A stretch of DNA of 64,000 bases from assembly GCA_964350735.1 (NCBI GenBank), contig CAYGKO010000002.1, positions 155,566-219,565 of the forward strand. The letters are read 5' to 3'. The notes under the pieces are model-generated. The model ran no database searches. It was not told the DNA's origin and saw only the letters and a list, made by a program, of their open reading frames with translations. The translations under genes and the position numbers were made by a program. Within the stretch, counting starts at the first letter, position 1. Each line of letters starts with the position of its first letter. Of this stretch, positions 1 to 64,000 are shown piece by piece. The stretch is from an uncultured Candidatus Saccharibacteria bacterium (GTDB taxonomy: Bacteria > Patescibacteriota > Minisyncoccia > Phycocordibacterales > UBA918).

Positions 1-55
1 CGGCGTAGTCACCTCGCATAATTGCTTCATGTAGCTGTGTATCAGTTGCTTTCAT
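1..55 (-). CDS. Partial CDS (N-terminus only) running off the window start. Hypothetical, probably part of the mobile-element module.
   Basis: Minus-strand ATG at 53-55 (translates MKATDTQLHEAIMRGDYA...) is open to position 1. It overlaps the upstream small ORF by 14 nt, a phage-like compact arrangement. Confidence 0.25.
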   Translation of the reverse strand, partial: MKATDTQLHEAIMRGDYA

Positions 56-224
56 GACTTTTTAAAATAATACCATCTTTGATTGTGTAGCCTTCTTGTA
101 TAAGTCGTTTATGGACTCCTTCAAGCACACTAGATAGTGATCTGATGCTTTCTATAGTATCAGGAGTAAAAAGCCAGTCTCGGCTGGTTTTTGTGTCTGT
201 GATTGTGACCTGAGACTGACTCAT
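42..224 (-). CDS. Small 60-aa hypothetical protein downstream of the primase/helicase. Possibly a DNA-binding or regulatory protein of a mobile element.
   Basis: Six-frame ORF co-directional with and tightly spaced after the 545-aa P-loop protein. No recognisable motif. Confidence 0.3.
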   Translation of the reverse strand: MSQSQVTITDTKTSRDWLFTPDTIESIRSLSSVLEGVHKRLIQEGYTIKDGIILKSHESN

Positions 225-245
225 ACTCCATTAAATGCTGTACGA

Positions 246-1883
246 CTAGATTGTGTCGTACTCAAACTCTTTTGGAGTTTCGATTAGTTGATCTGTCTGA
301 GGATCGCGAGTTCGTTCAACAGCAACCTCAATAGATTCTGTTTCGACATCTGTTGCCGACTGATTGCTAGTGATATGCACTAGACGTTCTGAACCGCTAC
401 GCTGTAAAAAATCTACAGTTACACCAACGGCACTCAGACTGTTCTCAAGCTCCCGCAGACGCTTACTAAGCGCAGAGGGATTGGTGGCAACCGTTTCGTG
501 CCATTCATTGTCGTTTTCTGCTCGCGATTCCTTTAAACCACGCAGAAGATCGGTCATCGTCCCTTCAAAGTCACCGTGTTCTTCAAGGTAATTGAGTAAT
601 GCTCGACCAGCACTGGTTGTGTAAATAGCATCGTATGCACGATTCTTAGAAGCTTTTTCAAGCGCAGACTCAAACGAGATCGCACCGTAACCCAACGCTT
701 CAGCGCAAGCAGCACCCCACAGCGCGAAGTCATTCATTCGGAATGAACTACGATGATTGAGCGTTTCTTTGATATTCATTGCTTGCACAAGAGTGTCAAA
801 GATTGCACCAAGTAGCTGCGGTTTGAGAGCTTCAAATTCTGCATTAATGTCAGCTCCACTACGTACTTCAGATCGAGGTACCGTTTCAGTCTTAAAGAGC
901 ATGATACGGCTCATTAGGTCGCTTTTGCTGGCTTCCACATTTACACCAGTAATGTACGCTGGGTTTTTGATCTTGAGGACAGTGAGACCAGTATCGGTGT
1001 AGAGTGTCCGACGTGCATCCTCACCGCCAGTAGCAACCATGCAGAGCACATCAGACAGATCGTTATCAATCTTGCTGATATTATCGTTCGCAAATACCCA
1101 CGTCTGATTAAGTAGCGTGAGTAAACTGTCTACCTTACGAATTGGCAAAGATACCCCACCAGCAGATGGATCGAGTAGGTCTTTTACCATTCGTAATAGT
1201 GTTGTCTTGGCTGAACCCGCTGGTCCGTGAATATATGTAATCGCTTGGTCAATATCTTGAATCATCCGTACTGGCAAAGTACTCAAGAACAACATCAGTT
1301 CGTCTTGATTCTTGATATTAATTAGCTTTGCTAGATCCTTTAGATCACCACCTGTCACTGGTGTCACCTGAGGTTTCCCGCATCCTTCCTTAAACAAGAA
1401 AGGTACCTTACTGCCCGAGACTACGCTCCAGCCATCTTTTGTAACCTCAACCACTTCACCAGTAGTATTCTGGAGATTATAGTAGATGTTACCGTCTTGT
1501 TGGGCTACGCGGTGATACAGGTCGTGCTGTTTTTCACCGTACTGTGCTTTGGTCGCCAATGTTCCTGAAATTTCTTTCAAGTTTGAGTCACTCACAATCT
1601 CACCCGCTTGTGTATACAAGCGATGACGCAAATGACTGGTAAAGTCAGTACTGGCAATTGGTAAGTTGACTGACTTGTGACCAATACTAATATTGGCGTA
1701 CGGTGTATTGTTTTGGTCTTTAAATAAGACAATGTCACCTGAAGCTAAGATGCTTTTCAGCAACTTAGTCGTCTTGGTTTGACCACTACTTTTGTGGTCA
1801 AGGTTGTTAGTTTTTGATAAACTACTTGTGTTTGAAGCTGCGTCAGTCTCTGTGACTGGCGCTTCTTTGTTTGAACTTTCCAT
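246..1883 (-). CDS. Phage/plasmid primase-helicase-like P-loop NTPase (VapE / D5 / P4-type C-terminal helicase family).
   Basis: Walker A HGPAGSAKTT followed by a hydrophobic strand ending in an acidic residue (LCMVATGGED). The domain order matches virulence-associated protein E / D5-like helicases of integrated elements. No AEP or toprim primase motif was seen in the N-terminal half. Confidence 0.55.
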   Translation of the reverse strand: MESSNKEAPVTETDAASNTSSLSKTNNLDHKSSGQTKTTKLLKSILASGDIVLFKDQNNTPYANISIGHKSVNLPIASTDFTSHLRHRLYTQAGEIVSDSNLKEISGTLATKAQYGEKQHDLYHRVAQQDGNIYYNLQNTTGEVVEVTKDGWSVVSGSKVPFLFKEGCGKPQVTPVTGGDLKDLAKLINIKNQDELMLFLSTLPVRMIQDIDQAITYIHGPAGSAKTTLLRMVKDLLDPSAGGVSLPIRKVDSLLTLLNQTWVFANDNISKIDNDLSDVLCMVATGGEDARRTLYTDTGLTVLKIKNPAYITGVNVEASKSDLMSRIMLFKTETVPRSEVRSGADINAEFEALKPQLLGAIFDTLVQAMNIKETLNHRSSFRMNDFALWGAACAEALGYGAISFESALEKASKNRAYDAIYTTSAGRALLNYLEEHGDFEGTMTDLLRGLKESRAENDNEWHETVATNPSALSKRLRELENSLSAVGVTVDFLQRSGSERLVHITSNQSATDVETESIEVAVERTRDPQTDQLIETPKEFEYDTI

Positions 1884-1957
1884 ATTGATTAGTGGAATGA
1901 AGTTAAACTAATAAAGACATCATTTACTGATGCCTTCGGATTCTATCTTTTTGTCTG

Positions 1958-1975
1958 TTGATCAAATTTGATCAA
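1958..1975. promoter_or_regulatory. Perfect 18-bp palindrome TTGATCAAATTTGATCAA, upstream of the primase-helicase start and overlapping the stop of the preceding gene. Operator-like.
   Basis: The sequence is its own reverse complement. It sits in the 75-nt region just 5' of the minus-strand start at 1883. Confidence 0.4.
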
Positions 1976-3036
1976 CTTTTGATATACATCGGATTGATTT
2001 GCACAGAATGCATACCTTCGAGTAGCAAAAAGTCTTTTATTGTAGTTTTTTCAGCAACCTTCTTGTTTAAAGCAACAGCAGCGTCATATACAGCTCTATT
2101 ACTAAACGCCTCTTCATCACCCCAATCATCAGTAATTTGGTCCTGACTCCACTCATTTGAAGGATTTTTTAGTAATGTTTGAAGTAACATTGAAGGTCTT
2201 GAATCTTTTTTAATATCAAGATCGAGTACGCGACCATCAAAAATTAGCAGCGCCGCATTCACGTCAACACTTAGTGATTTTATGCCAGAAATAACTTCAG
2301 AATAAGTTCCTTTAATTTCGTTATGTAGCAGCAAGAAACCATTTTGATTGAAATATCTAGCAAGGTTAAGTTCACATAACGGATAGTCAAAAGATACAAA
2401 ATCATACTCGTGACAAGCCAATGTTAGTAAAGCTGATATATCTTTTACCTCAGGAGCAATCTGCATATCTTCAATATAGCGAAATGCAAAAAGGGCTATT
2501 AGTGCCTGCATTGAGATTGTCTGTTGTTGTGTGCTGAAATAATCATTTAAATCGGCCAGACTGTCTTTAAAGAAGTCTCCTGTCTGTACTACCACGCCCA
2601 ACCCCACCCATAAATGGTTAGCTTTCTCGTGAAAGTATTTGTCATATTTTCCTTTCAGGTCCTCTTCGCGATTAAAGAGTATATTTGCAACAAAGTGCAA
2701 TAAAGCGTAGCTCGCATGCCCTGATATGAGGTATTCATATGTCGACTCTTGTGCACCATTAAAAACTGAACGAATATCATCAAAGGGTGCTAATTCTTCC
2801 TTTGTAAAATCTATTCCATCAGTCATTTCGGTGTAACACACTAAAGCACCATTTTTAGCTTTATCAATTACACGCTCGACTTCTCTTGATTTTAAAGATG
2901 TCTGTAAATGCTCTGTTGCCGAATCGTTTTTCATCACCAACTTCACATAGGCATGAAGAGCATACAAAAGTTCCTTGCGACCCGTTTCATCAGCATTAAT
3001 TACTGCGTTATACGAATTATCTAAATCTGCTGTCAT
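1972..3036 (-). CDS. Hypothetical protein (354 aa), first gene of the primase-helicase module.
   Basis: Long ORF with no recognisable motifs, co-directional with the primase-helicase. Possibly mobile-element cargo. Confidence 0.4.
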   Translation of the reverse strand: MTADLDNSYNAVINADETGRKELLYALHAYVKLVMKNDSATEHLQTSLKSREVERVIDKAKNGALVCYTEMTDGIDFTKEELAPFDDIRSVFNGAQESTYEYLISGHASYALLHFVANILFNREEDLKGKYDKYFHEKANHLWVGLGVVVQTGDFFKDSLADLNDYFSTQQQTISMQALIALFAFRYIEDMQIAPEVKDISALLTLACHEYDFVSFDYPLCELNLARYFNQNGFLLLHNEIKGTYSEVISGIKSLSVDVNAALLIFDGRVLDLDIKKDSRPSMLLQTLLKNPSNEWSQDQITDDWGDEEAFSNRAVYDAAVALNKKVAEKTTIKDFLLLEGMHSVQINPMYIKS

Positions 3037-3267
3037 TCATGTCATTATAGCTGTTTTAGCTTTGCATAGCATCAACTAAGTTGCTATGATCTAAACACAA
3101 CTTAGTCACCTAACCCCACGTCGTGAGACATGGGCATGGTGCGAATACAAAGTCTCGACAAGAACAAAAAACCCATTGTTAAAGGGGGTCTCTTGTCGAG
3201 CTGTGTCTGGGAAACCAGGTGCATGAGCTTCGGCTCTACCTTTTAGCAGTGGGCTTTTTGTATACCT

Positions 3268-4239
3268 ATGAAAAAAATAATCTTATCTCTATTACTCATC
3301 ACACCAGTCTTTGTTAGTGCAACTGGCTATGACTATCTCCCAGACGATGTCTGGATCAAACAGCAAGAAGAAAAATCAGAACTGGAGTTTCGTTTGCGTC
3401 AGATCGAGGCTGGTATGAGTGGAAATCTAGAAAGCTCACTACGAACCATTGAGTACCGTATCGACGAACTCGAACGAGAACTACAAACGGAAATCGGCTA
3501 TATCAAAGGTCGCTATGGGCAACTTGGTGTTGCTAACCAAATACCATCAGCGGTGGCTAAAGTTAGTTCTGAGTTTGAAGCTGAAATCTCATACCTAGAA
3601 GATGAACGCGACGAGCTAAAGAAGTTCATTCGTGAGGAAGAAGAAGCCCAAGATGCCATCGAGGCACTAGAAGCTCGTATTGCAGAGCTAGAGTCACAAT
3701 CTGTTGCCGAATCAATTCCTGCCTATACACCAACACAAACAATAGTGCGCCCTACTCCTGAAGCAATGTTTGAATACATCGATTCACTTTCACTTTCTGA
3801 AGCCTCTGCTGTATACAATGATCTGCGTCTATGGGACCCCGAGATGTATGAAGATGTGAAATACTTGATTGATCTCACCTATCCTCATGGGAAGCCAGGA
3901 TCCGCTCGTTATGAAGAATATCAAGCGGCTGAACTAGCTGATATTGCTAACTCGATACAATCTCTACAAAGTGAAATCCAGGCTGCGACAGAGCCAAAAA
4001 TAGCTCCTGAGCCGGTATATGTACCTCCAACACAACCAGAGCCTTTGCCTGAACCAGAAGTGACGGAAGAACGGAAAAACCCAGTAGCTACCTCTACTAA
4101 CGAGACGGCAACAACTACAGAGACTTTTAATTTGGAGTCCGAAGAGATATTTACCGAAGAGCCTGAGCCTGTGACACCAGTACAAGCACAACCGGGTTTT
4201 CTCTCCCGGGTGGTGAATTTCTTCAAGAGCTGGTTTTAA
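3268..4239 (+). CDS. Secreted coiled-coil, proline-rich protein.
   Basis: N-terminal signal peptide MKKIILSLLLITPVFVSA. Followed by heptad-like E/L/R-rich segments and a C-terminal PEP/PEPEV proline-rich region. Confidence 0.5.
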   Translation: MKKIILSLLLITPVFVSATGYDYLPDDVWIKQQEEKSELEFRLRQIEAGMSGNLESSLRTIEYRIDELERELQTEIGYIKGRYGQLGVANQIPSAVAKVSSEFEAEISYLEDERDELKKFIREEEEAQDAIEALEARIAELESQSVAESIPAYTPTQTIVRPTPEAMFEYIDSLSLSEASAVYNDLRLWDPEMYEDVKYLIDLTYPHGKPGSARYEEYQAAELADIANSIQSLQSEIQAATEPKIAPEPVYVPPTQPEPLPEPEVTEERKNPVATSTNETATTTETFNLESEEIFTEEPEPVTPVQAQPGFLSRVVNFFKSWF

Positions 4240-4431
4240 ATCAAAATAATCACGGTATTTCAAAACTCGTTTGAAAAAACTACCGGAAATATCAAAATAA
4301 GGGATAAAATACCTTTTATCTGCAACAAGGTCGTGAAATCCAGTTTGATTAATTTGATAAAAGGACAGGTAGAGGGTAGGTCGAAATCAGGTTTATGACA
4401 GGAATGACAGGAATTTTGGTATAATTAGGCT

Positions 4432-5148
4432 ATGGAAATGATTAAAACAAACTCTTTTGAACTGGCAGTACATACTGCCGGAGAACCAAACAGCGAACGA
4501 ATGATGCTCTGTTTGCCAGGTCGACTGGACACTAAAGATTATGCTCACATTCAGAGTCACGTAGAGTACTTTGCCAATAAGGGATTTTTTACCGTAACAT
4601 TTGACCCTCCAGGCACTTGGGAAAGTAGTGACGATATTTCTCTCTACACTACACCAAACTACTTGACTGCCATTCATGAAATTATCGAGCACTTCGGCAA
4701 TCGGCCTACAGTAGCCCTTGGTCATAGCCGTGGCGGCACAATGGCGCTACTTGCAGGAGTACATAACGAGTACGTAACTCACATGGTTGCAGTTATGTCT
4801 CACTGGGGACCAAGTGGACGCCCTGACGTTGAGGGTGATGTGCACGTGTCTACCCGTGATATCCCTCCAGGCACAGAACGTACTGAAGAGCGAAAAACAT
4901 TTGAACTACCAATGAGTTACTTCAACGACTTGGCTGATTACAGTGGACTGGATACATGCGCTAAACCAAAACTGTTCTTTGCTGGCTTAAATGACGTGTT
5001 AATCACCCCTGATGACGTAAAAGAGATGGTTGATGCTTCGGCAGAACCAAAACAGTACCTAGAACTCGACTCAGAGCATGACTACCGACTACATGCTGAT
5101 ATCATTGCTGAAGTAAATGTAAAAGTTGAAGAATTTTTGACTGAGTAA
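4432..5148 (+). CDS. Alpha/beta hydrolase fold esterase/hydrolase.
   Basis: Nucleophile elbow GHSRGG (GxSxG) after a beta-strand, with downstream Asp/His candidates. A sigma70-like promoter lies upstream (TGACAG-18nt-TATAAT near 4395-4423). Confidence 0.6.
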   Translation: MEMIKTNSFELAVHTAGEPNSERMMLCLPGRLDTKDYAHIQSHVEYFANKGFFTVTFDPPGTWESSDDISLYTTPNYLTAIHEIIEHFGNRPTVALGHSRGGTMALLAGVHNEYVTHMVAVMSHWGPSGRPDVEGDVHVSTRDIPPGTERTEERKTFELPMSYFNDLADYSGLDTCAKPKLFFAGLNDVLITPDDVKEMVDASAEPKQYLELDSEHDYRLHADIIAEVNVKVEEFLTE

Positions 5149-5151
5149 TTT

Positions 5152-6021
5152 ATGGAACCTTGGTTTTTATACGTTTGTGCGACTATCGTTTGTAGTGGAC
5201 TAGGTTCATTTCTGCAAAAAGTATCTGCAAAAAATGATCATAATTCAAAAGTAGTTACGATCTTCTCCTTTGTTGTGACTATCCTTGTTGCACCTGCTGT
5301 TTGGTATACTCAAGGAGCTTCTATCGATGGGTGGCAAGTTGCTTTATTCGCAGGTGGATTAGGAGGTATTTTGTACGCACTTTCATACGTCTTGAGAATT
5401 ACCAACCTGCGTTACATCGATACGACGATTTATTTTCCATTGTATAAAACACTCGGTCCACTTCTCGTATTAGTAATTGGTTTACTATATTTTAAAGATA
5501 ATCTCACAACTTTTGACTACTGGGGTATAGGTATTGGGGTACTTGTACCACTAATGCTTCTGAGTAGATCAGAAAAGCATCGGCAGCAAAACCTAACCAA
5601 GGGTTTATTACTGCTTTTACTTACAGCATCAATAACGGCACTAGCATTCGCTACTTCAAAAATTGGAGTTGATAGTGGAGTGAACATTTGGTTGTTTATG
5701 TCCTTGCAAGCAATCGTGGGTATAATCTCTGCACTACTGTTTGCTGTACCAAAATTCAAAAAAGATAAGTTAATGGATTTCACTCTGCATAAGAAAGCAG
5801 TTTGGATTGGATTGTTGCTTGGTCTGATAGATACGCTGAACATTTTCTTTATCCTAATGGCTCTGACTACTGGTCTAGTTTCAGTTGTGTACACAGTGAA
5901 CAGTTTCTACATTCTTATTCCGATCGTGCTTTCAGTCATCTTGTACGGTGAACACATGAATGCACGAAAGGCAGTTGCTATTGGGTTATCAATTGCATCA
6001 GTAATATTTTTCCAAATATAA
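5152..6021 (+). CDS. Polytopic membrane protein, DMT/EamA-like transporter.
   Basis: About 10 hydrophobic helices in a two-fold repeat arrangement. Start lies 4 nt after the hydrolase stop, so it is probably operonic. Confidence 0.45.
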   Translation: MEPWFLYVCATIVCSGLGSFLQKVSAKNDHNSKVVTIFSFVVTILVAPAVWYTQGASIDGWQVALFAGGLGGILYALSYVLRITNLRYIDTTIYFPLYKTLGPLLVLVIGLLYFKDNLTTFDYWGIGIGVLVPLMLLSRSEKHRQQNLTKGLLLLLLTASITALAFATSKIGVDSGVNIWLFMSLQAIVGIISALLFAVPKFKKDKLMDFTLHKKAVWIGLLLGLIDTLNIFFILMALTTGLVSVVYTVNSFYILIPIVLSVILYGEHMNARKAVAIGLSIASVIFFQI

Positions 6022-6032
6022 AAGCAACTCGG

Positions 6033-9000
6033 TTGAATAAATGCTATATAACTACACAAAAGCCTATTATGCTAAAGGACACAATCATAAATATAGTTTC
6101 ACCGGATGAGTTTGAGAATCTTTGCCAACAAATACTTGTTGCAGAGTTTCCAGACTTCGAGGTAATTGATGACAGCTCAGGTGACGGTGGTAATGATGGC
6201 TATAGTGCTAGTGAAAAAACACTTTGGCAGCTTTACTGTCCTAAAAAAGATAATTTGTCGATAAAGGAGCAAAGAGAGCGATACCAGGCAAAGATCAGAA
6301 CCGACTTGGCTAAGGCAGCAAAACTTAAGAGCGAAAAAGGGTACGAGATAGATAGATGGATTTTTACAACAACAAAACCACTTACAGAAGAATTACACAC
6401 TTATCTAAGGAATAAAGCCGGGGATTACGGCTTTGCCTGTTCAGTGTGGTCGTCAAAAAAACTAAATGAGTTGCTGTCAAAACACTCACATGTACAGGAT
6501 TTGTTTCCAGACTTAGTTTTAGCAAAAACTCACGAGCTGGTTGAGGAAGTTAAGGCAAACCAAAAAAGTGTTGCCGACTCAGAAGCAAAAGGAAAACAAA
6601 CTCTCAATTCCGCGTTTAAGAAAAGAATTGACGAGGCCAGAGATCGGTTAAATGTTGGCAATGCCGCAAGCGCAAAGGAGTCATACATGAGAATCTTGGA
6701 TGACATGAGTGAATATCCGTCTGAGATAGATCAGCATCTACTCTTCAGAGCAAAGAATAACCTAGGAAATGCTGAACAGATTCTCGGGAATTACCCAGAG
6801 GCTGTCAGATTATTCAGAGAAGCTTTTGAGCACGATCCAAATAATAAGGTTGCGATACTGAATCAGGCATTAGCATTAACACTCGAAGAAAAGTATGAAG
6901 AAGCATTAGGCTATCTAGAAACTATTTCTGCTGACTACGGTACTGATAATCACTACATTGTTATCAGATGCAATACTCTCAAAATGCTCGGTAGATATTC
7001 AGATTTATACGAATATTTAGGACCTCTGTCCAAACCAAAATTACTTTTAACATACAGGGCTTTTGAACAACAAGACGCAGGAAATTCAAAAGAGGCCCTT
7101 CATTTTTTTGAAGAGGTTTTAAAAATTGAGCGTGGCAATCAAGAAGCTCTTGAAGGTGCCACCCACTCCGTTTTATTTGGTTATAAAGATGATTTGCGTA
7201 ACGGAACTTTGCCTGAATACATGTTGAAGCCAGAGCTGCGTGAAATATTCCAAAAGACTGAGTCATGGATCAAACAGTTAATTGAAATATACAAATTCAA
7301 TAACGAGACTCAAAAGATTGAGGCGGGCTACACAAACCTGGCAGCAGCACAGTTAGCTTTGTCTGACTATCAAACAGCACTCAGATCGGCTCAAAAAGCG
7401 CTCGACTATGACGCTACTTCAATGGTTGCGTGGCAAAACAAAGGTATATGTGAACTGAAACTAAATAACTACAAAGATTGTCTACACAGCCTAAAACAAT
7501 TCGTTGTTTACGGGGGTGTTGAAGCTGCCGTAGCTCCTGTGCTGGCTATGTGTGCACGAGAGATCAATGATCATGATCTGACTATTGAATACGGTGAAAA
7601 ATATTTGCATGTTGATGGAACTATAGATATTGAGATGGCAGAAATTCTAATTGGCGTTTATGCGAACGATCTTAATACGGAGAAAGTTGAGCGAATTCTA
7701 AACGAACTTAAGGACTCTCACCCAGATGATAGTTCAGCGAATAGAGTAATTGGAAATTTTTATAGCAAGCGAGGTTTAGACGACGCTTTATCTCACTTAG
7801 AGAAAGCTATAGCTAAAGCACAAAACCCAACAGATAAAATGATGGCTGAAGTAGCGCTTGCTGACCACCATTTTAAGAGCAGTGACTATAACAAAGCAGC
7901 TGATTTATACGAAAAATATATTGATAAAGATGAAGCACGTTTTGTAACAATAAAATACTTACGCTCTCTTTATCGAGCTGGTAAATATGGTCAGTTATTG
8001 AAAGAGGTGTCAGAGTTCGGTGACAGCGCTAAAAACATTGAGCAGGTTTTAGAGCTTGAAGCACATGCAAATCTAACATTGCAAAACATTGAAATTGCAG
8101 CCAGAAAGTTTAAAAAACTTTATACCAATACCGGAAATACGGACTACGTTATTAATTATGGGTTATGCGAAATTAGACAAAAGAACACCGACAAAGCAAA
8201 AAGCGCTTATGATGCTGCAAGGTCACAAGCTAAAGACATTAACGACTGGATGTCGTTAGCACATGGCTACACCGCGTTAGGTGACTGGGCCTCAGCAATT
8301 GACTTGGTTCATAAAAGCTACGAACAAGACCCTAATGACCCAGAAATAATGAAGTCTTATATATGGATATTTCTATTTTCTGAACAAGCTAGTGATATTG
8401 AAAGTAACGAGAAGCATGTGAAAACATTTCAAGAAATCAGTGTTAAATACGGTGAAAGGTTTCCTGATCAAGAAGACTTGCGAAGCATAAAGATTCAAGG
8501 TGATGATGTGACACCTATTTTAGAGATGATTAAATCTGTCTCGGAAAACGCTCAGCAGGCCCAAACCTTTTACTCAGAATCAAAAGCACCACTGTCCTTT
8601 ATTCCAAACATGACTGGCAGAAGTCCACTGGTTGTTTGGAATGCTTTTACTGCTGACAGTCAAACTGGTATTCAGTCAAATTTTGGGAGCGAAGACGAGA
8701 CAGTGTACGAACAAAAAACACTGAAAGAAACATCAAACCTACAGACTGTTATTGATATATACCCGATTCTGTTACTGCACCGAACAGGCTTCTTAGAAGA
8801 GGTTCTGGGTAATTTTAAAAAAGTTTACATCCACCAAAGCGTCCTTGATAACCTTAATGCTTCAATTAATGACGAACGGCTCGCTTTGAAAAACGGACAA
8901 GAAACTATCGGTTACAACAATGGCCAGTTTGTGATGACTGAGATGAGTGTTGAACAAATCTCGAAATCAGTCGAAAATGTAGAGACATTAATTGAAAAAA

Positions 9001-9626
9001 TTAAATCGTTACCAAATGTTGAAATAAGAGGCTTTGAGTCTGAAACTGATAACGTCGAGACTGATTTTCTCAATAAGCTTCATACCACGACAAGAAGTTC
9101 AGCATATCTAGCTAAGCAACTAGGCATACCGTTTTATACAGACGACAAGATAGTGCGTGCTGTCCTTAAGTCTGATGAAGTATATTCTTTCTCAACATAT
9201 GGCCTACTAACCCACCTTGCGTCTGAAGGTAAGATCACGGACGACCATTACCATTCACTTCACAAGCAAATGCTTGAGTTGGGCTACACATACGTACCTA
9301 TTAATGCCAAAATGATTTTTTATGAGCTGGTCAAAGAGATGAGTATCGAATCAATCGAAATTTATGCCAGAAACATCGCAAAACCTGAAACCACATTACC
9401 TTCAGTAACAGTTGTCTTGAGTGAGTTACTACTCTTTCTCTTAGCTGAAACTGCGATTCCAAACTCTACAAAAAAACAAGCTTTTCAGAGAATGTTGTCA
9501 GAGATAAAAGAAAATCACGATGTGCAAAATATAAGAGAAGGTATATCGTTGATTCTTGGAAAAAATTTAGACAGCACACAAAAAGTCTTTGTAGACCAAT
9601 TACTCGATACTCTTATTGGAAGGTAG
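6033..9626 (+). CDS. Large multidomain protein (1197 aa). N-terminal Mrr-like PD-(D/E)xK restriction-endonuclease domain, a long TPR-repeat array, and a C-terminal domain with PIN-like acidic motifs.
   Basis: The N-terminus FENLCQQILVAEFPDFEVIDDSSGDGGNDG ... LWQLYCPKK ... RWIFTTTKPLTEEL matches the Mrr_cat pattern (FExl..ll..mGy.v ..gDgGiD .. vQcKry .. ifvTt). Many 34-residue A/L/Y/N-rich repeats span roughly residues 200-800. The C-terminal region has VIDIYPILLL and FYTDDKIV acidic motifs. Confidence 0.6.
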   Translation: MNKCYITTQKPIMLKDTIINIVSPDEFENLCQQILVAEFPDFEVIDDSSGDGGNDGYSASEKTLWQLYCPKKDNLSIKEQRERYQAKIRTDLAKAAKLKSEKGYEIDRWIFTTTKPLTEELHTYLRNKAGDYGFACSVWSSKKLNELLSKHSHVQDLFPDLVLAKTHELVEEVKANQKSVADSEAKGKQTLNSAFKKRIDEARDRLNVGNAASAKESYMRILDDMSEYPSEIDQHLLFRAKNNLGNAEQILGNYPEAVRLFREAFEHDPNNKVAILNQALALTLEEKYEEALGYLETISADYGTDNHYIVIRCNTLKMLGRYSDLYEYLGPLSKPKLLLTYRAFEQQDAGNSKEALHFFEEVLKIERGNQEALEGATHSVLFGYKDDLRNGTLPEYMLKPELREIFQKTESWIKQLIEIYKFNNETQKIEAGYTNLAAAQLALSDYQTALRSAQKALDYDATSMVAWQNKGICELKLNNYKDCLHSLKQFVVYGGVEAAVAPVLAMCAREINDHDLTIEYGEKYLHVDGTIDIEMAEILIGVYANDLNTEKVERILNELKDSHPDDSSANRVIGNFYSKRGLDDALSHLEKAIAKAQNPTDKMMAEVALADHHFKSSDYNKAADLYEKYIDKDEARFVTIKYLRSLYRAGKYGQLLKEVSEFGDSAKNIEQVLELEAHANLTLQNIEIAARKFKKLYTNTGNTDYVINYGLCEIRQKNTDKAKSAYDAARSQAKDINDWMSLAHGYTALGDWASAIDLVHKSYEQDPNDPEIMKSYIWIFLFSEQASDIESNEKHVKTFQEISVKYGERFPDQEDLRSIKIQGDDVTPILEMIKSVSENAQQAQTFYSESKAPLSFIPNMTGRSPLVVWNAFTADSQTGIQSNFGSEDETVYEQKTLKETSNLQTVIDIYPILLLHRTGFLEEVLGNFKKVYIHQSVLDNLNASINDERLALKNGQETIGYNNGQFVMTEMSVEQISKSVENVETLIEKIKSLPNVEIRGFESETDNVETDFLNKLHTTTRSSAYLAKQLGIPFYTDDKIVRAVLKSDEVYSFSTYGLLTHLASEGKITDDHYHSLHKQMLELGYTYVPINAKMIFYELVKEMSIESIEIYARNIAKPETTLPSVTVVLSELLLFLLAETAIPNSTKKQAFQRMLSEIKENHDVQNIREGISLILGKNLDSTQKVFVDQLLDTLIGR

Positions 9627-9858
9627 AACAACTTTTCACTTTGATTTATTTTGAAAACTAGTCGCAAAAAATATACGAAGTAAAAATTCTTAGAAAGTTT
9701 GGAAAATGGGGGTTGTTGCTATATGACACTAGTGACAGACTAACTCAAATTTCTAACTGAGAGAGTGAAAATATTGTTGATTTGATGTATTCAGTGCTTT
9801 CCCCAAGTTCGGAAAGCCAGTATAATGGGTCACCAAAGGGGTCACACGACCCAATTAG

Positions 9859-9887
9859 AAAAAACCGCCAGAAATGGCGGTTTTTTC
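9859..9887. terminator. Bidirectional rho-independent terminator.
   Basis: A-run, then stem ACCGCCA, loop GAAA, stem TGGCGGT, then T6. It sits after the 1197-aa gene and ahead of the minus-strand RAYT. Confidence 0.5.
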
Positions 9888-10087
9888 TGTAGGCACTTTA
9901 TCGAAATGCATTCACCCTCGCAGGGTCCCGAACTTTTCAGTTCTGGTCTCGCTGATGTCGTCCCCCCAGTTTTCAGGGTCCGTGACCCAAGGTCAAGAAT
10001 TGTCTCGCTCCATACGACGGTAGACGCGTTTGATCAGTTCAAGATGGCGACGCAGATGTTCATCTTTGTTCATAAGGTTCGATTTAC

Positions 10088-10866
10088 GGGGAAATGGTGT
10101 CAGCGGGGAAATGGTGTCAGGGGAAATGGTGTCAGGTACCTTTTATCGGCCTCCCTCTCCCTCGTACCGTCATGCTCAGCTTGTGTCTATCAATCATAGT
10201 GTCTGACCATACATCAGAGCCAAAGGGCTTCCCCTTATTCACCGCATTTCTAGCAGCTTCTAGTTCTGCTGCTGTCAGGGGTAACTGGAGAAAATCTAAG
10301 TAGTTGTTTGGCAATGAAACCGGAGGTGAAGATACTATCGTACTTTTAATGGTATGGAGTCTTTGGTATGCACTGGAATACTTCCAGTTCTGAATATTTT
10401 TAACTAGCTTCGCCCGCAGCGGGTTTCTTTCAACGTAGCGAATGACTGTTAAGAGGTGCTGATCTTGCTGAATTAAAAAAGATTTGTATCTTCCTTGGTA
10501 CAAGGAACCTGAACCAATAGTTTTATTCTGTACATGCCATCGCTGTGTATGAGTGAGCGTGAGCCATTGCATGAACTTCTGTAGATCACCATCTTTTCTT
10601 GGGTGAAGCACGAGATGAAAATGATTAGGCATAATACAATACGCCAATACACGCATGTCGTATTTTTCAACACCATCCTCTAGAATAGACTCAAAGAGTT
10701 TGAAATCTTCTTCTTTGAAGAAGATTTGTAGCCTTGCATTAGCCCTATTAATGATGTGATAGATTTCACCTCCAATATCTACTCTTGGTACCCTTCCCAT
10801 ATGTTACTATAGTAACATAAAAGGTACCTGACACCATTTCTGCTGACACCATTTCTGACATTTCTG
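10088..10866. mobile_element. REP-flanked RAYT / IS200-IS605-like element. A Y1 transposase gene is bracketed by multi-copy inverted GAAATGGTGTCAG repeats.
   Basis: Left end has 3 tandem copies of GGGGAAATGGTGTCAG (10088-10135). Right end has 2+ inverted copies of CTGACACCATTTC (10828-10866). The terminal 18-mers GAAATGGTGTCAGGTACC (10123-10140) and GGTACCTGACACCATTTC (10823-10840) are perfect reverse complements. Confidence 0.65.
10132..10800 (-). CDS. tnpA: HuH-Y1 transposase (REP-associated tyrosine transposase / IS200-like TnpA, COG1943 type).
   Basis: HuH motif MPNHFHLVL and catalytic-Tyr motif YVERNPLRA. N-terminal R.PR...GEIYHIINRANARLQIFFKEEDF matches the RAYT N-terminal pattern. Confidence 0.75.
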   Translation of the reverse strand: MGRVPRVDIGGEIYHIINRANARLQIFFKEEDFKLFESILEDGVEKYDMRVLAYCIMPNHFHLVLHPRKDGDLQKFMQWLTLTHTQRWHVQNKTIGSGSLYQGRYKSFLIQQDQHLLTVIRYVERNPLRAKLVKNIQNWKYSSAYQRLHTIKSTIVSSPPVSLPNNYLDFLQLPLTAAELEAARNAVNKGKPFGSDVWSDTMIDRHKLSMTVRGRGRPIKGT

Positions 10867-10965
10867 CACTCAATTCTTCCCACAACATTAGTTTCCATCC
10901 TTAATTAATGACAGAACGGTTGATGGTGCAAAGCTATGCAGAACTAAGAAAACATCGCACATTCA

Positions 10966-11697
10966 TTAATTGAGCAACCTCATAGTATCTCCATAAATTA
11001 CTTCATTGGCAGCTCCAATAAATACCCTATCGTTTGGACTGATATTAATCTTGCCTTCTCTATTTGTAGATAAGCCGCCTGATTCATTTATGATAAAAGT
11101 TCCAGCAAAGTAAGGGAAACTATCTTTAGTAATGCTCACTATCCGACGATATCTTCCTTGCGCAACACGACAATATGAAAGCACGCTTGATTGATTTAAA
11201 ACAAATGGATATAGGCTGCTTGAAGATTGCCAAACGTGCTTTTGGAGTTCTGCTTGGTCTGAACCGGGGTCCATATTAAGGATTAAATCACCGATTGATC
11301 TCACCTTTTCCATGTGCTTATCATTATAAATAACCCCCTGTCCTTTCTTGGCTTCAAAAAACTCATTATGTGCAGGAGCAACTACTAAAGCATAAATGAT
11401 TTCGCCTTTGTTAACCTCAGCCACACACAGTGCATACTCTGCTGTGCCAGCATATAACTGATTAGTTCCGCTTATTGGGTCTATGACCCAATAAGTGTCT
11501 TTGCCTGGATCCATATTATTAATATCCTCACCGTATATGATTGGGTCGTTGATTTCTTTAGAAAGTAGACTGAAAAAATCACTCTCTATATTTTCCTCAA
11601 TCTTTTTAAGTCCGTCTTCTGTCGTATCCTCAGGTAAATGACTCAAAATTTTCTTTCCTTGATCTATAAGAAAGTCTTTTACGGCTACATAGTTCAT
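10966..11697 (-). CDS. Inositol monophosphatase / CysQ family phosphatase.
   Basis: Signature WVIDPISGTNQ (the WxIDPIDGT metal-binding motif of the IMPase/FBPase superfamily). Confidence 0.6.
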   Translation of the reverse strand: MNYVAVKDFLIDQGKKILSHLPEDTTEDGLKKIEENIESDFFSLLSKEINDPIIYGEDINNMDPGKDTYWVIDPISGTNQLYAGTAEYALCVAEVNKGEIIYALVVAPAHNEFFEAKKGQGVIYNDKHMEKVRSIGDLILNMDPGSDQAELQKHVWQSSSSLYPFVLNQSSVLSYCRVAQGRYRRIVSITKDSFPYFAGTFIINESGGLSTNREGKINISPNDRVFIGAANEVIYGDTMRLLN

Positions 11698-11748
11698 ACG
11701 GTAATAATTGATTAGTAATGAATCTTATACAGTATAATATATTTAATT

Positions 11749-13152
11749 ATGAAAAAAATATGCCTAGTTGGCTTCGGTCCGCACGCTAAACGCATTCACT
11801 ACCGATATATAAAAGAAGGAGTGTCCTCCGAGAAGGTTCAATTTTCTTCCTTGGTGGATCTCATAGAAAAAAATGATGACATAAACACTTTCTTTTTAAC
11901 AGAAACGTGTTTGCCAAAAAATATATTTCTATCAAGGGATTCAGACCAAAGAGTGCCTGACAAATTAGCTGATGATGTTAAATTATTCTTGGACCAACAA
12001 ATTAGTCAGGGAGAAATTAACTGCGCAATTATCTCAACTGAACCTAAGGCACATAAAATATACATCGAGTATTTTATTTCCCGCGGTATTCCTGTGTTAA
12101 CAGACAAACCACTCACTGCCCCAGTTGGTTTAGTCCATAACCAATTGCAGGCTGAAAAGATTTATACCGATACTCTACAACTACAGGCATTGAGCGAAGC
12201 AAACAAAACTCCAATTTATGTACTATCACAAAGAAGAGAGCATGACGCGTATAAACATATCTTCAATTTAGCAGCTCAATGTGTTGCTGAATTTGGCATA
12301 CCAATTACATATTTTGATATCTTTCATAGCGACGGAACTTGGTCCATGCCTGGAGAATTCTACTCACGCGAAAACCATCCCTACAAGTACGGTTACGGTA
12401 AACTAATGCACTCAGGGTATCACTTTGTTGATTTGGCAGCCTGGGTAGCAGAAGTTAATGCGAATATTTATCCAAACCTACAAATTACTAACACTACTGA
12501 ATTACTCAGTCCACAGATGCAATATGAGCAGATTAACGGCTCGCAGAATTACGAGAGATTCTTTGGTAAATTAACAAATAGCCCGCAACCAGAAGGACTA
12601 GGTGAGGTTGATAGTTATACGACTATCAAAATGCACGTTCCTGGTGAAGACCCAGCTTCAACAAAACACATCTCCCTTGGTAGACTAGATCTACTTCAGT
12701 CTGGTTTCTCACGCCGAGCATGGTTTGATTTAGCGGCAGATACCTACAAAGGAAACGGTAGAATACGTCACGAGAGAATCACCATGCACCTTGGTCCTTT
12801 AATGGCTATTCACGTTCACTCTTATCAGTCTGATCAGGTTGGCAAAACAAACATCGAGGGAGTCGGTGGCGAAGAACATTTAGATGTATACGTATTTAGA
12901 AATGACCAACTGATTGGCGGACGTGGTTTTGAGCGCTTAAATTTTGGTCAAATCATACATTCACGCCATCAGTCAGAATCTACCTACATAGGTCAAAATG
13001 AGATTTCAAGGTGGAAGATTTTCCAGCAATTTATCACCGATGAAAAAAGTGACGCTTTAATTGAAAATCAACTTGTAACAAACAAATTATTGAATAGTAT
13101 GTATATATCGGCGATTACCAAGAAATCACACAATATTAAATATAATGACTAG
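11749..13152 (+). CDS. Gfo/Idh/MocA-like NAD(P)-dependent oxidoreductase.
   Basis: N-terminal Rossmann start KICLVGFGPHAKR. Family EKP-like motif GIPVLTDKPL. 467 aa with a long C-terminal domain. Confidence 0.45.
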   Translation: MKKICLVGFGPHAKRIHYRYIKEGVSSEKVQFSSLVDLIEKNDDINTFFLTETCLPKNIFLSRDSDQRVPDKLADDVKLFLDQQISQGEINCAIISTEPKAHKIYIEYFISRGIPVLTDKPLTAPVGLVHNQLQAEKIYTDTLQLQALSEANKTPIYVLSQRREHDAYKHIFNLAAQCVAEFGIPITYFDIFHSDGTWSMPGEFYSRENHPYKYGYGKLMHSGYHFVDLAAWVAEVNANIYPNLQITNTTELLSPQMQYEQINGSQNYERFFGKLTNSPQPEGLGEVDSYTTIKMHVPGEDPASTKHISLGRLDLLQSGFSRRAWFDLAADTYKGNGRIRHERITMHLGPLMAIHVHSYQSDQVGKTNIEGVGGEEHLDVYVFRNDQLIGGRGFERLNFGQIIHSRHQSESTYIGQNEISRWKIFQQFITDEKSDALIENQLVTNKLLNSMYISAITKKSHNIKYND

Positions 13153-13591
13153 TATGACTGAATTAATAAAAGGAAGAAAAGTTCAAGGTATTATTTATTA
13201 TAAGAACCAAGCCGGGGGGTTAAGTATATTGGGTCTACATCGAACCCCAGAAGAAGGAGGTTTTTGGCAACCTTTGACAGGCACAGTAGAAGAAGGTGAA
13301 TCATACCAAGAATGCTTGATGCGTGAACTGCAAGAAGAGACGGGTATTACAAGTAATCAAATAATTAAAATTGATGGTCCTATAAATACCTTTGAATGGA
13401 GTCGGGATAATACTCTTTACGAGGAACATGTGTACTCTGTTGAGGTCTCTTCAGAAACCCAGGTACGATTATCAGAAGAACATGATGAATACAAGTGGGT
13501 TACACCAGATGAAACTAAAGTAATGTTTAAATTTCAAGAAATAAAAGACGGGATTGATATTTTAAATGGAAAAGAATCAAAAACAAACTGA
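13145..13591 (+). CDS. NUDIX hydrolase.
   Basis: Nudix box GTVEEGESYQECLMRELQEETGI (Gx5Ex7REuxEExGu). Confidence 0.7.
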   Translation: MTSMTELIKGRKVQGIIYYKNQAGGLSILGLHRTPEEGGFWQPLTGTVEEGESYQECLMRELQEETGITSNQIIKIDGPINTFEWSRDNTLYEEHVYSVEVSSETQVRLSEEHDEYKWVTPDETKVMFKFQEIKDGIDILNGKESKTN

Positions 13592-14495
13592 GGTAAAAAA
13601 CAAAATAGCTACCGTTCTAAAAAATGAACTCGGGTGGGCTATCGAAGTTTCAGAACTAAAACCTACAACGGATAGTTTTGCAAACTACGTCTTCTTTTTC
13701 TCTTTTAACAATGAGACGTTTTACGCAAAGTATTTTCCTTCGGTATTTAAGGACAATGAAAGTATCGACAAACCAGAAGGTTCATTTTTAAGAGAGGTTA
13801 CTATTTATGAATTTTTAAATAAAAGTAACTACAAAATAGCTCCCGAATTCATTTTCAGGTCACAAAATGAACCGATTTTAATTACTAAATCATGGGGATC
13901 TAGTAACTTTTTACCAAAGTTAAATTCGCTGACACAGGAAGAAGTTCTAAACCAAATTACTTGCGTAATCAGCAAAGCTGTTTTGTTCCGATCCTGTCTG
14001 AGAGACAGTCAAGTACAATTAACTCTTGGTGATCAACTCAATGTCTTTTCAAGACTGCAAGAGCAGTATCTTATACATAAACCTTTACAACATTTAGGTT
14101 TATCTGCTGATGATGTTGACAATTTTGAAGACAATTATTTATTAATACAGAAAGATTTAGCCATTGGTGACCTGTCTCTAAAAAATATCCTGGCGGAAGA
14201 TTCTGATGTGAGATTTTGTGATTTTGAATCAGTATTTTTAGCACCATTAGTATTCGACATATGTTATTTAACCGCTGATTTATTAAGTAAAATGCCTCTA
14301 CTGAACGATGAAGAATTGCTTAAAAAAATATTCTTTTCATGTACGCAAAATTTGAGTCCTCAAGAAAGAGCCATGTTCTTCCCTCTGGTGTCAGTATGCA
14401 TGAGCTATCGCACCAAAAATGCCGTAAAATCATTTTCAACTAAGGAGTGGTCACAAAGTCTTTTGCAGACTATATTTCACACCAGAATGCCTTAA
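13566..14495 (+). CDS. Kinase-like phosphotransferase (aminoglycoside/choline/sugar kinase APH family).
   Basis: Catalytic-loop and DFG-like motifs AIGDLSLKNIL ... VRFCDFES, matching hGDlhpgNil / viDfe of the APH family. Confidence 0.55.
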   Translation: MEKNQKQTEVKNKIATVLKNELGWAIEVSELKPTTDSFANYVFFFSFNNETFYAKYFPSVFKDNESIDKPEGSFLREVTIYEFLNKSNYKIAPEFIFRSQNEPILITKSWGSSNFLPKLNSLTQEEVLNQITCVISKAVLFRSCLRDSQVQLTLGDQLNVFSRLQEQYLIHKPLQHLGLSADDVDNFEDNYLLIQKDLAIGDLSLKNILAEDSDVRFCDFESVFLAPLVFDICYLTADLLSKMPLLNDEELLKKIFFSCTQNLSPQERAMFFPLVSVCMSYRTKNAVKSFSTKEWSQSLLQTIFHTRMP

Positions 14496-14509
14496 GGTAT
14501 ACTTAATTC

Positions 14510-15427
14510 ATGCAACTAGAAAAAATTACTAATTTTCTGGAGGACTTCTTTTCAATAAAGACGTTCCCTAAAGATCCTCAGATGAGCTTATTTGTTCCGA
14601 TGGTTTATGAAAATGTAAATTTCAATTATGAAGAAGTATTCGAGCAAGACTTCAACTCTAGATTTGATGGTTTAATGTTGAAAGGGGGTGATGAAGTAAA
14701 TAATATTTATCTAGCAACCTTCCCTACTCCTGATGTTCTCGAATCTTTTTTCTCTATAGCTCAACCTGGAGATATTTTCTTCAGCCATCATCCTATTTAC
14801 ATTGAGAATGGTGACCCCGAAGGAGAAATTGGTCGTGGATGGATGGCGCTGACAGCTGAACAAATAAATACGTTCAAGAAAAATAATTTGTCTTATTTCT
14901 CTTGCCACAGTCCTATGGACTACCACCTGCGAATAGGTACTAGAGCTGCAATGATTGATGCGCTTAATTGCATATATCTTGCTGATTTTTTTAATGACGG
15001 CACAGGTCCGCACGGCTTAATTGGAATTATACCCACCTGCACAACTGAACTAATGTCAGAAAAATTAATGACGGTATTTAATGTTCCTTATCTTGACTTA
15101 GTGGGTACGAGTAAATCTAAAACAATTAGTAAGGTTGCCCTAATTGCCGGCGGGGCTGACAATGTTGACTACATGATGAAAGCTGAGGCCTTAGGGGTAG
15201 ATGCCTATATATGTGGTGAATTTAACTCTCGTTTTAACACCCCTTGGGGTATCGAAAATCAAAAGAAAGTTAACGAGTTTCTAGAAAATTCAAGTATGGC
15301 ATTTTTTGGAGTCTCGCATGCTGCCTGTGAAAATCTCACCTTCAAGACTCAACTAAGAGTTTTCTTTGCATCGAATTTCCCCGGTGTTAATATTCATTTA
15401 TTAGAGCAGAAGAAATGGTGGTTTTAA
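14510..15427 (+). CDS. Nif3 family (DUF34, YbgI-like) dinuclear-metal protein.
   Basis: Conserved His clusters align with E. coli YbgI: FFSHHPIYI (VIVHHGYFW), SCHSPMDYH (GWHLPLDAH), IAGGADNVDYMMKAEALGVDAYICGE (CTGGGQSFIDSAARFGVDAFITGE), GVSHAACE (AAGHHATE). Confidence 0.7.
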   Translation: MQLEKITNFLEDFFSIKTFPKDPQMSLFVPMVYENVNFNYEEVFEQDFNSRFDGLMLKGGDEVNNIYLATFPTPDVLESFFSIAQPGDIFFSHHPIYIENGDPEGEIGRGWMALTAEQINTFKKNNLSYFSCHSPMDYHLRIGTRAAMIDALNCIYLADFFNDGTGPHGLIGIIPTCTTELMSEKLMTVFNVPYLDLVGTSKSKTISKVALIAGGADNVDYMMKAEALGVDAYICGEFNSRFNTPWGIENQKKVNEFLENSSMAFFGVSHAACENLTFKTQLRVFFASNFPGVNIHLLEQKKWWF

Positions 15428-15434
15428 ATACTGT

Positions 15435-16169
15435 ATGTCAGAAAAAGCACCTAGAATAGCGACCATTGGCTTTGAGGGTCCTAATAGAGTCGGTAAATCA
15501 ACACAGAGTGAACTGTTAAAAACTCATCTTGAGAAACATGGTATTCCAGTAGTAATTGTGCGTGGTGACGGTTCTAGGTCTGGTCAAGGTGACAGTTTTG
15601 GTAATCCCGAATCGGATACGTGGAAAGAAATTGATTCAAACCTACGTAATGAAGGAGCCAATCTTGAAGAATGGAACAAATCTTCATATCGTATCGCTCG
15701 GGAGTTACTAGTGTGGAGAGATAGAGTGCTACCAAATTTTGTTAGAGAACTTGAGTCACAAGCTGGAGTTTTACTAATAGATAGATCTCTTCTAGCTCGC
15801 ACCTTAGTACCTCGAGAAATGGGGACCCCTAAACGTCTTTATGATGAAGACATGAGACCAGAGAATCCGATAACGGGCGATAAAAAAGGTCGCTCAATTA
15901 CTGCTGGAGATGTCGCTCCAGATATAATTGTGCAATTTATTGCCCCGAAAGATACACTAATTTCTCGTTTAGGAGATGGGCAGGATGAGAAGAGTCAACT
16001 CCGAAGACGATTACTTGAAGAACGTTATGATTGGTACCTTGATGCACAAAATTACTTACCTGAGGGATTAACTGACCGAATTGTAAGAATTGATGCCACT
16101 GGAGATCCTGAAGAAGTCTTTGACATTGTACTAAAAACACTAGTCGAAAGGGGTTTGATACCAAAATAG
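15435..16169 (+). CDS. P-loop nucleoside-monophosphate kinase, thymidylate-kinase-like.
   Basis: IGFEGPNRVGKSTQ resembles Tmk fEGidGaGKsTq. A later LID-like DRSLLA segment is present. Confidence 0.5.
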   Translation: MSEKAPRIATIGFEGPNRVGKSTQSELLKTHLEKHGIPVVIVRGDGSRSGQGDSFGNPESDTWKEIDSNLRNEGANLEEWNKSSYRIARELLVWRDRVLPNFVRELESQAGVLLIDRSLLARTLVPREMGTPKRLYDEDMRPENPITGDKKGRSITAGDVAPDIIVQFIAPKDTLISRLGDGQDEKSQLRRRLLEERYDWYLDAQNYLPEGLTDRIVRIDATGDPEEVFDIVLKTLVERGLIPK

Positions 16170-16332
16170 TTACAGTCTACTGTAACAAAGTAACATGCAT
16201 GAATATGTGTCACTTTTGTCACTTTTTTAGATGCACGAGAAGGGTCGCAGATTCTAAATTTCAAACTTCATAAAAGCCTTACCTCATAAGGAATCAAAGA
16301 GGTTCTATCTGCTGAACGCTCACAAAATACAG

Positions 16333-16369
16333 AAAAGAGCCTGTCAAGTTTATTTGGCAGGCCTTTTCT
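16333..16369. terminator. Bidirectional terminator between convergent genes.
   Basis: AAAAGA, stem GCCTGTCAA, loop GTTTATT, stem TTGGCAGGC, then CTTTTCT. Confidence 0.45.
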
Positions 16370-16373
16370 ATGC

Positions 16374-16500
16374 GTGATCCCACGAGTAAACAGTCTGGGA
16401 GACTGTTTACGACGGAATCGAAGAGGTTGCCTGCGATTCTGGAAGAATCGTGACAACCTGTACTGATCCTGTAAGGATCGAATTTCCCCGTGGGATCACA
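16374..16500. other. Highly structured 127-nt intergenic element. An 11-bp long-range helix encloses three internal hairpins. Could be a complex terminator or an unassigned small RNA.
   Basis: GTGATCCCACG (16374-16384) pairs with CGTGGGATCAC (16490-16500). The internal hairpins are AAACAGTC-TGGGA-GACTGTTT, CGATTC-TGGAA-GAATCG and GATCC-TGTAA-GGATC. Confidence 0.25.
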
Positions 16501-16508
16501 ACACAAAA

Positions 16509-17216
16509 CTACCCACCAAAATCCTTGATGATTTCTTGTTCATTCCCGGCATCAAGCGACTTCTTAAACCGCGTCCCCTTCTTCCCCTTCACCCGCGCTT
16601 CGCACTCACTCCAGGTTTGGTGGGTTTGTACCACACCATCGAGCAGACTAACGTATGAATAGGCTTTTTGAGCAGAACGTTTGCGGGCGTCACTGCGAGC
16701 CTGCGCTTTCGCTTCATCGTACGAAGTGTCAGAAATATCGAAGCCATAAGCACTTTTCGGTCCAGAATATAACTCAAAGGTACCCTGCTCTGCAAAATCA
16801 GACGCAATCGTATCCGCCCGCTCATTGCCAGCAATCCCGACGTGCCCCGGCACTTTATGCCATTCAATTTCAAAGGTGTTCAAAAGTGGCAACAACTCCT
16901 GCCACAAAGCTTTATTCAAAACATCAGTCTCAGCCTTCGTCTTCCAGCCATTTTTCAGCCAGCCAAAAACCCAGCCGGTCGAACCTTCAACCACATACTT
17001 TGAGTCAGTATAAATCGCTACCGTGCCTACTTCAACACTTAAGGACTTTAAGGCTTCTACCACCGCTTTCAATTCCATTTCGTTGTTAGTCGTGCGCTCA
17101 GAAAAACCCCCCAGCTCAGTCACCTGCTCTCCAGCAGAAATAACAGCACCAAAACCGCCCCGTCCCGGATTACCTTTAGAAGCGCCATCAGTAAAAATAG
17201 TTATTGCTTGAGTCAT
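16509..17216 (-). CDS. rnhA: Ribonuclease HI with a ~80-aa basic C-terminal extension.
   Basis: ITIFTDGASKGNPG, EMELKAV, YTDSKYV, HKVPGHVGIAGNERAD contain the RNase H catalytic D/E/D/D residues. The C-terminal tail is K/R/A/Q-rich. Confidence 0.8.
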   Translation of the reverse strand: MTQAITIFTDGASKGNPGRGGFGAVISAGEQVTELGGFSERTTNNEMELKAVVEALKSLSVEVGTVAIYTDSKYVVEGSTGWVFGWLKNGWKTKAETDVLNKALWQELLPLLNTFEIEWHKVPGHVGIAGNERADTIASDFAEQGTFELYSGPKSAYGFDISDTSYDEAKAQARSDARKRSAQKAYSYVSLLDGVVQTHQTWSECEARVKGKKGTRFKKSLDAGNEQEIIKDFGG

Positions 17217-17285
17217 AAAGACGTCATTTTATCATACATACACATTTAGCCAGAGAAACTATATGTTCTATACAGAAATTATTGA

Positions 17286-17810
17286 CTATACAATTTTTAT
17301 CACCTCGCCATCTCCAATAGAATCCGGAATGGGTGCGTTGATATGATTGAGTATTCGCTTTAGAGAACCGCCGTGTCCGAGGATCGCTACGTGCTGATAC
17401 TCTGCAGCAAGAATGCTTTTATACGCCTCAATCACACGGTGATTAAAATCAACAAAACTCTCACCTTCTGGATCGGTATTCATGAGATCTTTATGCGCTT
17501 CAACCACATCGGGATATTTCTCTAACGCTTCAGCTTTAGTCAGTCCAGACAAAATACCGTAGTGTCGTTCTTTTAGACCCTCAACTACTTGTAGCTCACA
17601 ACCAATTTCTGATTTGATAATCTCAGCACTTTCACAAGCTCTAATAAGGGGGCTATGAAAAATAACTTCTATCTCTTTTCCGACTAAATTTTTAGCTGTT
17701 TCGGCCAGTTGACCTCTACCTCGTTCAGTAAGATGATCATTATAACTACCACCATACCGATCTTCTATGTCTCCAGTCGTTTCGCCGTGTCTAATTAGAT
17801 AGATCTGCAT
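17286..17810 (-). CDS. Histidine phosphatase (phosphoglycerate-mutase-like) family protein.
   Basis: N-terminal IYLIRHGET (RHG catalytic motif), with a later LGHGG histidine motif. Confidence 0.7.
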   Translation of the reverse strand: MQIYLIRHGETTGDIEDRYGGSYNDHLTERGRGQLAETAKNLVGKEIEVIFHSPLIRACESAEIIKSEIGCELQVVEGLKERHYGILSGLTKAEALEKYPDVVEAHKDLMNTDPEGESFVDFNHRVIEAYKSILAAEYQHVAILGHGGSLKRILNHINAPIPDSIGDGEVIKIV

Positions 17811-17813
17811 ACA

Positions 17814-18185
17814 CTACCCCGTAAACTCTTCTTTATAGATCTTACCTTCATCATTTACGTGATACACCGCCAGCTCAGTAAACTGCATACGGCCGGTCAT
17901 TTCTGGGCCGCCGTTTTCATTGAAAGTTGCGTCCATGTAAAATGTCACAGCAAAACTTTTGTCTGCCACCAGCGGCTCACTGACTTTCATATCGTGCATT
18001 TCATCCAACATTGATGCCCACATCTTTCCTTTTTCAGCAATAGCCTCAAACCCGACAAACTCTTGACGGTCACCCCAGTTTTCAATACTCACCACATCTG
18101 GAGCATACAGCTCTTGGTAAATTTCATCTGATTTATTTTCGCGGTTCATCGCCACGAGACGATCGGCAATCTCTTGAGTAGTCAT
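17814..18185 (-). CDS. Small NTF2/SnoaL-like fold protein (hypothetical).
   Basis: 123-aa ORF whose pattern resembles SnoaL-like/ketosteroid-isomerase-like domains. No catalytic assignment is possible. Confidence 0.35.
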   Translation of the reverse strand: MTTQEIADRLVAMNRENKSDEIYQELYAPDVVSIENWGDRQEFVGFEAIAEKGKMWASMLDEMHDMKVSEPLVADKSFAVTFYMDATFNENGGPEMTGRMQFTELAVYHVNDEGKIYKEEFTG

Positions 18186-18223
18186 AGTGTGTATAAGTTA
18201 GTTGTATAGATAAATCTTATCAT

Positions 18224-18254
18224 AAAAACCGGCAGCCTAAGGCTGCCGGTTTTT
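18224..18254. terminator. Bidirectional rho-independent terminator.
   Basis: AAAAA, stem CCGGCAGCC, loop TAA, stem GGCTGCCGG, then TTTTT. Confidence 0.55.
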
Positions 18255-18268
18255 ATGATACGGAGAGA

Positions 18269-19282
18269 TTAATCTCGATCAGTCTCAAACTCTTCCACGT
18301 CTCCACACTCTAGTGTTTCATCATCATCTTCGTCTTCATATTCAACACAGATACGGAAGTAGTAGTCTGTGTCATCATCAAGTCCACCAATCCGCCGTGA
18401 ATAGTTATCATCATCATCTAAGTCTCTATCTACTACGATAAGTCGGAGATCATCACCCCGCTCATCGATATCATTAAACTCGTCTTCGTCTTCGACGTCT
18501 TCCACATCATCTTCGTCTTCACCGTACGCAAAGAATACCAGACCATTACGGAAATCATTCATATCGACTTCTCCGTTCAGTTCTGCACTATCCTCATCAA
18601 CATCATCTGCATCGTCAGTAAAGGCATCCGGCTCGTCATCATCATTATTTCTACGTGATGAAGTACGCGAACGGCTATCATCATCTGATTCAAACGTGCG
18701 CACTTGTCCGTAGGTCCGGAATCCACTCGGATCTTGAGCTACAGCGCGGAAGAAATAGGTCTCGTCTTCTCGTAGGCCGTCTAAGTCCCCTCTAAAAGTC
18801 TCGCTGGTACGCTGTGTGATCCGACCACTGCGGCTACGGTCATTCATGCTACGCGTTTCACCATATTCAAACCATACATCAGCGAACTGCGCACGGTTGA
18901 GATCGACGCTTCCAAACACCCAAGCTTCATCCCCATCAATGTTGTTTGCGCCAGAAGTGAACACTTCTACATCAAAGCTACTACGTGTACTACCAAAGCT
19001 ATTTGCAGCACCTAAAACTGCCCCATTTGGAGAGAAGGTAGTTTGAGATTGGAAAGATGCAGTACTACCATTTTGTGCCTGTAATTGGGCAATAATACCG
19101 TACAGGTAGGCAATAAATTCTTGCTGCGACTGCGGAGCGTAGTTTGGATAAAAAGTCTGGGCCGCGGCGGACTCCAGGTACGCAAAGAAACCACCGAACA
19201 TAATCAGGAGCACTACTGCGTATTTAATAGTCTGTAATTTTACTTTGGTCATAATGCTAGTATATGACCACAGTTTTAACAA
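18269..19282 (-). CDS. Secreted or membrane-anchored protein with an extremely acidic D/E-rich C-terminal half. Possible FN3/Ig-like core.
   Basis: N-terminal hydrophobic segment LQTIKYAVVLLIMFGGFFAYL. C-terminal runs DDDEPD, EDEDDVEDVEDEDE, EYEDEDDDE. Confidence 0.5.
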   Translation of the reverse strand: MLKLWSYTSIMTKVKLQTIKYAVVLLIMFGGFFAYLESAAAQTFYPNYAPQSQQEFIAYLYGIIAQLQAQNGSTASFQSQTTFSPNGAVLGAANSFGSTRSSFDVEVFTSGANNIDGDEAWVFGSVDLNRAQFADVWFEYGETRSMNDRSRSGRITQRTSETFRGDLDGLREDETYFFRAVAQDPSGFRTYGQVRTFESDDDSRSRTSSRRNNDDDEPDAFTDDADDVDEDSAELNGEVDMNDFRNGLVFFAYGEDEDDVEDVEDEDEFNDIDERGDDLRLIVVDRDLDDDDNYSRRIGGLDDDTDYYFRICVEYEDEDDDETLECGDVEEFETDRD

Positions 19283-19294
19283 AAAAGCAATACT

Positions 19295-20581
19295 TTACCG
19301 TTGTCTCCACGTACTACTTTGTCGCACCAATAACTCCCCTGCTTTCTCTGGCTCAGCCATGATTTCTTCTACTAATTTCTCAGCTCGTATCCCTTGAGAC
19401 GCTTTCACTAACACCACATCGCCTGGCTGCAACATGGTCTGTACTTCAGCTTGAGCTCGGCCAATCTCATCGTATTGAAAAATGTTCTTCTCCGAAAAAC
19501 CATGTTCCAGTGCTCCTTCTGCAATCTTACGAGAACGCACACCAACGGTAACGAGCACGTCAGCGCACTCTGCTACTTGTTCACCAAGGCGTTCATGTTC
19601 TCGAACTGAGAACTGCCCCAATTCCAGCATATCGCCAAGCACAGCTATCTTTCGTTTTCCTTTTACTTCTTTTAGACTCGACAACGCTCGCTCCGCTGCA
19701 GTGGGAGAGGAGTTGTAGGTATCGTCAAGAATGACCGTGTCCTTAATACCTTTAATCACTCGCATCCGGCCCGGAGTTGGTGTATGTTCTCGTAAAGCAG
19801 TCATTGCTTGTGGCAATGACACATCGTATAACGAACCAACCGCAGCGGCCGCGGCATAGGCATAGATATGCGGTACACCAATCGAGTCGGTCAGCATAAA
19901 ACGGGCTGAAGTATCAAGATGAGTCATATCAAACTCTAGACCGGTCGGTACATCGCCATGATACGAAATCTGATCAGCCGATGCCGTGAAATGTGAGACT
20001 GAATAGCGACTGTAGCCAATGGACGACTGTCGGGTTTCTTCGGCTGCTTGTCGTACTCGTTCGTCATCGTGATTGTATACAAACACACCATCGGGCTTTA
20101 GGGCGGCCAGTAGCTGCAGCTTTTCCTGTACCACTTCTTCGGGTGAACTAAAGTACTCGACGTGCACTGGTACATCAGGCAGGCGTGTAATGACCACCAC
20201 ATCGGGCTTGAGCCACGAGGTAAGTTCTTTCATATCACCTGGACGATCTACTCCCACTTCAAGTACCAGTACCTTGGGATAATCTCCTGGTAACAGCGCG
20301 GTGAAAAGACCATCAAGGATATTTTTAAGCCACAAGATTGGATTACTCCAAGCGTTCTCAAGGCCCAATACTGAGAGCGGTACACCGATTTCAGAATTAA
20401 AACTCTTTTCACTTTTGCGTGCCTGGACATGATCTTTAAGCACCGTATAAATAGCATCTTTAGTAGAAGTTTTACCAACGTTTCCAGTAATCGCAATTAC
20501 TTTTGGTTTTGTTCGGCGAAGTAATAATTTAGCTTCCCAGGTGATGATGTGGACAACTATTTTTTTGAAGAATACTTTCAT
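19295..20581 (-). CDS. murF: Mur ligase family, most likely UDP-MurNAc-tripeptide--D-Ala-D-Ala ligase (MurF). MurE cannot be excluded.
   Basis: ATP-binding VIAITGNVGKTSTKD. It sits at the end of the mraZ-rsmH-ftsL-ftsI block. 428 aa fits MurF better than MurE. Confidence 0.6.
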   Translation of the reverse strand: MKVFFKKIVVHIITWEAKLLLRRTKPKVIAITGNVGKTSTKDAIYTVLKDHVQARKSEKSFNSEIGVPLSVLGLENAWSNPILWLKNILDGLFTALLPGDYPKVLVLEVGVDRPGDMKELTSWLKPDVVVITRLPDVPVHVEYFSSPEEVVQEKLQLLAALKPDGVFVYNHDDERVRQAAEETRQSSIGYSRYSVSHFTASADQISYHGDVPTGLEFDMTHLDTSARFMLTDSIGVPHIYAYAAAAAVGSLYDVSLPQAMTALREHTPTPGRMRVIKGIKDTVILDDTYNSSPTAAERALSSLKEVKGKRKIAVLGDMLELGQFSVREHERLGEQVAECADVLVTVGVRSRKIAEGALEHGFSEKNIFQYDEIGRAQAEVQTMLQPGDVVLVKASQGIRAEKLVEEIMAEPEKAGELLVRQSSTWRQR

Positions 20582-20592
20582 GATTTCAGAAC

Positions 20593-22314
20593 TTAACGGT
20601 CAGGAGGAAGATTATAGTAGTTAATCAAAAACTTAGTCAGCTCCATGAATGGATCAGTTAAAGTTTCAGATGCGTAGCGCACCTCCTTTGGTTCTACAGT
20701 ATACAAGAAAATGATAAATTCTGGATCATACGCCGGGAAATATCCAAAAAATGAGTGCAGGTACCGATCGTCATAATAACCACCATTGACTGAGTCAGCG
20801 ATCTGGGCCGTACCAGTCTTGGCAGCAATTGAATAATTGTCGAGCTTCACATTTCCCCCACGCAGCGCATCATCTACCACCGTAGTCAGCATGCGCGACA
20901 CTTCTTCGCTAGTAGCTTCACTAAATACCTGCGCCCCTTCTGGATACGTAATATCACGAACGGTGCCATCTTCGTATTCGATCTTGGTAGCAATATGCGG
21001 TGTTACTAAGCGCCCTCCATTACCAAGCGCTGCCAGAGCTCGAGTGGTTGCGATCGGGGTCAGGGCAATTCCTTGACCAAAAGAAGCCGTCGCATATTCG
21101 ATGTCACGAGGAGAATTAAGATTGTCTACCAAACCAAATACTTCACCCGGTAAATCAATCCCGGTTTCACTGCCGAGTTTTAAACTCTGGAAATATTCAC
21201 GAAAGGCATCTTTACCCATTTTGTCGACAATAAAAGCTACCCCAGTATTTAGTGACTGATTGAGTACTTCCTGCATGTTTACCGTTCCTCGACCTTTACC
21301 ATCAAAGTTTCCAATCGTGAACGTATCGAGCTCCAGCTTGCCTGAGTCGTAGTAAGTGGTTTGCGGCGTGACGGCTCCACTGTCGAGTCCAGCGGCCATT
21401 GTGAGAGCCTTTATAATCGAGCCCATTTCAAACACACTGTCGACATGAGTATTTCTAAATACATCAATAGTATTATCGCCGCGGTCATTTAAGTTGAAAG
21501 TTGGGACAGCGTCAATGGCATAAATCTCACCAGTTTGGGGATTCATAATGATCCCACCGGTCAAACGACTATTCCATTTCTCTTGTGTCTCACCGAGTTG
21601 TTGTTGCAACAAACGAGCGACAGTCGGTTCGATTGAGGTCACCACGTCTCCCGTGCGAGAATCTGTAGTATCAAACACTACACTGCCAAGATTTGAAAAA
21701 ATTTCAGCAAAGAAGTTTACCGAGAGTCGCTCATTCTCTCGCGTCAAAACATCCTCATAATACCGCTCGAGGCCATACCGTCCGGTCAGTTGCTCTTTTT
21801 TTTGTGTGCCGCTAAAGCCCGTAAAACCGACTGCTCGCGCTGATAGTTGATCACCTGGATAATACCGCCACTGGCTGCGGTATAGCTGCAAGCCATCGAT
21901 ATCAAGCGCAACGATTGCATCAGCATCTGCTTCACTAACTCGGGCGTCTATTTCGACGTACGTACGCTTTGGCAGTGTGGCCCGCGTTACGAACAATTCT
22001 TTATCAATAGTTATAAACTCAGAAATTTGATCAAACACTTCAGCTGGGTTGCGTACTGCAGTTGGGTCAACCGCCAGAACATAGCCCGACTGTACAGTGG
22101 CCGCAGAAACTCTATCGCCATCTTTAGTAGTAAAGAAAATACTTCCTCTCGTATATAAATCTCTCACTGTGTGTACATACTGCTCTTCGCCTTTTGATAG
22201 GTAGACGTCGTGCTTAAGTACCTGAATCTGGTAGAGCCGAGCGACTAAAATAAAGGCGATCAATAAAACTACGCCCGTGATGATACGAATTCGTAGAATT
22301 GATTGCTTGCGCAT
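20593..22314 (-). CDS. ftsI: Peptidoglycan D,D-transpeptidase (class B PBP, FtsI-like).
   Basis: N-terminal TM anchor, SxxK motif GSIIKAL, and SxN/KTG(T) region (AKTGTAQ). Position is within the dcw block. Confidence 0.75.
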   Translation of the reverse strand: MRKQSILRIRIITGVVLLIAFILVARLYQIQVLKHDVYLSKGEEQYVHTVRDLYTRGSIFFTTKDGDRVSAATVQSGYVLAVDPTAVRNPAEVFDQISEFITIDKELFVTRATLPKRTYVEIDARVSEADADAIVALDIDGLQLYRSQWRYYPGDQLSARAVGFTGFSGTQKKEQLTGRYGLERYYEDVLTRENERLSVNFFAEIFSNLGSVVFDTTDSRTGDVVTSIEPTVARLLQQQLGETQEKWNSRLTGGIIMNPQTGEIYAIDAVPTFNLNDRGDNTIDVFRNTHVDSVFEMGSIIKALTMAAGLDSGAVTPQTTYYDSGKLELDTFTIGNFDGKGRGTVNMQEVLNQSLNTGVAFIVDKMGKDAFREYFQSLKLGSETGIDLPGEVFGLVDNLNSPRDIEYATASFGQGIALTPIATTRALAALGNGGRLVTPHIATKIEYEDGTVRDITYPEGAQVFSEATSEEVSRMLTTVVDDALRGGNVKLDNYSIAAKTGTAQIADSVNGGYYDDRYLHSFFGYFPAYDPEFIIFLYTVEPKEVRYASETLTDPFMELTKFLINYYNLPPDR

Positions 22315-22317
22315 AGA

Positions 22318-22638
22318 TTATCGATTAGTACCAAGCACCAAGCTAGTTGGTGTTCGGTCTAAGAATATCTTATCAGGTGTTTCCACAAAACCTTGCAAAC
22401 TAGCAATGTCAGTCGAAATTCCGTGCTGCGCCTTAATGTACTCAGCTTCTAACAGTGCTATTTCAGTATGTAGTTTTGTCATTTCTTGATTCACTTCCTT
22501 CCGAATCACAACGTGCACCACCGATGCGCTCACAAAGTACATGTACGCTACCAGCAGAGCTAGAAATGCCCCGCATAAAGCCAACAGAATGCTTTGCTCA
22601 TGGGCTTTATACGTTTTAATAATAGTTTTAGTGTTCAT
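22318..22638 (-). CDS. ftsL: Small single-pass membrane protein, FtsL-like cell-division protein.
   Basis: 106 aa with one TM (ILLALCGAFLALLVAYMYFV) and a coiled-coil periplasmic part. Its position between rsmH and ftsI is conserved. Confidence 0.45.
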   Translation of the reverse strand: MNTKTIIKTYKAHEQSILLALCGAFLALLVAYMYFVSASVVHVVIRKEVNQEMTKLHTEIALLEAEYIKAQHGISTDIASLQGFVETPDKIFLDRTPTSLVLGTNR

Positions 22639-22640
22639 AA

Positions 22641-23540
22641 CTAGATTTTTTCAATACAGCGCAGTTTTGCACTTCTGGCTCGAGGATTAGTCTGCAGTTC
22701 TTCATCTGACGGAATAAGGGGTTTCTTTGTTACCCTAGTTCCTTTTTGATCATGTGTAAGTTCTCTAAAGTATTGTTTGACAATACGGTCTTCAAGACTG
22801 TGAAACGAAATAATGGCCATCCGTCCACCGGGAGCGAGCAGCTCGAAGCCGTCAGACAAAAGCGTCTTCAGAACTCCTAGCTCGTCGTTTACCGCAATGC
22901 GGAGAGCTTGAAACGTCTTAGTGGCAGGATGCAAGCGACTTCGCTTATAGAAGATTCCCACTGAATCAGCTACCACTTCAGCGAGTTGTGCTGAAGTAGT
23001 AATTTCTAACTCATTGCGGGCAGCAACTATAGCACCGGCGATTTTGCGCGCAGCGCGCTCTTCACCATAGCCATAGATGATGTCAGCAATTGATTCTTCA
23101 GCCCACTCGTTCACAATTTCGTGAGCGGTGAAGGCAGCATCCTCTGGTGATCCAAATGTCATCAAGAGTGGCTCATTTTGGAGAAATGAGAAACCCTTGT
23201 TTCCAGATTCAAATTGATCAGTCCGCCAACCGAGGTCGGCCAGGATCGCGTCATAGGAACTTATTCCTACTTCGTGACTGACAGATTTAAGATCTTTAAA
23301 GTTAGCTATGCGCAATACGTGCGTCGCATCACTTTTGATTGGTTCAAATTCATCTACTGCTACCTGGTCTGCATCAAGTGAGAGGAGTGTTCCGCCACTA
23401 CCAATGTGCTTAAGCATTTCCCTACTATGACCACCGGCTCCGAGCGTGCAATCAACAGCCGTCGCTTTTGAAGTAAGCGCTAGCAAATCAACTGCTTCCG
23501 TTTTCAGAACGGTGATGTGTTTCATAGCTTGAGGTATCAA
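22641..23540 (-). CDS. rsmH: 16S rRNA (cytosine1402-N4)-methyltransferase RsmH/MraW.
   Basis: SAM-binding DCTLGAGGHS. Classic position after mraZ. Confidence 0.85.
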   Translation of the reverse strand: MIPQAMKHITVLKTEAVDLLALTSKATAVDCTLGAGGHSREMLKHIGSGGTLLSLDADQVAVDEFEPIKSDATHVLRIANFKDLKSVSHEVGISSYDAILADLGWRTDQFESGNKGFSFLQNEPLLMTFGSPEDAAFTAHEIVNEWAEESIADIIYGYGEERAARKIAGAIVAARNELEITTSAQLAEVVADSVGIFYKRSRLHPATKTFQALRIAVNDELGVLKTLLSDGFELLAPGGRMAIISFHSLEDRIVKQYFRELTHDQKGTRVTKKPLIPSDEELQTNPRARSAKLRCIEKI

Positions 23541-23563
23541 GTCTGCTTCTGAAGGTTTTCTAT

Positions 23564-23998
23564 TTAGAGGACGCCGATATCGCCAAGTTTTTCAGCGAGT
23601 GCATCAGCCTGACGTTCAATACGTCGTTTGTATTCGTTCCACTGCTTCTCACCCCAAATTTCTACACGATCATGGATTCCAGCTAAAACAACTTTGTTGC
23701 TTAACTTGGCAAAATCTTTCAAAAAATCTGGAACGAGAATACGTCCAATTTTGTCTACCTCCACTTCAACTGCTCCTGATAAGAAGAATCGATTGAAACT
23801 TCTTGAATCCGCTTGACCAAGTGGGAGTTGACCGATTTTTTCAGCGATCTTCTCCCACTCCTTCAAGGGATATACAAAGAGACAGTTATCGAGTCCGCGT
23901 GTGAGGACAAGCTTGCCACCAAGCTCCTTACGCCATTTAGACGGTAAGGACAGCCGTTTCTTAGTGTCCAACGTGTGCTTGTATTCCCCAATTAACAT
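23564..23998 (-). CDS. mraZ: Transcriptional regulator MraZ.
   Basis: GEYKHTLDTKKRLSLPSKWR matches the MraZ DxxxR motif. Duplicated half-domains are present. Confidence 0.85.
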   Translation of the reverse strand: MLIGEYKHTLDTKKRLSLPSKWRKELGGKLVLTRGLDNCLFVYPLKEWEKIAEKIGQLPLGQADSRSFNRFFLSGAVEVEVDKIGRILVPDFLKDFAKLSNKVVLAGIHDRVEIWGEKQWNEYKRRIERQADALAEKLGDIGVL

Positions 23999-24142
23999 AT
24001 CGATAAGTCTACAGCTCTTTCGAGCTGTTTACCACTCTCTCCCACCACAACTACACTATACACCACTTTGTCCCACTTGCATGCACTTATCCCCAATTAT
24101 TTCCCCGTAGCTATAGGCAGATCGGAGGAATGTTCAGCTACG

Positions 24143-24183
24143 AAAAAGCCGGGCGCTGACTTCGTCAGCGCCCGGCTTTTTCG
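24143..24183. terminator. Strong bidirectional rho-independent terminator.
   Basis: AAAAA, stem GCCGGGCGCTGAC, loop TTCG, stem GTCAGCGCCCGGC, then TTTTT. A perfect 14-bp stem. Confidence 0.65.
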
Positions 24184-24245
24184 CTCTCACAAATCAACAC
24201 GTAAAAAGGCCCCCAGTCTCCCAGGGGCCTCTTAGCTCATGACGA

Positions 24246-24779
24246 TTAATCGTCGATACGAACCATTCGTGGCCTATGTTCCTGAAAACCCGCAAGTCTC
24301 ATCGCCACTTGAATCGCCCGCACAAGGCTTTGAGCATCACGCCTATCACTCTTCGTCTTTCTATCTCTCGCGTCAGGGTCCACGTCACCCAGACTACGCT
24401 TTGCCTCGGTCAACAAAGTGCTGAGCGTCTCCTTACCGATTTTCTGCAACGTAGTCTTGCACCCCTCCTGGAGGACTGATGCATCGCGCAAAAGACTGCG
24501 GTATTGGAAAAACTTCCACAGGAGCAGCGGAAGGACCACTGCGAGGGCTAGGGCGAGACTGGCCGTGAACCAGTTCTCTAAACTGTAGAAATTGATGATC
24601 AGTGACCACAGCACCAGTCCAAGCTCTTCCTCGACTGATATTGGCTGCCACAGAATGACGATGGGCAGAAAAAGCAGCCCAAGAAAAAGAAACGTGAACA
24701 GGACGACTTTCAACTTAAAGTTCATGACTGAGCTCCTTGCCTCATTGGCACTCTTTCGTGATTGAAGAGCATCCGGCAC
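24246..24779 (-). CDS. Hypothetical membrane protein.
   Basis: Three hydrophobic helices in the N-terminal 100 aa, then a charged cytoplasmic tail. Confidence 0.4.
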   Translation of the reverse strand: MPDALQSRKSANEARSSVMNFKLKVVLFTFLFLGLLFLPIVILWQPISVEEELGLVLWSLIINFYSLENWFTASLALALAVVLPLLLWKFFQYRSLLRDASVLQEGCKTTLQKIGKETLSTLLTEAKRSLGDVDPDARDRKTKSDRRDAQSLVRAIQVAMRLAGFQEHRPRMVRIDD

Positions 24780-24893
24780 TAGTTATAATCAATCTAAAAA
24801 TAAAGTAAAGCCCTTTATCCCGTCTACCAAAAACAACAAAGCCCATCACAAGGACGGACTTGTTGTCCTTCCTTTGTGATAGGCATTCGCGAC

Positions 24894-25676
24894 TTACTCA
24901 GCCGCGACTCCCAAGCCGCCGTAGCGACGATCTTTCGAGACTGAGGCGAACCAGCTCAAGTCTCTGACGAAACATACTCGGTCATACGTCGGCCAAAACT
25001 CATCCACGATGCGGATCTGGGCATACGCGAGAGACCACAAGAGAAAGTTTGATATCCGAGCGTCGCCACCCGTACGTACCACCATGTCAAGCGGAGGGAG
25101 ATCTCCAGTATCCATGGCAGACTCAAACATCTCAGTAGTAAGAACGTCTGACATTTCTCCAGCAGTTGCCTTATCGAGAAGAAACTGTGCAGCACGCACC
25201 ACCTCATCTTGTCCTCCGTAGTTTAGTGCTATGGTGAGATGAAGTCGAGTGTTGTCTTTCGACTCCTCCTCGAGGGAGAACATCATATCGACAATATCGG
25301 TCGGAACACGCTCATCATCGCGATCGCCAATGAAGCGAATGCGAACCCCTTCCTTCAAAAGTTCTTTACGCTTTCTACTGAAGTACCGGCGGAAAAGTCC
25401 AAAGAGTCCGTTAACTTCTTCGTCTGCACGCTTCCAGTTTTCTGTTGAAAATGCAAAGAGCGTGAGATATTCAATACCAAATTCGATACACCACTCAGTG
25501 ACGCCCTCTACAGTCTCTGCTCCTGCCCTATGACCAGCCAGACGACTTAATCCCAGAACATCTTTACCATGCCGGCCATTGCCGTCCATGATAAATGCGA
25601 TATGTTTAGCGACGCCGACAGGCGACGACTCTTGAGCAGTCAGCATGTTGACCTCCCTGTTTGTTATACGAACCAC
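24894..25676 (-). CDS. uppS: Undecaprenyl-diphosphate synthase (cis-isoprenyl transferase).
   Basis: HIAFIMDGNGRHGK (DGNxRW/H motif). C-terminal RxG and ExxxR-type motifs. Confidence 0.8.
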   Translation of the reverse strand: MVRITNREVNMLTAQESSPVGVAKHIAFIMDGNGRHGKDVLGLSRLAGHRAGAETVEGVTEWCIEFGIEYLTLFAFSTENWKRADEEVNGLFGLFRRYFSRKRKELLKEGVRIRFIGDRDDERVPTDIVDMMFSLEEESKDNTRLHLTIALNYGGQDEVVRAAQFLLDKATAGEMSDVLTTEMFESAMDTGDLPPLDMVVRTGGDARISNFLLWSLAYAQIRIVDEFWPTYDRVCFVRDLSWFASVSKDRRYGGLGVAAE

Positions 25677-25727
25677 GCTATCGAAGCGTTAATGAATTAA
25701 ACTACCGGAGATTAGAAAAGTTGCAAG

Positions 25728-27626
25728 CTATTTTAATAGCTCAAACTGACTCGTCAGTCTCTCTACTTCACTTTGCTCACCAAAGAGTTGGATACCAAGG
25801 AATTCAATATTCTTGAGATCTTTCTCAGCGGTATTGGTTTTTACCTTATTATCATTGGTGGTTTCGATCATTTCCTGCGTGAAGGTAGTCACGCGCACAT
25901 CAGCTGACTCAGCTACTTCAAGTAATGCCTGCAGATCATGGTTGCTATCGCACTCTTTCACCATAATGGCGTGCTGAATATTCATCGGGATTTGCTTGGC
26001 GTCTTTGGTGGCGATGGTATCAAACTTCAAAAGCCCCTTCCCTTCACGAGCACCGAGAGCGGCTGCTAGGTGAGCGGCGGTATTGGTTAGTTGCCAAAGT
26101 TCCATATCGTTCTTCCGCACGACCATCACTGACACTTTGTTACTTTTCTTCTTAGACTTCCCTTCGCCCTTAGGCTTCATCAGTGGGAAATACTGTGTCT
26201 CGCGGATTGGTTTATCCATTAGGTAGGCAAAAAAGCGTTCACCAAGTGTTGCAGCTCCAAAGGTTGGTGGCATACCATATTCGAGCATCTCAACGAACTC
26301 CCAGTCCGGCATCATCGCTTCGTCGTCACCGCGCGCGATCAATTCTTCTTGTACCTTAAAGCGCTCTGCTTGGTCGATAGGATCATTTAACTCCGCGTAA
26401 CAGTTATTAAATTCTGCTCCCGCCATAATAAGCTGAGCTCGAAGCACTTGCCCTTTATTATTCGGATCTTCTTTAGACAACGCTGAAACCAACTTTGGGT
26501 GGCCAATAAGCCACACTGGCCCAGCAATCGACTTGCGGCAGTACTTCCACAGCGTATCCATTAAGCGCTCACGGTTATTACCATCAAACTCAATCCCCAG
26601 TTCAGCCGCAGTAGCGGCCATCTCGACTTCAGTAGCTGAAGTAACATCAATACCAGTCTTTTGCTTGATCGTATCAACGTAATCAATCCGTTCAAACGGT
26701 TTGCTAAAATCTACGTCAAAACCTTTGATAGAAAATTGTTGCTTACCAGCAAAGGCTTCGTCGAGCACATACTTGATATGTCGCTCCAAGAGTACTAAGC
26801 CTTCCTCGAAGCTCATATACGCTGCGTAAAACTCAATATTGGTGAATTCCTGCAAGTGGTCTGGACTGGAACCTTCGTTTCGGTACACACGGCCAACTTC
26901 AAAGGTACGCGGAATGCCTGAGGCCATCAGTCGCTTCTGCCACAGCTCCCCTACAGAAATACGCAAGAACGCATCAATGCCGTAGTCATTATGATGCGTT
27001 GCAAACGGAGTAGCTTCAGCACCACCAGTTGTGGTCTCCAGAGTTGGTGTATGCACCTCCATAAAGCCTTCAGCTTCCATAAACGCGCGAGATGCTTTCC
27101 AAAACTTAGCTTTTGTATCAAATAACGCTCGTAAATCTGGATCAAGTAGAATATCCAGATAGCGCTTGCGGTAGCGCTCTTCTTCGTCTTTAATGCCGAA
27201 ATGTTCAGTTGGCGGATTATTCAAAGCTTTTGTGAGCACCTGCCAGTCCGATACAGCAATTGCTTCAGCGCCGCGCTTGGTTACAAATGGCACTCCTTTC
27301 ACTTCAATAAAATCTCCGGGATCGATCGTATCATTAAGCAGTTCGAACAATCGGACTCCGATCGCATCTTTGGAGAGAAACATTTGCATCCGGGCCGTAC
27401 CATCAAAAATATCAGCAAAAGCTGAACCACCGTGACGTCTGAGCGCCATTACCCGTCCAGCGACCACTACTTCAACCTCATCGTCTGCCAACGTCTCAAA
27501 ATCTGCCAGCACCTGCGAAATCGCATGCGTCCGAGTTGTCTCAGCCGCATACGGGTTCATCCCAGCCGCCGCGAGCTGATCTCGCTTTCGTAGACGTTCG
27601 GCTTTGATTTCTTCGAAGGTTGACAT
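25728..27626 (-). CDS. lysS: Lysyl-tRNA synthetase (class II) with a ~140-aa C-terminal extension resembling a PTH2-type peptidyl-tRNA hydrolase domain.
   Basis: LysRS N-terminus MSTFEEIKAERLRKRDQL, anticodon-binding and class II motifs up to FPLMKPK. A K-rich linker GEGKSKKKSNK follows. Then KVSVMVVRKNDM...TAAHLAAAL...IMVKECDSNHDLQALLEVAESADVRVTTFTQ...FLGIQLFG, which parallels PTH2 (vlvvRtDLkMgkGKiaAQcsHAa ... vvlK..de..L..L...A...gl.v..i.DAG.T....tVLgIGP). Confidence 0.8.
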   Translation of the reverse strand: MSTFEEIKAERLRKRDQLAAAGMNPYAAETTRTHAISQVLADFETLADDEVEVVVAGRVMALRRHGGSAFADIFDGTARMQMFLSKDAIGVRLFELLNDTIDPGDFIEVKGVPFVTKRGAEAIAVSDWQVLTKALNNPPTEHFGIKDEEERYRKRYLDILLDPDLRALFDTKAKFWKASRAFMEAEGFMEVHTPTLETTTGGAEATPFATHHNDYGIDAFLRISVGELWQKRLMASGIPRTFEVGRVYRNEGSSPDHLQEFTNIEFYAAYMSFEEGLVLLERHIKYVLDEAFAGKQQFSIKGFDVDFSKPFERIDYVDTIKQKTGIDVTSATEVEMAATAAELGIEFDGNNRERLMDTLWKYCRKSIAGPVWLIGHPKLVSALSKEDPNNKGQVLRAQLIMAGAEFNNCYAELNDPIDQAERFKVQEELIARGDDEAMMPDWEFVEMLEYGMPPTFGAATLGERFFAYLMDKPIRETQYFPLMKPKGEGKSKKKSNKVSVMVVRKNDMELWQLTNTAAHLAAALGAREGKGLLKFDTIATKDAKQIPMNIQHAIMVKECDSNHDLQALLEVAESADVRVTTFTQEMIETTNDNKVKTNTAEKDLKNIEFLGIQLFGEQSEVERLTSQFELLK

Positions 27627-27676
27627 ATATAGTATTTATTAGACTTCTAGAATAGCCTGACACGTAAAGGCGCGCA

Positions 27677-27710
27677 ACCCGAAGGGTTGCGCGCCTTTAC
27701 TATTAAGCTG
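27677..27710. other. Perfect 15-bp GC-rich hairpin between greA and lysS. Terminator or attenuator-like.
   Basis: AAAGGCGCGCAACCC-GAA-GGGTTGCGCGCCTTT. Confidence 0.4.
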
Positions 27711-27716
27711 ACTACC

Positions 27717-28187
27717 CTACTCTACTTTTAGTAACTTATACTTCTGTTTTCCAGCTGGAGTTTCGAAGATAATTTCTTCTCCTTTCGCCTTCCCCATCAA
27801 GGCTTCTCCGAGTGGTGAAAGATATGACAGTTTGTGCTCGTGGATGTTTGCTTCTTCAGATCCCACGATCGTGTAGCAGCGATCTGTTTTTTCACCATCC
27901 TTTTGGATACAGACTACAGAGCCGAGTCCAACGATATCACCCTTCTTATCATGAGCAACGATCTTGGCTTCCTTAATGACTTGCTCGAGGTGATTGATTC
28001 GCTCTTCAATAGCAGCTTGCATATCACGCGCTTCTTGGTATTCAGCGTTTTCAGACAAATCTCCGAGACTTCGGGCGTATTCTAGCGATTCAGCGACTTC
28101 TTTACGACGGACAGTCTTTAGGTGTTCTAGTTCTTTCTTTAATTCCTCAAACTTTTCAGGTGTAAGGTAGGCTTGTTGGTCATCCAT
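27717..28187 (-). CDS. greA: Transcription elongation factor GreA.
   Basis: LT(P)EKFEELKKELEHL... SLGDLSENAEYQEARD coiled-coil with the acidic tip. C-terminal FKBP-like domain. Confidence 0.85.
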   Translation of the reverse strand: MDDQQAYLTPEKFEELKKELEHLKTVRRKEVAESLEYARSLGDLSENAEYQEARDMQAAIEERINHLEQVIKEAKIVAHDKKGDIVGLGSVVCIQKDGEKTDRCYTIVGSEEANIHEHKLSYLSPLGEALMGKAKGEEIIFETPAGKQKYKLLKVE

Positions 28188-28259
28188 AGCAATAAGTTAA
28201 TTTGTGTGCCCCAATTATACGCGGATTAATGCTCGGGTCAACGAAGGGCAAAATGTGGA

Positions 28260-29969
28260 TTACTCAGTTCTGTTTTCACTTGTTTCCAACCCTAGATACT
28301 CTGGTCGGTACACTGACATCCACTCCACCACATCGCCCATCAACCGCGTTCCACCCAAACTATTAGAGTACGGAGCATTCTCCATCAACATAATAAAGGC
28401 ATACTGTGGTTCTTCGGCTGGCCAATATCCGGCAGCCCAAGTATTGAGACGGGACTTAGCAAAATCAAGCTCTGCGGTACCTGATTTAGCGGCGATGGCT
28501 ACATCCTTACGTTCAAGGCTTCTTGCCGTACCACCGTCCATATTTACGGTCTTACGCATACCTTCCTGCACGATCGCAAGCTTGGCAGCATCTAAATTCA
28601 AATCTTGATATTCACCGACCTGATCTTTTGCCACGTGCGGGGTAAACAACTTTCCACCGTTAGCGAGCGCTCCGTACGCCGCCAACATTTGTATTGGTGT
28701 CACCTGGAATCCGTACTGACCAATCGCGGTGAAATAGGTGTCTCCTAACCGCCAGTCGTCATCAAAATTAGCTTGTTTCCACTCTGGATTTGGAACTGTT
28801 CCTACTTGTTCGTTAGCTAAGTCTACTCCAGTTTCACGACCAAAACCAAACGTGGTGAAATATTCATGCATTCTCGTGATGCCTAAGCCCTCTTGATCAA
28901 GAAATCCGCCACCAATGATGTAAAAATATACGTTTGATGAGAATGCGATCGCTTCGCGCATGGTCATCTTGCCATGGGCTCGCCAGTCTCTAAAAATAGA
29001 GGGGTTGCTTGGATTGTATGGATTTGGAATCACGATCTCGCCCGTACTCACTATCGTCTTATTCGGACTGATCACATCTTCTGCCAGTGCTGCATACGCT
29101 ACAAACGGCTTCACGATTGAACCAGGAGTATAGGCGCCTGCTACCACCTTGTTCAAAAACGGAAACCGATCATCATTATTGTATTGCTGGATCAAAGCAA
29201 TATCATCACCATCAGCCATTACCTCTGGGTCGTACGACGGGTAACTTGTCATCGCAATAAGTTCACCGGTATGAATATTCATAATTGCGCCAGCCCCGCT
29301 ACGTGATCCGGACTGAGTGGTAGATGTTGAAATGATGTTATACATCGCTTCAGACAATTCAGCGTCCAGTGACAGCGTAATACCTTCCCCGGGCGATGGC
29401 GACTTAATCGCATATTCTGAAATCACCGCTCCTAATGCATTCACCTCGATGATCTGCTCGCCATTTTCACCAGCCAACACATCATTAAACGAGCTTTCGA
29501 CACCGTTTCGTCCCACATACTCAGTCCGGTAATAAAAACCACTCGTGTCTTTCAAGGGGTAGCTAACATAGCCAATCAGTTGTCCGAGCCCTACTCGATC
29601 AGTGTACGCCCGGACCGGGAATAAATATTCATCAGTATAATCTTCTTCATTCCACGCTAACATTTCTCCATTACGATCATAAATCACCCCTCGCTCAGCA
29701 ATAATCACTCCAGCATCCATGCGATTCCGTTCACTCTGTTCTCGGTACTCAGCGCCGTACAGAACCTGCAACGAGAACAGTTTTCCAAAAAACAGCAGTG
29801 CTACAATTCCAAATAAAAGCGCCACTACATACACGCTTCTTTCAGTGATCGGAAGCTCCATCCGACCCTCCATCCGACCCATATTAAAAGAAGAAACATT
29901 TGTAGAATCTAAGAAAATCTCATCAAAGGAAACCTCCTCCTTGCGGGGTCGTTTAAACATTAGATTCAT
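28260..29969 (-). CDS. mrdA: Penicillin-binding protein 2 (elongasome transpeptidase).
   Basis: TM anchor. SxxK GSIVKPF, SxN, and KSGTA (KTG) motif. Lies directly downstream of mreBCD. Confidence 0.75.
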   Translation of the reverse strand: MNLMFKRPRKEEVSFDEIFLDSTNVSSFNMGRMEGRMELPITERSVYVVALLFGIVALLFFGKLFSLQVLYGAEYREQSERNRMDAGVIIAERGVIYDRNGEMLAWNEEDYTDEYLFPVRAYTDRVGLGQLIGYVSYPLKDTSGFYYRTEYVGRNGVESSFNDVLAGENGEQIIEVNALGAVISEYAIKSPSPGEGITLSLDAELSEAMYNIISTSTTQSGSRSGAGAIMNIHTGELIAMTSYPSYDPEVMADGDDIALIQQYNNDDRFPFLNKVVAGAYTPGSIVKPFVAYAALAEDVISPNKTIVSTGEIVIPNPYNPSNPSIFRDWRAHGKMTMREAIAFSSNVYFYIIGGGFLDQEGLGITRMHEYFTTFGFGRETGVDLANEQVGTVPNPEWKQANFDDDWRLGDTYFTAIGQYGFQVTPIQMLAAYGALANGGKLFTPHVAKDQVGEYQDLNLDAAKLAIVQEGMRKTVNMDGGTARSLERKDVAIAAKSGTAELDFAKSRLNTWAAGYWPAEEPQYAFIMLMENAPYSNSLGGTRLMGDVVEWMSVYRPEYLGLETSENRTE

Positions 29970-30204
29970 TATAAAACAAAAGTCTTGGCTTTACCCACTC
30001 AAGCAACAGTAGTATGGCGGCAGTAGCCAGAAGATATAGTGGGTATTCTGAACTATGACCAAAATAAATATCTACTGCCGCTGCAATAAACAAGAGTTCG
30101 GACCCACTCCATACAAAAGCATGAGCAGCAAAAAGCAGGAGTGCGAGTGGCAGTGGTACTAGCGTACTCAAAAAAAGTAAGGTTATCGCTGAGACGATTC
30201 TCAT
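29953..30204 (-). CDS. mreD: Small membrane protein, MreD-like.
   Basis: 83 aa, almost entirely hydrophobic. Its position between mreC and mrdA is conserved. Confidence 0.4.
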   Translation of the reverse strand: MRIVSAITLLFLSTLVPLPLALLLFAAHAFVWSGSELLFIAAAVDIYFGHSSEYPLYLLATAAILLLLEWVKPRLLFYNESNV

Positions 30205-31163
30205 GAATCAGTTTCATTATCTGAAGGAGTGCTGGTGGCTTCTGTTGAAGTAGCCTCAGTTGGAATCTCTACCAATACCCCATCTGGCACCACAATCTTG
30301 GTTAGATTTTCTGTGACCACCCTGACTCGTTCACGAGCGGTCTCAAAATCTGACTCATCAATTTGCTCAGTACCAACACTCACCCAACGTAAGCTTTGCA
30401 ATGGCACATCAATGGTTACATAGCCGTATTGCTCAGGCCTGGTTTCGACTGAATCAATAGAAACAATCTGACCATACACCCCAGCATCAAAGGACGGAAT
30501 AACAACCAGGTCACCTGGGGCTAACGGCACTCCTTGTGGTACTCCTACTTCAAGCACGCCGCCGCCCTGTCCGACAGCAGTGGTGTAGATATTGGGACCA
30601 ATAATATACACCGTTGATTCGAGCCCAGGCGAACTCACCAATGACACTACTGACGTGCCGCCAAACACTTCACTAACATATCCAATCACTTGATCCCGAC
30701 CAATAAACACCGGGGTATGTATTTGCACCCCATCAGCTGAACCTTGATCTAAGACCAGCACATCATAGGGAAGCACTGTAGGTCGTCCGATTACTCCAGC
30801 TGCGATTCTTGAAGTCGACGTGGCACCAAGAAGTTCTCGCAAACGTTCGTTTTCTTTCAGTAGCCGACTAACTGTTAGGTCAGAACCGCTTTGGAAAGAT
30901 ATGATCTGATCTCGCTCTTTAAGTTGCTCTAATAGCGCATTACGATCTCTAAAATATGACGGGATAGTATCAGTTGATTGATTGAGCCAATGCTGCACAG
31001 AAATAACTGGAGACATCACAATCGAAGCAACAAAGCTCAGTGTCCGCGGCACTAGATAAAAAGCTACCAGCAGTATTACAACCAGGACAGCAATTCTAAA
31101 TAAACGCTTATTCCGCGAGTTGCGACGTAAGCTCGCCTTCATTGTCGATGAGAATCTCTTCAT
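30201..31163 (-). CDS. mreC: Rod shape-determining protein MreC.
   Basis: N-terminal basic region plus TM. Coiled coil LKENERLRELL, then beta-rich periplasmic domains. S/T/E-rich C-terminal tail. Confidence 0.7.
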   Translation of the reverse strand: MKRFSSTMKASLRRNSRNKRLFRIAVLVVILLVAFYLVPRTLSFVASIVMSPVISVQHWLNQSTDTIPSYFRDRNALLEQLKERDQIISFQSGSDLTVSRLLKENERLRELLGATSTSRIAAGVIGRPTVLPYDVLVLDQGSADGVQIHTPVFIGRDQVIGYVSEVFGGTSVVSLVSSPGLESTVYIIGPNIYTTAVGQGGGVLEVGVPQGVPLAPGDLVVIPSFDAGVYGQIVSIDSVETRPEQYGYVTIDVPLQSLRWVSVGTEQIDESDFETARERVRVVTENLTKIVVPDGVLVEIPTEATSTEATSTPSDNETDS

Positions 31164-32184
31164 AGCGATCTAAATCTTCTAATACAATCCCCGTTCCGCG
31201 CACCACTGCTCGCAGTGGATCAGGCACGATAATAACTGGCACCTGAATCACTTCTTCTAACAGTGTAGCAAAACCAGGAATCAATGCTCCGCCGCCAGAG
31301 AGATGAATGCCGCGCTGCATAATATCAGCCAGTACTTCAGGTGGCGTCTGCTCCAAGACCGTCCGAACACTATCGACAATCGAATCTACTGATTGTGAAA
31401 TGGCATTCCGGATATCAGCGTCGGTGATCACCACCTCTCGCGGCAATCCAGTGACCACGTCGCGCCCACGCACCACTAGTTCCTTTACTTCATCTAGATG
31501 CTCAAGCCCCGCTAATTTAACCTTGGCGTCTTCGGCTGTCTTGTCACCAACCAGTACTTTGAATTGATCCCGGATATAGGTCACAATCGCTGTATTAAGA
31601 TGGTCCCCTGCCAGCCGTAGGTTTTTTGAAGTCACGATACCTCCAAGTGAAATGACAGCAATATTGGCAGTCCCGCCACCAATATCAATAATCATACTGC
31701 CGCCGGCTTTATCTACTGGCAACTTCGCCCCGATAGCCGCCGCCATTGGCTCGGTGATCAGATATACGTCGCGCGCACCAGCGTTTTTAGCCGCATCACG
31801 CGCCGCCCGCATCTCTACGTTAGTAATACCGCAGGGCACGCCAATCAGTACTCGTGGTGCTACGATTGAACGCATGTCGCTACGGACTTTATTGATTAGA
31901 TACGCCAACATTTCCTCAGTCACTTCAAAATCCGAAATCACGCCTTCCACCAAAGGTCGGACCACTTCAATGTGTGCTGGTGTTCTGCCAAGCATGTTTT
32001 TTGCTTCGGTACCAACAGCAACCAGTTGGCCCGTTTTTTTATTGATAGCAACAATAGTGGGTTCGTTGAGTACAATTCCCTGACCTTTCACATACACGAG
32101 CGTATTGGCTGTACCAAGATCAATCCCGATATCAGTAGAGACACTTTCGAGCAATCGATTTAGTTGACGGGAAAGTAACGACAT
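31108..32184 (-). CDS. mreB: Actin-like rod shape-determining protein MreB.
   Basis: IGIDLGTANTLVYV phosphate-1, DIGGGT phosphate-2, adenosine motif. Confidence 0.85.
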   Translation of the reverse strand: MSLLSRQLNRLLESVSTDIGIDLGTANTLVYVKGQGIVLNEPTIVAINKKTGQLVAVGTEAKNMLGRTPAHIEVVRPLVEGVISDFEVTEEMLAYLINKVRSDMRSIVAPRVLIGVPCGITNVEMRAARDAAKNAGARDVYLITEPMAAAIGAKLPVDKAGGSMIIDIGGGTANIAVISLGGIVTSKNLRLAGDHLNTAIVTYIRDQFKVLVGDKTAEDAKVKLAGLEHLDEVKELVVRGRDVVTGLPREVVITDADIRNAISQSVDSIVDSVRTVLEQTPPEVLADIMQRGIHLSGGGALIPGFATLLEEVIQVPVIIVPDPLRAVVRGTGIVLEDLDRYEEILIDNEGELTSQLAE

Positions 32185-32262
32185 AGTTGGGCTATCATAC
32201 TATAAATTGTAAAAGGCCGCCAAAATGCAAGCATTTTGGCGGCCTTTTACCTATTCATTCTC

Positions 32263-33522
32263 TTACGCGCCGAAATCAGCGTACAACTCTTCTTCTGTTA
32301 GATATTTTACCTCTCCTGTCGCACGCACTACTACTTCAAATTTTCCTTCCTCTTTCGTCTTCTTACTCACCACGACGCGGTACGGCATCCCGAGTAAATC
32401 AGAATCAGCAAACTTCTCTCCCGGCCGAGCATCGCGATCATCATAGAGCACTTCAACTCCTCGTTTCTGGAGCGCTGAATAAATGCCAGCGGTGTAATCA
32501 GCAATTTCGGTGTCATCTGAATTAAGACCAACCAAATGGACTTTATAAGGTGCCACTTCCTCTGGCCATACAATCCCTTTTTCGTCAGCCAAAAGATCCA
32601 CCACTGTTCCCATCGCTCGAGCTGGTCCAATTCCATATGATCCCATGATCACTGGTTGATCATTTCCATCTTCATCTTTAAACTGCAAGCCAATCGATTC
32701 TGAAAACTTCGTACCCAGTGAGAAAATATTCCCCACCTCAATACTCTTTCGCTCTGTCAATTCTTCTCGTGTTACTCCAAGTTCGGATAAGTCCGTCTCC
32801 TCAAGCACCTCTTCATTCACCGCAATACCCTTCTCTTCATTCACGTATACAATATCCTCACCAGCCTCAGCCAGAGTTTGAAACTCATGTGAAAACTTGG
32901 TAAATGCTCCCCCTGAGGCAAAGGTTTTATACGTTTGGTCTCCAATACCAAGTCGATCAAAAATCTTCATGTACGCCTCGCCACAAGCTTCATAAAAAGC
33001 TTCATGCTGTTCAGTCGTGGCGCAAAAAGAATACAGATCTTTCATCCAGAATTCACGCGTTCGCATAATCCCACTCTTTGCTCGCATTTCATTGCGAAAT
33101 TTATTTTGGATTTGATAGGCAAAGAATGGCAGGTCTTTATATGAAGATACGTACTGACGCATAATGTTGGTAATCACTTCTTCATGGGTCCATGCCAACC
33201 CCACTTCACCACCAGCCTTCAACTCAGTCTTGAACCACACATCTACTTTGTCATCAGACCATCGATCACTCTGCTCCCAGAGACGTGATTCTTGCAGACT
33301 TGGCATATGCATCTCTTGGCCGCCGATTGCATCCATTTCGTCTCGGATTACGCCATTGATCTTATCAATCACCCGCAAACCAAGTGGTAGAAAGCTATAC
33401 GCTCCAGCCATATTCTTATAGATGTATCCAGCCTGAATCAATAACTGAGCGTTCTTAGCTACCTCATCAGCTGGTGCCTCTTTCTTTGTCTTCGTAAATA
33501 GTTGTGTTTGTCGCATATACAA
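32263..33522 (-). CDS. proS: Prolyl-tRNA synthetase, compact form lacking the bacterial INS editing domain.
   Basis: N-terminal ProRS pattern (TQLFTKTKKE.PADEV..N.QLLIQAGYI ... YSFLPLGLRV). Class II motifs are present. 419 aa against ~570 aa for INS-containing ProRS. Confidence 0.75.
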   Translation of the reverse strand: MYMRQTQLFTKTKKEAPADEVAKNAQLLIQAGYIYKNMAGAYSFLPLGLRVIDKINGVIRDEMDAIGGQEMHMPSLQESRLWEQSDRWSDDKVDVWFKTELKAGGEVGLAWTHEEVITNIMRQYVSSYKDLPFFAYQIQNKFRNEMRAKSGIMRTREFWMKDLYSFCATTEQHEAFYEACGEAYMKIFDRLGIGDQTYKTFASGGAFTKFSHEFQTLAEAGEDIVYVNEEKGIAVNEEVLEETDLSELGVTREELTERKSIEVGNIFSLGTKFSESIGLQFKDEDGNDQPVIMGSYGIGPARAMGTVVDLLADEKGIVWPEEVAPYKVHLVGLNSDDTEIADYTAGIYSALQKRGVEVLYDDRDARPGEKFADSDLLGMPYRVVVSKKTKEEGKFEVVVRATGEVKYLTEEELYADFGA

Positions 33523-33632
33523 TAATTACTTTAGTAAATCTACTCTAAATCTAGCTTGTATACCCAACGGGAACCTGTGTGCAGGTAAGATTCATAATAA
33601 TCGTATTCTATAGAAATTTGCTTAGAGCGCAA

Positions 33633-34718
33633 TTATAACAACTTTATAATATCGTTATAGGTCACTGCTACCATCAGCAGCATTAAGAGCAAGAAGCCGA
33701 CGGTATTGAGGCGCATGACCCAGACTGGGTTTATCGGGCGGCGGGTTACGCTTTCGATTGCCACAAATACGAGCCGGCCGCCGTCGAGGGCTGGGAATGG
33801 TAGCAGGTTGATTACTGCTAAGTTCAGGGAAATCACTGCCGTAAACAAAAGTAAGGAAGTAAAACCAAATTCAGCCGCATTACCTACCAAGCCCACGATA
33901 CCAACCGGACCAGCGACCTGTGAGAAGTCGGCTTCACCGCGGACACTATCTACAATCAGTGACCCGAGGCCAACAGTAATCGCTCCCAGGGTTTGAATTG
34001 TGGTTACACTCGCATCACGAATGGCTAAATGAATTGGCTGCTGCACATTTTCTACCAGTGCGAGTGCGACTCCAACCGCTGGTCGATCAGCATCGGAATC
34101 AATCACCCCAGCCTGCGGTGCTAATTCTGTTGTCCGTTCTTCTCCTCCCTGCTCATACGTTACACTCATCATGGTGTGATCTTCGGTGAAGGCACTAAAT
34201 GATGATGGTGAAAGAATCATGTCAACATCCTCACCTGATGCCAGGCCTGTAATAGTCACCCCAGGTCGTAAGCCAGCTTCAGCCGCTGGACTATCAGGCA
34301 ATACTTCTGTAATAACCAAACGAGCATCTTCAGTAGCGGTCATTTCATCAACAATACTCGGTACTCCCATCATAAAAATGATCACGTAGAGGAACCACGC
34401 AAAAATAATGTTCATGGTTACTCCAGCAAACAACACCACCGCTTGCGCCCACTTACTTTTGGCTACAAATGATCGACTGTAATCTCCCCCATCCTCTGCC
34501 GACTCAGCATCCTCACCCCAAATCCGTACAAAGCCACCAATCGGAAGCGCGTTAAAGGTATATTCAGTCTCACCTTTCTTTATACCAAATAGTCTTGGTG
34601 GAAAACCGATACCAAATTCATCGACGCGCATCCCTGTCTTCTTAGCCACAATAAAATGACCCCATTCGTGAACCAGGATTAAGACAAAAAGAACTAGAAA
34701 AAATAAAAGAACTGCCAT
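33633..34718 (-). CDS. rseP: Site-2 protease (RseP/M50 family zinc metalloprotease) with a PDZ domain.
   Basis: HEWGHFIVAK (HExxH) in TM1. A PDZ-like central region. LDGG motif near the C-terminus. Confidence 0.8.
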   Translation of the reverse strand: MAVLLFFLVLFVLILVHEWGHFIVAKKTGMRVDEFGIGFPPRLFGIKKGETEYTFNALPIGGFVRIWGEDAESAEDGGDYSRSFVAKSKWAQAVVLFAGVTMNIIFAWFLYVIIFMMGVPSIVDEMTATEDARLVITEVLPDSPAAEAGLRPGVTITGLASGEDVDMILSPSSFSAFTEDHTMMSVTYEQGGEERTTELAPQAGVIDSDADRPAVGVALALVENVQQPIHLAIRDASVTTIQTLGAITVGLGSLIVDSVRGEADFSQVAGPVGIVGLVGNAAEFGFTSLLLFTAVISLNLAVINLLPFPALDGGRLVFVAIESVTRRPINPVWVMRLNTVGFLLLMLLMVAVTYNDIIKLL

Positions 34719-34719
34719 G

Positions 34720-35265
34720 CTAATTTCCTACTTCGTTCTCTTTTTTGGTAAACATATTTTCTAAGACTCTATTTGTTGCATCAATCATTTTCTGAATGGC
34801 TTCTTTTTTGGTAAATTTTTCGTCTTCACTAATGTCGCCATTTTTCTGCTCGGCATCCAATGCCTTCATTGCATCATCACGCACTCCACGAGCTGAGATC
34901 CGAGCATCTTCCATTTTTTGTTTCGCCAGCTTTAGTAACTGCGTTCGACGATCAGCAGTAAGTTCTGGGAATATGATTCGCAGTCCAGCTGAATCGGTTG
35001 CGACCGACACACCAAGGTCGGCTTCTTGAATCGCTCGTTCGATTCCAGCAATTGCGCTTGCGTCCCAAGGAGACACTCTCAGTGTACGCGCATCTTCAAT
35101 ACTGACCGAACCAACTTGGTTGATCGGAGAAAGCGCACCATAGTTATCTACTTTGATATTATCTAAAAGTGCCGGAGCTGCTTGACCAGTTCGAATGCCC
35201 GAAAATTCTTTCGTAAGCCATTCTTCTACTCCTTTCAGCCGTGACTGTATTTCTTGTGTATCCAT
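34720..35265 (-). CDS. frr: Ribosome recycling factor.
   Basis: Length and pattern (KVDNYG, ... IRTGQA ..., C-terminal coiled coil) are typical of Frr. Confidence 0.85.
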   Translation of the reverse strand: MDTQEIQSRLKGVEEWLTKEFSGIRTGQAAPALLDNIKVDNYGALSPINQVGSVSIEDARTLRVSPWDASAIAGIERAIQEADLGVSVATDSAGLRIIFPELTADRRTQLLKLAKQKMEDARISARGVRDDAMKALDAEQKNGDISEDEKFTKKEAIQKMIDATNRVLENMFTKKENEVGN

Positions 35266-35306
35266 AAAATATATTCAATGATTAGCAAGTCCAATAATAA
35301 CACCAT

Positions 35307-35930
35307 TTAAGGAGCATGACTAAGTGGTAGCGTCAACGCAAGGGCTTCAAGTAGCATTTTCTTTGACCCACCCCGTCTACGCAAGTTTGTATCAATAAAA
35401 ATAAGTTCCTGTGTTTCCCTAGCTGTATTTGAAGTAATCTTCGAACAATACTGCTGCAAACCAGTATGCATGGAATCTATCCAGTGCGTATCTTTTTTCT
35501 TGGTTTTTTCACCAACCACAGTCAGTCGATCTGCATATGATAAAGATAAAAAATCAGAAAATGATTCGTCAGCTGTATCGATACCTTGATCTGCCAAGTG
35601 ATCAAGCTGTAAGCGTGAACGTAAAGTTGGCAACAAAATAGATTCTCTTGGGAGGCTGACATAAAAAACACTGGTCTGAGGTGGATCTTCGAACAGTTTC
35701 AACAGTGCGTTTTGGGCTTCGGTTGTAATCGTGTTAGTACGCAGCACAAAGGCCCGAACTTTATTTGTCAGTGGTCGCACTGTTGCCTGCTGAGAAAGTG
35801 CTCGAGCGTCACCAATACCAAATGCATCGATAAAAACATGCTCAACGTCAGTACCGGGTGTTCGTATTTCTTCAGGCAAAATCTCAAGCGAAAAATCCTG
35901 TGAGATATACAGAGTGGCGTGATGTTTCAT
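35307..35930 (-). CDS. holB: DNA polymerase III delta-prime-like clamp-loader subunit, short form without a P-loop.
   Basis: NALLKLFEDPPQTSVFYVSLPRESILLPTLRSRLQ matches the clamp-loader box VII / sensor region (nalLKtLEEPP ... ll.TI.SRc). No Walker A is present. 207 aa. Confidence 0.5.
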   Translation of the reverse strand: MKHHATLYISQDFSLEILPEEIRTPGTDVEHVFIDAFGIGDARALSQQATVRPLTNKVRAFVLRTNTITTEAQNALLKLFEDPPQTSVFYVSLPRESILLPTLRSRLQLDHLADQGIDTADESFSDFLSLSYADRLTVVGEKTKKKDTHWIDSMHTGLQQYCSKITSNTARETQELIFIDTNLRRRGGSKKMLLEALALTLPLSHAP

Positions 35931-35940
35931 TACCTACACT

Positions 35941-37350
35941 TTACTCAGCCTTTGGTTGCTTGGCAAGAATAGCTGTGATGACTCGTCGTAGATAATGTTC
36001 AAAAGTCTCACCAATCTCATGCACCATCCCTTGCTCATAGCGCCACCCATTCATGTAATCAGTCAGACTTTGTTTCACCTCCGTCGAAGCCCCTTCAAAT
36101 CGCCCTGAAACCACTGAAGACATTGGCAACGCTGCCAAAGTTTTATACATTGGGTGTTCACGTCCGCTTGGACCAGTTCCAAACAGTCCACTACTCTTGA
36201 ACAAACTCCACTCAGAAAGTAATTGATCCAGGCCATTAGTAATCTTTGGATCCATAAGCGGGTCTGCATTAGTGGAAGCTGGGGCGACTTCAGGAACTGG
36301 GGTATTTTTCTCTTTTTCAATAGATTCATTCTGTAGATCAGTAGCTAACGACTTCAAGCCGCCTGCACTTGGTACCGCTGGTTCTGGTGAGTCTTGCAGT
36401 GGTTCAAGACTGACTTCAGGCGCAGAAGGTTCTGACTTAGGAACAGTGGCTGGAGTTACTGGTTCTGGAACTGGATCAGCGACTGGTGCTGAAATCGGTT
36501 CAGCTGCCGTAACTTCTGGAGCTGGTGTGGGTTCTACTGATTTAGCTGCGGCTGCGAAACCTGAAACCGGTGCGGCAGTCATAGTCGCGGCTACTGGTGT
36601 TGGCGTAGTCTCAATAGTATCCAAAGGGGTTTCTTTGAGAGTTTTCTCAACGGACTCGTAAGCGGTTTCAAGGCGCTGCATTGCTGCAGTGACGGCAGAC
36701 GATTCGCCGCCATGCACTTTCTTCATTGCATCAAGTAAAGCATTCATGTACTCACGTCCCACTTCGTTATTAGCATCAATCAGATTAACCGGGTTTCCCA
36801 CCTTTTCGTTTACCAGCTTCTTAATTTCTTTAATTCTACCCAGGTGATCTACTGGAGAATCAGGCACCGGAACCGCAGGCACAGGGTCAACTTCTGAAGC
36901 AGAACTAACTACGTCTTCAGTTTGAACAACTTCTTCTTTTACCGTCGTTGGCTTCAAATCTGGCAGCGGAGCAGCTGTTGGTGTTGGTGTTGGTGTTGTC
37001 GGCAAGTTTTGTGCAAAAATTGGCTTCGGGCGAGCAGAACCAAATGAAGCTCGCGGTAATACTGGTTCTTCAGCTTTTAACGACACTGTTTGCGCCTCGT
37101 TATTACTTCTACTATCAAAAACCTCAACGTTATCGATGAGTGTTAAGTTCTCAGTAATTTGCGTAAAAAGATTATGATTTGGGGTAAACACATAATCCAG
37201 AATCATGTTGCGTGTTACATTCTGTAACTCAGGGTCCATGGCTTTGCCTCGGACATAGTTAAGCAGCGCCAGCGCATCAGTTTGGCTAGAAAGATCAAAA
37301 GATTTTTTGGCAACAGCTCCAGCTGATGCTCCAAGAACACTACCCTGCAT
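35941..37350 (-). CDS. Hypothetical protein with long Pro/Thr/Ala/Val-rich linkers. Last gene of the VirB4-like operon.
   Basis: Low-complexity PTTPTPTPTAAPLP and PVPEPVTPATVP segments flank a helical central domain. No TM was seen. Confidence 0.4.
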   Translation of the reverse strand: MQGSVLGASAGAVAKKSFDLSSQTDALALLNYVRGKAMDPELQNVTRNMILDYVFTPNHNLFTQITENLTLIDNVEVFDSRSNNEAQTVSLKAEEPVLPRASFGSARPKPIFAQNLPTTPTPTPTAAPLPDLKPTTVKEEVVQTEDVVSSASEVDPVPAVPVPDSPVDHLGRIKEIKKLVNEKVGNPVNLIDANNEVGREYMNALLDAMKKVHGGESSAVTAAMQRLETAYESVEKTLKETPLDTIETTPTPVAATMTAAPVSGFAAAAKSVEPTPAPEVTAAEPISAPVADPVPEPVTPATVPKSEPSAPEVSLEPLQDSPEPAVPSAGGLKSLATDLQNESIEKEKNTPVPEVAPASTNADPLMDPKITNGLDQLLSEWSLFKSSGLFGTGPSGREHPMYKTLAALPMSSVVSGRFEGASTEVKQSLTDYMNGWRYEQGMVHEIGETFEHYLRRVITAILAKQPKAE

Positions 37351-37413
37351 GTACGAAGATTATATCACAGCTGTTTTACGAGCCCTGCATCTTTACCGCA
37401 GCCAATCTGTGCA

Positions 37414-37731
37414 TTATTCTTCTAAACCTTCAGTCGCTTCAATCATTTCTGATTTTAGAGTAGTCACATGCTTTTCAAGTAGGGAACTAAACGTAGGGTA
37501 CGATTTAATCAAATGTTCGAGCATAACCTCTGTTGCAGGCTCAGTTTCAAGATAGTGTTCCAAGGCAGTTTGCTGCCCTTCATTAAGTGACGCTGAAAAA
37601 TCGACCAGTACCGCACTCATCACTGTGCTTCCTATTTGGGCAATAAACGCTTCTTGCTCGATTGGTGTTAAACCCTGCATGCCTAGCAGCGTGACTATTT
37701 CTTGATCAAGAACTGAAGTTGTATCGTTCAT
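37414..37731 (-). CDS. Small acidic helical protein (105 aa) immediately downstream of the 1436-aa protein. Chaperone-like.
   Basis: Predicted pI is very acidic. No TM. The gap to the upstream gene is 15 nt. Confidence 0.35.
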   Translation of the reverse strand: MNDTTSVLDQEIVTLLGMQGLTPIEQEAFIAQIGSTVMSAVLVDFSASLNEGQQTALEHYLETEPATEVMLEHLIKSYPTFSSLLEKHVTTLKSEMIEATEGLEE

Positions 37732-37745
37732 AAAGGTATTTAAGG

Positions 37746-40700
37746 TTATTTATTAAACGTCATCTTTTGATTATTGGTGTCATAGCCAAGCACAAGCTGT
37801 CCTTGTACAGATTTATTTTCAAGATACATTCCTAGATTCATCGAACCGTCTGTTTTTATAAATCCATTATCTGTATCGGCTTTCACATCAGCTAACATAG
37901 CCTGAAGATTAGTGCGCACCGCTTCAGGCAGTTTACTAATCTGCGTATCATTAAGCTCAATACCCTGTGCCGATAAACCAGTTATTTCAATATCGGCTAA
38001 TGCTTTTGTAGTAAGTCCTGATTCCACGCTCATCAGGCTCGCTAGCGCCATATCACGTTCTGTTAAAGCCTTGAATAGCCGCTCGATACTCGCTGCGTCA
38101 GTCACATCGTCTGACAAACGACTTACTAGTTCTCGGCCCGTATCAAATAAATTGGGTATAAACTGAGACAGGTTTTCGTTGTATCCATCACGAACTCGTT
38201 CTGTGATTTCAGCAATACTTACTTCAACAGCCGCTCGATCAGGACCCGCCGCATCAGCCCCAGCTGTTTCATAAGTCGATTCAGTCGTTGCCACCGGTTG
38301 ATTTTCAAGCGCCTCTACCAGAGGTGTTAAATTAATCGCTTCCTGTGGAATAACGTTGATGTTAGTTACATTAGCATTCATCGCCTGCATAGCTTCAGTA
38401 TTAGCTCCCACAGCTGCAATCGCCGCGTCACGCTGAACTTCTGTCACACCTGGCATATTTGATTCAAGATACCTCTGGAAAAGCTTTGTCACATCATCTC
38501 CTGACCTCGCTACGGGAGCAATCTCTGTTGGATTAATAACCGGCGTGACTTCCGTTGATACTGGTGAAGATGCTGCGTTTTCTGCAGCATAGGATAGCTC
38601 TGAAATCTTATTCATGATTGGGCTTAGATCATACGTCTCTCCTTCTTGTACTATGTCAATATTATTCGTACCAAGCGCCTCTGGGTTACTACGGAAGCTT
38701 TCAATCGCCGCTACTCGTATTTCTCGTGAGGTCTCTCCCCAAGCAGGATCGTCTGTTTCAGCTAATTTTTTAAGGATCTGATCTACTGCTTCAGTAATAT
38801 TGCAGTTTTTCGGCATGGTGAAGTTAAATGCTTCAGAGTTTTTACCAACAGTAATTTCAAGTGGCTCTATAACTTCACCTTCGGGGCCAACTGAAGTTAC
38901 GCGCTCAACCGCAGCAGGCGCAGCGGCCGCATCTGGAGAGACCGGCCTTGCCGTTGGTGCCGGAGCTTTGTCTGTTGTCACAGCACTCTGCCCTTCTAGA
39001 CCGACAACTCGCTGAACAGCAGGACCTTCAGTCAAGATATTTTCATAACGATTTCCATCAATAATTGCTGTCACTTTAGTTAATGAACCATCTGGAACAA
39101 ATGTGACTCCGGTGATATTGGTTTCAGGAGCAGCCAACAAGTTCGCATCCACGTTATCAGGGATTAAATCTGGATTGATTCGCAATCCAACACCATACAC
39201 TGATGACACTCTATCCAAACTTCCTCCAATCTGCCCCACCTCTCCTCCTTCGATACCAAACTGTCTAAGTGCCGAGATCGGTCTGTTCTCTGAATATACG
39301 ATCGAATGTGCTTCAGGAGATCCCGTGATTTGAGTAAAGCCAGCGTATGGTGAGTCTATAAGTTCCATTGCCCGCTGCTCCATTCCAGGAGACACACTAA
39401 TCCCCTCAAGCGGATCGACCGCAGTTGCTTCGAGTAGATTAGTGTTTTCAAGCTTTGGTGAAGTAGCCACGCTACTACTACCTGTTAGTTTCTCTAGAGA
39501 AACCGGGTCTTTTGCAGATCCCAAACCGTAGCCTGACCCATCCAAAAGATGTACCTCATACCCGTCAGCAGCAGAGCTCAAATAAACACTGCCAATTTCA
39601 TCAGGCACCACTGATGAAAAATTTGCACTAAGAGACAGGATTCTCTCAAGCTGCTCCGACCGAAGACCCACCAAATCATACAGACCAGGTCCATGCAGAT
39701 ACATCCCGGAAAAATTAAAAGCCCCTGAACTCAGAAGCGGATCACTAAACTTAGTAGTGTCGAATTCTTTCTCAGCTGCAAATGCCAGTATGTTGCGCTG
39801 ACCAATCCTCAGCATTCCCACTGTTTGACCTTCCAAGGTCCCTGACGTTACAGAAATTGGCAAACCTTCAATCACTAGCCCATCTTCTGTTTTGTATAAA
39901 TTCAAACCACCTGACATACCGTCAAGTCTGACATCCAATGATCCGAGATTCTGAAAACCACTTCCGTCCGCTGCAGTTCCATTATCTATCTGACCCTCAC
40001 CAGTAAAGGTTAGGTATGCGAATGTGAGACCCTCCACACCTGACACCTTTGATACTTGCCCGGTAACAGATTGCGGCTGCAGTTCTCCATTTACTAATTT
40101 AAAATCAACAAAATCAACTCCTTGTGCATTTTTCAACGTATCAGAAGCTGTACTCCCCATTAACTCCGCCAACCTTGTCATATCAAGTGTCCGGTCTGTA
40201 GTATATTCATACTCACCAGCACCACCATTACGATTATCAAGCATCACCAGTCCGTTTTCTGACACAGTCACGTTCTCAGCTTCAATACCAAACTGTGCAA
40301 ATAGTTCTTTAGCCGCTTCTGGTGACACACCACCCGACAGCCTGTCTAGCAGCTCAGTTTTACTGATTAGAGACTCAGCGCCGGTTACTTCTATATCCGC
40401 TCCACTACCTGCAACATTCTCGACAGCTCCACCTGCAGGTACTGTCGTGCCCTCACCTAAAATCGCTGCAAGATCAGCTGCGTCCACTGTTCCTGCAGCA
40501 GCTTCAGGTGCTGAGTTTTCTGCTGTCGCCGGGTCAGTTAACTGATCTAATCGAACTTGTTGCGCTGAGGTTTCATCTGTGTAGATCAACATATTCTCAA
40601 CCGATCCGTCTGACTTCACGCTGATACTGGCGATTGAGTAGTCTGATAACGCTTTACCTTCTGGAGTGAGTTTTGTTAGAAGCCCAGAACTTGGATCTAA

Positions 40701-42056
40701 TGTAACTCCGTCAGCTCGCTCAATCATGAAAGCAAATCCATCAGGATTTTCAGAAACTGTCATATTCACCTTTGCGTCCGCGTGTAAATCAATCTGCAAA
40801 TCAGGAATCAAACTTGTAATAGTCTGGGCACTTACATTTTCTGCTGCCAAAAAATTAATTGAATCAGCGCCACCTTCTGCAAACACTTGCAAATCAGCTT
40901 CACCAAACAGTGGCTGGAGCTCGCGAGTGATACCATCTAAATCTCTGGGATTAATCTCTTGTGCGAACAGTTCAGTAAGCTGTTGACGTGGAGTTTGTAC
41001 TTCAGCTTCGGGCACGGCTTCTCCTGCTGCAGTTGATTCAGCTTCAGCCTCTGATGCCGTGCCTAAGATAGCAGTCAGATCTGCAGCACTTACCACACCA
41101 GCAGGTGTAGTTTCAGATCCTGCTAGCGACTCTTGGGCTGCGGCTGACGGTGCCACAAAATCTACGACCCCAGACCACGTTGCGGAAGCTGTTTCTTTTC
41201 CTGCATCAAGTAGTGCTTGGCGTCCGGCTCCATCAAACGCCACTGAGTCAGTCATGAACGCTGTACCGATAGCATACCCAAGCCCTTTAGTCATGGCTTG
41301 AATATCACCAGAACGAACCGCTTTTGCCCAACCTTGCAGCCCTTGCACAAAGACAGTATTAGCATTCACTTTAATCTGTTCAGCTTTTTCACGAGCATGC
41401 TGCGCGTGCCGCTCGGCCAGCACTTGATTGACTCGCTTCAGTGTATCGACCGCTGCCCGGGCAACCGTAGCCGCTCCAGCACCAAGTCCTCCAGTAGCCA
41501 AACCAAGCGCTAAGATAATTGGGGTGGTGGCTTTCTCGGCAACATTGAGTCGTTGGTTCCAGTCCTCATTGCTAATTGATTTTTGAATCCCTTCTCGAGC
41601 GCCAGCATGACGAGTACGGTTGGCCCACAGAATCTGTGCCAAAACTTTACGCTGTTCAGCGGCTTCTGCTTTTGGTAGCTGATCAATCACGCTCCGAAGT
41701 TCTGAGAGCGTCTGTAACATCTCAATACGCTCACTACTGTCAACTCGTGCTGCTTCATCTTCTCCCCAGACACCCTTTTCTGTACGCAACTTTTTTGCTA
41801 CCTGTAGCATCTTTGCCCGACGTTCGACTAGATTAAACGCCAGTTGCTCGTGCTCCTGCATGAAACTACTCATTTCTTTAGCTTCTCCACGTGCTTTCCA
41901 AGCCGCTACTCCAGTGGCATTTTCAATAAGTGCGCGACCAAGCTTTGCACCACCTTCCATGACGCGTTTTCGGTCGAGCGCCAAAAGTCGCTGCAGCCAT
42001 GATGACTTACCTACTGTTTCTGCTGCCGATGATGACATTGTTCCTTCAAGAGCCAT
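37746..42056 (-). CDS. Giant lineage-specific protein (1436 aa) with one N-proximal hydrophobic segment. Probably a surface or secreted component of the T4SS-like locus.
   Basis: Uninterrupted 4.3-kb ORF, translationally coupled to its neighbours. Hydrophobic stretch TTPIILALGLATGGLGAGAATVARAA. The remainder is A/T/S/G/E-rich with beta-rich segments. Confidence 0.5.
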   Translation of the reverse strand: MALEGTMSSSAAETVGKSSWLQRLLALDRKRVMEGGAKLGRALIENATGVAAWKARGEAKEMSSFMQEHEQLAFNLVERRAKMLQVAKKLRTEKGVWGEDEAARVDSSERIEMLQTLSELRSVIDQLPKAEAAEQRKVLAQILWANRTRHAGAREGIQKSISNEDWNQRLNVAEKATTPIILALGLATGGLGAGAATVARAAVDTLKRVNQVLAERHAQHAREKAEQIKVNANTVFVQGLQGWAKAVRSGDIQAMTKGLGYAIGTAFMTDSVAFDGAGRQALLDAGKETASATWSGVVDFVAPSAAAQESLAGSETTPAGVVSAADLTAILGTASEAEAESTAAGEAVPEAEVQTPRQQLTELFAQEINPRDLDGITRELQPLFGEADLQVFAEGGADSINFLAAENVSAQTITSLIPDLQIDLHADAKVNMTVSENPDGFAFMIERADGVTLDPSSGLLTKLTPEGKALSDYSIASISVKSDGSVENMLIYTDETSAQQVRLDQLTDPATAENSAPEAAAGTVDAADLAAILGEGTTVPAGGAVENVAGSGADIEVTGAESLISKTELLDRLSGGVSPEAAKELFAQFGIEAENVTVSENGLVMLDNRNGGAGEYEYTTDRTLDMTRLAELMGSTASDTLKNAQGVDFVDFKLVNGELQPQSVTGQVSKVSGVEGLTFAYLTFTGEGQIDNGTAADGSGFQNLGSLDVRLDGMSGGLNLYKTEDGLVIEGLPISVTSGTLEGQTVGMLRIGQRNILAFAAEKEFDTTKFSDPLLSSGAFNFSGMYLHGPGLYDLVGLRSEQLERILSLSANFSSVVPDEIGSVYLSSAADGYEVHLLDGSGYGLGSAKDPVSLEKLTGSSSVATSPKLENTNLLEATAVDPLEGISVSPGMEQRAMELIDSPYAGFTQITGSPEAHSIVYSENRPISALRQFGIEGGEVGQIGGSLDRVSSVYGVGLRINPDLIPDNVDANLLAAPETNITGVTFVPDGSLTKVTAIIDGNRYENILTEGPAVQRVVGLEGQSAVTTDKAPAPTARPVSPDAAAAPAAVERVTSVGPEGEVIEPLEITVGKNSEAFNFTMPKNCNITEAVDQILKKLAETDDPAWGETSREIRVAAIESFRSNPEALGTNNIDIVQEGETYDLSPIMNKISELSYAAENAASSPVSTEVTPVINPTEIAPVARSGDDVTKLFQRYLESNMPGVTEVQRDAAIAAVGANTEAMQAMNANVTNINVIPQEAINLTPLVEALENQPVATTESTYETAGADAAGPDRAAVEVSIAEITERVRDGYNENLSQFIPNLFDTGRELVSRLSDDVTDAASIERLFKALTERDMALASLMSVESGLTTKALADIEITGLSAQGIELNDTQISKLPEAVRTNLQAMLADVKADTDNGFIKTDGSMNLGMYLENKSVQGQLVLGYDTNNQKMTFNK

Positions 42057-42058
42057 AG

Positions 42059-42352
42059 CTATGTAGTTGGTTGTTTAAGATCTGCTAATAACGCATTCAG
42101 TTCAGCTGTAGTCATTGCATCAATATCTGCGGCCTCTGCTTGGTATTCAGGAATTGATTCCGCAGCCTTTTGTTCAAGCACAGCCCGATATACAAGATCT
42201 ACCATTTCCGCCAAATGCTCTGGCTCCATTGTTTTGGCAAGTTCTACAAACACATCTTTAATATACGGTGGCACATCAAGCTCATCCAAAAGCCAGCCAA
42301 ACACTCGTCCTAGTGCCTCTAAATCTTGTACCGCTTGAGGATCAGAATTCAT
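42059..42352 (-). CDS. Small acidic helical protein (97 aa) between the 922-aa and 1436-aa genes. Chaperone-like.
   Basis: 97 aa, D/E-rich, no TM. 3-nt and 7-nt gaps to its neighbours indicate translational coupling. Confidence 0.35.
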   Translation of the reverse strand: MNSDPQAVQDLEALGRVFGWLLDELDVPPYIKDVFVELAKTMEPEHLAEMVDLVYRAVLEQKAAESIPEYQAEAADIDAMTTAELNALLADLKQPTT

Positions 42353-42358
42353 AAGATG

Positions 42359-45127
42359 TTATTTCTTTAAGCCATTAATGTACTCTTGTAAATCAGGCAC
42401 AGCCTCAGCAAAGCCATTGATAGCAGAAAGTGCGTCATACACTTGTTGGGCCTTTTCTGGACCAGAATCGCCCAACAAAGCTTTGATGAGATTCTGCTCA
42501 AGCTCTGGTGTGAGACCAGTAACATTTTCTGGTGTAATAAATTGATTCAGTCGGTCAGGAATATCGTTTTTGATCAGTTCACCAACATTTGGAGCCTCGC
42601 CAAGTGACACTTCCACTGGCGCAGAAGCTGTGTTTGCTGGAATGTCAGGAGCAGTATTTATGGGTGGAGAAGTCACACTTGCTTCATCAACTGCAGCGAT
42701 ATTGAAAGATTGTTCTCCGTCAAGCTGTTTAATCTCAGGCTCTGGAGCATCAGCGATCTCAGGCAATGGCGCGGGTGCCTCAGTAACTGGCCGCGGTTCA
42801 GGAGCAGGAGCCTGACTCGGAGCTGCTTCAGCAACCACCTTTGATACCTCCTCTACAACTTCAGGATCCGTTTCTCCCACCCAACCTACAAATAAATCTT
42901 TGGCAGACTCTAACGCACTTCGACCAAATACTGCTCCCGCTGCTGCCCCAGCTGCGGCTCCTGCTCCGGTAACAATTGCATTCGTAGCCAGAAATCCCCA
43001 AGAGTTGGGTTCATTAATTTTTTTCATCAACCGGAGCTCAGCTGTATCAGCAGCTTTATCTAACTTATCTTGAGCCAATAACGCTGGATTTTTTTGCCAC
43101 TGCTGTGTCCAGTGCGGCCTGAACTGATCTTCCATTCTGGCCCGTAAAGTATTTTGGTACCTTCGCCGACCAAATATCCGTCGAAACCTTAGTAGAAGTA
43201 CTGCAGCAAACGCACTACCCTCCGTCGCTCCCTGTGCTACTTCAGCTTCCATCCCTGCTATTCCATCAGCCCCATATTCGCGAGTAATAAATGGCGCTGC
43301 AACAGCACCCATCGCAACCGCAATTCCAGCCGCTCGGCTCAATGACATATACGTTCTCTTTTCATCTGCTTCTTTACCCCTGCCCCACAGTAAGAGGCTT
43401 CCAAAACGATTGTTATCAATACTATTTGCTTTTATTTGAGCCCTTTTTTCATAGTCTTGCACCACTGTAAAACCAACCAGGTTCGCACGTAGATTCTCTC
43501 GCAACACTTTCTTGTTTTTACCACCCCACAATTTTACACCTTTAGTTTTCTTTACTTCATCAATAAACGGAACGACTGTTTCTAATGTGTTTTTAATATA
43601 GGCATACCGCGCAGCTTTATACGCTGTGTATTCAGTCTCTTCTGCTTCATTTAAATCTCTACCTGCTTTGCACACATCTGACCAAGTAGTGAGCATGTCA
43701 TTTCGTTTTAAAAGGTACTCATCTTTAAACTTTTGCACTTCGGCTTCAATTTGCGGAACTCGATCTAACAAATCCCGTACAGCTGGCATGGATTCATCCT
43801 TGAACTGATTTTTAACCATTTGTTTAAGATCAAATTCGGCTGGCAGCGACGGGCCTTCGGCCAATCCTTCAGCGTTTTCAACCACAGTAGGAGTCGAGAC
43901 TGACGCTGGTTCAGACCTTTCTTCACCCCCACTATCTACACCATCACCTTCAAACGTCGGAGTTACTGTAGGTCCTAGATCCAAATCATCCGCGGCAACG
44001 GGAAGTACTGGCTCAGTTTGCCCCTGACTTGTCTCAGCAGCACCATCAATTTTGTCGAGCATACTTTTGCCATGCTCGATATTCTCATCAGTACGTGTAA
44101 GCAAACTAGCAAAGTCAGTGAGGAAAATAAGCAGTTCTTCGGTTTCATCAGAAGACAAAGCCTCAATTCCTGCAGCCACTTCTGTTCGCTTGAGGGCAGT
44201 ATAGTCTGATTCAAACCCACGTAATATTTCATACAGCTTACGTTTAGTTTCTCCTTCTTCCAGATCTTCATATGAGGACGTAAGCGAATCATACACACTA
44301 TCTATCACCCTTAATCTGTTAGCTACAATCTCACGAAGTTCTTCGCGGGTAGTTTGTATGTTAGATTCAGGCGTATGCAGTTTGGTCAGCAGAGCTATAG
44401 AGAGCATTGATGATCCTATTTCTTCTAACTCTCTGTCTTGTGAAACACCCTCTCCACCACTCTGTTTCTCTTCAAGTAACTCAGCCAAATCTTGAGTTAA
44501 CATACCCAATTCTTGACTACTACCAATAGTAGTCTGAATATCTGGTCGCTGTAGTGCTGATTTTAATTCATTATAAAATTTTTGAAGATCTTCTGCAGAA
44601 ATATGTGGACCAGCTGCTGTCTCAGTTACTGGTGGGGGCTCCACCCCCCACAACGTATCAAGCCCAAAGTATTCCAGTTCTTCAATTTCTACACCTTCAG
44701 ATTCTACACTAGCAGCTGCATCTTGTGGGGAATTTGTAAATTCAGGATCACTGACAGTTACCGCTTGTTGACGTCGGCCAGCCCCTGGTTTTGGTGCTGA
44801 CTTTACTGCTTTTGGCATCAAAATAGCAGCTGGAGCTGGCTCTTCATCAACAGCTTCGTCCGCATTACCATGCTCAAAAAATTGCTTAATTCGAGTAAGC
44901 TGGTCTAAGGTACAAACTGCTTCCGCGAGAAGATCCGGCGGAAACGCCTCCATTAATTTACTAGCCGCTTCTGAACTAACCGCAAACTGCATAATCGCAG
45001 TTTTAATTGCATTAGTATGTTCCCTACTTTCTTCAGGACTATTCAAAAGACTCTGCAGATCATCTGGCAAGGATATTTTTTCAGCTTCTCGATTATGTAT
45101 TACTTCATTCATACTGTTTTTGTTCAC
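42359..45127 (-). CDS. Large lineage-specific protein (922 aa) with two hydrophobic, Gly/Ala-rich membrane-like segments and a Pro-rich C-terminal region.
   Basis: Hydrophobic segments AAGIAVAMGAVAAPFI and GFLATNAIVTGAGAAAGAAAGAVFG. PAPEPRPVTEAPAPLPE linker. ATGA overlap with the upstream 640-aa gene. Confidence 0.45.
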   Translation of the reverse strand: MNKNSMNEVIHNREAEKISLPDDLQSLLNSPEESREHTNAIKTAIMQFAVSSEAASKLMEAFPPDLLAEAVCTLDQLTRIKQFFEHGNADEAVDEEPAPAAILMPKAVKSAPKPGAGRRQQAVTVSDPEFTNSPQDAAASVESEGVEIEELEYFGLDTLWGVEPPPVTETAAGPHISAEDLQKFYNELKSALQRPDIQTTIGSSQELGMLTQDLAELLEEKQSGGEGVSQDRELEEIGSSMLSIALLTKLHTPESNIQTTREELREIVANRLRVIDSVYDSLTSSYEDLEEGETKRKLYEILRGFESDYTALKRTEVAAGIEALSSDETEELLIFLTDFASLLTRTDENIEHGKSMLDKIDGAAETSQGQTEPVLPVAADDLDLGPTVTPTFEGDGVDSGGEERSEPASVSTPTVVENAEGLAEGPSLPAEFDLKQMVKNQFKDESMPAVRDLLDRVPQIEAEVQKFKDEYLLKRNDMLTTWSDVCKAGRDLNEAEETEYTAYKAARYAYIKNTLETVVPFIDEVKKTKGVKLWGGKNKKVLRENLRANLVGFTVVQDYEKRAQIKANSIDNNRFGSLLLWGRGKEADEKRTYMSLSRAAGIAVAMGAVAAPFITREYGADGIAGMEAEVAQGATEGSAFAAVLLLRFRRIFGRRRYQNTLRARMEDQFRPHWTQQWQKNPALLAQDKLDKAADTAELRLMKKINEPNSWGFLATNAIVTGAGAAAGAAAGAVFGRSALESAKDLFVGWVGETDPEVVEEVSKVVAEAAPSQAPAPEPRPVTEAPAPLPEIADAPEPEIKQLDGEQSFNIAAVDEASVTSPPINTAPDIPANTASAPVEVSLGEAPNVGELIKNDIPDRLNQFITPENVTGLTPELEQNLIKALLGDSGPEKAQQVYDALSAINGFAEAVPDLQEYINGLKK

Positions 45128-47046
45128 TCACTTAAATCAACATCCTGTTCACGGAAAGCTGTAATAGCATCGTTCAGATCTTTAAATGCTGCGGTCATTG
45201 CAGTAAATACCTGCTGGGCTGTCTCGAGCTCAACATCAGCATTTCCTTTCATTAATCCTTCAAAAGTTTTTTTAGCAGTCTCTAGTGCACTGAATGCGTT
45301 AAAATACGGATCGAATGTTTGTAGCTCATTGTCTTTACCCTTCAAATCACCGAGCGCTGCATCGTGTGCTTCCTGCAACTGCGCCAGATAGTATGTAGCA
45401 GTTTCTACTCGCGTATCCTGGTCGGTTAGATCTGGACAAGCAAACTGGGGCGTTTCTGATTCAATTTCTGTTCGATCAATAGCTGCCAAATGGTCCATTG
45501 GATCAGGCGGTAAGTCTCCAGAAACGGCCATATTTTCTAAAGTCGCACGCAGCTTCAAGAAACGTTGCGCAGACCCGAGCGCTTCTTGTCGCACTTGACC
45601 ACGTCCATTGCGTAGCTCTTGCAAGCGCTTATCACTACGCTTCATACCTTTAGCAATTTCTGCCTGAATTTGCTCTTCTTGTGCTCGTAATTTAGTTATC
45701 ACTTGCATTAGCGCCGGCGCGTAGGAACGTCTAATAATTTCTTCTGAAAGACCTATATGCTTGAGTACAGCAACCATATCAGCGTAGGCGTGAATATCAT
45801 CCTTAACCCCTGCCTCGTCTCTAAAGAAACCTTTACCAGAATCAAACTGCGACTCGAGTTCTGCCAATTTTTCTGGTGAATAATTACCCGTCAAATTCTC
45901 ATAAAAGGCACGGTATTCTGCCCCTGAAGACACACCAAAGCGTGGACGTAAGCGTAAATGAGGTATATCAACCAAATCAGAATTTATTTCACCAGTTGAA
46001 ATAGTGTGGATATACTGATCCGCCTTTCCGCGCACAATGATGTCGCGCATAACCTCGGTTAGTCGATCGAGGGCGGTTTTCAGTGCTACATTTCTTTCTT
46101 CTACCTGACGACGATCCCACTTTTTTCCTGTATGTAGTCGCTTAGCTTCTCGCAGCTCATTAGTGACTTGTCTAATAACTCGTTCGAATATTTGCTGTTT
46201 TCCCAGGCGATATGCTTGAGCGTTCAGATCTTCTGGATCGATCGGGAATGTTTTTTCGTACAAACGATTACACGCATCTTTAATTGCATCAGGGTCAGGC
46301 AATCGCCCTGATACATGAAAAGGATCAGGAACTTGCTCGTCATTAAGTAAATTAGCCTCGAAGTGATCGAGCGACCCTTCTTGATAGTTTTTATTCGCAT
46401 CAAGGTGTTCTGGCAACCCAGCATATTCTCCTTCTGGAATAGTGAAGAGATTTAAGCGTGAGTTTGGCCACTGTTTAGTATCTAGCAGGCGCTCATCAAT
46501 ACCATACACACTGGGATTAGTAATAATCTCCCGCATGCGTTCAACTAAAGTATCCTGTGCCGCTTTTATGTCAGTTTGTAGTGCGCGCTTCTCCGCTCTA
46601 TCTTTCACCTCCTTCGCTGTGCTGACCCCTTCTTTTATTTCATCAAAATATGGATCAAGGAAATACTGCACCAAATGATTTCGGACACTGGCCACCGCAA
46701 TACCTAAATCATCTTTGAGCAACTCCCGGAAAAATTTCGTTGCTGTCCCTCGGCCAAGAAACGCCCCCAGTTCATCACGCAGTGGATGTTGGTCTTTCTG
46801 ATTTAAAAACAACCCTTCATTGGCCAACAGTCGTCGCCTAAACTCGGTTCGTTTTGCAGTTTCTGACAGGCTTTTTTCGACATTGTCCTCAGGTGAGTCT
46901 GAAGCACCTCCTACACCAACCTCACCTTTTTGAACCTCAGGATCTTCAGGACGATCAGCAGTCCCAGTCCCTGACTCAATAACTTCAGGGTCTTTAGCTA
47001 CTGGAATAATTTGCGGCCCTGGTTCGTTTCCCCATTTCAATTTCAT
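45124..47046 (-). CDS. Hypothetical soluble alpha-helical protein (640 aa) immediately downstream of the VirB4-like ATPase.
   Basis: No TM and no HuH or P-loop motifs. Highly charged. 13-nt gap to the ATPase gene. Confidence 0.45.
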   Translation of the reverse strand: MKLKWGNEPGPQIIPVAKDPEVIESGTGTADRPEDPEVQKGEVGVGGASDSPEDNVEKSLSETAKRTEFRRRLLANEGLFLNQKDQHPLRDELGAFLGRGTATKFFRELLKDDLGIAVASVRNHLVQYFLDPYFDEIKEGVSTAKEVKDRAEKRALQTDIKAAQDTLVERMREIITNPSVYGIDERLLDTKQWPNSRLNLFTIPEGEYAGLPEHLDANKNYQEGSLDHFEANLLNDEQVPDPFHVSGRLPDPDAIKDACNRLYEKTFPIDPEDLNAQAYRLGKQQIFERVIRQVTNELREAKRLHTGKKWDRRQVEERNVALKTALDRLTEVMRDIIVRGKADQYIHTISTGEINSDLVDIPHLRLRPRFGVSSGAEYRAFYENLTGNYSPEKLAELESQFDSGKGFFRDEAGVKDDIHAYADMVAVLKHIGLSEEIIRRSYAPALMQVITKLRAQEEQIQAEIAKGMKRSDKRLQELRNGRGQVRQEALGSAQRFLKLRATLENMAVSGDLPPDPMDHLAAIDRTEIESETPQFACPDLTDQDTRVETATYYLAQLQEAHDAALGDLKGKDNELQTFDPYFNAFSALETAKKTFEGLMKGNADVELETAQQVFTAMTAAFKDLNDAITAFREQDVDLSE

Positions 47047-47058
47047 AATTAATTTTAA

Positions 47059-49848
47059 TTATACCAGACCGGCAAACGGGTTATCGCCTGGCTGTGGTTT
47101 AGGGGGGTCTTCTTTTTTGTAGCGTTCGGCGATTTCGGCTTCGATTTCAGCGCGGGGGCGGCCGTAGCGATCGAGGCTCTTTTGGATCATAGTCTGCACG
47201 TGGGCCTGGTCACTTTCTGGTGGAGGCTCGGTCGAGACACTAAAGGGTTTGGTTGGGACGCCGTTGGCCAAAATCTTCATGTAGGCCTGGTAGTTCGGAA
47301 TATTCATAATGTCACCTGCGTCGAAAGTTGGTTCAAGTTGCTTCTCAAGGAAATGTCCGTCTTCAGGACCAACCCGAAAGATCGACATCGACCCGACGTT
47401 GCCAAACACCGCATCTTTGATTGAGTCATCCAGCTGAGCAATAAACTGGTGCGCCATCGTAAGGCCAAGCTTATACTTACGAGCTTCAGACAAAATTGAC
47501 GCGATCGCCGGGGTAGAGACGTTTTGGAACTCATCGATATGAAGGAAAAATGGCGGGAAGCCTTTGGTCGGATCATCCACTCGCGACAATGCCGCCATCA
47601 GGATCTTCCCCACGAAGATCATACCGATGAGGTTCGCATTGATCTCGCCAAGACGACCCTTCGAAAGATTGATCAAAAGAATTTTTCGCTCGTCCATAAT
47701 CTGCCGGAAATTAAAGGCACTATCTTGCTGTCCGATAATCGGCCGCATGTAGTCGTTGGCGGTAAAGACGTCAAACTTCGACACGATGTACGGCACGATA
47801 TTTTCGAGACTGGCTTCCCCACCCGCTTTAGTCGCAATCTCGCGCCAGAATTGAATCACCACCGGATTGGTGGCTTTTTCAAGCTTCATGCGGCGATACT
47901 TGGCGTCAGCCATTACTCGAGAAATATCCATCAGCGTATTACCACTGTCCGGATCGTCCATCACGAGCAGGGTCGCATTACGGAAATACTGCTCAAACAT
48001 CGGCCCCATCGATTCAGGATTGCCACCGTACAGTTTTTGGAAAATTGAAAAGAGTTCGTTTACCACGAACGTCTTTTGCTCTGGCTTCGTGCGGTCGTAC
48101 TCAAGCATATTGAGTCCGATCACTTGCTCAAGGTTAGACGGGTCAAAGTAGATTACATCATCGACTCGCTCAGGTGGAATAGCTCCAAGCACATCCTGAA
48201 TGTCGCTCCCGTGCGGGTCGATCATACACACACCATGTCCTTGCTGAATATCCTGCACAACCATGTTCTGCATAAAGACCGACTTACCGGTACCGGTCTG
48301 TCCGATGATGTAGAAGTGGCGCATCCGATCGTTTTCGGTGACGTAAATATCTTTATTGACGCCTCGGTGATTATTCTTTCCAAGCAGCGTCCCATCAGTT
48401 GGCATCTCGGTTGGCGCCGCTGCGGTCTTCGCACGCGACTGCTTAAATTGTGGACTCGAGTCAATTCCGCTCCCCGGGAAATGCAACATAATAGCCAACT
48501 CCTCAAGCGAGAGCGGCAGTATGTTTTCTTTGCTGAACTCGCGGAATGAATAGGCTTTAATAGCCCGTTTCAGCGCTGTGCCAGTCGGGTGCAACCACTT
48601 CAGACGGTTAGCTCGAGTGTTCTCGAATTGATTAAAGGTGGCTTCAATCTCAGACAAAATTTTCTTCGCCTGCCCCTCGGTCTTCGCTGACACTGCAATC
48701 CGAATATTGCTATCAACAATCGGTTTACTGCGTTTGTGAGTAATCAGCTCGATTGTGTCTTGATCGACATCGCTCTTTTCAAAGCCGGTATCGTCATTCT
48801 TTGATTTGTTGAAAATCATGTCTTTGAGACCAACATACAGTTCGCCCCCGAGCGTATCACTCGCTATTGCGTCTTTCGGTCGCATCCCATCACGGATTTT
48901 CTTAATGATGGTTTCGTAGCGATCGGTATAGCGGGTCGGGGTACTTTTTATAGAAATCTGCAATGACGCACCACCCCCATCACGCTCAATCTTGGAAAAC
49001 GCATTTAAAAGCACCGCCAGTGGGTCCGACTGAAAACTTTCCGCTTCACGCAGTGGATAGACCGGGTGTTTTTGGAGCGCAGCTACTGACACTAAAGAAA
49101 CCCCTTCGTCGACGAAGATGTTGTAGTCGTGCACTTGTTGTGTGAGGACTGCGTTGGGGAAAAGCGAGAGGATTTGTTTTTCAAACAAATCAATAAACTC
49201 ATCGGGTACTGATACGTAAAATACAATATCGTCACTCTTGTCCGACACCCCGATCTCGAGCACGTAATGGTCCTTCCCCTTCCCATGACCCACACTCTGC
49301 ATACCCGAGTAAAACTGCTCCATCATTGAAATGATCTCAGCCAATTGCTTCTCGCGCCCCTGTTCTTCTGGCACTTCTGGTAACGATACTTCAAAAAGCG
49401 TCATATGCAGCACCTGCCATGGTGGAATTCCTTCTTTTACCCCCTGCAGCTCTTTACCTGATTTAATGTGCTCGATCAGTAAGCGATGGACTTCGTCGGT
49501 CGTGAAGGCAGTTGATGATTTTTCTACTACCGAAAGGGCATTACGAATCCCCTCTCTCATGGCGACTTCAATAATCTCTGCTGCCGGGTCAGCCGCGGTC
49601 TCTACCTGAGCCACTGATTCCGCCAACCCAGCCTCGTCCATCTGCTGTTCTTGTTTCAATACCGTGTCCGGCGTGAAGGTACCATACTCATGCAGTACCT
49701 GCTTCCCCACGGTTTCAAAATCAGCCTGATCCACCTCCGCCGGACTGCGCTCCAGCACCTCCCGTTCTTTCTCAGCAATCTGGGCACGCAAAAAAGCGAT
49801 CTCTTCTTCCGGAGTCGAAAATTGTTGTTGCGGAACCCCCTCTTTCAT
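47059..49848 (-). CDS. virB4: VirB4/TrbE/TraC-like type IV secretion or conjugation ATPase.
   Basis: Walker A YIIGQTGTGKS in the C-terminal half. Walker B region FFLHIDEFQNV. Downstream ARKYKLGLTMAHQ matches the VirB4 RKy..(s/t)Q motif. There is a ~450-aa N-terminal domain. Confidence 0.6.
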   Translation of the reverse strand: MKEGVPQQQFSTPEEEIAFLRAQIAEKEREVLERSPAEVDQADFETVGKQVLHEYGTFTPDTVLKQEQQMDEAGLAESVAQVETAADPAAEIIEVAMREGIRNALSVVEKSSTAFTTDEVHRLLIEHIKSGKELQGVKEGIPPWQVLHMTLFEVSLPEVPEEQGREKQLAEIISMMEQFYSGMQSVGHGKGKDHYVLEIGVSDKSDDIVFYVSVPDEFIDLFEKQILSLFPNAVLTQQVHDYNIFVDEGVSLVSVAALQKHPVYPLREAESFQSDPLAVLLNAFSKIERDGGGASLQISIKSTPTRYTDRYETIIKKIRDGMRPKDAIASDTLGGELYVGLKDMIFNKSKNDDTGFEKSDVDQDTIELITHKRSKPIVDSNIRIAVSAKTEGQAKKILSEIEATFNQFENTRANRLKWLHPTGTALKRAIKAYSFREFSKENILPLSLEELAIMLHFPGSGIDSSPQFKQSRAKTAAAPTEMPTDGTLLGKNNHRGVNKDIYVTENDRMRHFYIIGQTGTGKSVFMQNMVVQDIQQGHGVCMIDPHGSDIQDVLGAIPPERVDDVIYFDPSNLEQVIGLNMLEYDRTKPEQKTFVVNELFSIFQKLYGGNPESMGPMFEQYFRNATLLVMDDPDSGNTLMDISRVMADAKYRRMKLEKATNPVVIQFWREIATKAGGEASLENIVPYIVSKFDVFTANDYMRPIIGQQDSAFNFRQIMDERKILLINLSKGRLGEINANLIGMIFVGKILMAALSRVDDPTKGFPPFFLHIDEFQNVSTPAIASILSEARKYKLGLTMAHQFIAQLDDSIKDAVFGNVGSMSIFRVGPEDGHFLEKQLEPTFDAGDIMNIPNYQAYMKILANGVPTKPFSVSTEPPPESDQAHVQTMIQKSLDRYGRPRAEIEAEIAERYKKEDPPKPQPGDNPFAGLV

Positions 49849-49862
49849 TACTCTATATGATA

Positions 49863-49896
49863 CCGCGCCGAGGCCGATAAATCGGCCGGGGCGCGG
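49863..49896. other. GC-rich nested hairpin in the 65-nt spacer between the NDT-like gene and the virB4-like start.
   Basis: CCGCGCC ... GGCCGA-TAAA-TCGGCC ... GGCGCGG. There is no U-run on the coding (minus) strand, so it is not a canonical terminator. Confidence 0.3.
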
Positions 49897-49913
49897 GGAG
49901 ACTGTGGGCAGAA

Positions 49914-50363
49914 CTATTTTATTTTACCAAGATCTTCATTAACCCAAGTTGCTCTAAAGGCCTCCAGTTCTTCCGTCATATTTTCTGTTGGTGACATTGC
50001 TTTATAAACATAAATTTTCTTTCGTAAAAAATATGCTACTCCAATCTCTATAGTAGTCGCATTGCCGATGTATTGCGACTTGCCCTTTTTAGGTAAATTT
50101 AATATCAGCACTGCATCTGAAGCTTCAATTTTATTGTAGTGGTCTCTGTAAGCATCAAGCTCAACTGCATGTGCTGCCTCAGCGGCACTATCTTTTAGAT
50201 TCGGTGAAGCAATATGCATGTCAGTGTCTAAAGGCACTAACACTTCATGACCATATGATTCTAGCTTTGTTTTACACTCATTCATTTGAACTGCAAAACT
50301 CATACTACCGCAAATAGTAATTTTCATATCAAATACTCTAACTAATTCAAGACTAATTACCAA
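49914..50363 (-). CDS. Nucleoside 2-deoxyribosyltransferase-like (flavodoxin-like fold) protein. The true start is probably the internal ATG (MKITICGS...).
   Basis: KITICGSMSF ... VLVP ... ASDAVLILNLP ... GNATTIEIGVAYFLRKKIYVY resembles the NDT/DUF4406 pattern (kiYlAGp ... D..d.vva.l ... sGtafElGyAyalgKPv). Confidence 0.4.
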   Translation of the reverse strand: MVISLELVRVFDMKITICGSMSFAVQMNECKTKLESYGHEVLVPLDTDMHIASPNLKDSAAEAAHAVELDAYRDHYNKIEASDAVLILNLPKKGKSQYIGNATTIEIGVAYFLRKKIYVYKAMSPTENMTEELEAFRATWVNEDLGKIK

Positions 50364-50482
50364 ACGCTGATTTTGTAGGCAAATACGCGGAATGGCAAAA
50401 TTTATGAAGGAGACGTATGACTATACGGTGACTGAGAAAATTGTAGTCATGACAAAGTAGTTGTCACAAAATCAGCGTTTGG
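50360..50482. repeat. 17-bp perfect inverted repeat (CCAAACGCTGATTTTGT / ACAAAATCAGCGTTTGG) bracketing the whole mreB2 to NDT-like intergenic region.
   Basis: Arms at 50360-50376 and 50466-50482. The spacer contains further short palindromes (GACTATAC / GTAGTCATGAC). Confidence 0.5.
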
Positions 50483-51485
50483 CGATGACCGTTCGTTTGT
50501 AGGTATCCAAATGCTCGAGTGCAATTCCAGTTCCCTTCACTACACAAAAAAGCGCTTGGTCTGCCAACCTAGCTTTCACACCCGTCCGGCGCTTGATCAG
50601 CTCGGGAAAATTACGGAGCTGTGAAGTACCACCGGTCATAATAATGCCGTCGTCGATAATATCAGCCGCGAGCTCTGGTGGGGTCTCCTGAAATACATCC
50701 TTGATCGCTTTGACCATATCGCGCAGCTCTTTTCCGATGGCTTTTACGATCTCGTTGGTACGGACTTCGGTAGTGCGCGGGAGGCCAGTGAGGAGATCAC
50801 GGCCTTTAATATCCATTACCAACTCTTCTTCGAGCGGCAGCGCTGAACCAACTGTAATCTTTACGTCTTCAGCAGTCTTTTCACCAATCGAGAGGTTCCG
50901 CGTCTTTTTAATATAATCAATAATCGCGGCGTCGATGCGGTTGCCGGCACATTTCACAGAGTTCGCCGCTACAATCCCCCCAAGGGAGATCACCGCTACG
51001 TCGATGGTTCCCCCACCAATATCAACAATCATGTGGCCCTGGGGTTCATAAATCGGAATCCCAGCTCCAATCGCAGCCAAGATAGGTTCTTTTACTACAT
51101 ACGCATTACGTGCCCCAGCCTTAAGCGCGGCTTCTACCACGGCGCGTTTCTCAGTCGACGACACTCCCGCCGGCACCGATACCATTACCTCCGGTTTAAA
51201 AATACTGTATTTACCGAGCGCCTTACCCATAAAGTAGCGGAGCATGGCTTCGGTCACGCGGTAGTCAGCAATTACCCCGTCTTTCATCGGACGATAAGCT
51301 TTAATACTCTCTGGCGTCCGGCCAATCATCCGCTTCGCTTCAACTCCCACCGCGAGCACCTGGCTGTCGTCAGACACAGCTACTACTGAAGGTTCGTTAA
51401 GTACGATCCCCTCACCCGGCACATACACTAATACATTAGTTGTGCCCAAATCGATCCCAATCTTCGGATTGAATTTCCCAAACAT
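50472..51485 (-). CDS. mreB: Second actin-like MreB/Mbl paralog.
   Basis: IGIDLGTTNVLVYV, DIGGGT, and a full ASKHA actin-fold pattern. Length 337 aa. Confidence 0.75.
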   Translation of the reverse strand: MFGKFNPKIGIDLGTTNVLVYVPGEGIVLNEPSVVAVSDDSQVLAVGVEAKRMIGRTPESIKAYRPMKDGVIADYRVTEAMLRYFMGKALGKYSIFKPEVMVSVPAGVSSTEKRAVVEAALKAGARNAYVVKEPILAAIGAGIPIYEPQGHMIVDIGGGTIDVAVISLGGIVAANSVKCAGNRIDAAIIDYIKKTRNLSIGEKTAEDVKITVGSALPLEEELVMDIKGRDLLTGLPRTTEVRTNEIVKAIGKELRDMVKAIKDVFQETPPELAADIIDDGIIMTGGTSQLRNFPELIKRRTGVKARLADQALFCVVKGTGIALEHLDTYKRTVIAKR

Positions 51486-51559
51486 GTAGGTAGTAGTGTA
51501 GCTGGTTTTCAGAGATTGCCAAGGCTGATTAAATTTGTGAATAGATTGTTTTACAGATA

Positions 51560-51580
51560 TAGCAGATTTGCTATAGTATG
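51560..51580. promoter_or_regulatory. Near-palindrome TATAGCAGATTTGCTATA plus TATAGT -10-like element upstream of the HTH-MurA gene. Candidate autoregulatory operator.
   Basis: 9/9 versus 8/9 inverted half-sites, located within 20 nt of the start codon of a gene that encodes an XRE HTH. Confidence 0.3.
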
Positions 51581-53086
51581 AGCATTATGCAAAACATTGG
51601 AACCAATATCGCCGACCTGCGTGAATCAAGCGGCTTCACCCAAACAGAGCTCGCTAAAAAAATTAAAACCACCCAAAGTGCCATCGCGCGCATGGAAAGC
51701 GGTCGACAGAACGTCAGCGCTGACATGCTGAAGAAAATTAGTAAAGCCCTAGGAAAAAACCTCATCACCCTCTCCCCTGGCACCGTCAACCTCGAAATCA
51801 CTGGTGGTCAAAAACTCAAAGGCACCATCGAAACCAACACCTCAAAAAACGGCGCCGTCGGCCTCCTCTGTGCCTCTCTCCTCAATACCGGCAAGACAAC
51901 CTTGAAGCGTATGCCCCGCATCGAAGAGGTATACCGCTTGGTAGAGGTGCTTGAAAGCATTGGTGTTTCTATCCAATGGACTGGTGACGAAATGGTGATT
52001 CACCCGCCGAAGAAACTTCGACTTAAAGACATTAATGTGGACGCCGCGCGGAAGACACGAAGTATCGTGATGTTTATTGGACCACTCTTACACCGCCTGA
52101 AGTCATTTCATCTACCCCAATCAGGTGGCTGCAAACTCGGCAGTCGGACCGTAAAGCCGCACTTCTACGCCCTCGAACACTTCGGGGTTGATATTGTAAC
52201 GACTGAAAATGCCTTCGTAGTGAAAGTCGACAAAAAAATTCCGTCTGAAATCATCCTCTACGAATCTGGTGACACGGTAACAGAAAATGCGCTCTTTGCC
52301 GCCGCGCTCACTCCCACTACTACCGTTATCAAGTACGCTAGCGCTAACTATATGGTGCAAGAAATGTGCGCCTTCTTAATGGCCTGCGGGGTACAGATCG
52401 AAGGGGTTGGCACTACCACTCTTACCGTCACCGGACTCGAGAAAATCAATCAAGACATCACGTACACGCTCGCTGAAGACCCAACTGACACCATGTTCTT
52501 TCTGGCGGCAAGTATCGTAACCAACTCCAGCATTACGATCACCCGCTGCCCGATCGACTTCCTTGAGCTGGAACTCCTCAAACTGCAAAAGATGGGCTTT
52601 AAATACAAATTGAGTAAACCCTATGTTGGGGAAAATGGCATGGTGCGCCTGGTTGATATCACCACCAAACCATCAAAGCTGGTATCACTCGGTGAGAAGA
52701 TCTACGCTCGCCCGTATCCTGGCCTCAACATAGACAACCTCCCCTTCTTTGCCGTCATTGCCACCCAAGCCGAAGGTCAAACTCTCATTCACGATTGGGT
52801 GTACGAGAAGCGAGCTATCTACTTCACTGAGCTCGACAAGCTTGGAGCGGAAACTGTCCTCGCTGACCCACACCGCATCTACATCAACGGCCCGACAGCA
52901 CTACGCGCCAACGAGCTCATCTGTCCACCCGCTTTGCGACCGGCCACCATCCTCCTTATTGCTATGCTCGGCGCCTCTGGTCGTTCGGTTCTGCGTAACA
53001 TCTACAGCATCAACCGCGGCTACGAAAACCTAGTGGAACGCCTTGCTTCGCTCGGCGCTGACATCAAATATTTGGAAGAGTTTTAA
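51578..53086 (+). CDS. murA: UDP-N-acetylglucosamine 1-carboxyvinyltransferase (MurA) fused to an N-terminal XRE-family helix-turn-helix domain.
   Basis: Residues ~8-60 FTQTELAKKIKTTQSAIARMESGRQNVSADMLKKISKALG form an XRE HTH. MurA body LEITGGQKLKGTIETNTSKNGAVGLLCASLL has the catalytic loop LPQSGGCKLGSRTVKPH (E. coli LPGGCTIGARPVDLH). The C-terminus SINRGYENLVERLASLGADIKYLE matches [23 protein letters not shown]. Confidence 0.75.
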   Translation: MSIMQNIGTNIADLRESSGFTQTELAKKIKTTQSAIARMESGRQNVSADMLKKISKALGKNLITLSPGTVNLEITGGQKLKGTIETNTSKNGAVGLLCASLLNTGKTTLKRMPRIEEVYRLVEVLESIGVSIQWTGDEMVIHPPKKLRLKDINVDAARKTRSIVMFIGPLLHRLKSFHLPQSGGCKLGSRTVKPHFYALEHFGVDIVTTENAFVVKVDKKIPSEIILYESGDTVTENALFAAALTPTTTVIKYASANYMVQEMCAFLMACGVQIEGVGTTTLTVTGLEKINQDITYTLAEDPTDTMFFLAASIVTNSSITITRCPIDFLELELLKLQKMGFKYKLSKPYVGENGMVRLVDITTKPSKLVSLGEKIYARPYPGLNIDNLPFFAVIATQAEGQTLIHDWVYEKRAIYFTELDKLGAETVLADPHRIYINGPTALRANELICPPALRPATILLIAMLGASGRSVLRNIYSINRGYENLVERLASLGADIKYLEEF

Positions 53087-53190
53087 TAAATTCCTAATTC
53101 ACAACTTTTGTAACATCTCTTGACAGAAAGCGACTACATTATATTGTGTTTATTAGCTCACAATGTAACTGAAAGGAGGTGATCAAAACT

Positions 53191-53325
53191 ATGGCAGCCA
53201 AAGAAACTGATCGGGTGACAGACCCCGAGAGGAATATCGCGATGTTCAAAAAAATGCAAGGTTGGCTAAAAGACGGCAGTTTTTCAGACCGACTTGCAGA
53301 AGCGGTTAAAAAACTTGAAGCCTAA
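53191..53325 (+). CDS. Small 44-aa protein with a near-perfect Shine-Dalgarno sequence (hypothetical).
   Basis: GAAAGGAGGTGA lies 8 nt upstream of the ATG. The ORF MAAKETDRVTDPERNIAMFKKMQGWLKDGSFSDRLAEAVKKLEA is followed by a 12-bp perfect hairpin. Confidence 0.4.
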   Translation: MAAKETDRVTDPERNIAMFKKMQGWLKDGSFSDRLAEAVKKLEA

Positions 53326-53341
53326 AGAACCAATAGAACCT

Positions 53342-53395
53342 CCGGGTGGCAGAGCTTCTGCCACCCGGGCCGTCGATTTCAGGCGGCCTTTTTTC
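53342..53395 (+). terminator. Compound terminator after the small ORF.
   Basis: CCGGGTGGCAGA-GCT-TCTGCCACCCGG perfect stem. A second weaker stem GGCCG..CGGCC is followed by TTTTTTCTTATTT. Confidence 0.5.
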
Positions 53396-53417
53396 TTATT
53401 TGCTACAATACCCTTCT

Positions 53418-55310
53418 ATGCACGTCATTGAAGTCATCCCGCTCGCTCGCGCCTCTACCATCGAATCACTGACGTATTACTCTAGCGTTGCCTATCCGGC
53501 AGGGACAATTATTGACGTTCCTATCCGCAAGCAGCAGAAGCGCGCGGTGGTAGTAAGCGCAAAGCCTGTCTCAGCCTCAAAGACCGCCGTAAAGACGGCT
53601 ACTTTTAGCCTTCGTAAGCTGCCAGAACAACCGAAGACCAATACCCTGCCCCCAGTTCTGATTGAGACAGCGAAACGACTCACCAAGGTCACACCAGCTA
53701 GCTTAGGAGCTATTTTATTCACACTTTTACCTCCTGAAGTACGTGACGGTGATATTGATCTCACCGGAAACCTCCCAGCTGCAGATAGCTTTGAAGTGCC
53801 TTCTGTCACTATTTTTCAAGGCACCGAGGAAGAACGGATTCGCACTTACCGCAGCAGCATCCGGGAGACATTCGCTCATGGCGGATCAGTGTTACTGGTC
53901 GTCCCCACCTCTGCTGATGTCACAAAGTTGGCTGATGCGCTCAGTAGCGGGATCGAGAAACGAGTAGTTACCTTTACTCGCAACCACACCAAGAAAAAGA
54001 TGCAGACGGCATTTACCAACTTCGCTGATTTATCTCACGCCAAGCTCATCATCACTACTCCTGCCTATAGCTGTCTCGACCGGCACGACATTACCAATAT
54101 CATTATCGAGCAGTCGCATAGCAACCATTACAAAGCCAAGACTCGACCGTACTTAGACACTCGAACTGTCTTACACACCATTGCTCAAGTGGCCGGGCGA
54201 CAGATTTTGATGGGCGACCTTCTTCCCCGTTCTGAGGAAGAACAAAAACGTCGAGACGATTTCTACAATACAGACGGTGAATACCCAAAACGCCTTACTC
54301 TGCCAGGTAAGCTACGCATCTTGACTCAAGTAACTACCAAAACCTCAAGTGACTCCTGGCAATTATTCTCCAACGAACTTAAAGACATCATCACTGACAC
54401 CCACAAAAGCCGCGGACGCAGCTTTATTCTAGCGGCGCGACGCGGCATCTCACCACTCGTAACATGCATAGACTGTGGCCTGATCTTTCGATGTCCCGAT
54501 TCAGGCGAACCCTACTCACTACATAAGACAGTCAGAAACGGCGAAGAAAGACGGTGGTTTATTGCCGCTAGCGCTGGACGTCGCATTATCGCCCCTGACA
54601 CGTGTACAAAATGCGGCTCATGGCGACTGCAAGAGCGCGGCATTGGCGTGCAACATATTCAATCCGAATTCAGGAAGCAATTCCCTGATATTCCGGTCGT
54701 ACTGTTTGATCACACTACTGCCACCACCCCGCGCAAAGCGGCGCAATTGATTGCTTCATTTTATGACACCAAGGGAGCAGTGTTACTGGGCACAAGCATG
54801 GTGCTCTCCTACATTGAAAAACCAATCACAAACACTATCCTGACTTCCCTTGAAGCCACCCGAGCAATACCATCTTGGCGGGCGGAAGAATCATTTTTTG
54901 CATTACTACTCCGTTTGCGTGAACTCGCCACCGAACAAACAGTTATCCAAACCCGGAGTGAACCCGATGACATTCTTAAGCTAGCCGAGCAAGGTCTGGT
55001 TGAACAATTCTATACTGAAGAGCTCGAACTACGTGAAGCGCTGAAATACCCCCCATACAGCCACTTTGTGCATCTGACACTACAGGGAGATCCGTTAGCA
55101 CTACCAGAAATCGAGGAACAGATTACAAAATTACTAGAAAAATATAAAATCACTTTCTACACGGCCCCGCAGTTTGTAAAAAATGGCATCAGACGGTACG
55201 GCCTCGTCAGAATCTCACAGACTGCCTGGCCTGACGAAAACCTCATGAATCTCCTGCGTACCCTGCCACCATCAATTCGAATCGAGATTGATCCGGAACG
55301 AATTGTATAA
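53418..55310 (+). CDS. priA: Primosomal protein N' (PriA)-like replication-restart protein with a degenerate Walker A. The start is reassigned from 53346 to the ATG at 53418.
   Basis: N-terminus MHVIEVIPLARASTIES...AGTIIDVPIRKQQKRAVVV parallels E. coli PriA (VAHVALPVPLPRTFDY...GCRVRVPFGKQQERIGIV). Cys4 zinc element CIDCGLIFRCP...CTKCGS. The position of GVTGSGKT is occupied by QGTEEERI. Confidence 0.55.
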   Translation: MHVIEVIPLARASTIESLTYYSSVAYPAGTIIDVPIRKQQKRAVVVSAKPVSASKTAVKTATFSLRKLPEQPKTNTLPPVLIETAKRLTKVTPASLGAILFTLLPPEVRDGDIDLTGNLPAADSFEVPSVTIFQGTEEERIRTYRSSIRETFAHGGSVLLVVPTSADVTKLADALSSGIEKRVVTFTRNHTKKKMQTAFTNFADLSHAKLIITTPAYSCLDRHDITNIIIEQSHSNHYKAKTRPYLDTRTVLHTIAQVAGRQILMGDLLPRSEEEQKRRDDFYNTDGEYPKRLTLPGKLRILTQVTTKTSSDSWQLFSNELKDIITDTHKSRGRSFILAARRGISPLVTCIDCGLIFRCPDSGEPYSLHKTVRNGEERRWFIAASAGRRIIAPDTCTKCGSWRLQERGIGVQHIQSEFRKQFPDIPVVLFDHTTATTPRKAAQLIASFYDTKGAVLLGTSMVLSYIEKPITNTILTSLEATRAIPSWRAEESFFALLLRLRELATEQTVIQTRSEPDDILKLAEQGLVEQFYTEELELREALKYPPYSHFVHLTLQGDPLALPEIEEQITKLLEKYKITFYTAPQFVKNGIRRYGLVRISQTAWPDENLMNLLRTLPPSIRIEIDPERIV

Positions 55311-55624
55311 AATAAAAAAAAGAGGTTGGGTGGATAATTTTCCACCCCCCTCTGTTTCTCCCAACCGTGATGCGCCCCTAGGGCAAAAAACACTATGAGT
55401 AGCATCCCACAAATGACTGATACTGAATTTTGCAACAGACGATTTGCGCCATTCACAGCCCGCATAGGCATGATCAGGATAAAGCAACTCAATGCCATAA
55501 AGAACAAACCGTTCACCAAAGCGCTCAGTAATTGATCCAGCATGCTTTCCTCCATCATTAGGACCTTAGTAGATTTATACCATAACTTGGTGATTTTCTC
55601 GAAAAAATACGCTATAGTGCTCAC
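55157..55624 (-). CDS. Possible small membrane protein. The ORF is probably over-extended and overlaps the priA 3' end and terminator.
   Basis: Two hydrophobic helices in the N-terminal 90 aa. The C-terminal third overlaps priA, so only the N-terminal part is credible. Confidence 0.25.
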   Translation of the reverse strand: MSTIAYFFEKITKLWYKSTKVLMMEESMLDQLLSALVNGLFFMALSCFILIMPMRAVNGANRLLQNSVSVICGMLLIVFFALGAHHGWEKQRGVENYPPNLFFLFYTIRSGSISIRIDGGRVRRRFMRFSSGQAVCEILTRPYRLMPFFTNCGAV

Positions 55625-55629
55625 TATAT

Positions 55630-56160
55630 ATGGCTAAATTAATCCCCCAGGACCACCCTATCTTGCACGACATTGCTGAAGAAGTGCCAGTTGAAGAAAT
55701 CACGTCGGCGAAAGTTCAGAAGGTGATAAAAGATATGAAAACGGTCCTCAATAACTGCCCCCGTGGAGTGGCGATTGCGGCTCCTCAAATTGGTATTGGA
55801 TTGCGTATTTTTGTTGTGCACGACACCACCTCAGATAAAAAAGACGACGAAGCGCGTATTCCTGACCTAGTTGCTATCAACCCACGCATCGTTAAGTATT
55901 CTAAGAAGAGTGCTGAAATGGAAGAAGGTTGCTTATCGATTCCTAACCAATACGGCCGCACTATTCGCTCTACCAATGTCACCATGCGTGCTTATGATGA
56001 GAACGGTCAAGAATACGAACGCGGGGCTGGTGGACTGCTGGCACACATCTTCCAGCATGAGACTGATCACCTCGACGGTATCTTATACACTGATCACGCT
56101 CACGAAACCTGGCCCACTGACGATCTCTACGAACGAACTAAAAAAGAATCTGATGAATAA
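55630..56160 (+). CDS. def: Peptide deformylase.
   Basis: GVAIAAPQIG, EGCLSIP and HETDHLDG motifs. Confidence 0.85.
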   Translation: MAKLIPQDHPILHDIAEEVPVEEITSAKVQKVIKDMKTVLNNCPRGVAIAAPQIGIGLRIFVVHDTTSDKKDDEARIPDLVAINPRIVKYSKKSAEMEEGCLSIPNQYGRTIRSTNVTMRAYDENGQEYERGAGGLLAHIFQHETDHLDGILYTDHAHETWPTDDLYERTKKESDE

Positions 56161-57022
56161 TTTAAAAATAGCCTATTTTGGTGGTGAGCCGATTGGTGTC
56201 CCGGTACTAGAAGAACTTAAGGCAGCCAATATCCTGCCTGATTTGATTATATGTAACCCAGACCGCCCTGCTGGCCGTGGCAAACAACTCGCAGCTCCAC
56301 CAGTAAAAGCCTGGGCCCAACAGCACGAAATAGAAACCTGGCAGCCAATCAATCTTAAAGATCAAACAGCCGTAACTGAAAAACTCTCTCAATACGATCT
56401 GTTTGTAGTGGTGGCATACAATCGAATCTTGCCCGAGTGGCTGATCGAGCTACCGAAGTACAAAACGCTTAATGTTCACCCCTCGTTGCTACCATTACTA
56501 CGAGGACCAAGCCCGATCCGTACCGCCATTCTCGAAGACAACCGCGACGCGGTCGGAGTCAGTGTCATGTTGATGGACGCTGCTATGGATCATGGACCGA
56601 TCTTAGCGCAGCAAACGTTACCAATCATTGATGCCCTCTGGCCTATCAACGGACTAACACTCGATGCTGCTCTCGCTAATCTCGGCGGGGCGCTGCTGGC
56701 TGCCACTATTCCAGAATGGATCGCTGGAGATATTAGTCCCCAAGAGCAAGACCATGATCTAGCCACTTATACCCAAAAGCTTTCTAAAGCAGACGGCGAG
56801 CTACAGATTGATCCGCACCACCTTCCAGTAGGCCAAGCGGCCCACGAAGCTTTTCTAAAGATTCAAGCCTACGCCGGCTGGCCTGGAACCTTCTTTATGC
56901 ACAATGATATCCGGATAAAAATAACCATGGCAAAATGTCTTGAAAACAGCTTGCAGCTAACAACCATCATTCCTGAAGGGAAAAAATCAATCGACTTTAA
57001 AACCTGGATTCAGTCGCACTAA
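56153..57022 (+). CDS. fmt: Methionyl-tRNA formyltransferase. True start is the ATG at 56153, overlapping the def stop.
   Basis: MNNLKIAYFGGEPIGVPVLE N-terminus, the formyltransferase NVHPSLLP motif, and a C-terminal domain. Confidence 0.8.
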   Translation: MNNLKIAYFGGEPIGVPVLEELKAANILPDLIICNPDRPAGRGKQLAAPPVKAWAQQHEIETWQPINLKDQTAVTEKLSQYDLFVVVAYNRILPEWLIELPKYKTLNVHPSLLPLLRGPSPIRTAILEDNRDAVGVSVMLMDAAMDHGPILAQQTLPIIDALWPINGLTLDAALANLGGALLAATIPEWIAGDISPQEQDHDLATYTQKLSKADGELQIDPHHLPVGQAAHEAFLKIQAYAGWPGTFFMHNDIRIKITMAKCLENSLQLTTIIPEGKKSIDFKTWIQSH

Positions 57023-57038
57023 CTTCCACTTCGTACAA

Positions 57039-57326
57039 TTAGTGCACCATTCCCATTGTCTCTTTGTATGCAGAAATCTTTTCTTCTATAACCAGAATGA
57101 GTGATTTTAAAACAATATCAGCCCCTTCTAACCCATCATGAGCTTCATTTACTTTTACAGGCACTAGCCTTAGTAATGCTTGCACTGATAATGCTCGAGC
57201 TTTTTCTAGGTCAGAACGGGGGACATCTATCCGCTCAAGTTTCGTTAAAAAACCTGCGTATCTCTGCTGTGCTGTTAGCAAAGACTGGTAATTTAAAACC
57301 TCAGGTGTCAAAAAATGCTCTGTCAT
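57039..57326 (-). CDS. Hypothetical small protein.
   Basis: 95-aa ORF in a compact gene arrangement. No motif recognised. Confidence 0.3.
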   Translation of the reverse strand: MTEHFLTPEVLNYQSLLTAQQRYAGFLTKLERIDVPRSDLEKARALSVQALLRLVPVKVNEAHDGLEGADIVLKSLILVIEEKISAYKETMGMVH

Positions 57327-57335
57327 TACATCGTA

Positions 57336-57704
57336 TTACTCTTTACCAAACCGCATCATACTCTTCAGAGCTCGCCCACCGCGGCGCACCAATCCATTGC
57401 GTTTCTTATGTGCTCGACGTAGTTCTTTATCCAGCTCGGCACGCACCTCATCGACAGATTTTTCAAAACTATCCATACTGGCAGCTGCTCGATACATCTT
57501 TCCATGTAGCCACAAATTTGCTTCGATCTTGAAAATATCACCTGACTGACTGGCGGTTTCTTTTTCAAATTCAACCTGACATTTCACATCAGTTTCTTCA
57601 CCGATATACTTCTCTAATGAACTAAATTTGACTTCAAGCAGGTCTTGGAGCTTTGGATCTAGTTCAGTATTGGTGGCACGGTAACTTATTACAGGGAAAG
57701 CCAT
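57336..57704 (-). CDS. hpf: Ribosome hibernation promoting factor / RaiA family (short form).
   Basis: MAFPVISYRATNTELDPKLQDLLEVKFSSLEKY and the alternating pattern typical of the sigma-54 modulation/HPF fold. Basic C-terminus. Confidence 0.65.
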   Translation of the reverse strand: MAFPVISYRATNTELDPKLQDLLEVKFSSLEKYIGEETDVKCQVEFEKETASQSGDIFKIEANLWLHGKMYRAAASMDSFEKSVDEVRAELDKELRRAHKKRNGLVRRGGRALKSMMRFGKE

Positions 57705-57705
57705 A

Positions 57706-58011
57706 TTATCCTTCGCAGGCTACGCATGTATTATCACCTGCGTTATGAACGCGTACACCTCCAGTCTCTGGCTCAGTTGCGTAGTTTTCTTTGACATAGG
57801 CGATGATATCGTCAGACTCATACATCGCAACATCATTTTCTGGATCTTCAAAGTATGGCACTTGCTGCTTCCCACCTTTTTCGATCAACGCTTCCCGCAG
57901 CGATTCATCAGCTGAAATATCTTTCAGGTTAAAGGCTACCCCCATCTCATCGGCAGCGGTAATGGTTTTTTGGCAAAATGGACAGCTTGGTTTGTAGTAC
58001 AAAGTCAACAT
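57706..58011 (-). CDS. Glutaredoxin-like protein with a Cys-containing C-terminal tail.
   Basis: LYYKPSCPFCQK active-site CPFC. The thioredoxin-fold ends ...IIAYVKENY. Tail sequence is NTCVACEG. Confidence 0.65.
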   Translation of the reverse strand: MLTLYYKPSCPFCQKTITAADEMGVAFNLKDISADESLREALIEKGGKQQVPYFEDPENDVAMYESDDIIAYVKENYATEPETGGVRVHNAGDNTCVACEG

Positions 58012-58077
58012 AAAAAATTGAAATTATTTCGTAATATTCTGTACAGTATACTACGTTTCGCTCTGCGGTACATTTCA

Positions 58078-58944
58078 CTATTTTTGGCAACCAGGACAAT
58101 AGTGGGTTCCCCGTCCGGCACAGCGAGTTTTCTGTATGATTTCCCCACACCGTGAACACAGCTTCCCTTGCTGACCAAATACTTTTAAATAATCCGTGAA
58201 ATTACCATTCTCTCCTCCCGTATCGACGAAGTGCTGGAAGGTGGTGCCTCCTACCTCAATAGATTCTTTCATGACATCACCGGCAGCAGCACAAAGCTTG
58301 GTAGCCTCCGCTTTAGTCACCTGATTCGCTCGCCGCATCGGTCGCACCTTGGCGCGCCACAGTGCCTCATCAACATAAATATTCCCCAAGCCAGCCACAA
58401 ATGACTGATCCAGCAAACTAGCCTTCACGACCGCTTTCTTTTTACGTAGCGCAGTAGTAAACCACACACAATCAAATTCCGGGTCAATCGGCTCTGGACC
58501 AAAGCTAGCTCGAGCTATAGCTACCTCAGCCGCATTTGCCAGTTTGGTATACCCAAAGAGTCGCATATCATTAAAATACAGTGCGGTATCATCAGTGAAG
58601 TAAAAGGCGTTCCTGGTATGCTTGTGGGGCCAATCGCGAGCATCAATTTCACTCATTGAGTGCCCACCGCCAGTCACATCCCCTGTCCTATCGACAAAGA
58701 AGAACTGCCCCGTCATCTTGAGATGCGCCAACAAAAACAAATCCGACTCACCGACAAAGCTAAAGATCAGCAACTTTCCAATCCGATCAATCTCACTAAT
58801 CACCTTACCCACGAGACGATCTTCGATCGTCTCGTCAAAATTCACGGTCTTATTATGAAACACCTCCACTCCTTTAATGGTTTTTCCGAGTATTTTTCGC
58901 TCGAGTTGCAGGCGAACGGTTTCGACTTCAGGTAATTCAGGCAT
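58078..58944 (-). CDS. mutM: Formamidopyrimidine-DNA glycosylase.
   Basis: N-terminal MPELPEVETVR (catalytic Pro2/Glu3). H2TH region. C-terminal zinc finger CSRCGEIIQKTRCAGRGTHYCPGCQ. Confidence 0.85.
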   Translation of the reverse strand: MPELPEVETVRLQLERKILGKTIKGVEVFHNKTVNFDETIEDRLVGKVISEIDRIGKLLIFSFVGESDLFLLAHLKMTGQFFFVDRTGDVTGGGHSMSEIDARDWPHKHTRNAFYFTDDTALYFNDMRLFGYTKLANAAEVAIARASFGPEPIDPEFDCVWFTTALRKKKAVVKASLLDQSFVAGLGNIYVDEALWRAKVRPMRRANQVTKAEATKLCAAAGDVMKESIEVGGTTFQHFVDTGGENGNFTDYLKVFGQQGKLCSRCGEIIQKTRCAGRGTHYCPGCQK

Positions 58945-59070
58945 ACGTACGAATACATTATTAAAACGAGTATATCAAATTAAGAATAAGAAGTGTTGGT
59001 TGACAAAACCCTAGCTGCAGTCTAAATTTGACTTCAACGCTACGACTACACTAAAACCAAGAGGATACTC

Positions 59071-59628
59071 ATGCAAGATATTGTAAGTAGAAGGTTACGG
59101 TTCTATAAACATAAGTACGGAGGAGCGGTTCGAAGCTTCATTTGGTACTACGCCGGAGACCGAGACCTCTTCGGATTTCTCAACCAACCAGGCGTGCACT
59201 TAGTCGTACACGCCACAGAAACACAGGAGGTACTATGTACCCATCCTGCTTCAGAATGGGCCTTGGCTAGATTGAGAGGATTTGATTCAATTTTTCACCT
59301 TCCTGGCGGCGGTATTGACCCTGGTGAAAATTTTAAACGAGCTCTCTTTCGTGAAAGCAATGAAGAACTGGGAGAAAAGACTGGGCTTGGAAACTTATTC
59401 TCAGATGCAGAAATTAGTGAAAGAACTGTATCGTTCGGTAAGTTAAGAAACCCTGTCACTTTTGTTCGTATCAAGGTGAGGAAACCAAGCGACTTCTGTG
59501 TTCGCAATCCAGGTTTAGGCACAGAATTTCTGTATAGACATACCTGGCAAAGACTGGGGACTCGTGAATTTAAAAGGCGCACCAACGCTTGCATGGAAGC
59601 AGGCTTGAGAGCTTTCAAGCTCTGGTGA
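59071..59628 (+). CDS. NUDIX hydrolase.
   Basis: Nudix box GGGIDPGENFKRALFRESNEELGE. A TTGACA-17nt-TAAATT promoter-like element lies upstream (~59021-59049). Confidence 0.6.
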   Translation: MQDIVSRRLRFYKHKYGGAVRSFIWYYAGDRDLFGFLNQPGVHLVVHATETQEVLCTHPASEWALARLRGFDSIFHLPGGGIDPGENFKRALFRESNEELGEKTGLGNLFSDAEISERTVSFGKLRNPVTFVRIKVRKPSDFCVRNPGLGTEFLYRHTWQRLGTREFKRRTNACMEAGLRAFKLW

Positions 59629-59631
59629 CCA

Positions 59632-59675
59632 GAACGGTCCTCCGCGCAAATTGCGTGGCGGACCGGTTTTTTATG
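59632..59675 (+). terminator. Rho-independent terminator after the NUDIX gene.
   Basis: CGGTCCTCCGCGCAA-A-TTGCGTGGCGGACCG imperfect 15-bp stem, followed by GTTTTTT. Confidence 0.55.
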
Positions 59676-59698
59676 TATCTGGCCAATACTAGGTTTCT

Positions 59699-59905
59699 CT
59701 ACCCAGCTACCAACGCGTCAAATCGGGCCTTATTATCAGCCATCCACTTCCCCATCATTTCCTTAGCTTTAGCTGGATCAGCCATATGCTGCTGCATCAC
59801 ATCTGCGTGGGTTTCCATGTAGTGAGGCTTCAGAGCATTCATCCAGTCTTCGAACGTCTCTCCTGCTACTTCATGCTCACAGAGGTCGCATTTCATTGTT
59901 TTCAT
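59699..59905 (-). CDS. Small DUF1059-like protein.
   Basis: MKTMKCDLCEHEVAGETFEDWMNALKPHYMETH matches the DUF1059 pattern (k.f.C.dCgF.a.geteeEl...v..H....Hg). Confidence 0.45.
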   Translation of the reverse strand: MKTMKCDLCEHEVAGETFEDWMNALKPHYMETHADVMQQHMADPAKAKEMMGKWMADNKARFDALVAG

Positions 59906-59991
59906 AGTTATAATTCAAGTGATAAGTAATAATATCCATACTATCACTATAATCCTGAAATATTTATTAGTTTCAAACGTCATAACTACAT

Positions 59992-60723
59992 ATGAAAACC
60001 ATTCAAGTACAAACAACCTTATATATCCTTACTTTTATTTTGTCATTCGCCTTCCTACTTGCTGTCCCTCAGCAGTCTCAGGCTCAGACAACACCCGTCG
60101 CAACTGAATCATCGATCTCGGTTGATGACACCATACGGATGCAACTCATTGCTGTATTGCAACAGATCATTATGCTAATTACAGCTCAAAATGAAATGCC
60201 TGCCGTACCCGAACCTGATACAACTACCGACGACGTAGAAATTGAAACTGAAGAATCAGATGATGAAGAAGTACCCGAATCTCAAACCGTACTAGAGATG
60301 ACTGAGACTCTAGTCGTAAATAGTAAGTCTACGAGCGATGACGACGAAGGACTATTCACCATTACTTTCCCAGTTTCAGCTTTTGGAAATGATCTCTATA
60401 TCAATCGTTCAGCCGAACGCGGAACAGCTCTAGGTACCGCTGGAGTAAATTACACTCTGAAAAATGGTAATGGTGAAGTAGTCTCTACCGGTACAGCCTC
60501 CGAGTCACTTAGTTCAAGTGCCCCAATCGAAGATGGTGCGTACCAAGTATCTGAAGGCACAAGTGAAACATTCACCTTATCAGTTTCCTACGATCCAGCT
60601 GTTGATGACTTCTACAGCCTCCAGCTACACAGCTTTAACTTCGCCAACAGTCCCAGCAACCCCGAGCAGCAACAGATTTTCCGCCCAGAAGAACGATTCG
60701 AAACAGACAAACTTTCGATCTAA
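59992..60723 (+). CDS. Secreted acidic protein.
   Basis: Signal peptide MKTIQVQTTLYILTFILSFAFLLAVPQQSQA. A D/E-rich segment follows, then a beta-rich C-terminal domain. Confidence 0.5.
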   Translation: MKTIQVQTTLYILTFILSFAFLLAVPQQSQAQTTPVATESSISVDDTIRMQLIAVLQQIIMLITAQNEMPAVPEPDTTTDDVEIETEESDDEEVPESQTVLEMTETLVVNSKSTSDDDEGLFTITFPVSAFGNDLYINRSAERGTALGTAGVNYTLKNGNGEVVSTGTASESLSSSAPIEDGAYQVSEGTSETFTLSVSYDPAVDDFYSLQLHSFNFANSPSNPEQQQIFRPEERFETDKLSI

Positions 60724-60734
60724 ATGCAGAAACA

Positions 60735-60762
60735 AAAAAGCACCCAAGGGGTGCTTTTTTGT
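60735..60762. terminator. Bidirectional rho-independent terminator.
   Basis: AAAAAAG-CACCC-AA-GGGGTGC-TTTTTTG. Confidence 0.6.
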
Positions 60763-60800
60763 TTCCAGGCTCCGCCTGTGGGATGATGTTCGGACTTTTG

Positions 60801-61895
60801 TTAGTGTGAGGTTTTGATATCTTTTTCTCTCTCGAAGCGTTCTATCGCTAGCGCAATTAACGCATCTATAAGGTCCGTGTACGAAACCCCGCTTGCCTGC
60901 CAGAGGCTGGGGTACATACTGATTTTTGTAAAACCAGGCATAGTATTTATCTCATTCACGACCAGCTTCCCATCCTTAGTTAAAAAGCTATCTACCCTCC
61001 CCAAACCCTCACAACCAAGTGTTTTAAATACTTTAATGGATAATTCTTGCACATTTCTCATTGTCTCTTCGTCAATTTTAGCCGGTATCGACAATTCAGC
61101 ACCAGTTTCATCAATATACTTTGCGTCATACGAGTAAAAGTCATGATTGGCTGCCACCTCCCCTACTACTGAAGCTTCAGGGTTTTGATTACCTAGGACA
61201 GCACACTCTAACTCACGTCCGTCCACAAACTCTTCCAAGATTATCTTGGTGTCATAACAGAATGCATCACTAACTGCTTCTTCCAGATCTTCTTTGCTGG
61301 TCACTTTACTAACTCCGACCGATGAACCCATGTTTGCTGGTTTTACAAAAATTGGCAGTCCTAGCGCTTCCGATACAGAATCAAAATCAATCTGGTCTTC
61401 TTTCTGAAAAACCAAGAATTTTGATATTGGTATACCAGCATCACGCAGGAGGCGTTTCATAACGTCTTTATCCATACCTACTGCAGAACCAAGTACCCCA
61501 GCACCCACAAAGGGTACTCCAGCTAGCTTTAGCAGGCCTTGGACTGTGCCATCTTCGCCAAATGGGCCATGTAGTATCGGGAACACCACATCAATAGTGG
61601 ATTTTTCGTTTGTATCCTCTAGATTAATCAACTCACCACCTCCTTGCGGAATAAGAGCTGTGTTAATCTCATTTTCTTTATTGAGTTTTACAAGTTCAGG
61701 GTCGTCTTCATTCAATAAGAACTGCGATTGGTTTGGCAGGAGCCACCGACCCGTTTTATCAATACCGACGAGTATTACCTCATACTTTTCTTTATCAATC
61801 GCATCAGCGACGTTTTTGGCAGACTGAAGAGATACTTCATGTTCTGCTGACTTGCCACCAAATAATATGCCGACCCTTATTTTTTTGTTATTCAT
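60801..61895 (-). CDS. ddl: D-alanine--D-alanine ligase.
   Basis: IRVGILFGGKSAEHEVSLQSAKNV N-terminus. ATP-grasp motifs. Confidence 0.85.
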   Translation of the reverse strand: MNNKKIRVGILFGGKSAEHEVSLQSAKNVADAIDKEKYEVILVGIDKTGRWLLPNQSQFLLNEDDPELVKLNKENEINTALIPQGGGELINLEDTNEKSTIDVVFPILHGPFGEDGTVQGLLKLAGVPFVGAGVLGSAVGMDKDVMKRLLRDAGIPISKFLVFQKEDQIDFDSVSEALGLPIFVKPANMGSSVGVSKVTSKEDLEEAVSDAFCYDTKIILEEFVDGRELECAVLGNQNPEASVVGEVAANHDFYSYDAKYIDETGAELSIPAKIDEETMRNVQELSIKVFKTLGCEGLGRVDSFLTKDGKLVVNEINTMPGFTKISMYPSLWQASGVSYTDLIDALIALAIERFEREKDIKTSH

Positions 61896-61922
61896 ATAGT
61901 TTCTAACTCACACAAACAGGTT

Positions 61923-62792
61923 TTAGTTATCGTTTGAGAGAACGATACCTCTCCCCGCATAGTGTTTACAAAATGTATCCAGTGGAATTCTATGATTAAT
62001 TTGAGTGTTATTACTCACAAAGCCAGATGGATTATTGATACTGATAGTTTTCTCGTTCACGTCATAGCCAGTCACAACCACTAGGTGTCCTCCTTTCTGA
62101 TCGCATGGTGCTGTTTCATACTCACGAATGTTTGGATTTACGGATACTATTACAAGTTTCTCACTTGATAAGGCGAATTGTATGCCGCGTATGGTCAATC
62201 GAGACAGTGCGGTTGCTGTAAGACCATGTTTCTTAACCCAATCAGCAAATTCTCTATACTGCATACTTGAAAGGGTGCCGTCTTTTTCTTCATGATAAAC
62301 ACCGTGAGACAATGCGTCTTCAGCCAATTCTACTGGCATTTTTGTTTCTCCCTTGAAATGACCTAACGCCATTGAAGTCGAAGCCATTCCGCACATAGTA
62401 AACGCCCATTCGGCGTATCTTTCAGGTGAGCTAGCACCAGTGTCTGACCAGTGTTTATCATCTTTAGGATTAAGTTCTCTCTTTAAACTCAATTCTGCAT
62501 GTTCAGGATGTGCGAACTGGCACACAAACGGCAAGTCGTGCTCAACTTTAGGCTTGATCCCAGAAAAATAAGTTCTAATGTTGTATAAAAAGTTTTGTAA
62601 TTCCTGAAGAAACCTACGGTAAATTCTAATCATTAGACTCAGTATAGCAAAGCACGTCCATTTTACTGAACGTGCTCTATTGGCTCCGGCCGCAAGAACT
62701 CTTTCATTACATGAATGGTACACCTTGTCACGATTTTCTTTGAAAATCGCTGGCAAGGTCTTCGAGTCCTGGCGAAAGTGACATTGAGTCAC
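61923..62792 (-). CDS. Papain-like cysteine peptidase, C39-like (Peptidase_C39_2 / BtrH-like) family. The N-terminal start is uncertain.
   Basis: Candidate catalytic Cys in FTMCGMASTSMAL. His in KGGHLVVVTGYD. The spacing is consistent with the C39-like fold. Confidence 0.45.
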   Translation of the reverse strand: MTQCHFRQDSKTLPAIFKENRDKVYHSCNERVLAAGANRARSVKWTCFAILSLMIRIYRRFLQELQNFLYNIRTYFSGIKPKVEHDLPFVCQFAHPEHAELSLKRELNPKDDKHWSDTGASSPERYAEWAFTMCGMASTSMALGHFKGETKMPVELAEDALSHGVYHEEKDGTLSSMQYREFADWVKKHGLTATALSRLTIRGIQFALSSEKLVIVSVNPNIREYETAPCDQKGGHLVVVTGYDVNEKTISINNPSGFVSNNTQINHRIPLDTFCKHYAGRGIVLSNDN

Positions 62793-62951
62793 TTTCTCCG
62801 CCAGAGCACAGAAAAATCCCCTTTCGGGGATTGTTTCTTTTGCTCCGCCAGTTGGATGGGTTCAGAATGTTTAATTGGAGCCAACTTGAGTCAGAATTAT
62901 CTTATTTCAACCTAGTTTAGAAACTAGCCTGTCTATTTTTGATTTCAGGTA

Positions 62952-63845
62952 CTAAACAAATTTTCTTAGCTGTAACATATTCCTTACTGTCAATTCTCCA
63001 GACCACTCTTGCTTAGCGGTTTCCCATGCTTCAGGATATTGTTCTTGCCATGACCAGTTTGGCTCCCAGTGATCGTCTTGCATCTTTGATAGCACAAATT
63101 CAATATTCTGCTCAATGAGTGATTGGTCAAACAGAGATGTGAACGGGTCATCTGGCCCAGCGAGGAATTTGAGCGGAGTTGCAACATAATCAGTCCATTC
63201 GTCTGGATTAGTGCTAACGGCTTGCTTAATGATGCTTGTGAGTGGTTCTTTGAGTTGTCCCTGTAAATCAGCGTCAGCTAGTTCATACAAAGCTTTAAAA
63301 CAGAATACTTCATGGAAATCTGATGGCGGTACTTCCTTGATTCGTTCGAGAGCTTTGTCAATCAATCGTTCAATAAGATTCTTATGTGATTCGTCACCGT
63401 ATCGAATAAACAACCCCAATACTTCGGCTGCTGGATTACCCCAACCAAAGTGAGAAATTGCAGAATCGTAATTCCACCATGGCGCATGCGGATGTTGGTC
63501 GACTTCAGGAACCACAACTGGCCAACCAGCCTTTTCTTCATCAAGCGTTTGTACAAAGTATTCAAGCGCTCGTCTGGTCATATCATGACCTTTCGCTTCG
63601 GGGATATCTTTGAGGTACTGAAAAGCAAACCAGGTAGCGATCGAGGTTGATTGAGGTTGGCGCATGTCTGGCTCAAGTGCGTTGCCAAAGCCCCCGTCTT
63701 CGTTCTGGTATTTAGCCAGCTCAGCGAAAATAGCATCAGCTGACCCGCTGTTTGTATGAAAGTCGTAGAAAGCCTGATCGAGTGGGCGAGCGTTATTCTC
63801 GATATAGTTTTCGATTCTTTCAATCTGGTCTTTTTGTATATACAT
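62952..63845 (-). CDS. Protein with prenyltransferase / squalene-cyclase-type (alpha/alpha toroid) repeats.
   Basis: YQNEDGGFGNALEPD matches the Q..DGGFGG repeat. A second repeat is HFGWGNP. 297 aa, i.e. a partial toroid. Confidence 0.35.
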   Translation of the reverse strand: MYIQKDQIERIENYIENNARPLDQAFYDFHTNSGSADAIFAELAKYQNEDGGFGNALEPDMRQPQSTSIATWFAFQYLKDIPEAKGHDMTRRALEYFVQTLDEEKAGWPVVVPEVDQHPHAPWWNYDSAISHFGWGNPAAEVLGLFIRYGDESHKNLIERLIDKALERIKEVPPSDFHEVFCFKALYELADADLQGQLKEPLTSIIKQAVSTNPDEWTDYVATPLKFLAGPDDPFTSLFDQSLIEQNIEFVLSKMQDDHWEPNWSWQEQYPEAWETAKQEWSGELTVRNMLQLRKFV

Positions 63846-63858
63846 ACTGTGGATTTAT

Positions 63859-64000
63859 TATTTTCATTAGAAAACGATCTGCTGATTAAATGGTTTAGTG
63901 CCTTCAAGTATCATATCTGCTTTTTCCTTAGGATTATCTTTAGCAAAATACTCGTTCTCTTCTTTCATCCAGTCTTGCCACATTTTAGTCAGTTCTTCAA
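63859..64000 (-). CDS. Partial CDS (C-terminus only) running off the window end. Hypothetical.
   Basis: Minus-strand reading frame ...EELTKMWQDWMKEENEYFAKDNPKEKADMILEGTKPFNQQIVF* ends at 63859 and continues beyond position 64000. Confidence 0.3.

Follow-up and report, generated by a model that had tools for sequence, protein, structure and literature searches.

The left end of the window, which is the whole stretch of 64,000 nucleotides analysed here, raises the question of whether its first genes belong to a mobile element and, if so, what kind of element this is and how far it reaches. A sequence-only reading proposed that the window starts within an integrated element, a satellite-like remnant whose integrase and att site would lie to the left. 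The genes on which this was based, namely the minus-strand ORFs of 545, 354 and 60 aa, are present together with a unique 18-bp palindrome (Table 1). The window indeed starts inside an integrated element, as seen from an integrase gene that continues leftward, an att site in a tRNA-Glu gene and a repeat of this site at the far end. The best explanation of the whole, which we hold with considerable confidence, is that window positions 1-16501 and about 1.6 kb further to the left form a single ~18.1-kb integrative element at the 3' end of tRNA-Glu. Its host probably belongs to the Patescibacteria (CPR).

Table 1. Features of the island within the window, from left to right
Feature	Position	Strand	Remark
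Large serine recombinase (integrase), first 18 codons	1-55	-	ORF runs ~1.6 kb past the window edge
60-aa protein	42-224	-	stop overlaps recombinase start by 14 nt
D5-type SF3 replicative helicase (predicted), 545 aa	246-1883	-	without primase domain
Terminator-like hairpin followed by TTTATT	1913-1937	-	between 354-aa and helicase genes; found by scan
18-bp perfect palindrome TTGATCAAATTTGATCAA	1958-1975		candidate protein-binding site
354-aa protein	1972-3036	-	all-alpha N-terminal part, C-terminal PhoB/OmpR-like winged helix (AF2, Foldseek)
Promoter-like TTGCAT-17-TATGAT	3062-3090	+	read from the sequence; ends 16 nt upstream of LOOT
LOOT RNA (Rfam RF03000)	3107-3237	+	transcribed away from the core operon
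323-aa protein, first gene after LOOT	3268-4239	+	hydrophobic, signal-peptide-like N-terminus, by eye
Cargo genes (~12 kb)	4432-16169		Pfam
Cloverleaf-like module	16374-16499		att core pairs with its inverted copy in an 11-bp closing stem
Distal att junction, 18-nt direct repeat of the tRNA-Glu 3' end (TTCCCCGTGGGATCACAA)	16484-16501	+	matches the end of L001

Extent of the island and its tRNA target

The independent contig L001 and the relatives place the att site expected off the window to the left at the 3' end of tRNA-Glu, some 1.6 kb past the edge. L001 terminates inside the antisense T-arm of the tRNA, and the left junction itself is outside the window. At the other end, the two att copies (the end of L001 and the distal repeat) are identical at 18/18 nt, and the chance expectation of an 18-nt repeat in 64 kb is about 2e-6. 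This repeat was found by reading positions 16100-16560 directly; with 20-25-nt patterns taken from relatives, no tRNA-Glu fragment had been found in the window. It stands 8 nt from the stop codon of a chromosomal RNase H gene, with which the housekeeping genes begin, and near this point (~16 kb) the GC content steps up from 0.37-0.41 across the cargo region to 0.42-0.50. A chromosomal contig of the same sample, L157, crosses the right junction, so that both the island and this junction are covered by independent contigs.

The integrase adjoins its target tRNA, and a displaced copy of the tRNA end marks the far boundary; the tRNA target recurs in relatives. In 12 of the 17 loci seeded with the recombinase, the 3' end of its gene runs into a tRNA gene of the opposite strand (tRNA-Glu in 10, tRNA-Gln and tRNA-Asn in one each), as it also does in three loci reached by other routes: L022 (tRNA-Glu), L021 (tRNA-Tyr) and L146 (tRNA-Ala). 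In relatives, tRNA-Glu directly follows the dcw cluster, but their arrangement differs from that of the window, as the cluster lies at the cargo end here and at the integrase end there. An inversion was considered to explain this position; it is unneeded, because the att repeat directly abuts the RNase H gene. Contig breaks in Logan were also considered as a signal of excision and set aside, as they lie 1-30 nt from the junctions and do not fit simple attP/attB branching.

The recombinase and the 60-aa protein

Of the two small overlapping ORFs noted earlier, the 60-aa ORF stands, while the second is the 5' end, cut by the window, of a large serine recombinase. This is the integrase predicted to lie to the left: its ATG is at position 55 of the minus strand, and the frame runs off the window. 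L001 extends it to at least 560 aa (L001 11829-13508), with matches to PF00239 Resolvase (1.3e-14) and PF07508 Recombinase (4.8e-11); a full-length relative of 571 aa in L022 has the same two domains. The zinc ribbon PF13408 is not matched by this recombinase, though CAAC...C-x3-C is readable in its sequence, and Zn_ribbon_recom is matched in the relatives L146 and L154. The reading frame of the integrase passes through the att core and continues antisense to the tRNA gene. In 12 related loci, a homologue of the 60-aa protein immediately precedes the recombinase. The 60-aa protein has no family match in Pfam, PHROGs, NCBIfam or PADLOC, and we regard it as a putative recombinase accessory or directionality factor.

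A D5-type helicase without a primase domain

The 545-aa ORF, which includes HGPAGSAKTT and LCMVATGGED, had been read as a VapE/D5-like primase-helicase. The profile test suggested for it failed, as neither VirE (PF05272) nor D5_N nor any primase profile of Pfam is matched at E <= 0.01; the only Pfam matches are at the level of the Walker A motif (ABC_tran, E 1.1e-3; AAA_22, E 5e-3), and PHROGs, NCBIfam and PADLOC gave nothing better than P-loop noise. By fold, the protein has a D5N-like domain followed by an SF3 ATPase core, its best structural match is the SaPI5 primase-helicase (7OLA), and SaPIbov1 Rep (8TCH) and the VapE-like PriRep1 also match. The label 'EcfA2 ABC ATPase', which JGI gives to homologues, is ruled out by this fold. 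Among the homologues, G220 and K226 of Walker A are invariant and D267 is nearly so. Homologues of ~750 aa carry Prim-Pol and PriCT_1, and their alignment with the window protein is confined to the region beyond PriCT_1. Thus, the D5/VapE part of the earlier assignment is upheld by the fold, and the primase part is not, this domain being absent; ATPase and helicase activity are predicted.

Considering these structural matches, it might be asked whether the island is a phage satellite of the PICI/SaPI type, packaged by a helper phage that infects the same host. Its small size and divergent regulatory region would suit such an element, and one relative, L021, encodes a head maturation protease (phrog_53, 3.9e-51). 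However, no terminase, capsid or capsid-size-redirection gene occurs among the scanned island proteins, the integrase is a serine and not a tyrosine recombinase, and the sole IMG/VR match of the helicase family is only 29% identical. We therefore consider a helper-packaged satellite improbable, and the term 'satellite-like' is not borne out by any packaging or capsid gene in this island.

A second alternative is that the island has decayed to a remnant, or has been domesticated, and no longer moves. Genes for a primase, a relaxase, transfer, packaging or a capsid were not found in it, an IS200-like transposase and metabolic genes lie within it, and neither an unoccupied site nor an excised circle was seen in the contigs found, all of which come from the same sample. 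Against this, none of the four core ORFs is interrupted, their identity to the counterparts in L019 and L022 is 64-83%, the Walker A residues are invariant, and the att copies agree throughout, whereas the recombinase is visibly split in L002 and L147. Decay or domestication is thus unlikely in our view, if somewhat less so than packaging by a helper. With an intact set of four core genes and two identifiable junctions, the island looks complete, and the earlier word 'remnant' does not hold.

The winged-helix protein and the palindrome

The core is a minus-strand operon that runs from the 354-aa gene through the palindrome and hairpin to the helicase, the 60-aa protein and the recombinase, and this order is common to L002, L016, L019 and L022. 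The 354-aa protein had been called an orphan, which is not fully the case, as 181 protein clusters share its C-terminal ~100 residues. The N-terminal 250 residues are poorly modelled by AF2; the C-terminal domain is modelled with a pLDDT of 88-95. DSSP gives residues 255-347 an N-terminal beta-sheet, three helices and a C-terminal beta-hairpin wing, which is the topology of a winged helix. Foldseek matches this domain to the DNA-binding domains of PhoB, ToxR and YycF (probability 1.0, TM 0.57-0.66), with TM scores of 0.64 for PhoB 1QQI, 0.66 for ArlR and 0.64 for YycF, each at probability 1.0. In profile searches, the protein reaches 14.3 bits against Trans_reg_C PF00486, where the gathering score is 26.2 (E 0.045), and only 3 of 46 homologues have weak matches to it; the PDB profile search gave no match, and Pfam, PHROGs, NCBIfam and PADLOC gave P-loop noise only. 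A third homologue search, with the profile of the 354-aa family, returned only three proteins. From the modelled fold, the protein is a putative regulator or initiator.

The palindrome TTGATCAAATTTGATCAA shares bases with the stop codon of the 354-aa ORF, and its end lies 74 nt ahead of the start codon (ATG) of the 545-aa ORF. It occurs once in the window, and 100 shuffles gave no match even with up to two mismatches allowed. It can be read as two TTGATCAA units 10 bp apart. The palindrome is identical in L019, L022 and L023, and L002 has TGGTCAACGTTGACCA at the equivalent place, with symmetric paired changes. The stem of the terminator-like hairpin that follows is also kept in L002 through compensatory changes. 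An operator is one reading of the palindrome. The 354-aa protein may bind it, as suggested by its position and by the one co-varying relative. No further TTGATCAA-like sites are present in the divergent promoter region, and hence autoregulation at that promoter gains no support.

Two other explanations need to be weighed: First, the palindrome may be a replication origin or part of one, recognised by the C-terminal domain of the helicase or by the 354-aa protein, and not a transcriptional operator. SaPI Rep, which the 545-aa protein resembles in structure, is a self-loading helicase whose origin is bound close to its gene, as with other D5/SaPI-type helicases, and the two identical 8-mers one helical turn apart are iteron-like. 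But there are just two repeats, no adjacent AT-rich unwinding block was noted, and a site within the operon, upstream of a terminator hairpin, suits the regulation of read-through. We keep the origin as a tentative possibility. Second, the palindrome may be a mere intrinsic terminator or a chance hairpin, considering that the scan lists it as a plus-strand terminator-like element followed by TTTTGATATA. No plus-strand gene lies upstream of it, however, the T run is missing in L002 while the dyad is retained by paired changes, and the coding strand has a conserved terminator hairpin of its own after the palindrome, all of which makes this explanation very doubtful.

LOOT RNA, cargo and the cloverleaf-like module

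Divergent from the core operon stands a LOOT RNA, which leads into the 323-aa gene and the cargo. The motif was reportedly described by Weinberg et al. in 2017, and its genomic context is not given in the accessible literature. The copy scores 49.5 bits with the covariance model, above the gathering score of 46.4 by a small margin (E 1.4e-8 for the local region), and the homologous copy in L002 scores 77.5 bits. The LOOT stretch is better conserved than the flanking genes, and compensatory changes occur at 23 of 29 pairs among 11 copies. By scan, the promoter-like site upstream is placed at 3061-3090 as TTTGCA-18-TATGAT, with 9/12 matches and a TG before the -10 hexamer. LOOT is found in almost all related serine-recombinase islands, whether these were seeded with the recombinase or with LOOT, which links this orphan structured RNA to a family of tRNA-inserted islands. 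A loose LOOT pattern gave at least 120 matches in IMG/VR, and the covariance model, run on the 80 loci listed, found no LOOT among them, a result that says little about viral contigs.

The 323-aa protein is probably secreted, judging from its N-terminus; it has weak coiled-coil matches (PspA, Rad50, SMC; E 2.5e-4 to 3.5e-3), far below the cut-offs, and a homologue in L002 is 56% identical and occupies the same position. According to Pfam, the cargo encodes an alpha/beta hydrolase, an EamA transporter, a 1197-aa TPR and PIN protein, an IS200-like Y1 transposase, and inositol-monophosphatase-like, GFO/IDH/MocA-like, NUDIX and NIF3 proteins, in addition to a protein whose match to a thymidylate-kinase P-loop stays below the threshold. 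At its end, the closing stem of the cloverleaf-like module surrounds three near-perfect hairpins (MFE -57.8 kcal/mol, z -7.1). L009 has the same architecture, and the module has no match in Rfam.

It is conceivable, and we put it forward with clear reservation, that LOOT belongs to the functional core of a widespread and so far undescribed family of integrative elements with serine recombinases in Patescibacteria, where it might act as an immunity, switch or replication RNA, and that the cloverleaf-like module at the att site is a recombination or regulatory structure which mimics a tRNA. If true, the family would have its own RNA-based control layer, and the C-terminus of the integrase would differ between the integrated and the excised state.

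Proposed working of the island and its significance

We propose the following mechanism. The recombinase would insert the circle at the end of the tRNA gene and also excise the element, probably assisted by the 60-aa protein. The helicase would load onto the excised circle and drive replication, and since this copy of the island has no primase domain, priming would come from the host. The winged-helix protein may bind the palindrome located where its own gene ends, and this binding may gate read-through into the helicase and integrase genes, or mark the origin. At the switch between core and cargo, LOOT may play the part of a leader or of a small RNA.

Patescibacteria have tiny genomes, and their gene exchange is little understood. 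The island defines a recognisable and apparently common vehicle of such exchange, with a serine integrase, a tRNA target, an exchangeable replication gene, and defence and surface-protein cargo. LOOT, an orphan structured RNA, thereby gains a fixed and testable genomic context. Compact serine integrases with tRNA targets may also serve as tools in organisms that are hard to manipulate.

Comparison with known systems

A replicative island that targets a tRNA gene is a known kind of element; the present variant appears to be undescribed. The tycheposons of Prochlorococcus are cargo elements at tRNA genes with a site-specific integrase, which is a large serine recombinase in a minority, and they carry primase/helicase genes, including the VirE type, and niche or defence cargo (Hackl et al., bioRxiv 10.1101/2020.12.28.424599). 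The present islands resemble them in their roughly similar size, tRNA target, integrase, replication genes and cargo. They differ in that the host belongs to another phylum, all of them use a large serine recombinase as integrase, with an ORF that extends across the att core, LOOT stands at the boundary of core and cargo, and the copy in the window has no primase.

With SaPIs and other PICIs, the island shares the helicase fold, the form of a small integrated island, divergent regulatory genes, and the combination of an integrase with a replication module. SaPIs, in contrast, have tyrosine integrases, packaging and interference genes, and helper-phage-dependent induction, none of which was found here. 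The LOOT copies agree with the LOOT motif RF03000 (Rfam type sRNA) in sequence and structure, above the gathering score and with covariation among the collected copies; the difference is that LOOT is bound here to one family of mobile elements, at one fixed position within the islands. Prophages of the phiC31/Bxb1 type and SCCmec, with its ccr genes and Cch helicase (5DGK), are likewise integrative elements with large serine recombinases. Here, however, integration targets a tRNA gene at its 3' end, which the last part of the recombinase ORF reads in antisense, and the elements occur in CPR hosts and together with a LOOT RNA.

An apparently intact serine-recombinase element at a tRNA end

The left edge of the window belongs to an integrative element with a large serine recombinase. 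The sequence-only reading had described a 354-aa ORF, a 545-aa ORF, two small overlapping ORFs and a palindrome here, all of which are present on the minus strand (see table). Of the two small ORFs, one encodes 60 aa, and the second turns out to be the 5' start of the recombinase. An exact-protein look-up returned L001, an 18,108-bp contig from run ERR3534985 that carries the same genes and reaches 1,626 nt past the window edge; there, the ORF starting at position 55 is read for at least 560 codons and matches Pfam Resolvase (1.3e-14) and Recombinase (4.8e-11), which identifies the second ORF and supplies the integrase predicted to lie left of the window. The terminus of L001, GTGATCCCACGGGGAATCGAACCCCGA, aligns in reverse complement with the tRNA-Glu genes of the related loci L016 and L022, over their T-arm and the 3' strand of the acceptor.

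An att duplication is also found, as an exact 18-nt direct repeat of this tRNA end (TTCCCCGTGGGATCACAA); 8 nt separate it from the stop codon of a chromosomal gene for RNase H. Past it lie His-phosphatase, SnoaL, MurE-like ligase, PBP, RsmH and MraZ genes, the last four 50-74% identical to genes adjoining tRNA-Glu in L002 (a Paceibacterota MAG) and L022, and GC content rises from 0.37-0.43 in the first 16 kb to 0.42-0.50 further on. Another contig of run ERR3534985, L157, covers this junction on its RNase H side and shares 30 nt with L001; therefore, the junction did not arise through misassembly of the window. The island is thus about 18.1 kb long, with 16.5 kb inside the window; neither an empty site nor a circle junction was found for it. 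It had been taken for a remnant, a reading that is not supported, since all four core genes are uninterrupted, whereas L002 and L147 have a split recombinase gene. L002 itself has two different serine-recombinase elements in tandem at one tRNA-Glu, each with its own copy of the LOOT RNA, and the inner of the two recombinase genes is broken near codon 93.

Coordinates of the features in the window and at related loci
Locus	Feature	Position	Strand	Remark
Window	60-aa ORF	42-224	-
Window	ATG of next ORF	55, running off window	-	14-nt overlap with 60-aa ORF
Window	545-aa ORF	246-1883	-
Window	Hairpin + TTTATT	1913-1937
Window	Palindrome TTGATCAAATTTGATCAA	1958-1975		single copy in window
Window	354-aa ORF	1972-3036	-
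Window	TATAAT box	3037-3047	-
Window	LOOT (RF03000)	3107-3237	+	Rfam, 49.5 bits; gathering score 46.4
Window	TPR protein, 1197 aa	6033-9626	+	PIN of TPR-GreAB-C-PIN type (PF20698, 1.9e-18)
Window	IS200-like Y1 transposase gene	10132-10800	-	PF01797, 3.4e-17
Window	Cloverleaf-like module	16374-16499		11-bp closing stem, att core paired with own inverted copy, around three near-perfect hairpins
Window	Distal direct repeat	16484-16501
L001	Region where recombinase ORF crosses att core	13440-13509
L002	Tandem elements	1-11121
L002	LOOT	1174-1304; 8959-9084
L002	Cloverleaf-like module	11385-11515
L003	LOOT	6393-6519
L004	LOOT	5843-5969
L008	LOOT	5217-5334
L009	Cloverleaf-like module	3021-3165
L010	LOOT	7891-8005
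L013	LOOT	5866-5991
L016	LOOT	7082-7213
L016	Cloverleaf-like module	11752-11875
L021	Head maturation protease, then 326-aa gene	5890-7766
L021	LOOT	7814-7945
L022	Regions for recombinase ORF crossing att core	5100-5190; 13500-13574
L022	LOOT	8685-8814
L022	571-aa recombinase	11859-13574		overlaps tRNA-Glu 13513-13585

A homologue search with the recombinase, limited to one genome for each species, gave 17 loci, mostly from Patescibacteria/CPR MAGs (15 listed), together with an unclassified bacterial MAG, Taibaiella and Dokdonia (one each). At 12 of the 17, the last ~20-60 nt of the gene overlap an opposite-strand tRNA gene (tRNA-Glu in 10, tRNA-Gln in L014, tRNA-Asn in L015), in a count where tRNA adjacency is not scorable on short contigs of the L003/L012 type with a truncated recombinase match. 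The full arrangement is visible in the closely related L022, on a contig of 155 kb, and recurs in more distant elements at tRNA-Tyr (L021) and tRNA-Ala (L146). In the L001 and L022 sequences, the integrase ORF traverses the recombination core; thus, its final ~20 codons come from the chromosome in the integrated element and from the element itself once it has been excised. While the element is integrated, these C-terminal codons are antisense tRNA; after excision, element sequence would take their place and give an alternative C-terminus.

A primase-less helicase and an exchangeable replication gene

The 545-aa protein had been assigned to the phage/plasmid primase-helicases, with a profile search as the proposed test. 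It matched none of the VirE, D5_N and primase profiles, and just Walker-A-level matches to ABC and AAA models were obtained. The helicase part of the assignment is backed by the architecture of its homologues and by the Walker A glycine and lysine, which are invariant: 46-57% identical homologues of ~750 aa carry an N-terminal Prim-Pol domain (in one also PriCT_1), a 30%-identical homologue has a DnaG zinc finger, and the 545-aa protein corresponds to the region past these primase-type domains. The protein is a D5-type SF3 helicase that lacks a primase domain, and the island yielded no separate primase.

The small protein and the serine recombinase form a conserved pair, and the replication gene beside them varies: the SF3 helicase alone (window, L002, L016, L019 and L022), Prim-Pol and PriCT_1 with the same helicase (L021), Prim-Pol and PriCT_1 with AAA_25 (L146), a primase with a DnaB-like helicase (L156), and unknown proteins at other loci. 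Because L021 encodes a head maturation protease (phrog_53, 3.9e-51), some elements of the family may be satellites or phage-like; the 326-aa gene after it is without a match and might encode a capsid protein. Genes of this kind are absent from the window island.

A winged-helix protein and a candidate binding site

The 354-aa protein had been called an orphan, which fits its very few full-length relatives (64% identity in L019 and L022, 27% in L002) but not its last ~100 residues, which form the C-terminus of 181 protein clusters. Sequence profiles gave a weak Trans_reg_C signal, and a PDB profile search gave no match. The C-terminal domain was modelled at pLDDT 88-95, with a predicted order of beta-sheet, three helices and beta-hairpin, as in PhoB/OmpR effector domains. 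Foldseek returned PhoB, ToxR, YycF, ArlR and PrrA (probability ~1, target TM 0.57-0.67, leaving out the lower-scoring full-length response regulators). A TATAAT box, kept in L019 and L002, ends 5 nt (GACAT) short of the ATG; the gene is thus unlikely to have a conventional 5' leader that carries a ribosome-binding site, and its transcript may be leaderless or have almost no leader.

The palindrome covers the stop codon of the 354-aa ORF, with the 545-aa ORF starting 74 nt further on, and had zero matches at two or fewer mismatches in 100 shuffles. It is identical in L019, L022 and L023. At the same place L002, with its divergent protein, carries a different perfect palindrome, TGGTCAACGTTGACCA, and the mirrored changes in both halves argue for a dyad-symmetric candidate binding site. 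The palindrome could instead serve as a terminator, which is argued against by the plus-strand T run past it not being kept in L002; a separate hairpin followed by TTTATT is kept with compensatory changes. We infer, as the most economical reading, that the winged-helix protein would bind the palindrome and so gate read-through into the helicase, 60-aa and integrase genes, or mark an origin.

LOOT RNA between core and cargo

Between the 354-aa gene and a divergent 323-aa gene, a 230-nt stretch is more conserved as DNA than the flanking proteins. Rfam places the structured RNA LOOT here, and a promoter-like TTGCAT-17-TATGAT ends 16 nt before it. LOOT was recovered at 65-81 bits in L002 (twice, one per tandem element), L003, L004, L005, L008, L010, L013, L016 and L021, and by the model built in this analysis in L019, L022 and L023 as well; of the 13 CPR loci whose sequence reaches 3.5 kb or more upstream of the recombinase, 12 have it. 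In the reverse search, the model confirmed all 12 metagenome loci chosen by LOOT sequence pattern, and a large serine recombinase is present in 4/4 of the LOOT-seeded loci with enough flanking DNA. Compensatory changes are seen in 23 of 29 pairs across 11 copies.

LOOT sits at the boundary of core operon and cargo in nearly every related serine-recombinase island, nearly always directed away from the operon. The next downstream gene is at most ~90 nt away, often 35 nt or less, at the loci inspected, and in most cases its product has a hydrophobic, membrane- or signal-peptide-like N-terminus; in L004 and L013 this gene is large and unannotated. By sequence, type I restriction-modification-like genes lie further downstream in L155 and L156. 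The portions of the literature on the motif available to us hold no statement on its genomic context.

Att-core cloverleaf-like module, and cargo genes

At the distal end, the att core itself closes a cloverleaf-like module (folding z -7.1). A non-homologous module of the same design lies in the recombinase-tRNA interval of L009 (z -8.9), and similar ones in L016 and L002 are built on the tRNA 5' end. These modules are 125-145 nt long, with a closing stem made of a tRNA-end (att core) copy and its inverted copy around 2-3 near-perfect hairpins, z from -4.6 to -8.9 against shuffles and non-homologous sequences, and had no match in Rfam.

As for cargo, the TPR protein with its PIN domain is likely a conflict or defence gene, and L019 and L022 have a PIN/DUF4411 protein adjoining a weakly M78-like peptidase. 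The IS200-like transposase gene and a 124-aa opposite-strand ORF overlap at the end of the latter.

Comparison with known islands

The literature searched, of incomplete coverage, holds no description of this serine-recombinase/LOOT island family. The kind of element is already known, as tycheposons and SaPI/PICI elements are likewise tRNA-targeting, self-replicating integrative islands. Compared with both, the present family differs in its host phylum, in its exclusive use of large serine recombinases with an ORF crossing the att core, in the fixed position of the LOOT RNA, and in the att-core cloverleaf.

Follow-up and report, generated by a model that had tools for sequence, protein, structure and literature searches.

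Described TGP systems

The TPR-GreA/B-C-PIN (TGP) conflict system was defined by Kaur, Iyer, Burroughs and Aravind (eLife 2021; PMC8195603). Thirteen kinds of N-terminal effector, including the REase, were described for TGP proteins, whose genes were mostly stand-alone (PMC8195603). The REase was the commonest TGP effector in the published tables, and the supplement tables contained 453 REase+TPR+GreAB-C+PIN entries, compared with 3 REase+TPR+PIN entries (PMC8195603). The only experimentally validated TGP relative is Agp, which together with Bab protected E. coli from T5 by abortive infection, and the source of both proteins was E. coli ECOR25 (bioRxiv 10.1101/2024.11.07.622273). The GreA/B-C point mutations S628L and L634P abolished the Agp defence, and no Bab-independent activity of Agp was found (bioRxiv 10.1101/2024.11.07.622273).

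The locus analysed here was located in a 64,000-nucleotide stretch of DNA from an uncultured Candidatus Saccharibacteria bacterium (the window; all positions are counted from its first letter). The architecture of its large protein is that of the already named TGP system in the REase-effector form, which the earlier note on this DNA had missed. With a probability of roughly 0.6, positions 6069–9626 encode a stand-alone, horizontally mobile candidate anti-phage protein of this family, belonging to a sub-lineage without the GreA/B-C domain.

Gene organization of the locus

The ORF list contained three co-directional ORFs on the + strand (4432–5148, 5152–6021, and 6033–9626). These ORFs, previously read as a hydrolase, a DMT transporter, and a large protein, were real, and the first two agreed with Pfam families.

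4432–5148, + strand, alpha/beta hydrolase gene (Pfam Abhydrolase_1, E = 1e-13)
5152–6021, + strand, EamA/DMT transporter gene (Pfam EamA, E = 2.9e-18)
6069–9626, + strand, gene of the REase-fold/TPR/PIN protein, 1185 aa (ORF list, homologue alignments, NCBI protein length, and blastn)

The mechanical ORF of the large gene opened at TTG 6033, and the corrected start was ATG 6069. Every homologue alignment started at the methionine of ATG 6069, the NCBI protein (P0001) was 1185 aa long, and the blastn similarity to the closest relative (L001) was confined to 6084–9628. The start of the large protein is therefore most likely ATG 6069, giving 1185 aa instead of the 1197 aa first assigned. The motifs that had been quoted from the large protein were all found in its sequence. 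The RAYT reported downstream was recovered by Y1_Tnp (3.4e-17), and reached 78.9 bits with NCBIfam REP_Tyr_transpos against a cut-off of 80. In the genes upstream of the three ORFs, which had been described as a mobile-element remnant, domain profile scans found no recognisable domains.

N-terminal nuclease-fold domain

6069–6518, + strand, N-terminal restriction-endonuclease-fold effector domain, aa 1–150 (fold and conserved residues)

The N-domain was the best-conserved part of the large protein and contained the restriction-endonuclease core fold (α-β-β-β-α-β). Its best structural matches were AF1548, FokI, and Avs4, whereas sequence searches matched it to none of the PDB chains. The Mrr_cat signature, which the earlier note had called clear, was sub-threshold only: Pfam Mrr_cat (PF04471) scored 17.6–18.3 bits (E = 0.003–0.004) against a gathering score of 21. 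Among 53 members of the N-domain family, 16 matched the profile below threshold, and the best E was 2.5e-4.

Residues D39, G41, D43, K75, D79, and K82 were 96–100% conserved among 139 diverged family representatives (D39 and D43, 100%; K75, 99%; D79 and K82, 96%). The β2 loop and strand bore D39 and D43, and the helix after β3 bore K75, D79, and K82. The canonical (D/E/Q)xK position was occupied by Q54-L55-Y56 in the window protein. In the β3 motif of the 139 representatives, the residue at Q54 was Ala in 79% and Gln in 17%, and the residue at the Lys position was Tyr in 76%, His in 16%, and Phe in 7%. The segment LWQLYCPKK, proposed as QxK-like, therefore did not hold as such a motif. The D-(D/E)xK triad, whose lack was to refute the reading of the earlier note, was half missing: D43 was present, whereas the (E/Q)xK part read Q-L-Y in the window protein and A-x-Y across the family. 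The segment RWIFTTTKP, taken for a helix, was a β-strand (residues 96–101) in the AF2 model. Residues D39, D43, K75, D79, and K82 appear to constitute a non-canonical active site that replaces the usual (D/E)xK of β3.

The N-domain family comprised 537 representative clusters, and almost all of the matches listed had the domain at the N-terminus or close to it. It was fused to NACHT/nSTAND NTPases (as in P0029 and P0040), AAA ATPases, MalT-type TPRs, the ABC-3C adaptor CTD10, and TPR-PIN modules, and the CTD10 fusions were followed by a DUF2326 ABC ATPase gene (L018, L021, and L028). The domain was reused across systems as an effector module.

Because the canonical (D/E/Q)xK was missing, the N-domain may lack catalytic activity or use a different chemistry. 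A dead N-domain would function in nucleic-acid binding or as an oligomerization/adaptor module and leave the PIN domain as the sole active nuclease, a reading consistent with the sub-threshold Mrr_cat match and with the motif replaced by Q-L-Y in the window protein and by A-x-Y in 79% of the family. We consider this reading improbable, as the invariance of the six residues described above is active-site-like, and in STAND and ABC-3C proteins lacking any further enzymatic domain the N-domain is found at the effector position. The relocation of catalytic residues to the helix after β3 also has precedent in other PD-(D/E)xK families, those of the Cfr10I/NgoMIV class.

TPR array and C-terminal region

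6519–6653, + strand, linker and long helix, aa 151–195 (partly low-confidence, pLDDT <50 at 151–172)
6654–8393, + strand, TPR/alpha-solenoid array, aa ~196–775, ~580 aa (many Pfam TPR families)
8394–8738, + strand, pre-PIN linker, helical and conserved, aa 776–890 (low-confidence model, pLDDT <50 at 827–874)
8748–9164, + strand, PIN domain of PF20698 type, aa 894–1032 (Pfam profile)
9225–9623, + strand, C-terminal all-helical domain, aa 1053–1185 (AF2 helices 1058–1183)

The region connecting the N-domain to the TPR array was poorly conserved, with 13–29% identity to distant homologues. The array, for which about 600 residues had been estimated, was borne out by numerous Pfam TPR families over ~580 aa, and is presumed to be a sensor or scaffold. 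The pre-PIN linker was aligned contiguously across 28 subfamily members, and residues P841, W857, G867, G873, and E877 were invariant.

The C-terminal domain earlier suspected to be PIN-like matched PF20698 (PIN-TPR-GreABC) with an E of 1.9e-18 and 67.5 bits, well over the gathering score of 27.8. The match spanned profile positions 1–135 of 138 (aa 906–1044 in the TTG numbering). The clearly assigned acidic residues of the PIN domain were D896 and D1025/D1026, and E958, E972, and E992 were candidates for the remaining acid. Residue 896 was Asp in 26 of 29 subfamily members and Glu in two, and Asp in all eight long relatives. Residues D1025 and D1026 were Asp in 28 of the 29 members; the long relatives had Glu or Asp at 1025 and Asp at 1026. 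The C-terminal helical domain was kept within the family and belonged to a contiguous C-terminal module of 428 positions. The domain architecture, fold, and conservation pattern of the large protein were established computationally; the full-length AF2 model had a low pTM of 0.44, so the inter-domain geometry is not readable from it.

Absence of the GreA/B-C domain

8391–8426, + strand, GreA/B-C insertion site of longer relatives, aa ~775–786, QASDIESNEKHV (alignment gap against P0007)

The longer relatives carried a GreA/B-C-like domain of ~70–90 aa at the site where the window protein had 11 residues. The insert of P0007 matched PF01272 (GreA_GreB) with an E of 0.011 over positions 12–76 of 77, and the window protein gave no match to PF01272 at E <= 10. 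A custom HMM of the P0007-type insert detected nine relatives of 1270–1467 aa (E = 2e-28 to 2e-44), and the same search found no insert in the window protein or its ~1185-aa subfamily. At this site the AF2 model had helices only and no β-rich domain. The ~1185-aa subfamily was thus without GreA/B-C, the RNA-polymerase-docking domain, and this sub-lineage either lost the domain or never possessed one. Since the Agp defence needs GreA/B-C, a version without it may work or sense differently.

An action on transcription complexes was considered, in which the PIN domain would cut the transcripts of hijacked RNA polymerase, the polymerase would be met via the TPRs or the pre-PIN linker, and the REase would be a back-up suicide effector. 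The PIN domain and pre-PIN linker were homologous to those of the GreA/B-C-containing relatives, and transcript cleavage was the model proposed for canonical TGP (PMC8195603). However, no GreA/B-C-like sequence or β-rich domain was detectable in the window protein, and the RNA-polymerase-targeting model is itself a proposal, with no Bab-independent activity found for Agp (bioRxiv 10.1101/2024.11.07.622273). This action is therefore unlikely.

Distribution and genomic context

Eight full-length relatives, mostly from Patescibacteria, were found among 185,579 species representatives; the contig scan used two N-domain motifs, so the family size and the taxonomic bias are rough approximations. The host of the window also appeared to be Patescibacterial. 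The closest relative shared 80% amino acid identity with the large protein, its homology ended at the ORF borders, and it adjoined a serine recombinase and a DNA methyltransferase. Two homologues (L005 and L008) were part of type I R-M loci or adjacent to them, and the neighbours of others included Abi_alpha/DUF3800, an SLFN-like helicase, a D12 methyltransferase, and SNase, with different genes at every locus. The large gene was horizontally mobile and had defence-type neighbourhoods. The PF20698 match, the R-M, Abi, and recombinase neighbours, and the sporadic occurrence supported the proposal of a nuclease-repeat fusion of the antiphage-associated type. The large protein had no match in PADLOC-DB v2, a check that had been suggested for the region.

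The hydrolase, the DMT transporter, and the nuclease-TPR-PIN protein had been read together as a single three-gene defence or sensor operon. The three genes lie in the same orientation and are separated by 3 bp and 47 bp. A terminator-like site was not detected on the + strand between one gene and the next, and the hydrolase and transporter genes may be co-transcribed with the large gene here. Against this reading, tblastn of 30 related loci in other genomes found no hydrolase or transporter homologues; the sole match was L032, an identical copy of the window region. Upstream of the 80%-identical relative was an unrelated gene, and the DNA similarity ended at the ORF borders. Because homologues of the two genes were missing from the related loci and homology was limited to the large ORF, the two genes are not conserved partners of it. 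They are its neighbours in this genome only, and would be functionally unrelated to it. Such systems are also described as mostly stand-alone genes (PMC8195603). With the arrangement not conserved, the operon reading is already largely refuted, and is very unlikely.

Housekeeping RNA-metabolism proteins also contain PIN and TPR domains, but a housekeeping RNA-processing or scaffold role in the host lineage is hardly credible given the sporadic occurrence of the family, which was not lineage-wide, the unrelated flanks of the nearest relative, the R-M, Abi, or recombinase neighbourhoods, and an N-domain common to STAND and ABC-3C conflict systems.

Proposed mechanism

For the stand-alone candidate anti-phage protein of the TGP family, we infer the following course of sensing, activation, substrates, and phenotype. 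The TPR solenoid (~580 aa) and the helical C-terminal parts would keep both nuclease domains inactive and sense an infection cue. In the absence of a GreA/B-C domain, the cue would probably be a phage protein bound directly, not RNA polymerase reached via its secondary channel. Ligand binding would lead to a conformational change or oligomerization, by which the N-terminal REase-fold domains would be brought together, as in FokI and Avs4, which cut only after induced dimerization. The assembled REase-fold domains would cleave DNA and the PIN domain would cleave RNA, and phage nucleic acids would be destroyed or the infection would be aborted.

A broader proposal is tentative. The ~1185-aa REase-TPR-PIN proteins might be a distinct lineage, found here mostly in Patescibacteria (CPR), that has dispensed with RNA-polymerase docking and senses phage directly via the TPR solenoid. 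Their effector might be an undescribed PD-(D/E)xK variant, with the catalytic Lys and second acid moved to the post-β3 helix (K75, D79, and K82), recruited as a plug-in by STAND proteins, by ABC-3C, and by a large class of uncharacterised ~450-aa proteins.

Comparison with known systems

The window protein shared with TGP the PF20698 PIN domain, the preceding TPRs, an N-terminal effector of variable type, here REase-fold, a stand-alone gene without conserved neighbours, and a sporadic distribution. It differed from TGP in that its TPRs led to the PIN domain with no intervening GreA/B-C domain, and in that the full-length relatives found were mostly from Patescibacteria. The TPR...PIN backbone was also common to Agp. 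However, Agp carries the amyloid signalling motif BASS11 at its N-terminus, is partnered by Bab, a separate pore-forming protein, and needs its GreA/B-C domain for defence. The window protein has neither a partner gene nor GreA/B-C, and its nuclease effector is fused.

Avs4 (PDB code 8dgf), an anti-phage sensor of the STAND/NLR-like kind that carries an Mrr-like nuclease at its N-terminus, was among the best structural matches of the N-domain. The window protein had no STAND (NACHT/NB-ARC-type) NTPase, with no NTPase family of any kind in its Pfam and NCBIfam scans, and had an additional C-terminal PIN domain. The Avs4 nuclease bears a QxK motif, which was not kept in the window N-domain family. 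When compared with the Mrr_cat (PF04471)/FokI type, β3 of this family reads A/Q-x-Y/H/F, and K75, D79, and K82 are on the next helix. In the ABC-3C effectors, which are composed of an effector domain and CTD10 (PF20275), the N-domain family was found at the effector position, N-terminal to CTD10. The regulation of ABC-3C is provided by an ABC ATPase complex, whereas the window protein has a fused TPR-PIN module in its place.

Domain organization of the large protein

Three co-directional, closely packed open reading frames, at 4432–5148, 5152–6021, and 6033–9626 in the ORF list, were present in the window and were assigned as follows.

4432–5148, alpha/beta hydrolase (Abhydrolase_1, E = 1e-13) with a nucleophile elbow, GHSRG
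5152–6021, two-domain EamA/DMT transporter (EamA, Pfam, E = 2.9e-18)
6069–9626, REase-TPR-PIN gene (mechanical ORF from TTG 6033), matched by many TPR families and PF20698 (Pfam)

Family PF20698, the "PIN domain associated with the TPR-GreAB-C-PIN system", matched the large protein with an E-value of 1.9e-18 (67.5 bits vs 27.8). Residues were numbered from the ATG at 6069, because the NCBI version of the protein is 1185 aa long, the Met encoded there is the start of all homologues, and the nucleotide similarity of the closest relative to the window begins at 6084. Every motif quoted in the earlier note was found in this protein.

The N-terminal nuclease-fold domain

The N-terminal domain (N-domain, residues 1–150) was matched by Mrr_cat (Pfam) at 17.6–18.3 bits (E = 0.003–0.004), under the gathering score of 21. 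HMM searches of PDB chains with two alignment profiles, A3 and A4, gave chance-level sequence matches only. The AlphaFold model from a 53-sequence alignment had a pLDDT of 92.8 and a pTM of 0.88 with an alpha-beta-beta-beta-alpha-beta topology, and its best Foldseek match was Avs4 (8dgf, prob 1.00, TMq 0.63). On the topology and the match to Avs4, the restriction-endonuclease fold was taken as established for the predicted structure; in the model, the kinship to nucleases is seen at the fold level alone. The segment RWIFTTTKP, previously described as a helix, formed strand beta4 of the model.

The N-domain was the best-conserved part of the protein, with 49–54% identity to distant homologues vs 21–38% elsewhere.

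Conservation of N-domain positions among 139 representatives
D39, G41, D43: 100%
K75: 99%
D79, K82: 96%
C57: 91%
E26: 70%
Position 54 (usual D/E/Q of (D/E/Q)xK): A 79%, Q 17%
Position 56 (usual K of (D/E/Q)xK): Y 76%, H 16%, F 7%

As judged from the alignment, the catalytic signature is non-canonical. The "QxK-like" motif proposed by the earlier note is not a conserved feature, since positions 54 and 56 are mostly A and Y in the family and the strand reads Q54-L55-Y56 in the window protein. The complete catalytic triad that the note sought was half lacking: D43 was invariant, and the Lys and acid of (D/E/Q)xK were missing. Residues K75, D79, and K82 lay along the same face of the helix that follows beta3 and, by analogy, may stand in for the missing pair. 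Catalytic residues are relocated likewise in some PD-(D/E)xK families (Cfr10I/NgoMIV class). The loss of the usual motif would fit a catalytically dead N-domain acting as an adaptor, but with D39, G41, D43, K75, D79, and K82 conserved at 96–100% this was considered unlikely.

Reuse of the N-domain as an effector module

An exhaustive HMM search was needed to find the N-domain family. The HMM of residues 1–150 gave 537 clusters at E ≤ 1e-3 among 1.84 billion representative proteins, and the domain was N-terminal or close to it in nearly all matches listed. A word-indexed search with the N-domain alone gave no homologues; with the full-length protein it gave at least six real homologues, TPR words dominating the candidates. 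In addition to TPR-PIN, the N-domain had the following fusion partners.

NACHT/nSTAND1/3/5/6 NTPases (proteins P0029, P0040)
AAA ATPases (proteins P0032, P0143)
MalT-type TPR proteins (protein P0027)
CTD10 adaptor of ABC-three-component (ABC-3C) systems (loci L018, L021, L028)
a numerous class of ~450–480 aa without Pfam domains

The commonest partner architecture was a ~440–480-aa protein whose C-terminal ~300 aa had no Pfam domain (P0026, P0045, P0065, and ~60 other representatives); the 400–499-aa length class made up 64 of 157 N-domain matches. A DUF2326/AAA_23 ABC ATPase gene directly followed the gene for the N-domain and CTD10 in two loci (L021, 9707–12796; L028, 1449–4961), which suggests that the nuclease-fold domain also serves as an ABC-3C effector. 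From these fusions, the N-domain appears to behave as a plug-in effector, reused in STAND, ABC-3C, and TGP (TPR-GreA/B-C-PIN) proteins. Defining this unannotated family of non-canonical nuclease-fold modules would improve the annotation of defence islands.

The TPR and PIN domains and the missing GreA/B-C domain

The TPR solenoid spanned residues ~196–775, and the PIN domain (residues 894–1032) was followed by a helical domain (residues 1053–1185). Among 29 subfamily members, PIN residue D896 was Asp in 26 and Glu in two, and D1025 and D1026 were Asp in 28. The long relatives (1270–1467 aa), which contain GreA/B-C, kept D896 and D1026 and had Glu or Asp at 1025.

In the alignment, an insert of ~70–90 aa in P0007, a relative of 1467 aa, was replaced by an 11-residue loop in the window protein and the other proteins of ~1185 aa. 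This insert matched PF01272 (GreA_GreB) with an E-value of 0.011 over profile positions 12–76 of 77, and relatives of 1270–1285 aa from the genome scan carried the homologous segment "...YAAFIGKKLGDKISF...EFVIENILPIEKY". The corresponding segment of the window protein had no match to PF01272 or any other family. An HMM of the insert segment found nine relatives of 1270–1467 aa (E = 2e-28 to 2e-44), and with filters off it gave no match at E ≤ 10 in the window protein or the 1181–1242-aa subfamily. In the full-length model, residues 758–797 formed two helices and residues 798–874 low-confidence helices, with no beta-rich domain in the latter. From the sequence and the model, GreA/B-C is evidently absent from the window protein and the rest of its ~1185-aa subfamily. 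The C-terminal module of 428 positions aligned contiguously in 28 proteins, which argues that the form lacking GreA/B-C is a stable sub-lineage rather than a local deletion.

Proposed mechanism

The window protein would be a self-contained sensor-effector, in which the TPR solenoid and the helical C-terminus keep both nuclease domains in an inactive state and also recognise a cue of infection. Because GreA/B-C is missing, a phage protein would be a likelier cue than the secondary channel of RNA polymerase. A rival reading, in which the protein would still target RNA polymerase through other surfaces, is considered unlikely. In the sensor-effector reading, binding of the cue would lead to oligomerisation, upon which the N-domains would pair and cleave DNA and the PIN domain would cleave RNA. 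FokI and Avs4, the nearest structural relatives of the N-domain, cut only after induced dimerisation. The outcome would be phage restriction or abortive infection.

Genomic context and distribution

The earlier note took the hydrolase and the transporter to be partners of the nuclease gene. A 47-bp gap (6022–6068) separates the transporter gene from ATG 6069. Such a three-gene operon, which the close packing in the window resembles, is contradicted by the absence of hydrolase or DMT homologues from all 30 related loci of other genomes (tblastn). The sole match, L032, was a metagenomic copy of the window's own region, and protein P0010 was traced only to a duplicate of the window locus. An exact look-up of P0001, the NCBI version of the window protein, matched no contig. 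The partnership should not be carried forward in annotation as a system component.

The closest relative, P0002, shared 80% amino acid identity, and nucleotide identity (75%) was limited to 6084–9628. Its flanks were unrelated to the window and included an adjoining serine recombinase and N6/N4 DNA methyltransferase. Outside the defence gene, the sole similarity between the window and locus L001 was a ~105-nt patch of 73% nucleotide identity (16207–16309; L001, 11855–11958), which is not a tRNA. The neighbourhoods of other related loci were as follows.

L002: adjoins SNase
L003: adjoins an SLFN-like helicase
L004: adjoins Abi_alpha, DUF3800, and a LexA-type gene
L005: between hsdM and hsdS/hsdR of a type I R-M locus, with DUF5615 and SocA_Panacea
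L006: adjoins a D12 methyltransferase and LexA
L008: preceded by hsdR and ygjP

The motif-seeded genome scan, with one genome per species, covered 185,579 species and was seeded with alignment A2, alignment A1 (including P0007) being too divergent. It gave eight full-length relatives, six in Patescibacteria, one in Acidobacteriota, and one in a "Gammaproteobacteria" MAG, the last 96% identical to a Patescibacterial copy. Megablast against plasmids gave no match, and no convincing island-bounding direct repeats were found around the gene. The unrelated flanks of P0002, the defence-type neighbours, and the sparse distribution point to a mobile, sporadic single-gene cassette. The same features contradict a housekeeping role, the scaffold function that the earlier note had set against defence. 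To our knowledge, descriptions of defence systems in the small Patescibacteria genomes are few. A 3.6-kb single-gene system spread across such genomes gives a hint of the means by which the episymbionts withstand phage.

Loci L007, L008, and L009, from MAGs that bear the labels Gammaproteobacteria, Patescibacteria, and Saccharibacteria, encoded REase-TPR-PIN proteins 94–96% identical, and only L008 was on a long contig (467-kb). This near-identity is explained either by a very recent transfer between phyla or by mis-binning of short contigs.

Two independent lineages had a LexA-type gene (LexA_DNA_bind, in some cases with Peptidase_S24) directly upstream of the REase-TPR-PIN gene; L006 and L013 were 94% identical to each other, and L004 was distant. 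It may indicate SOS-linked regulation or be a coincidence.

L004, 8471–8815, LexA-type gene
L006, 8919–9599, LexA-type gene
L013, 6429–7109, LexA-type gene

Other features of the window

246–1883 (-), P-loop protein, 545 aa, weak ABC_tran/AAA matches
1972–3036 (-), 354-aa protein
3268–4239 (+), coiled-coil protein, 323 aa
10132–10800 (-), Y1_Tnp/RAYT-like gene
10966–11697, inositol-monophosphatase gene
25728–27626 (-), LysRS, 632 aa, C-terminal extension PF09391 (DUF2000)
37746–49848 (-), very large ORFs of 1436, 922, 640, and 929 aa

The RAYT element reported beside the defence gene was recovered as the Y1_Tnp/RAYT-like gene. It was flanked by 39-nt inverted repeats (10108–10146 and 10817–10855) with arms 95% complementary and a tandem GAAATGGTGTCAGG in each, forming a compact mobile unit of ~750 bp, located ~480 bp downstream of the REase-TPR-PIN gene. 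The upstream "mobile-element remnant" was not confirmed: beyond the weak ABC_tran/AAA matches, none of the three genes at 246–4239 had a Pfam, PADLOC, or PDB match. An ABC-3C assignment for them was rejected, as no ABC-3C, MC, or CTD Pfam match was found. Possibly, these three genes also have accessory or defence roles.

A segment of the 929-aa ORF resembled the coupling protein TraD (TIGR03743, 2.9e-12), and the other three large ORFs had no NCBIfam match; the block possibly encodes type IV secretion or a conjugation-like system. The best named matches of LysRS were from Parcubacteria/Paceibacterota, and PBP2, MurA, PriA, and LysRS of the window were all under the NCBIfam equivalog cut-offs. 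By these features, the host of the window appears to belong to Patescibacteria and to resemble Parcubacteria/Paceibacterota.

Comparison with TGP systems and Agp

TGP systems, mostly stand-alone genes, have a constant region of TPR, GreA/B-C, and PIN preceded by one of 13 effectors including REase (Kaur, Iyer, Burroughs, and Aravind, PMC8195603). In the model proposed there, RNA polymerase is the docking target of GreA/B-C and its transcript is cut by PIN, with the N-terminal effector as a suicide device in reserve. The supplement of that study holds 453 REase+TPR+GreAB-C+PIN proteins and only three REase+TPR+PIN proteins. Together with Bab, its partner, Agp of E. coli ECOR25 confers resistance to T5 by abortive infection, and this resistance is abolished by GreA/B-C mutations S628L and L634P and by PIN mutation D762N (bioRxiv 10.1101/2024.11.07.622273). 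PADLOC-DB v2 had no system match for the window protein, and two other leads (PMC13092281, PMC10907252) were irrelevant to the REase-TPR-PIN architecture.

The window protein does not represent a novel type of system, because its architecture is already catalogued and one relative has been validated. New or under-described are the sub-lineage lacking GreA/B-C, the predominance of Patescibacteria among the relatives found, and the strongly conserved, non-canonical pattern of a predicted active site in an unannotated effector family (STAND, ABC-3C, TGP). Agp, the sole tested TGP protein, needs GreA/B-C, whereas the subfamily of the window protein is without it. This sub-lineage therefore offers a natural test of whether sensing itself depends on docking to RNA polymerase or the docking is a mere addition.

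Follow-up and report, generated by a model that had tools for sequence, protein, structure and literature searches.

The element and its ends

Positions 10087-10866 of the window, by which we mean the whole 64-kb stretch of DNA that was analyzed, contain one gene on the minus strand enclosed by terminal inverted repeats (TIRs), together with short arrays of repeats that have opposite orientations on the two sides of the gene. The features are:

10087..10135, no strand assigned: repeat array flanking the gene at its 3´ side, (C)GGGGAAATGGTGTCAG in three direct copies
10123..10146, no strand assigned: 3´ terminal inverted repeat, a perfect 24-nt arm, GAAATGGTGTCAGGTACCTTTTAT
10132..10800, minus strand: gene for a RAYT-like HUH/Y1 transposase (TIRYT), 222 aa
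10801..10816, minus strand: 16-nt spacer that separates the ATG from the 5´ end
10817..10840, no strand assigned: 5´ terminal inverted repeat, ATAAAAGGTACCTGACACCATTTC, perfect reverse complement of 10123-10146
10828..10866, no strand assigned: repeat array flanking the gene at its 5´ side, CTGACACCATTTCTG in two exact copies and a degenerate one, oriented opposite to the 3´ array

In our reading, to which we assign a probability of roughly 0.7, this region is a TIRtron-type element that is IS-like, carries a single gene, and is intact.

The first-pass annotation had placed a REPtron-like element at 10088-10866, coordinates that fit the element plus its arrays, and had described its transposase gene as bracketed by three direct copies of a repeat on one side and two or more inverted copies on the other. 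Both exact matches and Tandem Repeats Finder (TRF) agree with this description. The 13-mer GAAATGGTGTCAG occurs exactly at 10091, 10108, and 10123 on the plus strand and at 10828 and 10843 on the minus strand, while TRF reports 3.0 copies with a period of 15/17 at 10087-10135 and 2.0 copies at 10828-10857; the third, degenerate copy on the 5´ side (CTGAC-ATTTCTG) lies at 10855-10866. Elsewhere in the 64 kb, there is no further copy of GAAATGGTGTCAG with 0 or 1 mismatch. When up to 2 mismatches are allowed, we counted 7 matches compared to 1.5 expected, and 0 of 100 shuffles reached 7. The perfect terminal repeat with a GGTACC core that had been noted is borne out and is longer than described, given that 24 nt (GAAATGGTGTCAGGTACCTTTTAT) are perfect and that an inverted repeat of 39 nt at 95% links 10108-10146 with 10817-10855.

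The array unit (C)GGGGAAATGGTGTCAG consists of a short tail added to the outer half of the hairpin at the 3´ end, and the innermost copy in the 3´ array is part of the TIR. Gene and repeat also overlap at this end: GAAATGGTGTCAGGTACCTTTTAT includes the stop codon (TGA, 10132-10134) in addition to GGTACC, and the last three codons (K-G-T) are, like the stop codon, inside the 3´ repeat (AAAGGTACCTGA).

At the other end, a consensus scan, the only basis for these assignments, found a -10-like hexamer in the 16-nt spacer, six nt before the ATG (TATAGT at 10811..10806, or TG-n-TACTAT), and a -35-like GTGTCA in the loop of the 5´ end. Given these promoter-like hexamers in the spacer and the 5´ end, the mRNA of the TIRYT gene probably has little or no leader. 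The spacer is also overlapped by a 20-nt palindrome (10800-10819).

A RAYT-like transposase with a helical extension

The transposase is RAYT-like and not IS200-like. The HuH and catalytic Tyr motifs pointed out in the first-pass annotation are both found in the 222-aa open reading frame (NHFHLVL and YVERNPLRA); the HuH motif is formed by N59-H60-F61-H62, and the catalytic residue is Y122 within RYVERNP. The protein matches the Pfam Y1_Tnp domain with 63.1 bits (cut-off 23). The comparison of RAYT and IS200 models that had been proposed came out on the side of the former, with 78.9 bits for the NCBIfam model REP_Tyr_transpos (NF047646), just below the equivalog cut-off of 80, versus 17.8 bits for the IS200 model (NF033573), for which the cut-off is 55. 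The closest solved sequence is that of E. coli TnpA_REP (4ER8), with which the HuH and Tyr motifs align. An AlphaFold (AF2) model built on 37 homologues (mean pLDDT 87.8) likewise has 4ER8 as its top PDB match (E=6e-9, TM 0.75 on the target), with ISDra2 and IS608 TnpA ranking next. Among the 37 homologues, H60, H62, and Y122 are invariant, as are the NHFH and RYVERNP motifs and a C-terminal G-R.

Residues 127-222 (~95 aa) make up a helical C-terminal extension, which is confidently modeled save for the last ~20 residues and which aligns with the tail of a homologue encoded on a P. aeruginosa plasmid (see below). The extension ends in a basic GRGRPIKGT tail that is poorly ordered in the model and resembles an AT-hook. 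Neither in this protein nor in the canonical plasmid homologues did the extension match a Pfam domain, HTH types included.

Inverted hairpins under selection

Each end of the element is an imperfect hairpin unit of ~20 nt, and the units are inverted at the two sides, in line with the first-pass remark that these are not classical subterminal hairpins in the same orientation. In each hairpin, an A-rich arm and, after it, a T-rich arm enclose a conserved GG(G/T)GTCAGG loop; at the 3´ end in the window, AAATGGT and ACCTTTT arms are found around a GTCAGGT loop. The 13-mer is the loop-distal half of this REP-like unit, which is an imperfect palindrome, and is not itself a palindrome.

A perfect stem of 5-9 bp is present in 25 of 42 distinct ends, with a sequence that differs by subfamily. 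The paired arms include AATGGT/ACCATT, AAAAGGT/ACCTTTT, AAATGGG/CCCATTT, AAAGGG/CCCTTT, TATTG/CAATA, CAAAAAG/CTTTTTG, and AAAACGGTA/TACCGTTTT. When 27 ends were aligned, 79% of the cells were paired and 22 cells had double changes, compared to 14.8+/-2.2 in shuffles, with none of 500 shuffles reaching the observed number. Every slid register scored below the true register. This co-variation of the stem suggests a hairpin with moderate support, because kinship of the sequences inflates such tests. The stem of the window copy has a T.T mismatch and, folded as ssDNA, reaches -0.9 kcal/mol, no better than shuffles, and RNAalifold predicted no pairs for the 27 aligned ends. Given the weak fold and the null RNAalifold result, the hairpin claim rests on the explicit pair counts and on the perfect stems in relatives.

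The C-terminal residues of the protein track the hairpin sequence (KGT, NGS, or NGG, each followed by the stop codon). Since these residues vary with the hairpin, the DNA end and not the protein tail is the constrained feature. The inverted hairpin ends are under selection.

Relatives with the same architecture and identical units in unrelated flanks

A homologue search returned 6343 proteins, and the sources named among the best 120 of these (61-100% identical) are the CPR groups Kaiserbacteria, Nomurabacteria, Parcubacteria, and Paceibacterota. The first-pass annotation had considered such elements rare in CPR genomes. This is true of the literature, where our search for CPR Y1 or RAYT elements found nothing specific, but not of CPR sequence data.

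We examined the flanks of relatives at 7 loci retrieved by exact look-up and at 80 metagenome loci, and the same architecture was seen down to about 45% identity. A TIR is present at 54 of the 55 related loci that have both flanks, with no GTAG/CGTC REP head. In close relatives, 16 nt separate one end from the ATG downstream of it, the same spacing as in the window, and the other end overlaps the stop codon. The commonest end core in relatives is GGGGTCAGG(T)ACC or GGGGACAGGGAC, which matches GGGGWSAS. Most relatives carry GGGGTCAG or GGGGACAG; the window copy has GGTGTCAG, a 7/8 match to GGGGWSAS.

All-against-all BLAST of the loci identified units of 716-736 bp that are 99-100% identical at the nucleotide level in otherwise unrelated contigs (groups L021/L023/L025, L018/L019/L024, L028/29/31/32, and L044/L046). 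The identity starts and stops 4-7 nt outside the GGGGTCAG motif. In addition, L021 and L022 are identical but for 1.2 kb that is missing, with the indel starting exactly at the 5´ end. Nearly identical units in unrelated flanks indicate that the relatives move as whole elements, with the reservation that the unlike flanks come from metagenome contigs, where assembly across repeats may create chimeras. For the relatives, these alignments argue that the whole ~720 bp unit moves or is exchanged as a block, and the same presumably applies to the copy in the window. We found no target-site consensus, no duplication at the borders of identical copies, and no empty site.

A scan of a genome collection for the 18-mer end gave 73 stretches. 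About 27 of these have an adjoining TIRYT gene, including those in 13 Nitrospirales genomes and an Acidobacteriota MAG. The other 46 have no gene within 8 kb, and 31 of them are outside any long open frame. Among the gene-less stretches are solo hairpins and, in Firmicutes, tail-to-tail doublets; head-to-head miniatures with a deleted interior were also detected (L096, L114, L129, L127, L145, and L135). The remaining ~15 of the 46 are within long open frames and are mostly coding coincidences, for example DnaX KVPDTI.

REP-like dispersal is not supported for this window. It had been suggested that the repeat might be scattered genome-wide as REP/BIME-like units and that there might be additional copies of the whole unit, but the 64-kb window contains neither a further gene copy nor any other end of the family. 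Extra end copies were likewise not found at three 20-kb loci of relatives, and in the complete 995-kb related genome CP060229, the 18-mer end occurs nowhere but at the gene (L122). Given that one copy is seen in the window, this copy may be inactive or domesticated.

Two other candidates were set aside. A scan of viral contigs for the 16-mer end gave three matches, all without a gene or array and attributable to chance. A second repeat family near the element, GGGTC..GACCC, had 3 matches compared to 0.08 expected, yet was dropped: one match is the WVIDP coding motif of IMPase, and none fits a TIRYT end within 4 mismatches.

Hypervariable arrays of half-ends

The outer half of the end is present in at least two copies on at least one side at 27 of the 42 loci with enough flank, and on both sides at 11. 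Only 3 copies in these 42 loci have the wrong orientation. Extra copies are of two kinds. The short kind (51 of 76) has an inner boundary 0-2 nt before TGAC, within the hairpin loop, while the long kind reaches 11-40 nt inward and may carry the promoter and the first codons, or the last codons (for example at L023, L033, L076, L013, and L024). In the window, all copies are of the short kind and, when read outward, the extra ones start 1-2 nt before TGAC. The arrays of L021, L023, and L025 are unlike one another even though the 717-bp core is 100% identical, and arrays are also unlike among 99.9%-identical strains at one locus (L002, L003, and L005). Some solo ends repeat the inner half, with the break in the same loop, between CCTG and AC (GGTACCTG|...). 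The arrays are therefore hypervariable, with a copy number that is not conserved, and indicate a breakpoint hot spot in the loop.

Placement among TIRtrons

GGGGWSAS has been described in the TIRs flanking RAYT-like genes, in elements named TIRtrons whose genes are named TIRYTs; it marks the majority type and not all TIRYTs (Di Nocera, De Gregorio & Rocco 2013, PMC3733652). A P. aeruginosa plasmid "transposase" with the motifs NHVH/WE/YIELNP is 30% identical to the window protein over the full length (E=4e-33). On either side of the gene for this protein, and of that for an Iodobacter homologue, there are TIRs containing GGGGACAG and GGGGTCAG, which fit GGGGWSAS. On the basis of the ends, the motif as found in relatives, and the full-length homology to canonical plasmid proteins, the element is a TIRtron. 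TIRtron/TIRYT, a kind named in 2013, is the best-fitting named category, of which the element is a new, intact CPR member. The label REPtron-like given in the first-pass annotation thus holds for the protein, which is RAYT-like, but not for the category, as there is no GTAG/CGTC REP and the 13-mer is non-palindromic.

The element shares with described TIRtrons a RAYT-like Y1 gene located between terminal inverted repeats and not GTAG REPs, a TIR that may overlap the 3´ end of the gene, low copy number, TIRs of which some are self-complementary and some form dimers or clusters, and, in relatives, GGGGWSAS in the ends. It differs in that the motif of the window copy is one change away from GGGGWSAS and in that the host is a CPR bacterium. 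Most TIRYTs are assigned to TnpA-Y1 subclass 2.1 (Quentin et al. 2018, PMC6006769), which corresponds to RAYT group 1 (Bertels et al. 2017, PMC5581495); of all RAYT groups, this one is the most IS-like. The key motifs of subclass 2.1 are given as NHVH or NH[YF]H; W[EQ] or FQ; and YIELNP or Y[IV]HLNP (PMC6006769). Comparing by motifs and homology, we find that NHFH fits NH[YF]H, that the class-2 Y---NP is present, and that homology to canonical NHVH/WE/YIELNP proteins extends over the full length; a size of ~220-240 aa, a conserved C-terminal extension, and the lack of canonical REPs nearby are also shared with the subclass as described there. The differences from that description are two close variants, YQ in place of WE/WQ/FQ and YVERNP in place of YIELNP or Y[IV]HLNP, and an extension with no Pfam HTH match where subclass 2.1 has an HTH-like domain (Bac_DnaA_C, HTH_23, or HTH_28).

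Neither PMC3733652 nor PMC6006769 names CPR bacteria, and in the portions of these papers considered we did not find descriptions of polar reiteration of half-ends with a fixed loop breakpoint, of stem co-variation, or of 99-100% identical whole units in different flanks. We consider four comparative results to be modestly new, namely the stem co-variation, the loop breakpoint, the whole-unit mobility, and the abundance in CPR, and they yield testable predictions. TIRYT/group-1 RAYTs are the largest RAYT group and are without an assayed member. The CPR clade, being compact (~720 bp) and abundant, provides concrete oligonucleotide substrates and a predicted nick site for biochemistry.

Possible mechanism and competing explanations

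By homology to TnpA_REP and to IS608/ISDra2 TnpA, the TIRYT would cut and rejoin single-stranded DNA via a 5´-phosphotyrosine link at Y122, with a metal held by H60/H62. We know of no TIRYT, from any member of the family, whose activity has been shown. The end hairpin would serve as the site of recognition and cleavage, on single-stranded or extruded DNA, and the enzyme would nick in or beside the loop and then move the unit. The fixed inner boundary of the array copies, between CC and TGAC, is the likely nick or strand-transfer site. With inverted ends, the loop sequence of one end is on the strand opposite to that of the other, a misfit to the one-strand "peel and paste" of IS608. The 5´ hairpin overlaps the -35 region of the promoter-like site, with transcription predicted to start at or just before the ATG, and enzyme bound to its own 5´ end would also repress its own gene.

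The outward arrays with same-orientation copies (3 and 2+1 here) are probably fast-evolving by-products of end processing and not conserved binding arrays. One hypothesis is that each cycle adds one half-unit, by re-insertion into a resident end at its loop and subsequent recombination between tandem copies. Slippage of replication at this hairpin could be another source of the loop breakpoint.

A broader proposal, which we put forward tentatively and consider less likely than not, is that the TIRtrons of this clade are autonomous insertion sequences of an unrecognized family that nick the loop at about the CC and TGAC boundary and re-insert preferentially into the loops of resident ends. For such loop nicking, a rolling-circle Rep at its origin is a closer likeness than IS608. 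If this proposal is true, it would account for the nested end fragments as well as for the hypervariable, polar half-end arrays, and these arrays would serve as a record, made in nature, of where enzymes of a never-assayed class cleave and insert.

It is unlikely, in our estimation, that the locus is a strict REPtron, in which a domesticated, immobile RAYT spreads or maintains REP/REPIN units genome-wide. Such a system is exemplified by E. coli TnpA_REP with its REP/BIME units, and the likeness is real: 4ER8 is the best solved match in both sequence and fold, inverted palindromic units bracket the gene as ends, most relatives look single-copy, and other genomes contain gene-less solo ends, miniatures, and doublets, with 31 of the 46 gene-less stretches located outside long open frames. 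However, REPs are stable hairpins of 20-40 nt headed by GTAG (or CGTC) that are present in tens to hundreds of copies, whereas here there is no such head, the hairpin is weak in the window copy, and the unit is not dispersed in the window. The 64 kb and the three 20-kb loci contain no extra 13-mer or complete end, the end in CP060229 is confined to the gene, and there are at most a few solo ends per genome, not hundreds. The RAYT gene of a REPtron is itself thought to be immobile, while here gene and ends together are 99-100% identical in unrelated flanks. Unlike a fixed gene mobilizing REPs, the relatives behave as whole mobile units.

Another explanation, which we regard as quite unlikely, is a fixed regulatory or DNA-processing gene in an immobile element, with the repeats as operator- or iteron-like sites for its own product. 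The single copy in the window would fit, as would the promoter-like site overlapped by the 5´ end, whose 16-nt spacing to the ATG is conserved, and the modeled helical C-terminal extension with its basic GRP-type tail could bind duplex DNA. Yet the arrays vary among otherwise identical copies and many relatives have single units, so copy number is not conserved in the way expected of a binding array. The catalytic residues are invariant, the relatives move as units, and the 3´ end, which needs no promoter, retains the same sequence.

A classical IS200/IS605 insertion sequence is already contradicted by our tests: the element has a Pfam Y1_Tnp domain with the Y1 HUH core, a fold resembling IS608 and ISDra2 TnpA, likely recognition of hairpin DNA, and no expected target duplication in common with that family, but the IS200 equivalog score is far below its cut-off, the Tyr motif is Y---NP and not Y---Q (PMC6006769), the ends are inverted where those of IS608 and ISDra2 have the same orientation on one strand with tetranucleotide-guided cleavage outside the hairpin, the ~95-aa extension is missing from IS200 TnpA, and there is no tnpB, which IS200/IS605 elements often have.

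A rearrangement junction beside the element

The first-pass annotation took the element as a mark of a recently plastic region, and comparison with relatives agrees that the region is plastic. To the right of 10885, the window is collinear with three loci that are 95% identical at the nucleotide level (L165-L167), and homology stops at 10885. At the orthologous position, these loci have an intact large serine recombinase, of which the window keeps only the first nine codons (METNVVGRI, 10898..10872), with the rest absent from the window. The remnant adjoins the 5´ array. The break in synteny and the truncated recombinase together place the element at a rearrangement junction, which removed all but 9 codons of the serine recombinase gene. 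For annotation, the element marks a rearrangement junction in a small CPR genome and accounts for short, polar arrays of repeats that might otherwise be taken for a different repeat system. The host itself appears to be CPR-like, judging from its LysRS, for which the nearest named relatives are Parcubacteria/Paceibacterota. On the other side of the element, there is a GC-richer spacer of 200 bp with a broken small ORF, followed by a terminator and then by a gene for a PIN-TPR-GreABC protein.

Conservation and gene-less copies of the end

TIRYT transposases sharing about 50% identity with that of the window were found in each of 13 Nitrospirales genomes (loci L099, L106, L109, L111, L128, L130, L138, L139, L146 and L154, and others), and the 5´ end beside each of these genes includes the same 18-mer as the window end, AAGGTACCTGACACCATT. 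Thus, the end is conserved more strongly than the protein across phyla, since the same 18-mer accompanies a transposase that shares only about half of its residues with that of the window.

At L045, a related locus, a 53-nt insert (2909-2961) contains a solo end from another subfamily (AAAGGTACTTGACCCCTTTTC), and its position coincides precisely with the 5´ edge of a CCACC-type element. The insert is missing in L044, which is otherwise identical, and ends of different subfamilies seem to accumulate at a single site. Tail-to-tail end doublets (...GGTACCTGACACCATT-n-AATGGTGTCAGGTACC...) with no gene nearby were observed in the Firmicutes loci L117, L148 and L112 (Anaerobium, Neobacillus and a Bacillota MAG, respectively). 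These doublets would be expected to form long, REPIN-like hairpins. In Parcubacteria GW2011_GWA2_42_14 (L147:1015-2912), the end is present as five copies without a gene, grouped into two clusters with 1.8 kb between them, and every copy is linked to a second repeat of about 60 nt (ATATTTTATTCCCTGAGCGAGCCGCGCGAGTCGAAGGG...).

Flanks of the element

The 5´ array of the element adjoins a remnant of a large serine recombinase, of which codons 1-9 only (METNVVGRI) are present at 10872-10898 on the minus strand; the remainder of the gene is absent from the 64-kb window. The recombinase is whole (374-439 aa) at the equivalent position in L165 and L166, relatives with 95% nucleotide identity to the window, and synteny with relatives breaks at 10885, inside the remnant.

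On the other side, a GC-richer spacer (9889-10087) separates a bidirectional terminator (9857-9888) from the 3´ array. Its minus strand carries a 26-codon ORF (MNKDEHLRRHLELIKRVYRRMERDNS) followed by an open stretch in a shifted frame (PWVTDPENWGDDISETRTEKFGTLRG), and the spacer looks like the 3´ remnant of some gene.

Within the element, a 20-nt perfect palindrome (TATGTTACTA/TAGTAACATA, 10800-10819) overlaps the transposase start codon and a -10-like region. As single-stranded DNA, its folding energy is -5 to -6.5 kcal/mol, and the corresponding z-scores are about -2 to -2.7. The palindrome is not conserved in the relatives.

Other features of the window

3107-3237, plus strand: LOOT RNA (Rfam RF03000), 49.5 bits (gathering score, 46.4)
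6033-9626, plus strand: 1197-aa TPR protein with a PIN-TPR-GreABC domain
25728-27626, minus strand: class II lysyl-tRNA synthetase fused to a C-terminal DUF2000 domain
Within 37746-49848, minus strand: successive very large ORFs (1436, 922 and 640 aa) without a Pfam match

The LOOT RNA match is intergenic, upstream of an ORF at 3268-4239; a literature search on this RNA returned nothing about its function. The PIN-TPR-GreABC protein is a candidate defence-type protein. GC content falls to 0.37-0.39 at about 6-16 kb, compared to 0.43-0.50 elsewhere in the window, and this low-GC block holds both the PIN-TPR-GreABC gene and the element. A protein of 929 aa next to the run of large ORFs contains T4SS coupling-protein and HerA-like domains. 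The LysRS-DUF2000 fusion is common to many of the closest homologues of the window LysRS.

Follow-up and report, generated by a model that had tools for sequence, protein, structure and literature searches.

A lysyl-tRNA synthetase fused to a DUF2000 domain of peptidyl-tRNA hydrolase 2-like fold: a candidate tethered hydrolase for tRNA(Lys)

Lysyl-tRNA synthetase (LysRS) releases some mischarged tRNA(Lys), and we know of no LysRS that carries a post-transfer editing domain. It is counted among the synthetases that proofread solely before transfer, at the synthetic site. Editing by the canonical class II enzyme is confined to that site and that stage (PMC5370406), so that an editing niche is left unfilled. 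A different C-terminal domain of LysRS, B2, has been described (Mukai 2017). The enzymes of closest fold to the domain discussed here are those of the peptidyl-tRNA hydrolase 2 family (PTH2; PF01981; structures 1WN2, 1XTY, 1Q7S, 2ZV3, 1RLK and 3ERJ), whose invariant columns in our alignment A3 are, in Sulfolobus solfataricus numbering, Lys18 (of the GKGK loop), Gln22, His25, Asp86, Gly88 and Thr90. Work by Fromant et al. in 2005 is said to have given Lys18, Asp86 and Thr90 a catalytic role. The DUF2000 family (PF09391) has a crystal structure, 2GAX (Atu0240 of Agrobacterium tumefaciens), deposited in 2006. To our knowledge no DUF2000 member has a known function, and our literature search found no paper on the family or on its fusion to LysRS. 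Burroughs & Aravind (2019) mention neither Pth2 nor LysRS.

The stretch of DNA analysed here (the window; 64 kb) encodes on its reverse strand a LysRS-DUF2000 fusion of 632 residues plus stop codon (25728..27626, (-)), identified from the ORF translation, Pfam and NCBIfam. A class II LysRS is followed by a Lys-rich linker and then by a C-terminal DUF2000 domain of about 134 residues. According to Pfam and NCBIfam, residues 6-486 make up a complete class II LysRS, with an OB-fold anticodon-binding domain (27240..27470, (-); residues 53-129; PF01336, E = 1.2e-10) and a catalytic core (26178..27188, (-); residues 147-483; PF00152, E = 1.1e-60, profile positions 1-307 of 308). The translation shows motif 2 (RVYRNEG..HLQEFTNIEFY) as well as the arginine of motif 3 (GERFF). 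The NCBIfam model NF001756 is matched over positions 2-488 of 488 at an E-value of about 1e-130. Its score of 436.5 bits (cut-off 468), like the 384 bits of TIGR00499 (cut-off 427.6), falls slightly under the curated threshold, which we assume to reflect a divergent lineage; among NCBIfam families, none outscores the lysine--tRNA ligase models for this core.

Past the normal LysRS terminus, FPLMKPK, the translation continues with GEGKSKKKSNK and then with VSVMVVRKNDM...TAAHLAAAL...IMVKECDSNHDLQALLEVAESADVRVTTFTQ...FLGIQLFG, just as the preliminary description had read it, and the range given there for the extension, 25728-26170, corresponds to the stop codon and the last ~147 codons of the fusion ORF. 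The linker itself (26133..26168, (-); residues 487-498) reads GEGKSKKKSNKV. The first 10 residues of the predicted domain model have a low pLDDT (68). The length of the linker in the fused proteins is constrained: across 62 fused homologues the spacing between the terminal 'FP' of LysRS and the invariant Trp of the domain is tightly distributed, with a median of 31 residues and a range of 27-43.

The fusion is genuine. It might have been a chimeric assembly, or a missed stop codon or frameshift merging lysS with a separate downstream DUF2000 gene, and one relative (L097) does have lysS and a 99-aa DUF2000 ORF split by a change of frame. That contig has only 2x coverage, and the split gene (P0239/L097), which could have been read as a sign of decay, is probably a frameshift. 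In the window, however, a single ORF spans both parts, the identical 632-aa protein is found on an independent Logan contig (the protein, P0236, comes from both NCBI and Logan), and among 77 related loci, taken from other genomes and different assemblies, 74 have LysRS core and domain in one ORF. At least 18 further cluster representatives of 618-636 aa have the same fusion, and composition is similar along the gene (GC of 0.479 in the LysRS core and 0.456 in the domain). The artefactual reading is thus effectively refuted, and we regard it as virtually excluded.

The C-terminal domain (25731..26132, (-); residues 499-632) matches DUF2000 over residues 500-632, covering profile positions 4-133 of 133. 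The score of 73.6 bits (cut-off 25; E = 1.9e-20) lies well outside chance expectation, and the domain taken alone scores 78.9 bits. Matches to Anamorsin_N (17.9 bits, cut-off 27.1), SegC (17 bits, cut-off 200), BioH and RNA helicase A were all below threshold. The marks of the family at large are an Asn and a His on helix 1, a Met following strand 3, a pair of Gly within strand 4 and a C-terminal Thr. All are present here, as N515, H519, M586, G611, G616 and T625, each conserved in at least 90% of the 67-sequence alignment A1; the helix-1 pair is conserved to at least 90% throughout DUF2000. Atu0240 has Phe at the position of H519, where nearly all others, including the window protein, have His.

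Compared with DUF2000 at large, the fused subfamily adds W511, N549, H552, E585, D592 and K594 as invariant or nearly invariant residues. On helix 1 (residues 25-47 of the domain model), the face W511-x3-N515-x3-H519 (26070..26096, (-)) is invariant in 75 fused homologues. Just before strand 2 lies the N549-I-Q-H552 motif (25971..25982, (-)), in which N is invariant among fused homologues and H is present in 92%, and after strand 3 comes the segment F582-T-x-E585-M586-x-x-T589-x-x-D592-x-K594 (25845..25883, (-)), where F582, M586 and D592 are invariant, E585 is at 97% and K594 at 99%. To judge by secondary-structure position alone, W511/N515/H519, N549/H552 and E585/M586/D592 may come together in one cleft. 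Instead of a basic patch, conservation picks out polar residues with catalytic potential (W, N, H, N, H, E, D, K, T). The domain is acidic (pI 5.06; median 6.1 for fused domains), as is the family overall, which makes it improbable that the domain binds tRNA unaided.

DUF2000 and peptidyl-tRNA hydrolase 2 are sister families that share one fold. The predicted fold of the domain is that of 2GAX, a fold search identifies it as the PTH2 alpha/beta fold, and profile-profile comparison of the two families with hhalign yields a weak but full-length similarity. The preliminary description was thus right in seeing an additional domain of PTH2 fold on LysRS, but its family is DUF2000: PF01981 has no match in the window protein at E<=10, an HMM built from five solved PTH2 sequences has no match at E<=1e-3 in either the window or the related loci, and the DUF2000 profile retrieves no PTH2 chain from the PDB at E<=10. 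The other assignments named at the outset fared no better. The extension matches YbaK/ProX in neither Pfam nor the fold search, and an EMAP/Trbp111 OB-fold appendage is likewise indicated by neither, the model being an alpha/beta sandwich without an OB barrel and the domain acidic.

Conserved DUF2000 residues on helix 1 and after strand 3 occupy the sites of the invariant K, Q, H and D..T of PTH2, the F582-K594 segment taking the place of the PTH2 D-A-G-x-T loop in the alignment, with a placement uncertain by a few residues. At the PTH2-invariant residues themselves there is little agreement. In the hhalign alignment, Lys18 of the GKGK loop, which is two residues shorter in DUF2000, falls on the variable Q512, Asp86 on T589 and Thr90 on N593, although the alignment is uncertain around Asp86 and E585 could be its structural counterpart. 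Only His25 (AQxxHA in PTH2, H519 on helix 1 here) and a C-terminal Thr are common to both. Since Lys, Asp and Thr are replaced, hydrolase activity is not implied by motif conservation.

We tentatively propose, as our leading but uncertain reading, that the DUF2000 domain is a tethered hydrolase for aberrant aminoacyl- or N-acyl-tRNA(Lys); in its favour, it is fused to the enzyme that handles the 3' end of tRNA(Lys). Further support comes from the constrained linker length, from the polar character of the conserved residues, from the editing modules that some lineages carry on the same polypeptide and from the unfilled editing niche of LysRS. The domain architecture, family, fold, conserved residues, distribution and co-fused domains are results of the analysis; that tRNA(Lys) is the substrate, that the reaction is a hydrolysis and where the cleft lies are inferred. 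A short Lys-rich tether would join a predicted active class II LysRS to an esterase that acts in cis on the tRNA(Lys) 3' end. While LysRS gripped the body of the tRNA, the acceptor end would swing from the synthetic site into a cleft made of W511/N515/H519 of helix 1, the N549/H552 loop and the E585/M586/D592 segment. In that cleft, hydrolysis would remove an incorrect or N-blocked acyl group, candidates being mischarged amino acids and N-acetyl-aminoacyl or short peptidyl groups, and the tRNA would then return for recharging. Between post-transfer editing or repair, in which aberrant aminoacyl-tRNA(Lys) is cleared, and bulk recycling of peptidyl-tRNA, we favour the former. What counts against a hydrolase is that the invariant residues of solved PTH2 enzymes are not kept, that PF01981 is unmatched and that the domain is acidic.

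The replacement of Lys, Asp and Thr would also fit a PTH2 scaffold that has lost hydrolysis and instead binds either a partner protein or the CCA end in its aminoacylated state. Such a non-catalytic domain, which we consider unlikely, might for example retain or hand off Lys-tRNA(Lys), assist the Lys-rich linker in binding tRNA, or serve as a dock between LysRS and some other factor. The Lys-rich tether does resemble RNA-binding appendages, and its K492 is conserved in 87% of fused homologues. Yet the domain is acidic, unlike known tRNA-binding appendages, and N, H, E, D and W, not K or R, make up its invariant residues. Furthermore, N515 and H519 are conserved also in standalone members without a synthetase partner, which points to a chemistry common to the family and not to a surface for docking that is specific to LysRS.

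The distribution of the domain bears on both readings. A genome scan with the fused-clade alignment A2 placed the fusion in both CPR bacteria and DPANN archaea, with at least 144 species-level genomes carrying it, so it is less singular than the preliminary description, which had called it unusual, suggested. Among the 120 closest LysRS sequences only 18 have the domain, relatives at 76-81% identity stop right after FPLMKPK, and at one syntenic locus (L095) LysRS lacks it. This patchy distribution fits an accessory quality-control role, and because close relatives do without it the domain looks like an optional accessory; that it is dispensable is also in keeping with a non-catalytic appendage.

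In some lineages bona fide aminoacyl-tRNA editing modules share the polypeptide with LysRS-DUF2000: a B3/4 domain (P0052), an AlaX-like tRNA-synt_2c C-terminus with tRNA_SAD (P0033, L078) or an HD hydrolase domain (P0009, P0012, L015, L056, L064). The LysRS C-terminus in these lineages therefore collects acceptor-end hydrolase modules. Real editing domains, where present, are added to DUF2000 and do not stand in its stead, again as a non-catalytic domain would allow, and their co-occurrence could mean that DUF2000 itself is no editor. Apparently 'repeated' domain matches in two other proteins (P0056, P0089) proved to be coiled-coil or low-complexity sequences.

The PTH2-like fold also raises the question of whether the domain is the general peptidyl-tRNA hydrolase of the cell, a bacterial PTH2 in place of Pth1, placed on LysRS because sequestration of peptidyl-tRNA(Lys) is the most damaging. 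A six-frame search found no Pth1 or PTH2 in the 64-kb window or in 81 related loci, as this reading would expect, but the loci sample ~1% of each genome and their lack of such genes is therefore uninformative about the genomes. Close syntenic relatives lack the domain, which would be intolerable for an essential Pth; the fusion occurs also in DPANN archaea, whereas archaea in general encode canonical pth2 (PMC9241777); and the PTH2 catalytic residues are not conserved. We consider a general Pth highly improbable.

Standalone DUF2000 genes occur in other surroundings. In three lineages they lie 8-10 bp downstream of genes for GNAT or MarR-GNAT acetyltransferases, one of these GNAT-linked genes being followed by a 4HBT thioesterase gene, and others adjoin SDR, metallophosphatase or AraC genes. 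These non-translation contexts leave room for a small-molecule substrate: DUF2000 might be an enzyme that hydrolyses, for instance, acyl or aminoacyl esters, thioesters or adenylates, or a sensor binding a metabolite that regulates LysRS. The acidity of the whole family is compatible with this, and LysRS itself produces aminoacyl thioesters and Ap4A (PMC5370406). Nevertheless, the fused subfamily is bound up with LysRS and is found alongside tRNA-editing domains, the sole characterised fold relatives act on tRNA esters, and the GNAT context fits N-acetyl-aminoacyl-tRNA as well, given that Pth reverses TacT acetylation (PMC9241777). A small-molecule role thus appears distinctly unlikely.

Returning to the tethered hydrolase, a broader proposal may be framed, namely that DUF2000 is an unrecognised, PTH2-fold-derived (N-acyl-)aminoacyl-tRNA hydrolase, that in CPR and DPANN it forms the first known post-transfer editing or repair domain on a LysRS, with gene transfer between domains of life, and that standalone GNAT-linked members are detoxifiers of acetylated aminoacyl-tRNA. 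Taken as a whole this is speculative and somewhat doubtful. Were it true, tRNA(Lys) would be policed in a new manner, by an esterase of PTH2 fold on a tether, and DUF2000 would gain its first function. It would also imply that ultra-small symbiotic bacteria and archaea with minimal genomes bolt optional quality-control modules, apparently exchanged across domains, onto core translation enzymes. Even a non-catalytic domain would represent the re-use of a hydrolase scaffold as a synthetase appendage.

Typical DUF2000 members are standalone proteins of 136-142 aa, whereas here the domain is the C-terminus of LysRS. AlaX/tRNA_SAD, PheRS B3/4, YbaK/ProX and Dtd are aminoacyl-tRNA editing modules, appended or free-standing. 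The DUF2000 domain resembles them as an extra hydrolase-fold domain on a class II synthetase, but its fold is unrelated to theirs and none of them appears for it in Pfam or fold searches. A functional analogue may be Pth1 (PF01195), which acts as an esterase on N-blocked aminoacyl-tRNA; it uses an Asn/His/Asp set (PMC4929431) that superficially recalls N515, H519 and D592, an analogy only, as Pth1 has a different fold and no sequence relation to DUF2000. With PTH2 the domain has its fold and order of secondary structure elements in common, but DUF2000 has an additional beta-hairpin (model residues 52-62) and additional helices after strand 3. PTH2 enzymes are basic (median pI 9.1) and free-standing, while the DUF2000 domain is acidic and tethered to a synthetase, and it is the fusion to LysRS that implies its tRNA context.

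The lysS gene of the window (25728..27626, minus strand) encodes 632 residues, of which 6-486 constitute a complete class II lysyl-tRNA synthetase (LysRS). Pfam places PF01336 at 53-129 and PF00152 at 147-483 (E = 1e-60) in this core, and NCBIfam NF001756 matches it over the whole model (E = 1e-130), with a score slightly under the curated cut-off. A Lys-rich linker (residues 487-498, GEGKSKKKSNKV) directly follows ..YFPLMKPK and leads into a compact C-terminal domain at residues 499-632. The interval flagged in the preliminary description, 25728-26170, comprises the stop codon and final ~147 codons of this gene, and all the strings quoted there are found in its translation. GC is uniform along the fusion gene, and opposite-strand ORFs within it are short and without support.

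The gene forms part of a conserved same-strand array, greA (27717-28187), lysS, uppS (24894-25676), flanked by mreB, mreC and PBP2 on one side and by mraZ, rsmH and mur genes on the other. No tRNA genes were found in the window. The stretch at ~6-16 kb, a possible mobile or defence island, is of lower GC (0.37-0.39 vs 0.44-0.50 elsewhere) and holds a 1197-aa TPR protein (6033-9626, plus strand), matching PF20698, 'PIN domain associated with the TPR-GreAB-C-PIN system' (E = 1.9e-18), and an IS200-like Y1 transposase (10132-10800, minus strand). For several long ORFs of the window, the longest of 1436 aa, Pfam gave no match at E<=1e-5 (246-1883, 1972-3036, 35941-37350, 37746-42056 and 42359-45127 on the minus strand; 11749-13152 on the plus strand).

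The extra domain scores 73.6 bits (cut-off 25) against the Pfam family DUF2000 (PF09391), over positions 4-133 of 133. The only solved DUF2000 structure, 2GAX (Atu0240), is matched weakly by the single sequence (E = 0.17) and at E = 5.9e-20 by a 67-sequence family profile, which found no PTH2 (peptidyl-tRNA hydrolase 2) chains among solved structures. With the same alignment as input, AlphaFold2 produced a confident model (pLDDT 94.9, pTM 0.85), for which Foldseek retrieved 2GAX first, then all solved PTH2 structures (2ZV3, 1Q7S, 3ERJ, 1RLK, 1XTY and 1WN2) at probability 1.00, and then noise. For profile comparison, five real PTH2 sequences were extracted from PDB alignments and aligned; the human PTRH2 sequence matches 1Q7S exactly. 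The DUF2000 and PTH2 profiles align in hhalign with 75.8% probability (E = 2.3e-5, 110 columns), in the order of PTH2 elements originally proposed. On the Pfam, AlphaFold2/Foldseek and hhalign results, the domain belongs to the DUF2000 family, has a PTH2-like fold and is related to PTH2 as a superfamily-level homologue, without being a PTH2. The earlier assignment to a PTH2-like domain thus holds for the fold and fails for family membership, there being no match to PF01981 even at E<=10; nor, at that threshold, did YbaK or OB-fold tRNA-binding families, the alternatives then considered, match the extension.

Conservation identifies a set of largely polar residues. N515, H519, M586, G611, G616 and T625 reach 90% conservation or more over the whole DUF2000 family (67-sequence alignment), while W511, N515, H519, N549, F582, M586, D592, G611 and G616 are invariant in 75 LysRS-fused copies, in which H552, K557, E585 and K594 are conserved to 92% or more. 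W511, N515 and H519 lie at i, i+4 and i+8 of helix 1 in the model, a spacing that places them on a common helical face, and the E585-D592 segment comes after strand 3. The invariant residues of PTH2 occupy equivalent places, and we infer that the conserved residues of DUF2000 form one pocket.

The residues themselves differ considerably. Invariant in five solved PTH2 are the GKGK lysine, the Q and H of AQxxHA, and the D, G and T of D-A-G-x-T (K18, Q22, H25, D86, G88 and T90 in S. solfataricus numbering), among which K18, D86 and T90 are reportedly catalytic. In the hhalign alignment the DUF2000 GKGK loop is two residues shorter and K18 lies opposite a variable Q, whereas D86 and T90 face T589 and N593 in a register that is uncertain after strand 3; only the helix-1 His (H519) and the C-terminal Thr (T625) are common to both. 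Spatially, E585 could correspond to D86. PTH2 is basic (median pI 9.1), in contrast to the acidic DUF2000 domain (pI 5.06 in the window's protein, with a median of 6.1 for fused copies). This acidity hints at a small-molecule enzyme or sensor, as does the proximity of standalone members to GNAT, thioesterase and SDR genes; we regard that interpretation as rather unlikely.

Searched exhaustively with phmmer, 1.84 billion cluster representatives gave 118 matches, including ~20 full-length LysRS-DUF2000 fusions (600-900 aa), many fragments and ~140-aa standalone proteins. Scanning a single genome for each GTDB species with a sequence pattern turned up close relatives of the fused form in at least 144 genomes; at the 80 loci examined, a LysRS core lies upstream in the same frame in 74 of 77 analysable ORFs. 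That the fusion is an artefact is scarcely credible. In two Gracilibacteria-labelled loci (L060, L076) the DUF2000 match falls in short ORFs without an upstream core under code 11. Of the three exceptions, at least these two are probably broken by translation with code 11, and not separate genes, since UGA encodes Gly in Gracilibacteria (code 25).

Bacterial hosts are labelled Paceibacterota, Saccharibacteria, Peregrinibacteria/Peribacteria, Gracilibacteria, Doudna-, Nomura-, Wolfe- and Zambryskibacteria, among others. DPANN archaea (Nano-, Woese- and Aenigmarchaeota; loci L012, L016, L018, L035, L042, L046, L056, L057, L071, L074, L078 and L080) carry the bacterial-type class II LysRS-DUF2000 as well, one copy being on the closed Woesearchaeota chromosome CP060218.1. 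In a crude NJ tree, the archaeal copies fall into two clades within the CPR sequences, suggesting interdomain transfer of the fusion from CPR to DPANN. The window's protein is 71% identical to that of locus L003 (JBLHGD010000033.1) and ~50% identical to Paceibacterota-type sequences, which places the organism in the CPR/Patescibacteria. L003, its closest relative in the genome collection, is labelled 'Candidatus Azotimanducaceae', and other carriers (L045, L056/L071/L074) Gammaproteobacteria or Methanosarcinales; since the LysRS sequences cluster with CPR or DPANN, mis-binning or wrongly assigned taxonomy appears to lie behind these labels.

The domain is optional. PF09391 is present in only 18 of the 120 closest LysRS (60-100% core identity), and relatives at 76-81% core identity stop a few residues past FPLMKPK (P0238/P0240/P0244/P0247). 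In one relative of this group, which has a syntenic mreB-mreC-PBP2-greA-lysS locus (L095), no DUF2000 gene was found near lysS. The core tree intersperses carriers with non-carriers, which implies repeated loss, or gain. Locus L097 (3001-4909), on a 2x-coverage contig, has a 525-aa lysS that extends ~30 residues into the domain, then a separate 99-aa DUF2000 ORF; this is probably a sequencing frameshift, possibly a decaying domain. The linker is short and its length is constrained: FP and the invariant Trp are a median of 31 residues apart, and 29-32 apart in 46 of 62 copies. That the domain is dispensable contradicts a general replacement of Pth, attractive as that is given that E. coli without sufficient pth dies through Lys-tRNA(Lys) starvation, according to a reference cited in PMC11994314. 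Such a replacement also sits poorly with the occurrence of the fusion in archaea, where a pth2 of their own is generally encoded (PMC9241777), and we consider it very unlikely.

Further modules accompany the domain in some proteins: HD (LysRS-DUF2000-HD; P0009, P0012, P0026, L015, L056 and L064), AlaX-like (LysRS-DUF2000 followed by tRNA-synt_2c C-terminus and tRNA_SAD, with HxxxH and CxxxH motifs; P0033 and L078) and B3/4 (LysRS-B3/4-DUF2000; P0052). Editing of aminoacyl-tRNA is an established role of B3/4 and AlaX, and the editing-type domains found here otherwise occur on AlaRS, ThrRS and PheRS; by this domain composition, the LysRS C-terminus in these lineages repeatedly gains modules whose target is the acceptor end. 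A tethered esterase for aberrant acyl-tRNA(Lys) is the likeliest reading, if a tentative one; it agrees with the PTH2-like fold, with LysRS as fusion partner, with the editing domains joined to some copies, with the polar character of the conserved residues and with the domain being optional. LysRS would bind the tRNA, and the CCA end would sample the DUF2000 cleft, losing there an acyl group that is wrong or N-blocked. A non-catalytic module binding the acceptor end or a partner is possible, if somewhat unlikely.

Standalone DUF2000 genes lie 8-10 bp downstream of a GNAT or MarR-GNAT acetyltransferase gene in Dyadobacter, Chryseobacterium and one further lineage (L086 3039-4414; L087 3457-4414; L088 824-1775; L090 2041-3822), with a 4HBT thioesterase following in L090; three further standalone members have unrelated neighbours. 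By analogy with TacT and Pth, GNAT and DUF2000 may form an acetylase/deacylase pair.

The three domains of the window's protein are already present in automatic Pfam annotation, and 8 million full texts yielded no mention of DUF2000, Atu0240, PF09391 or a LysRS-Pth2-type fusion. Hydrolase or editing domains appended to synthetases are already known; the PTH2-fold DUF2000 on LysRS, common to CPR and DPANN and with a role that is as yet only proposed, is an undescribed variant of such fusions.
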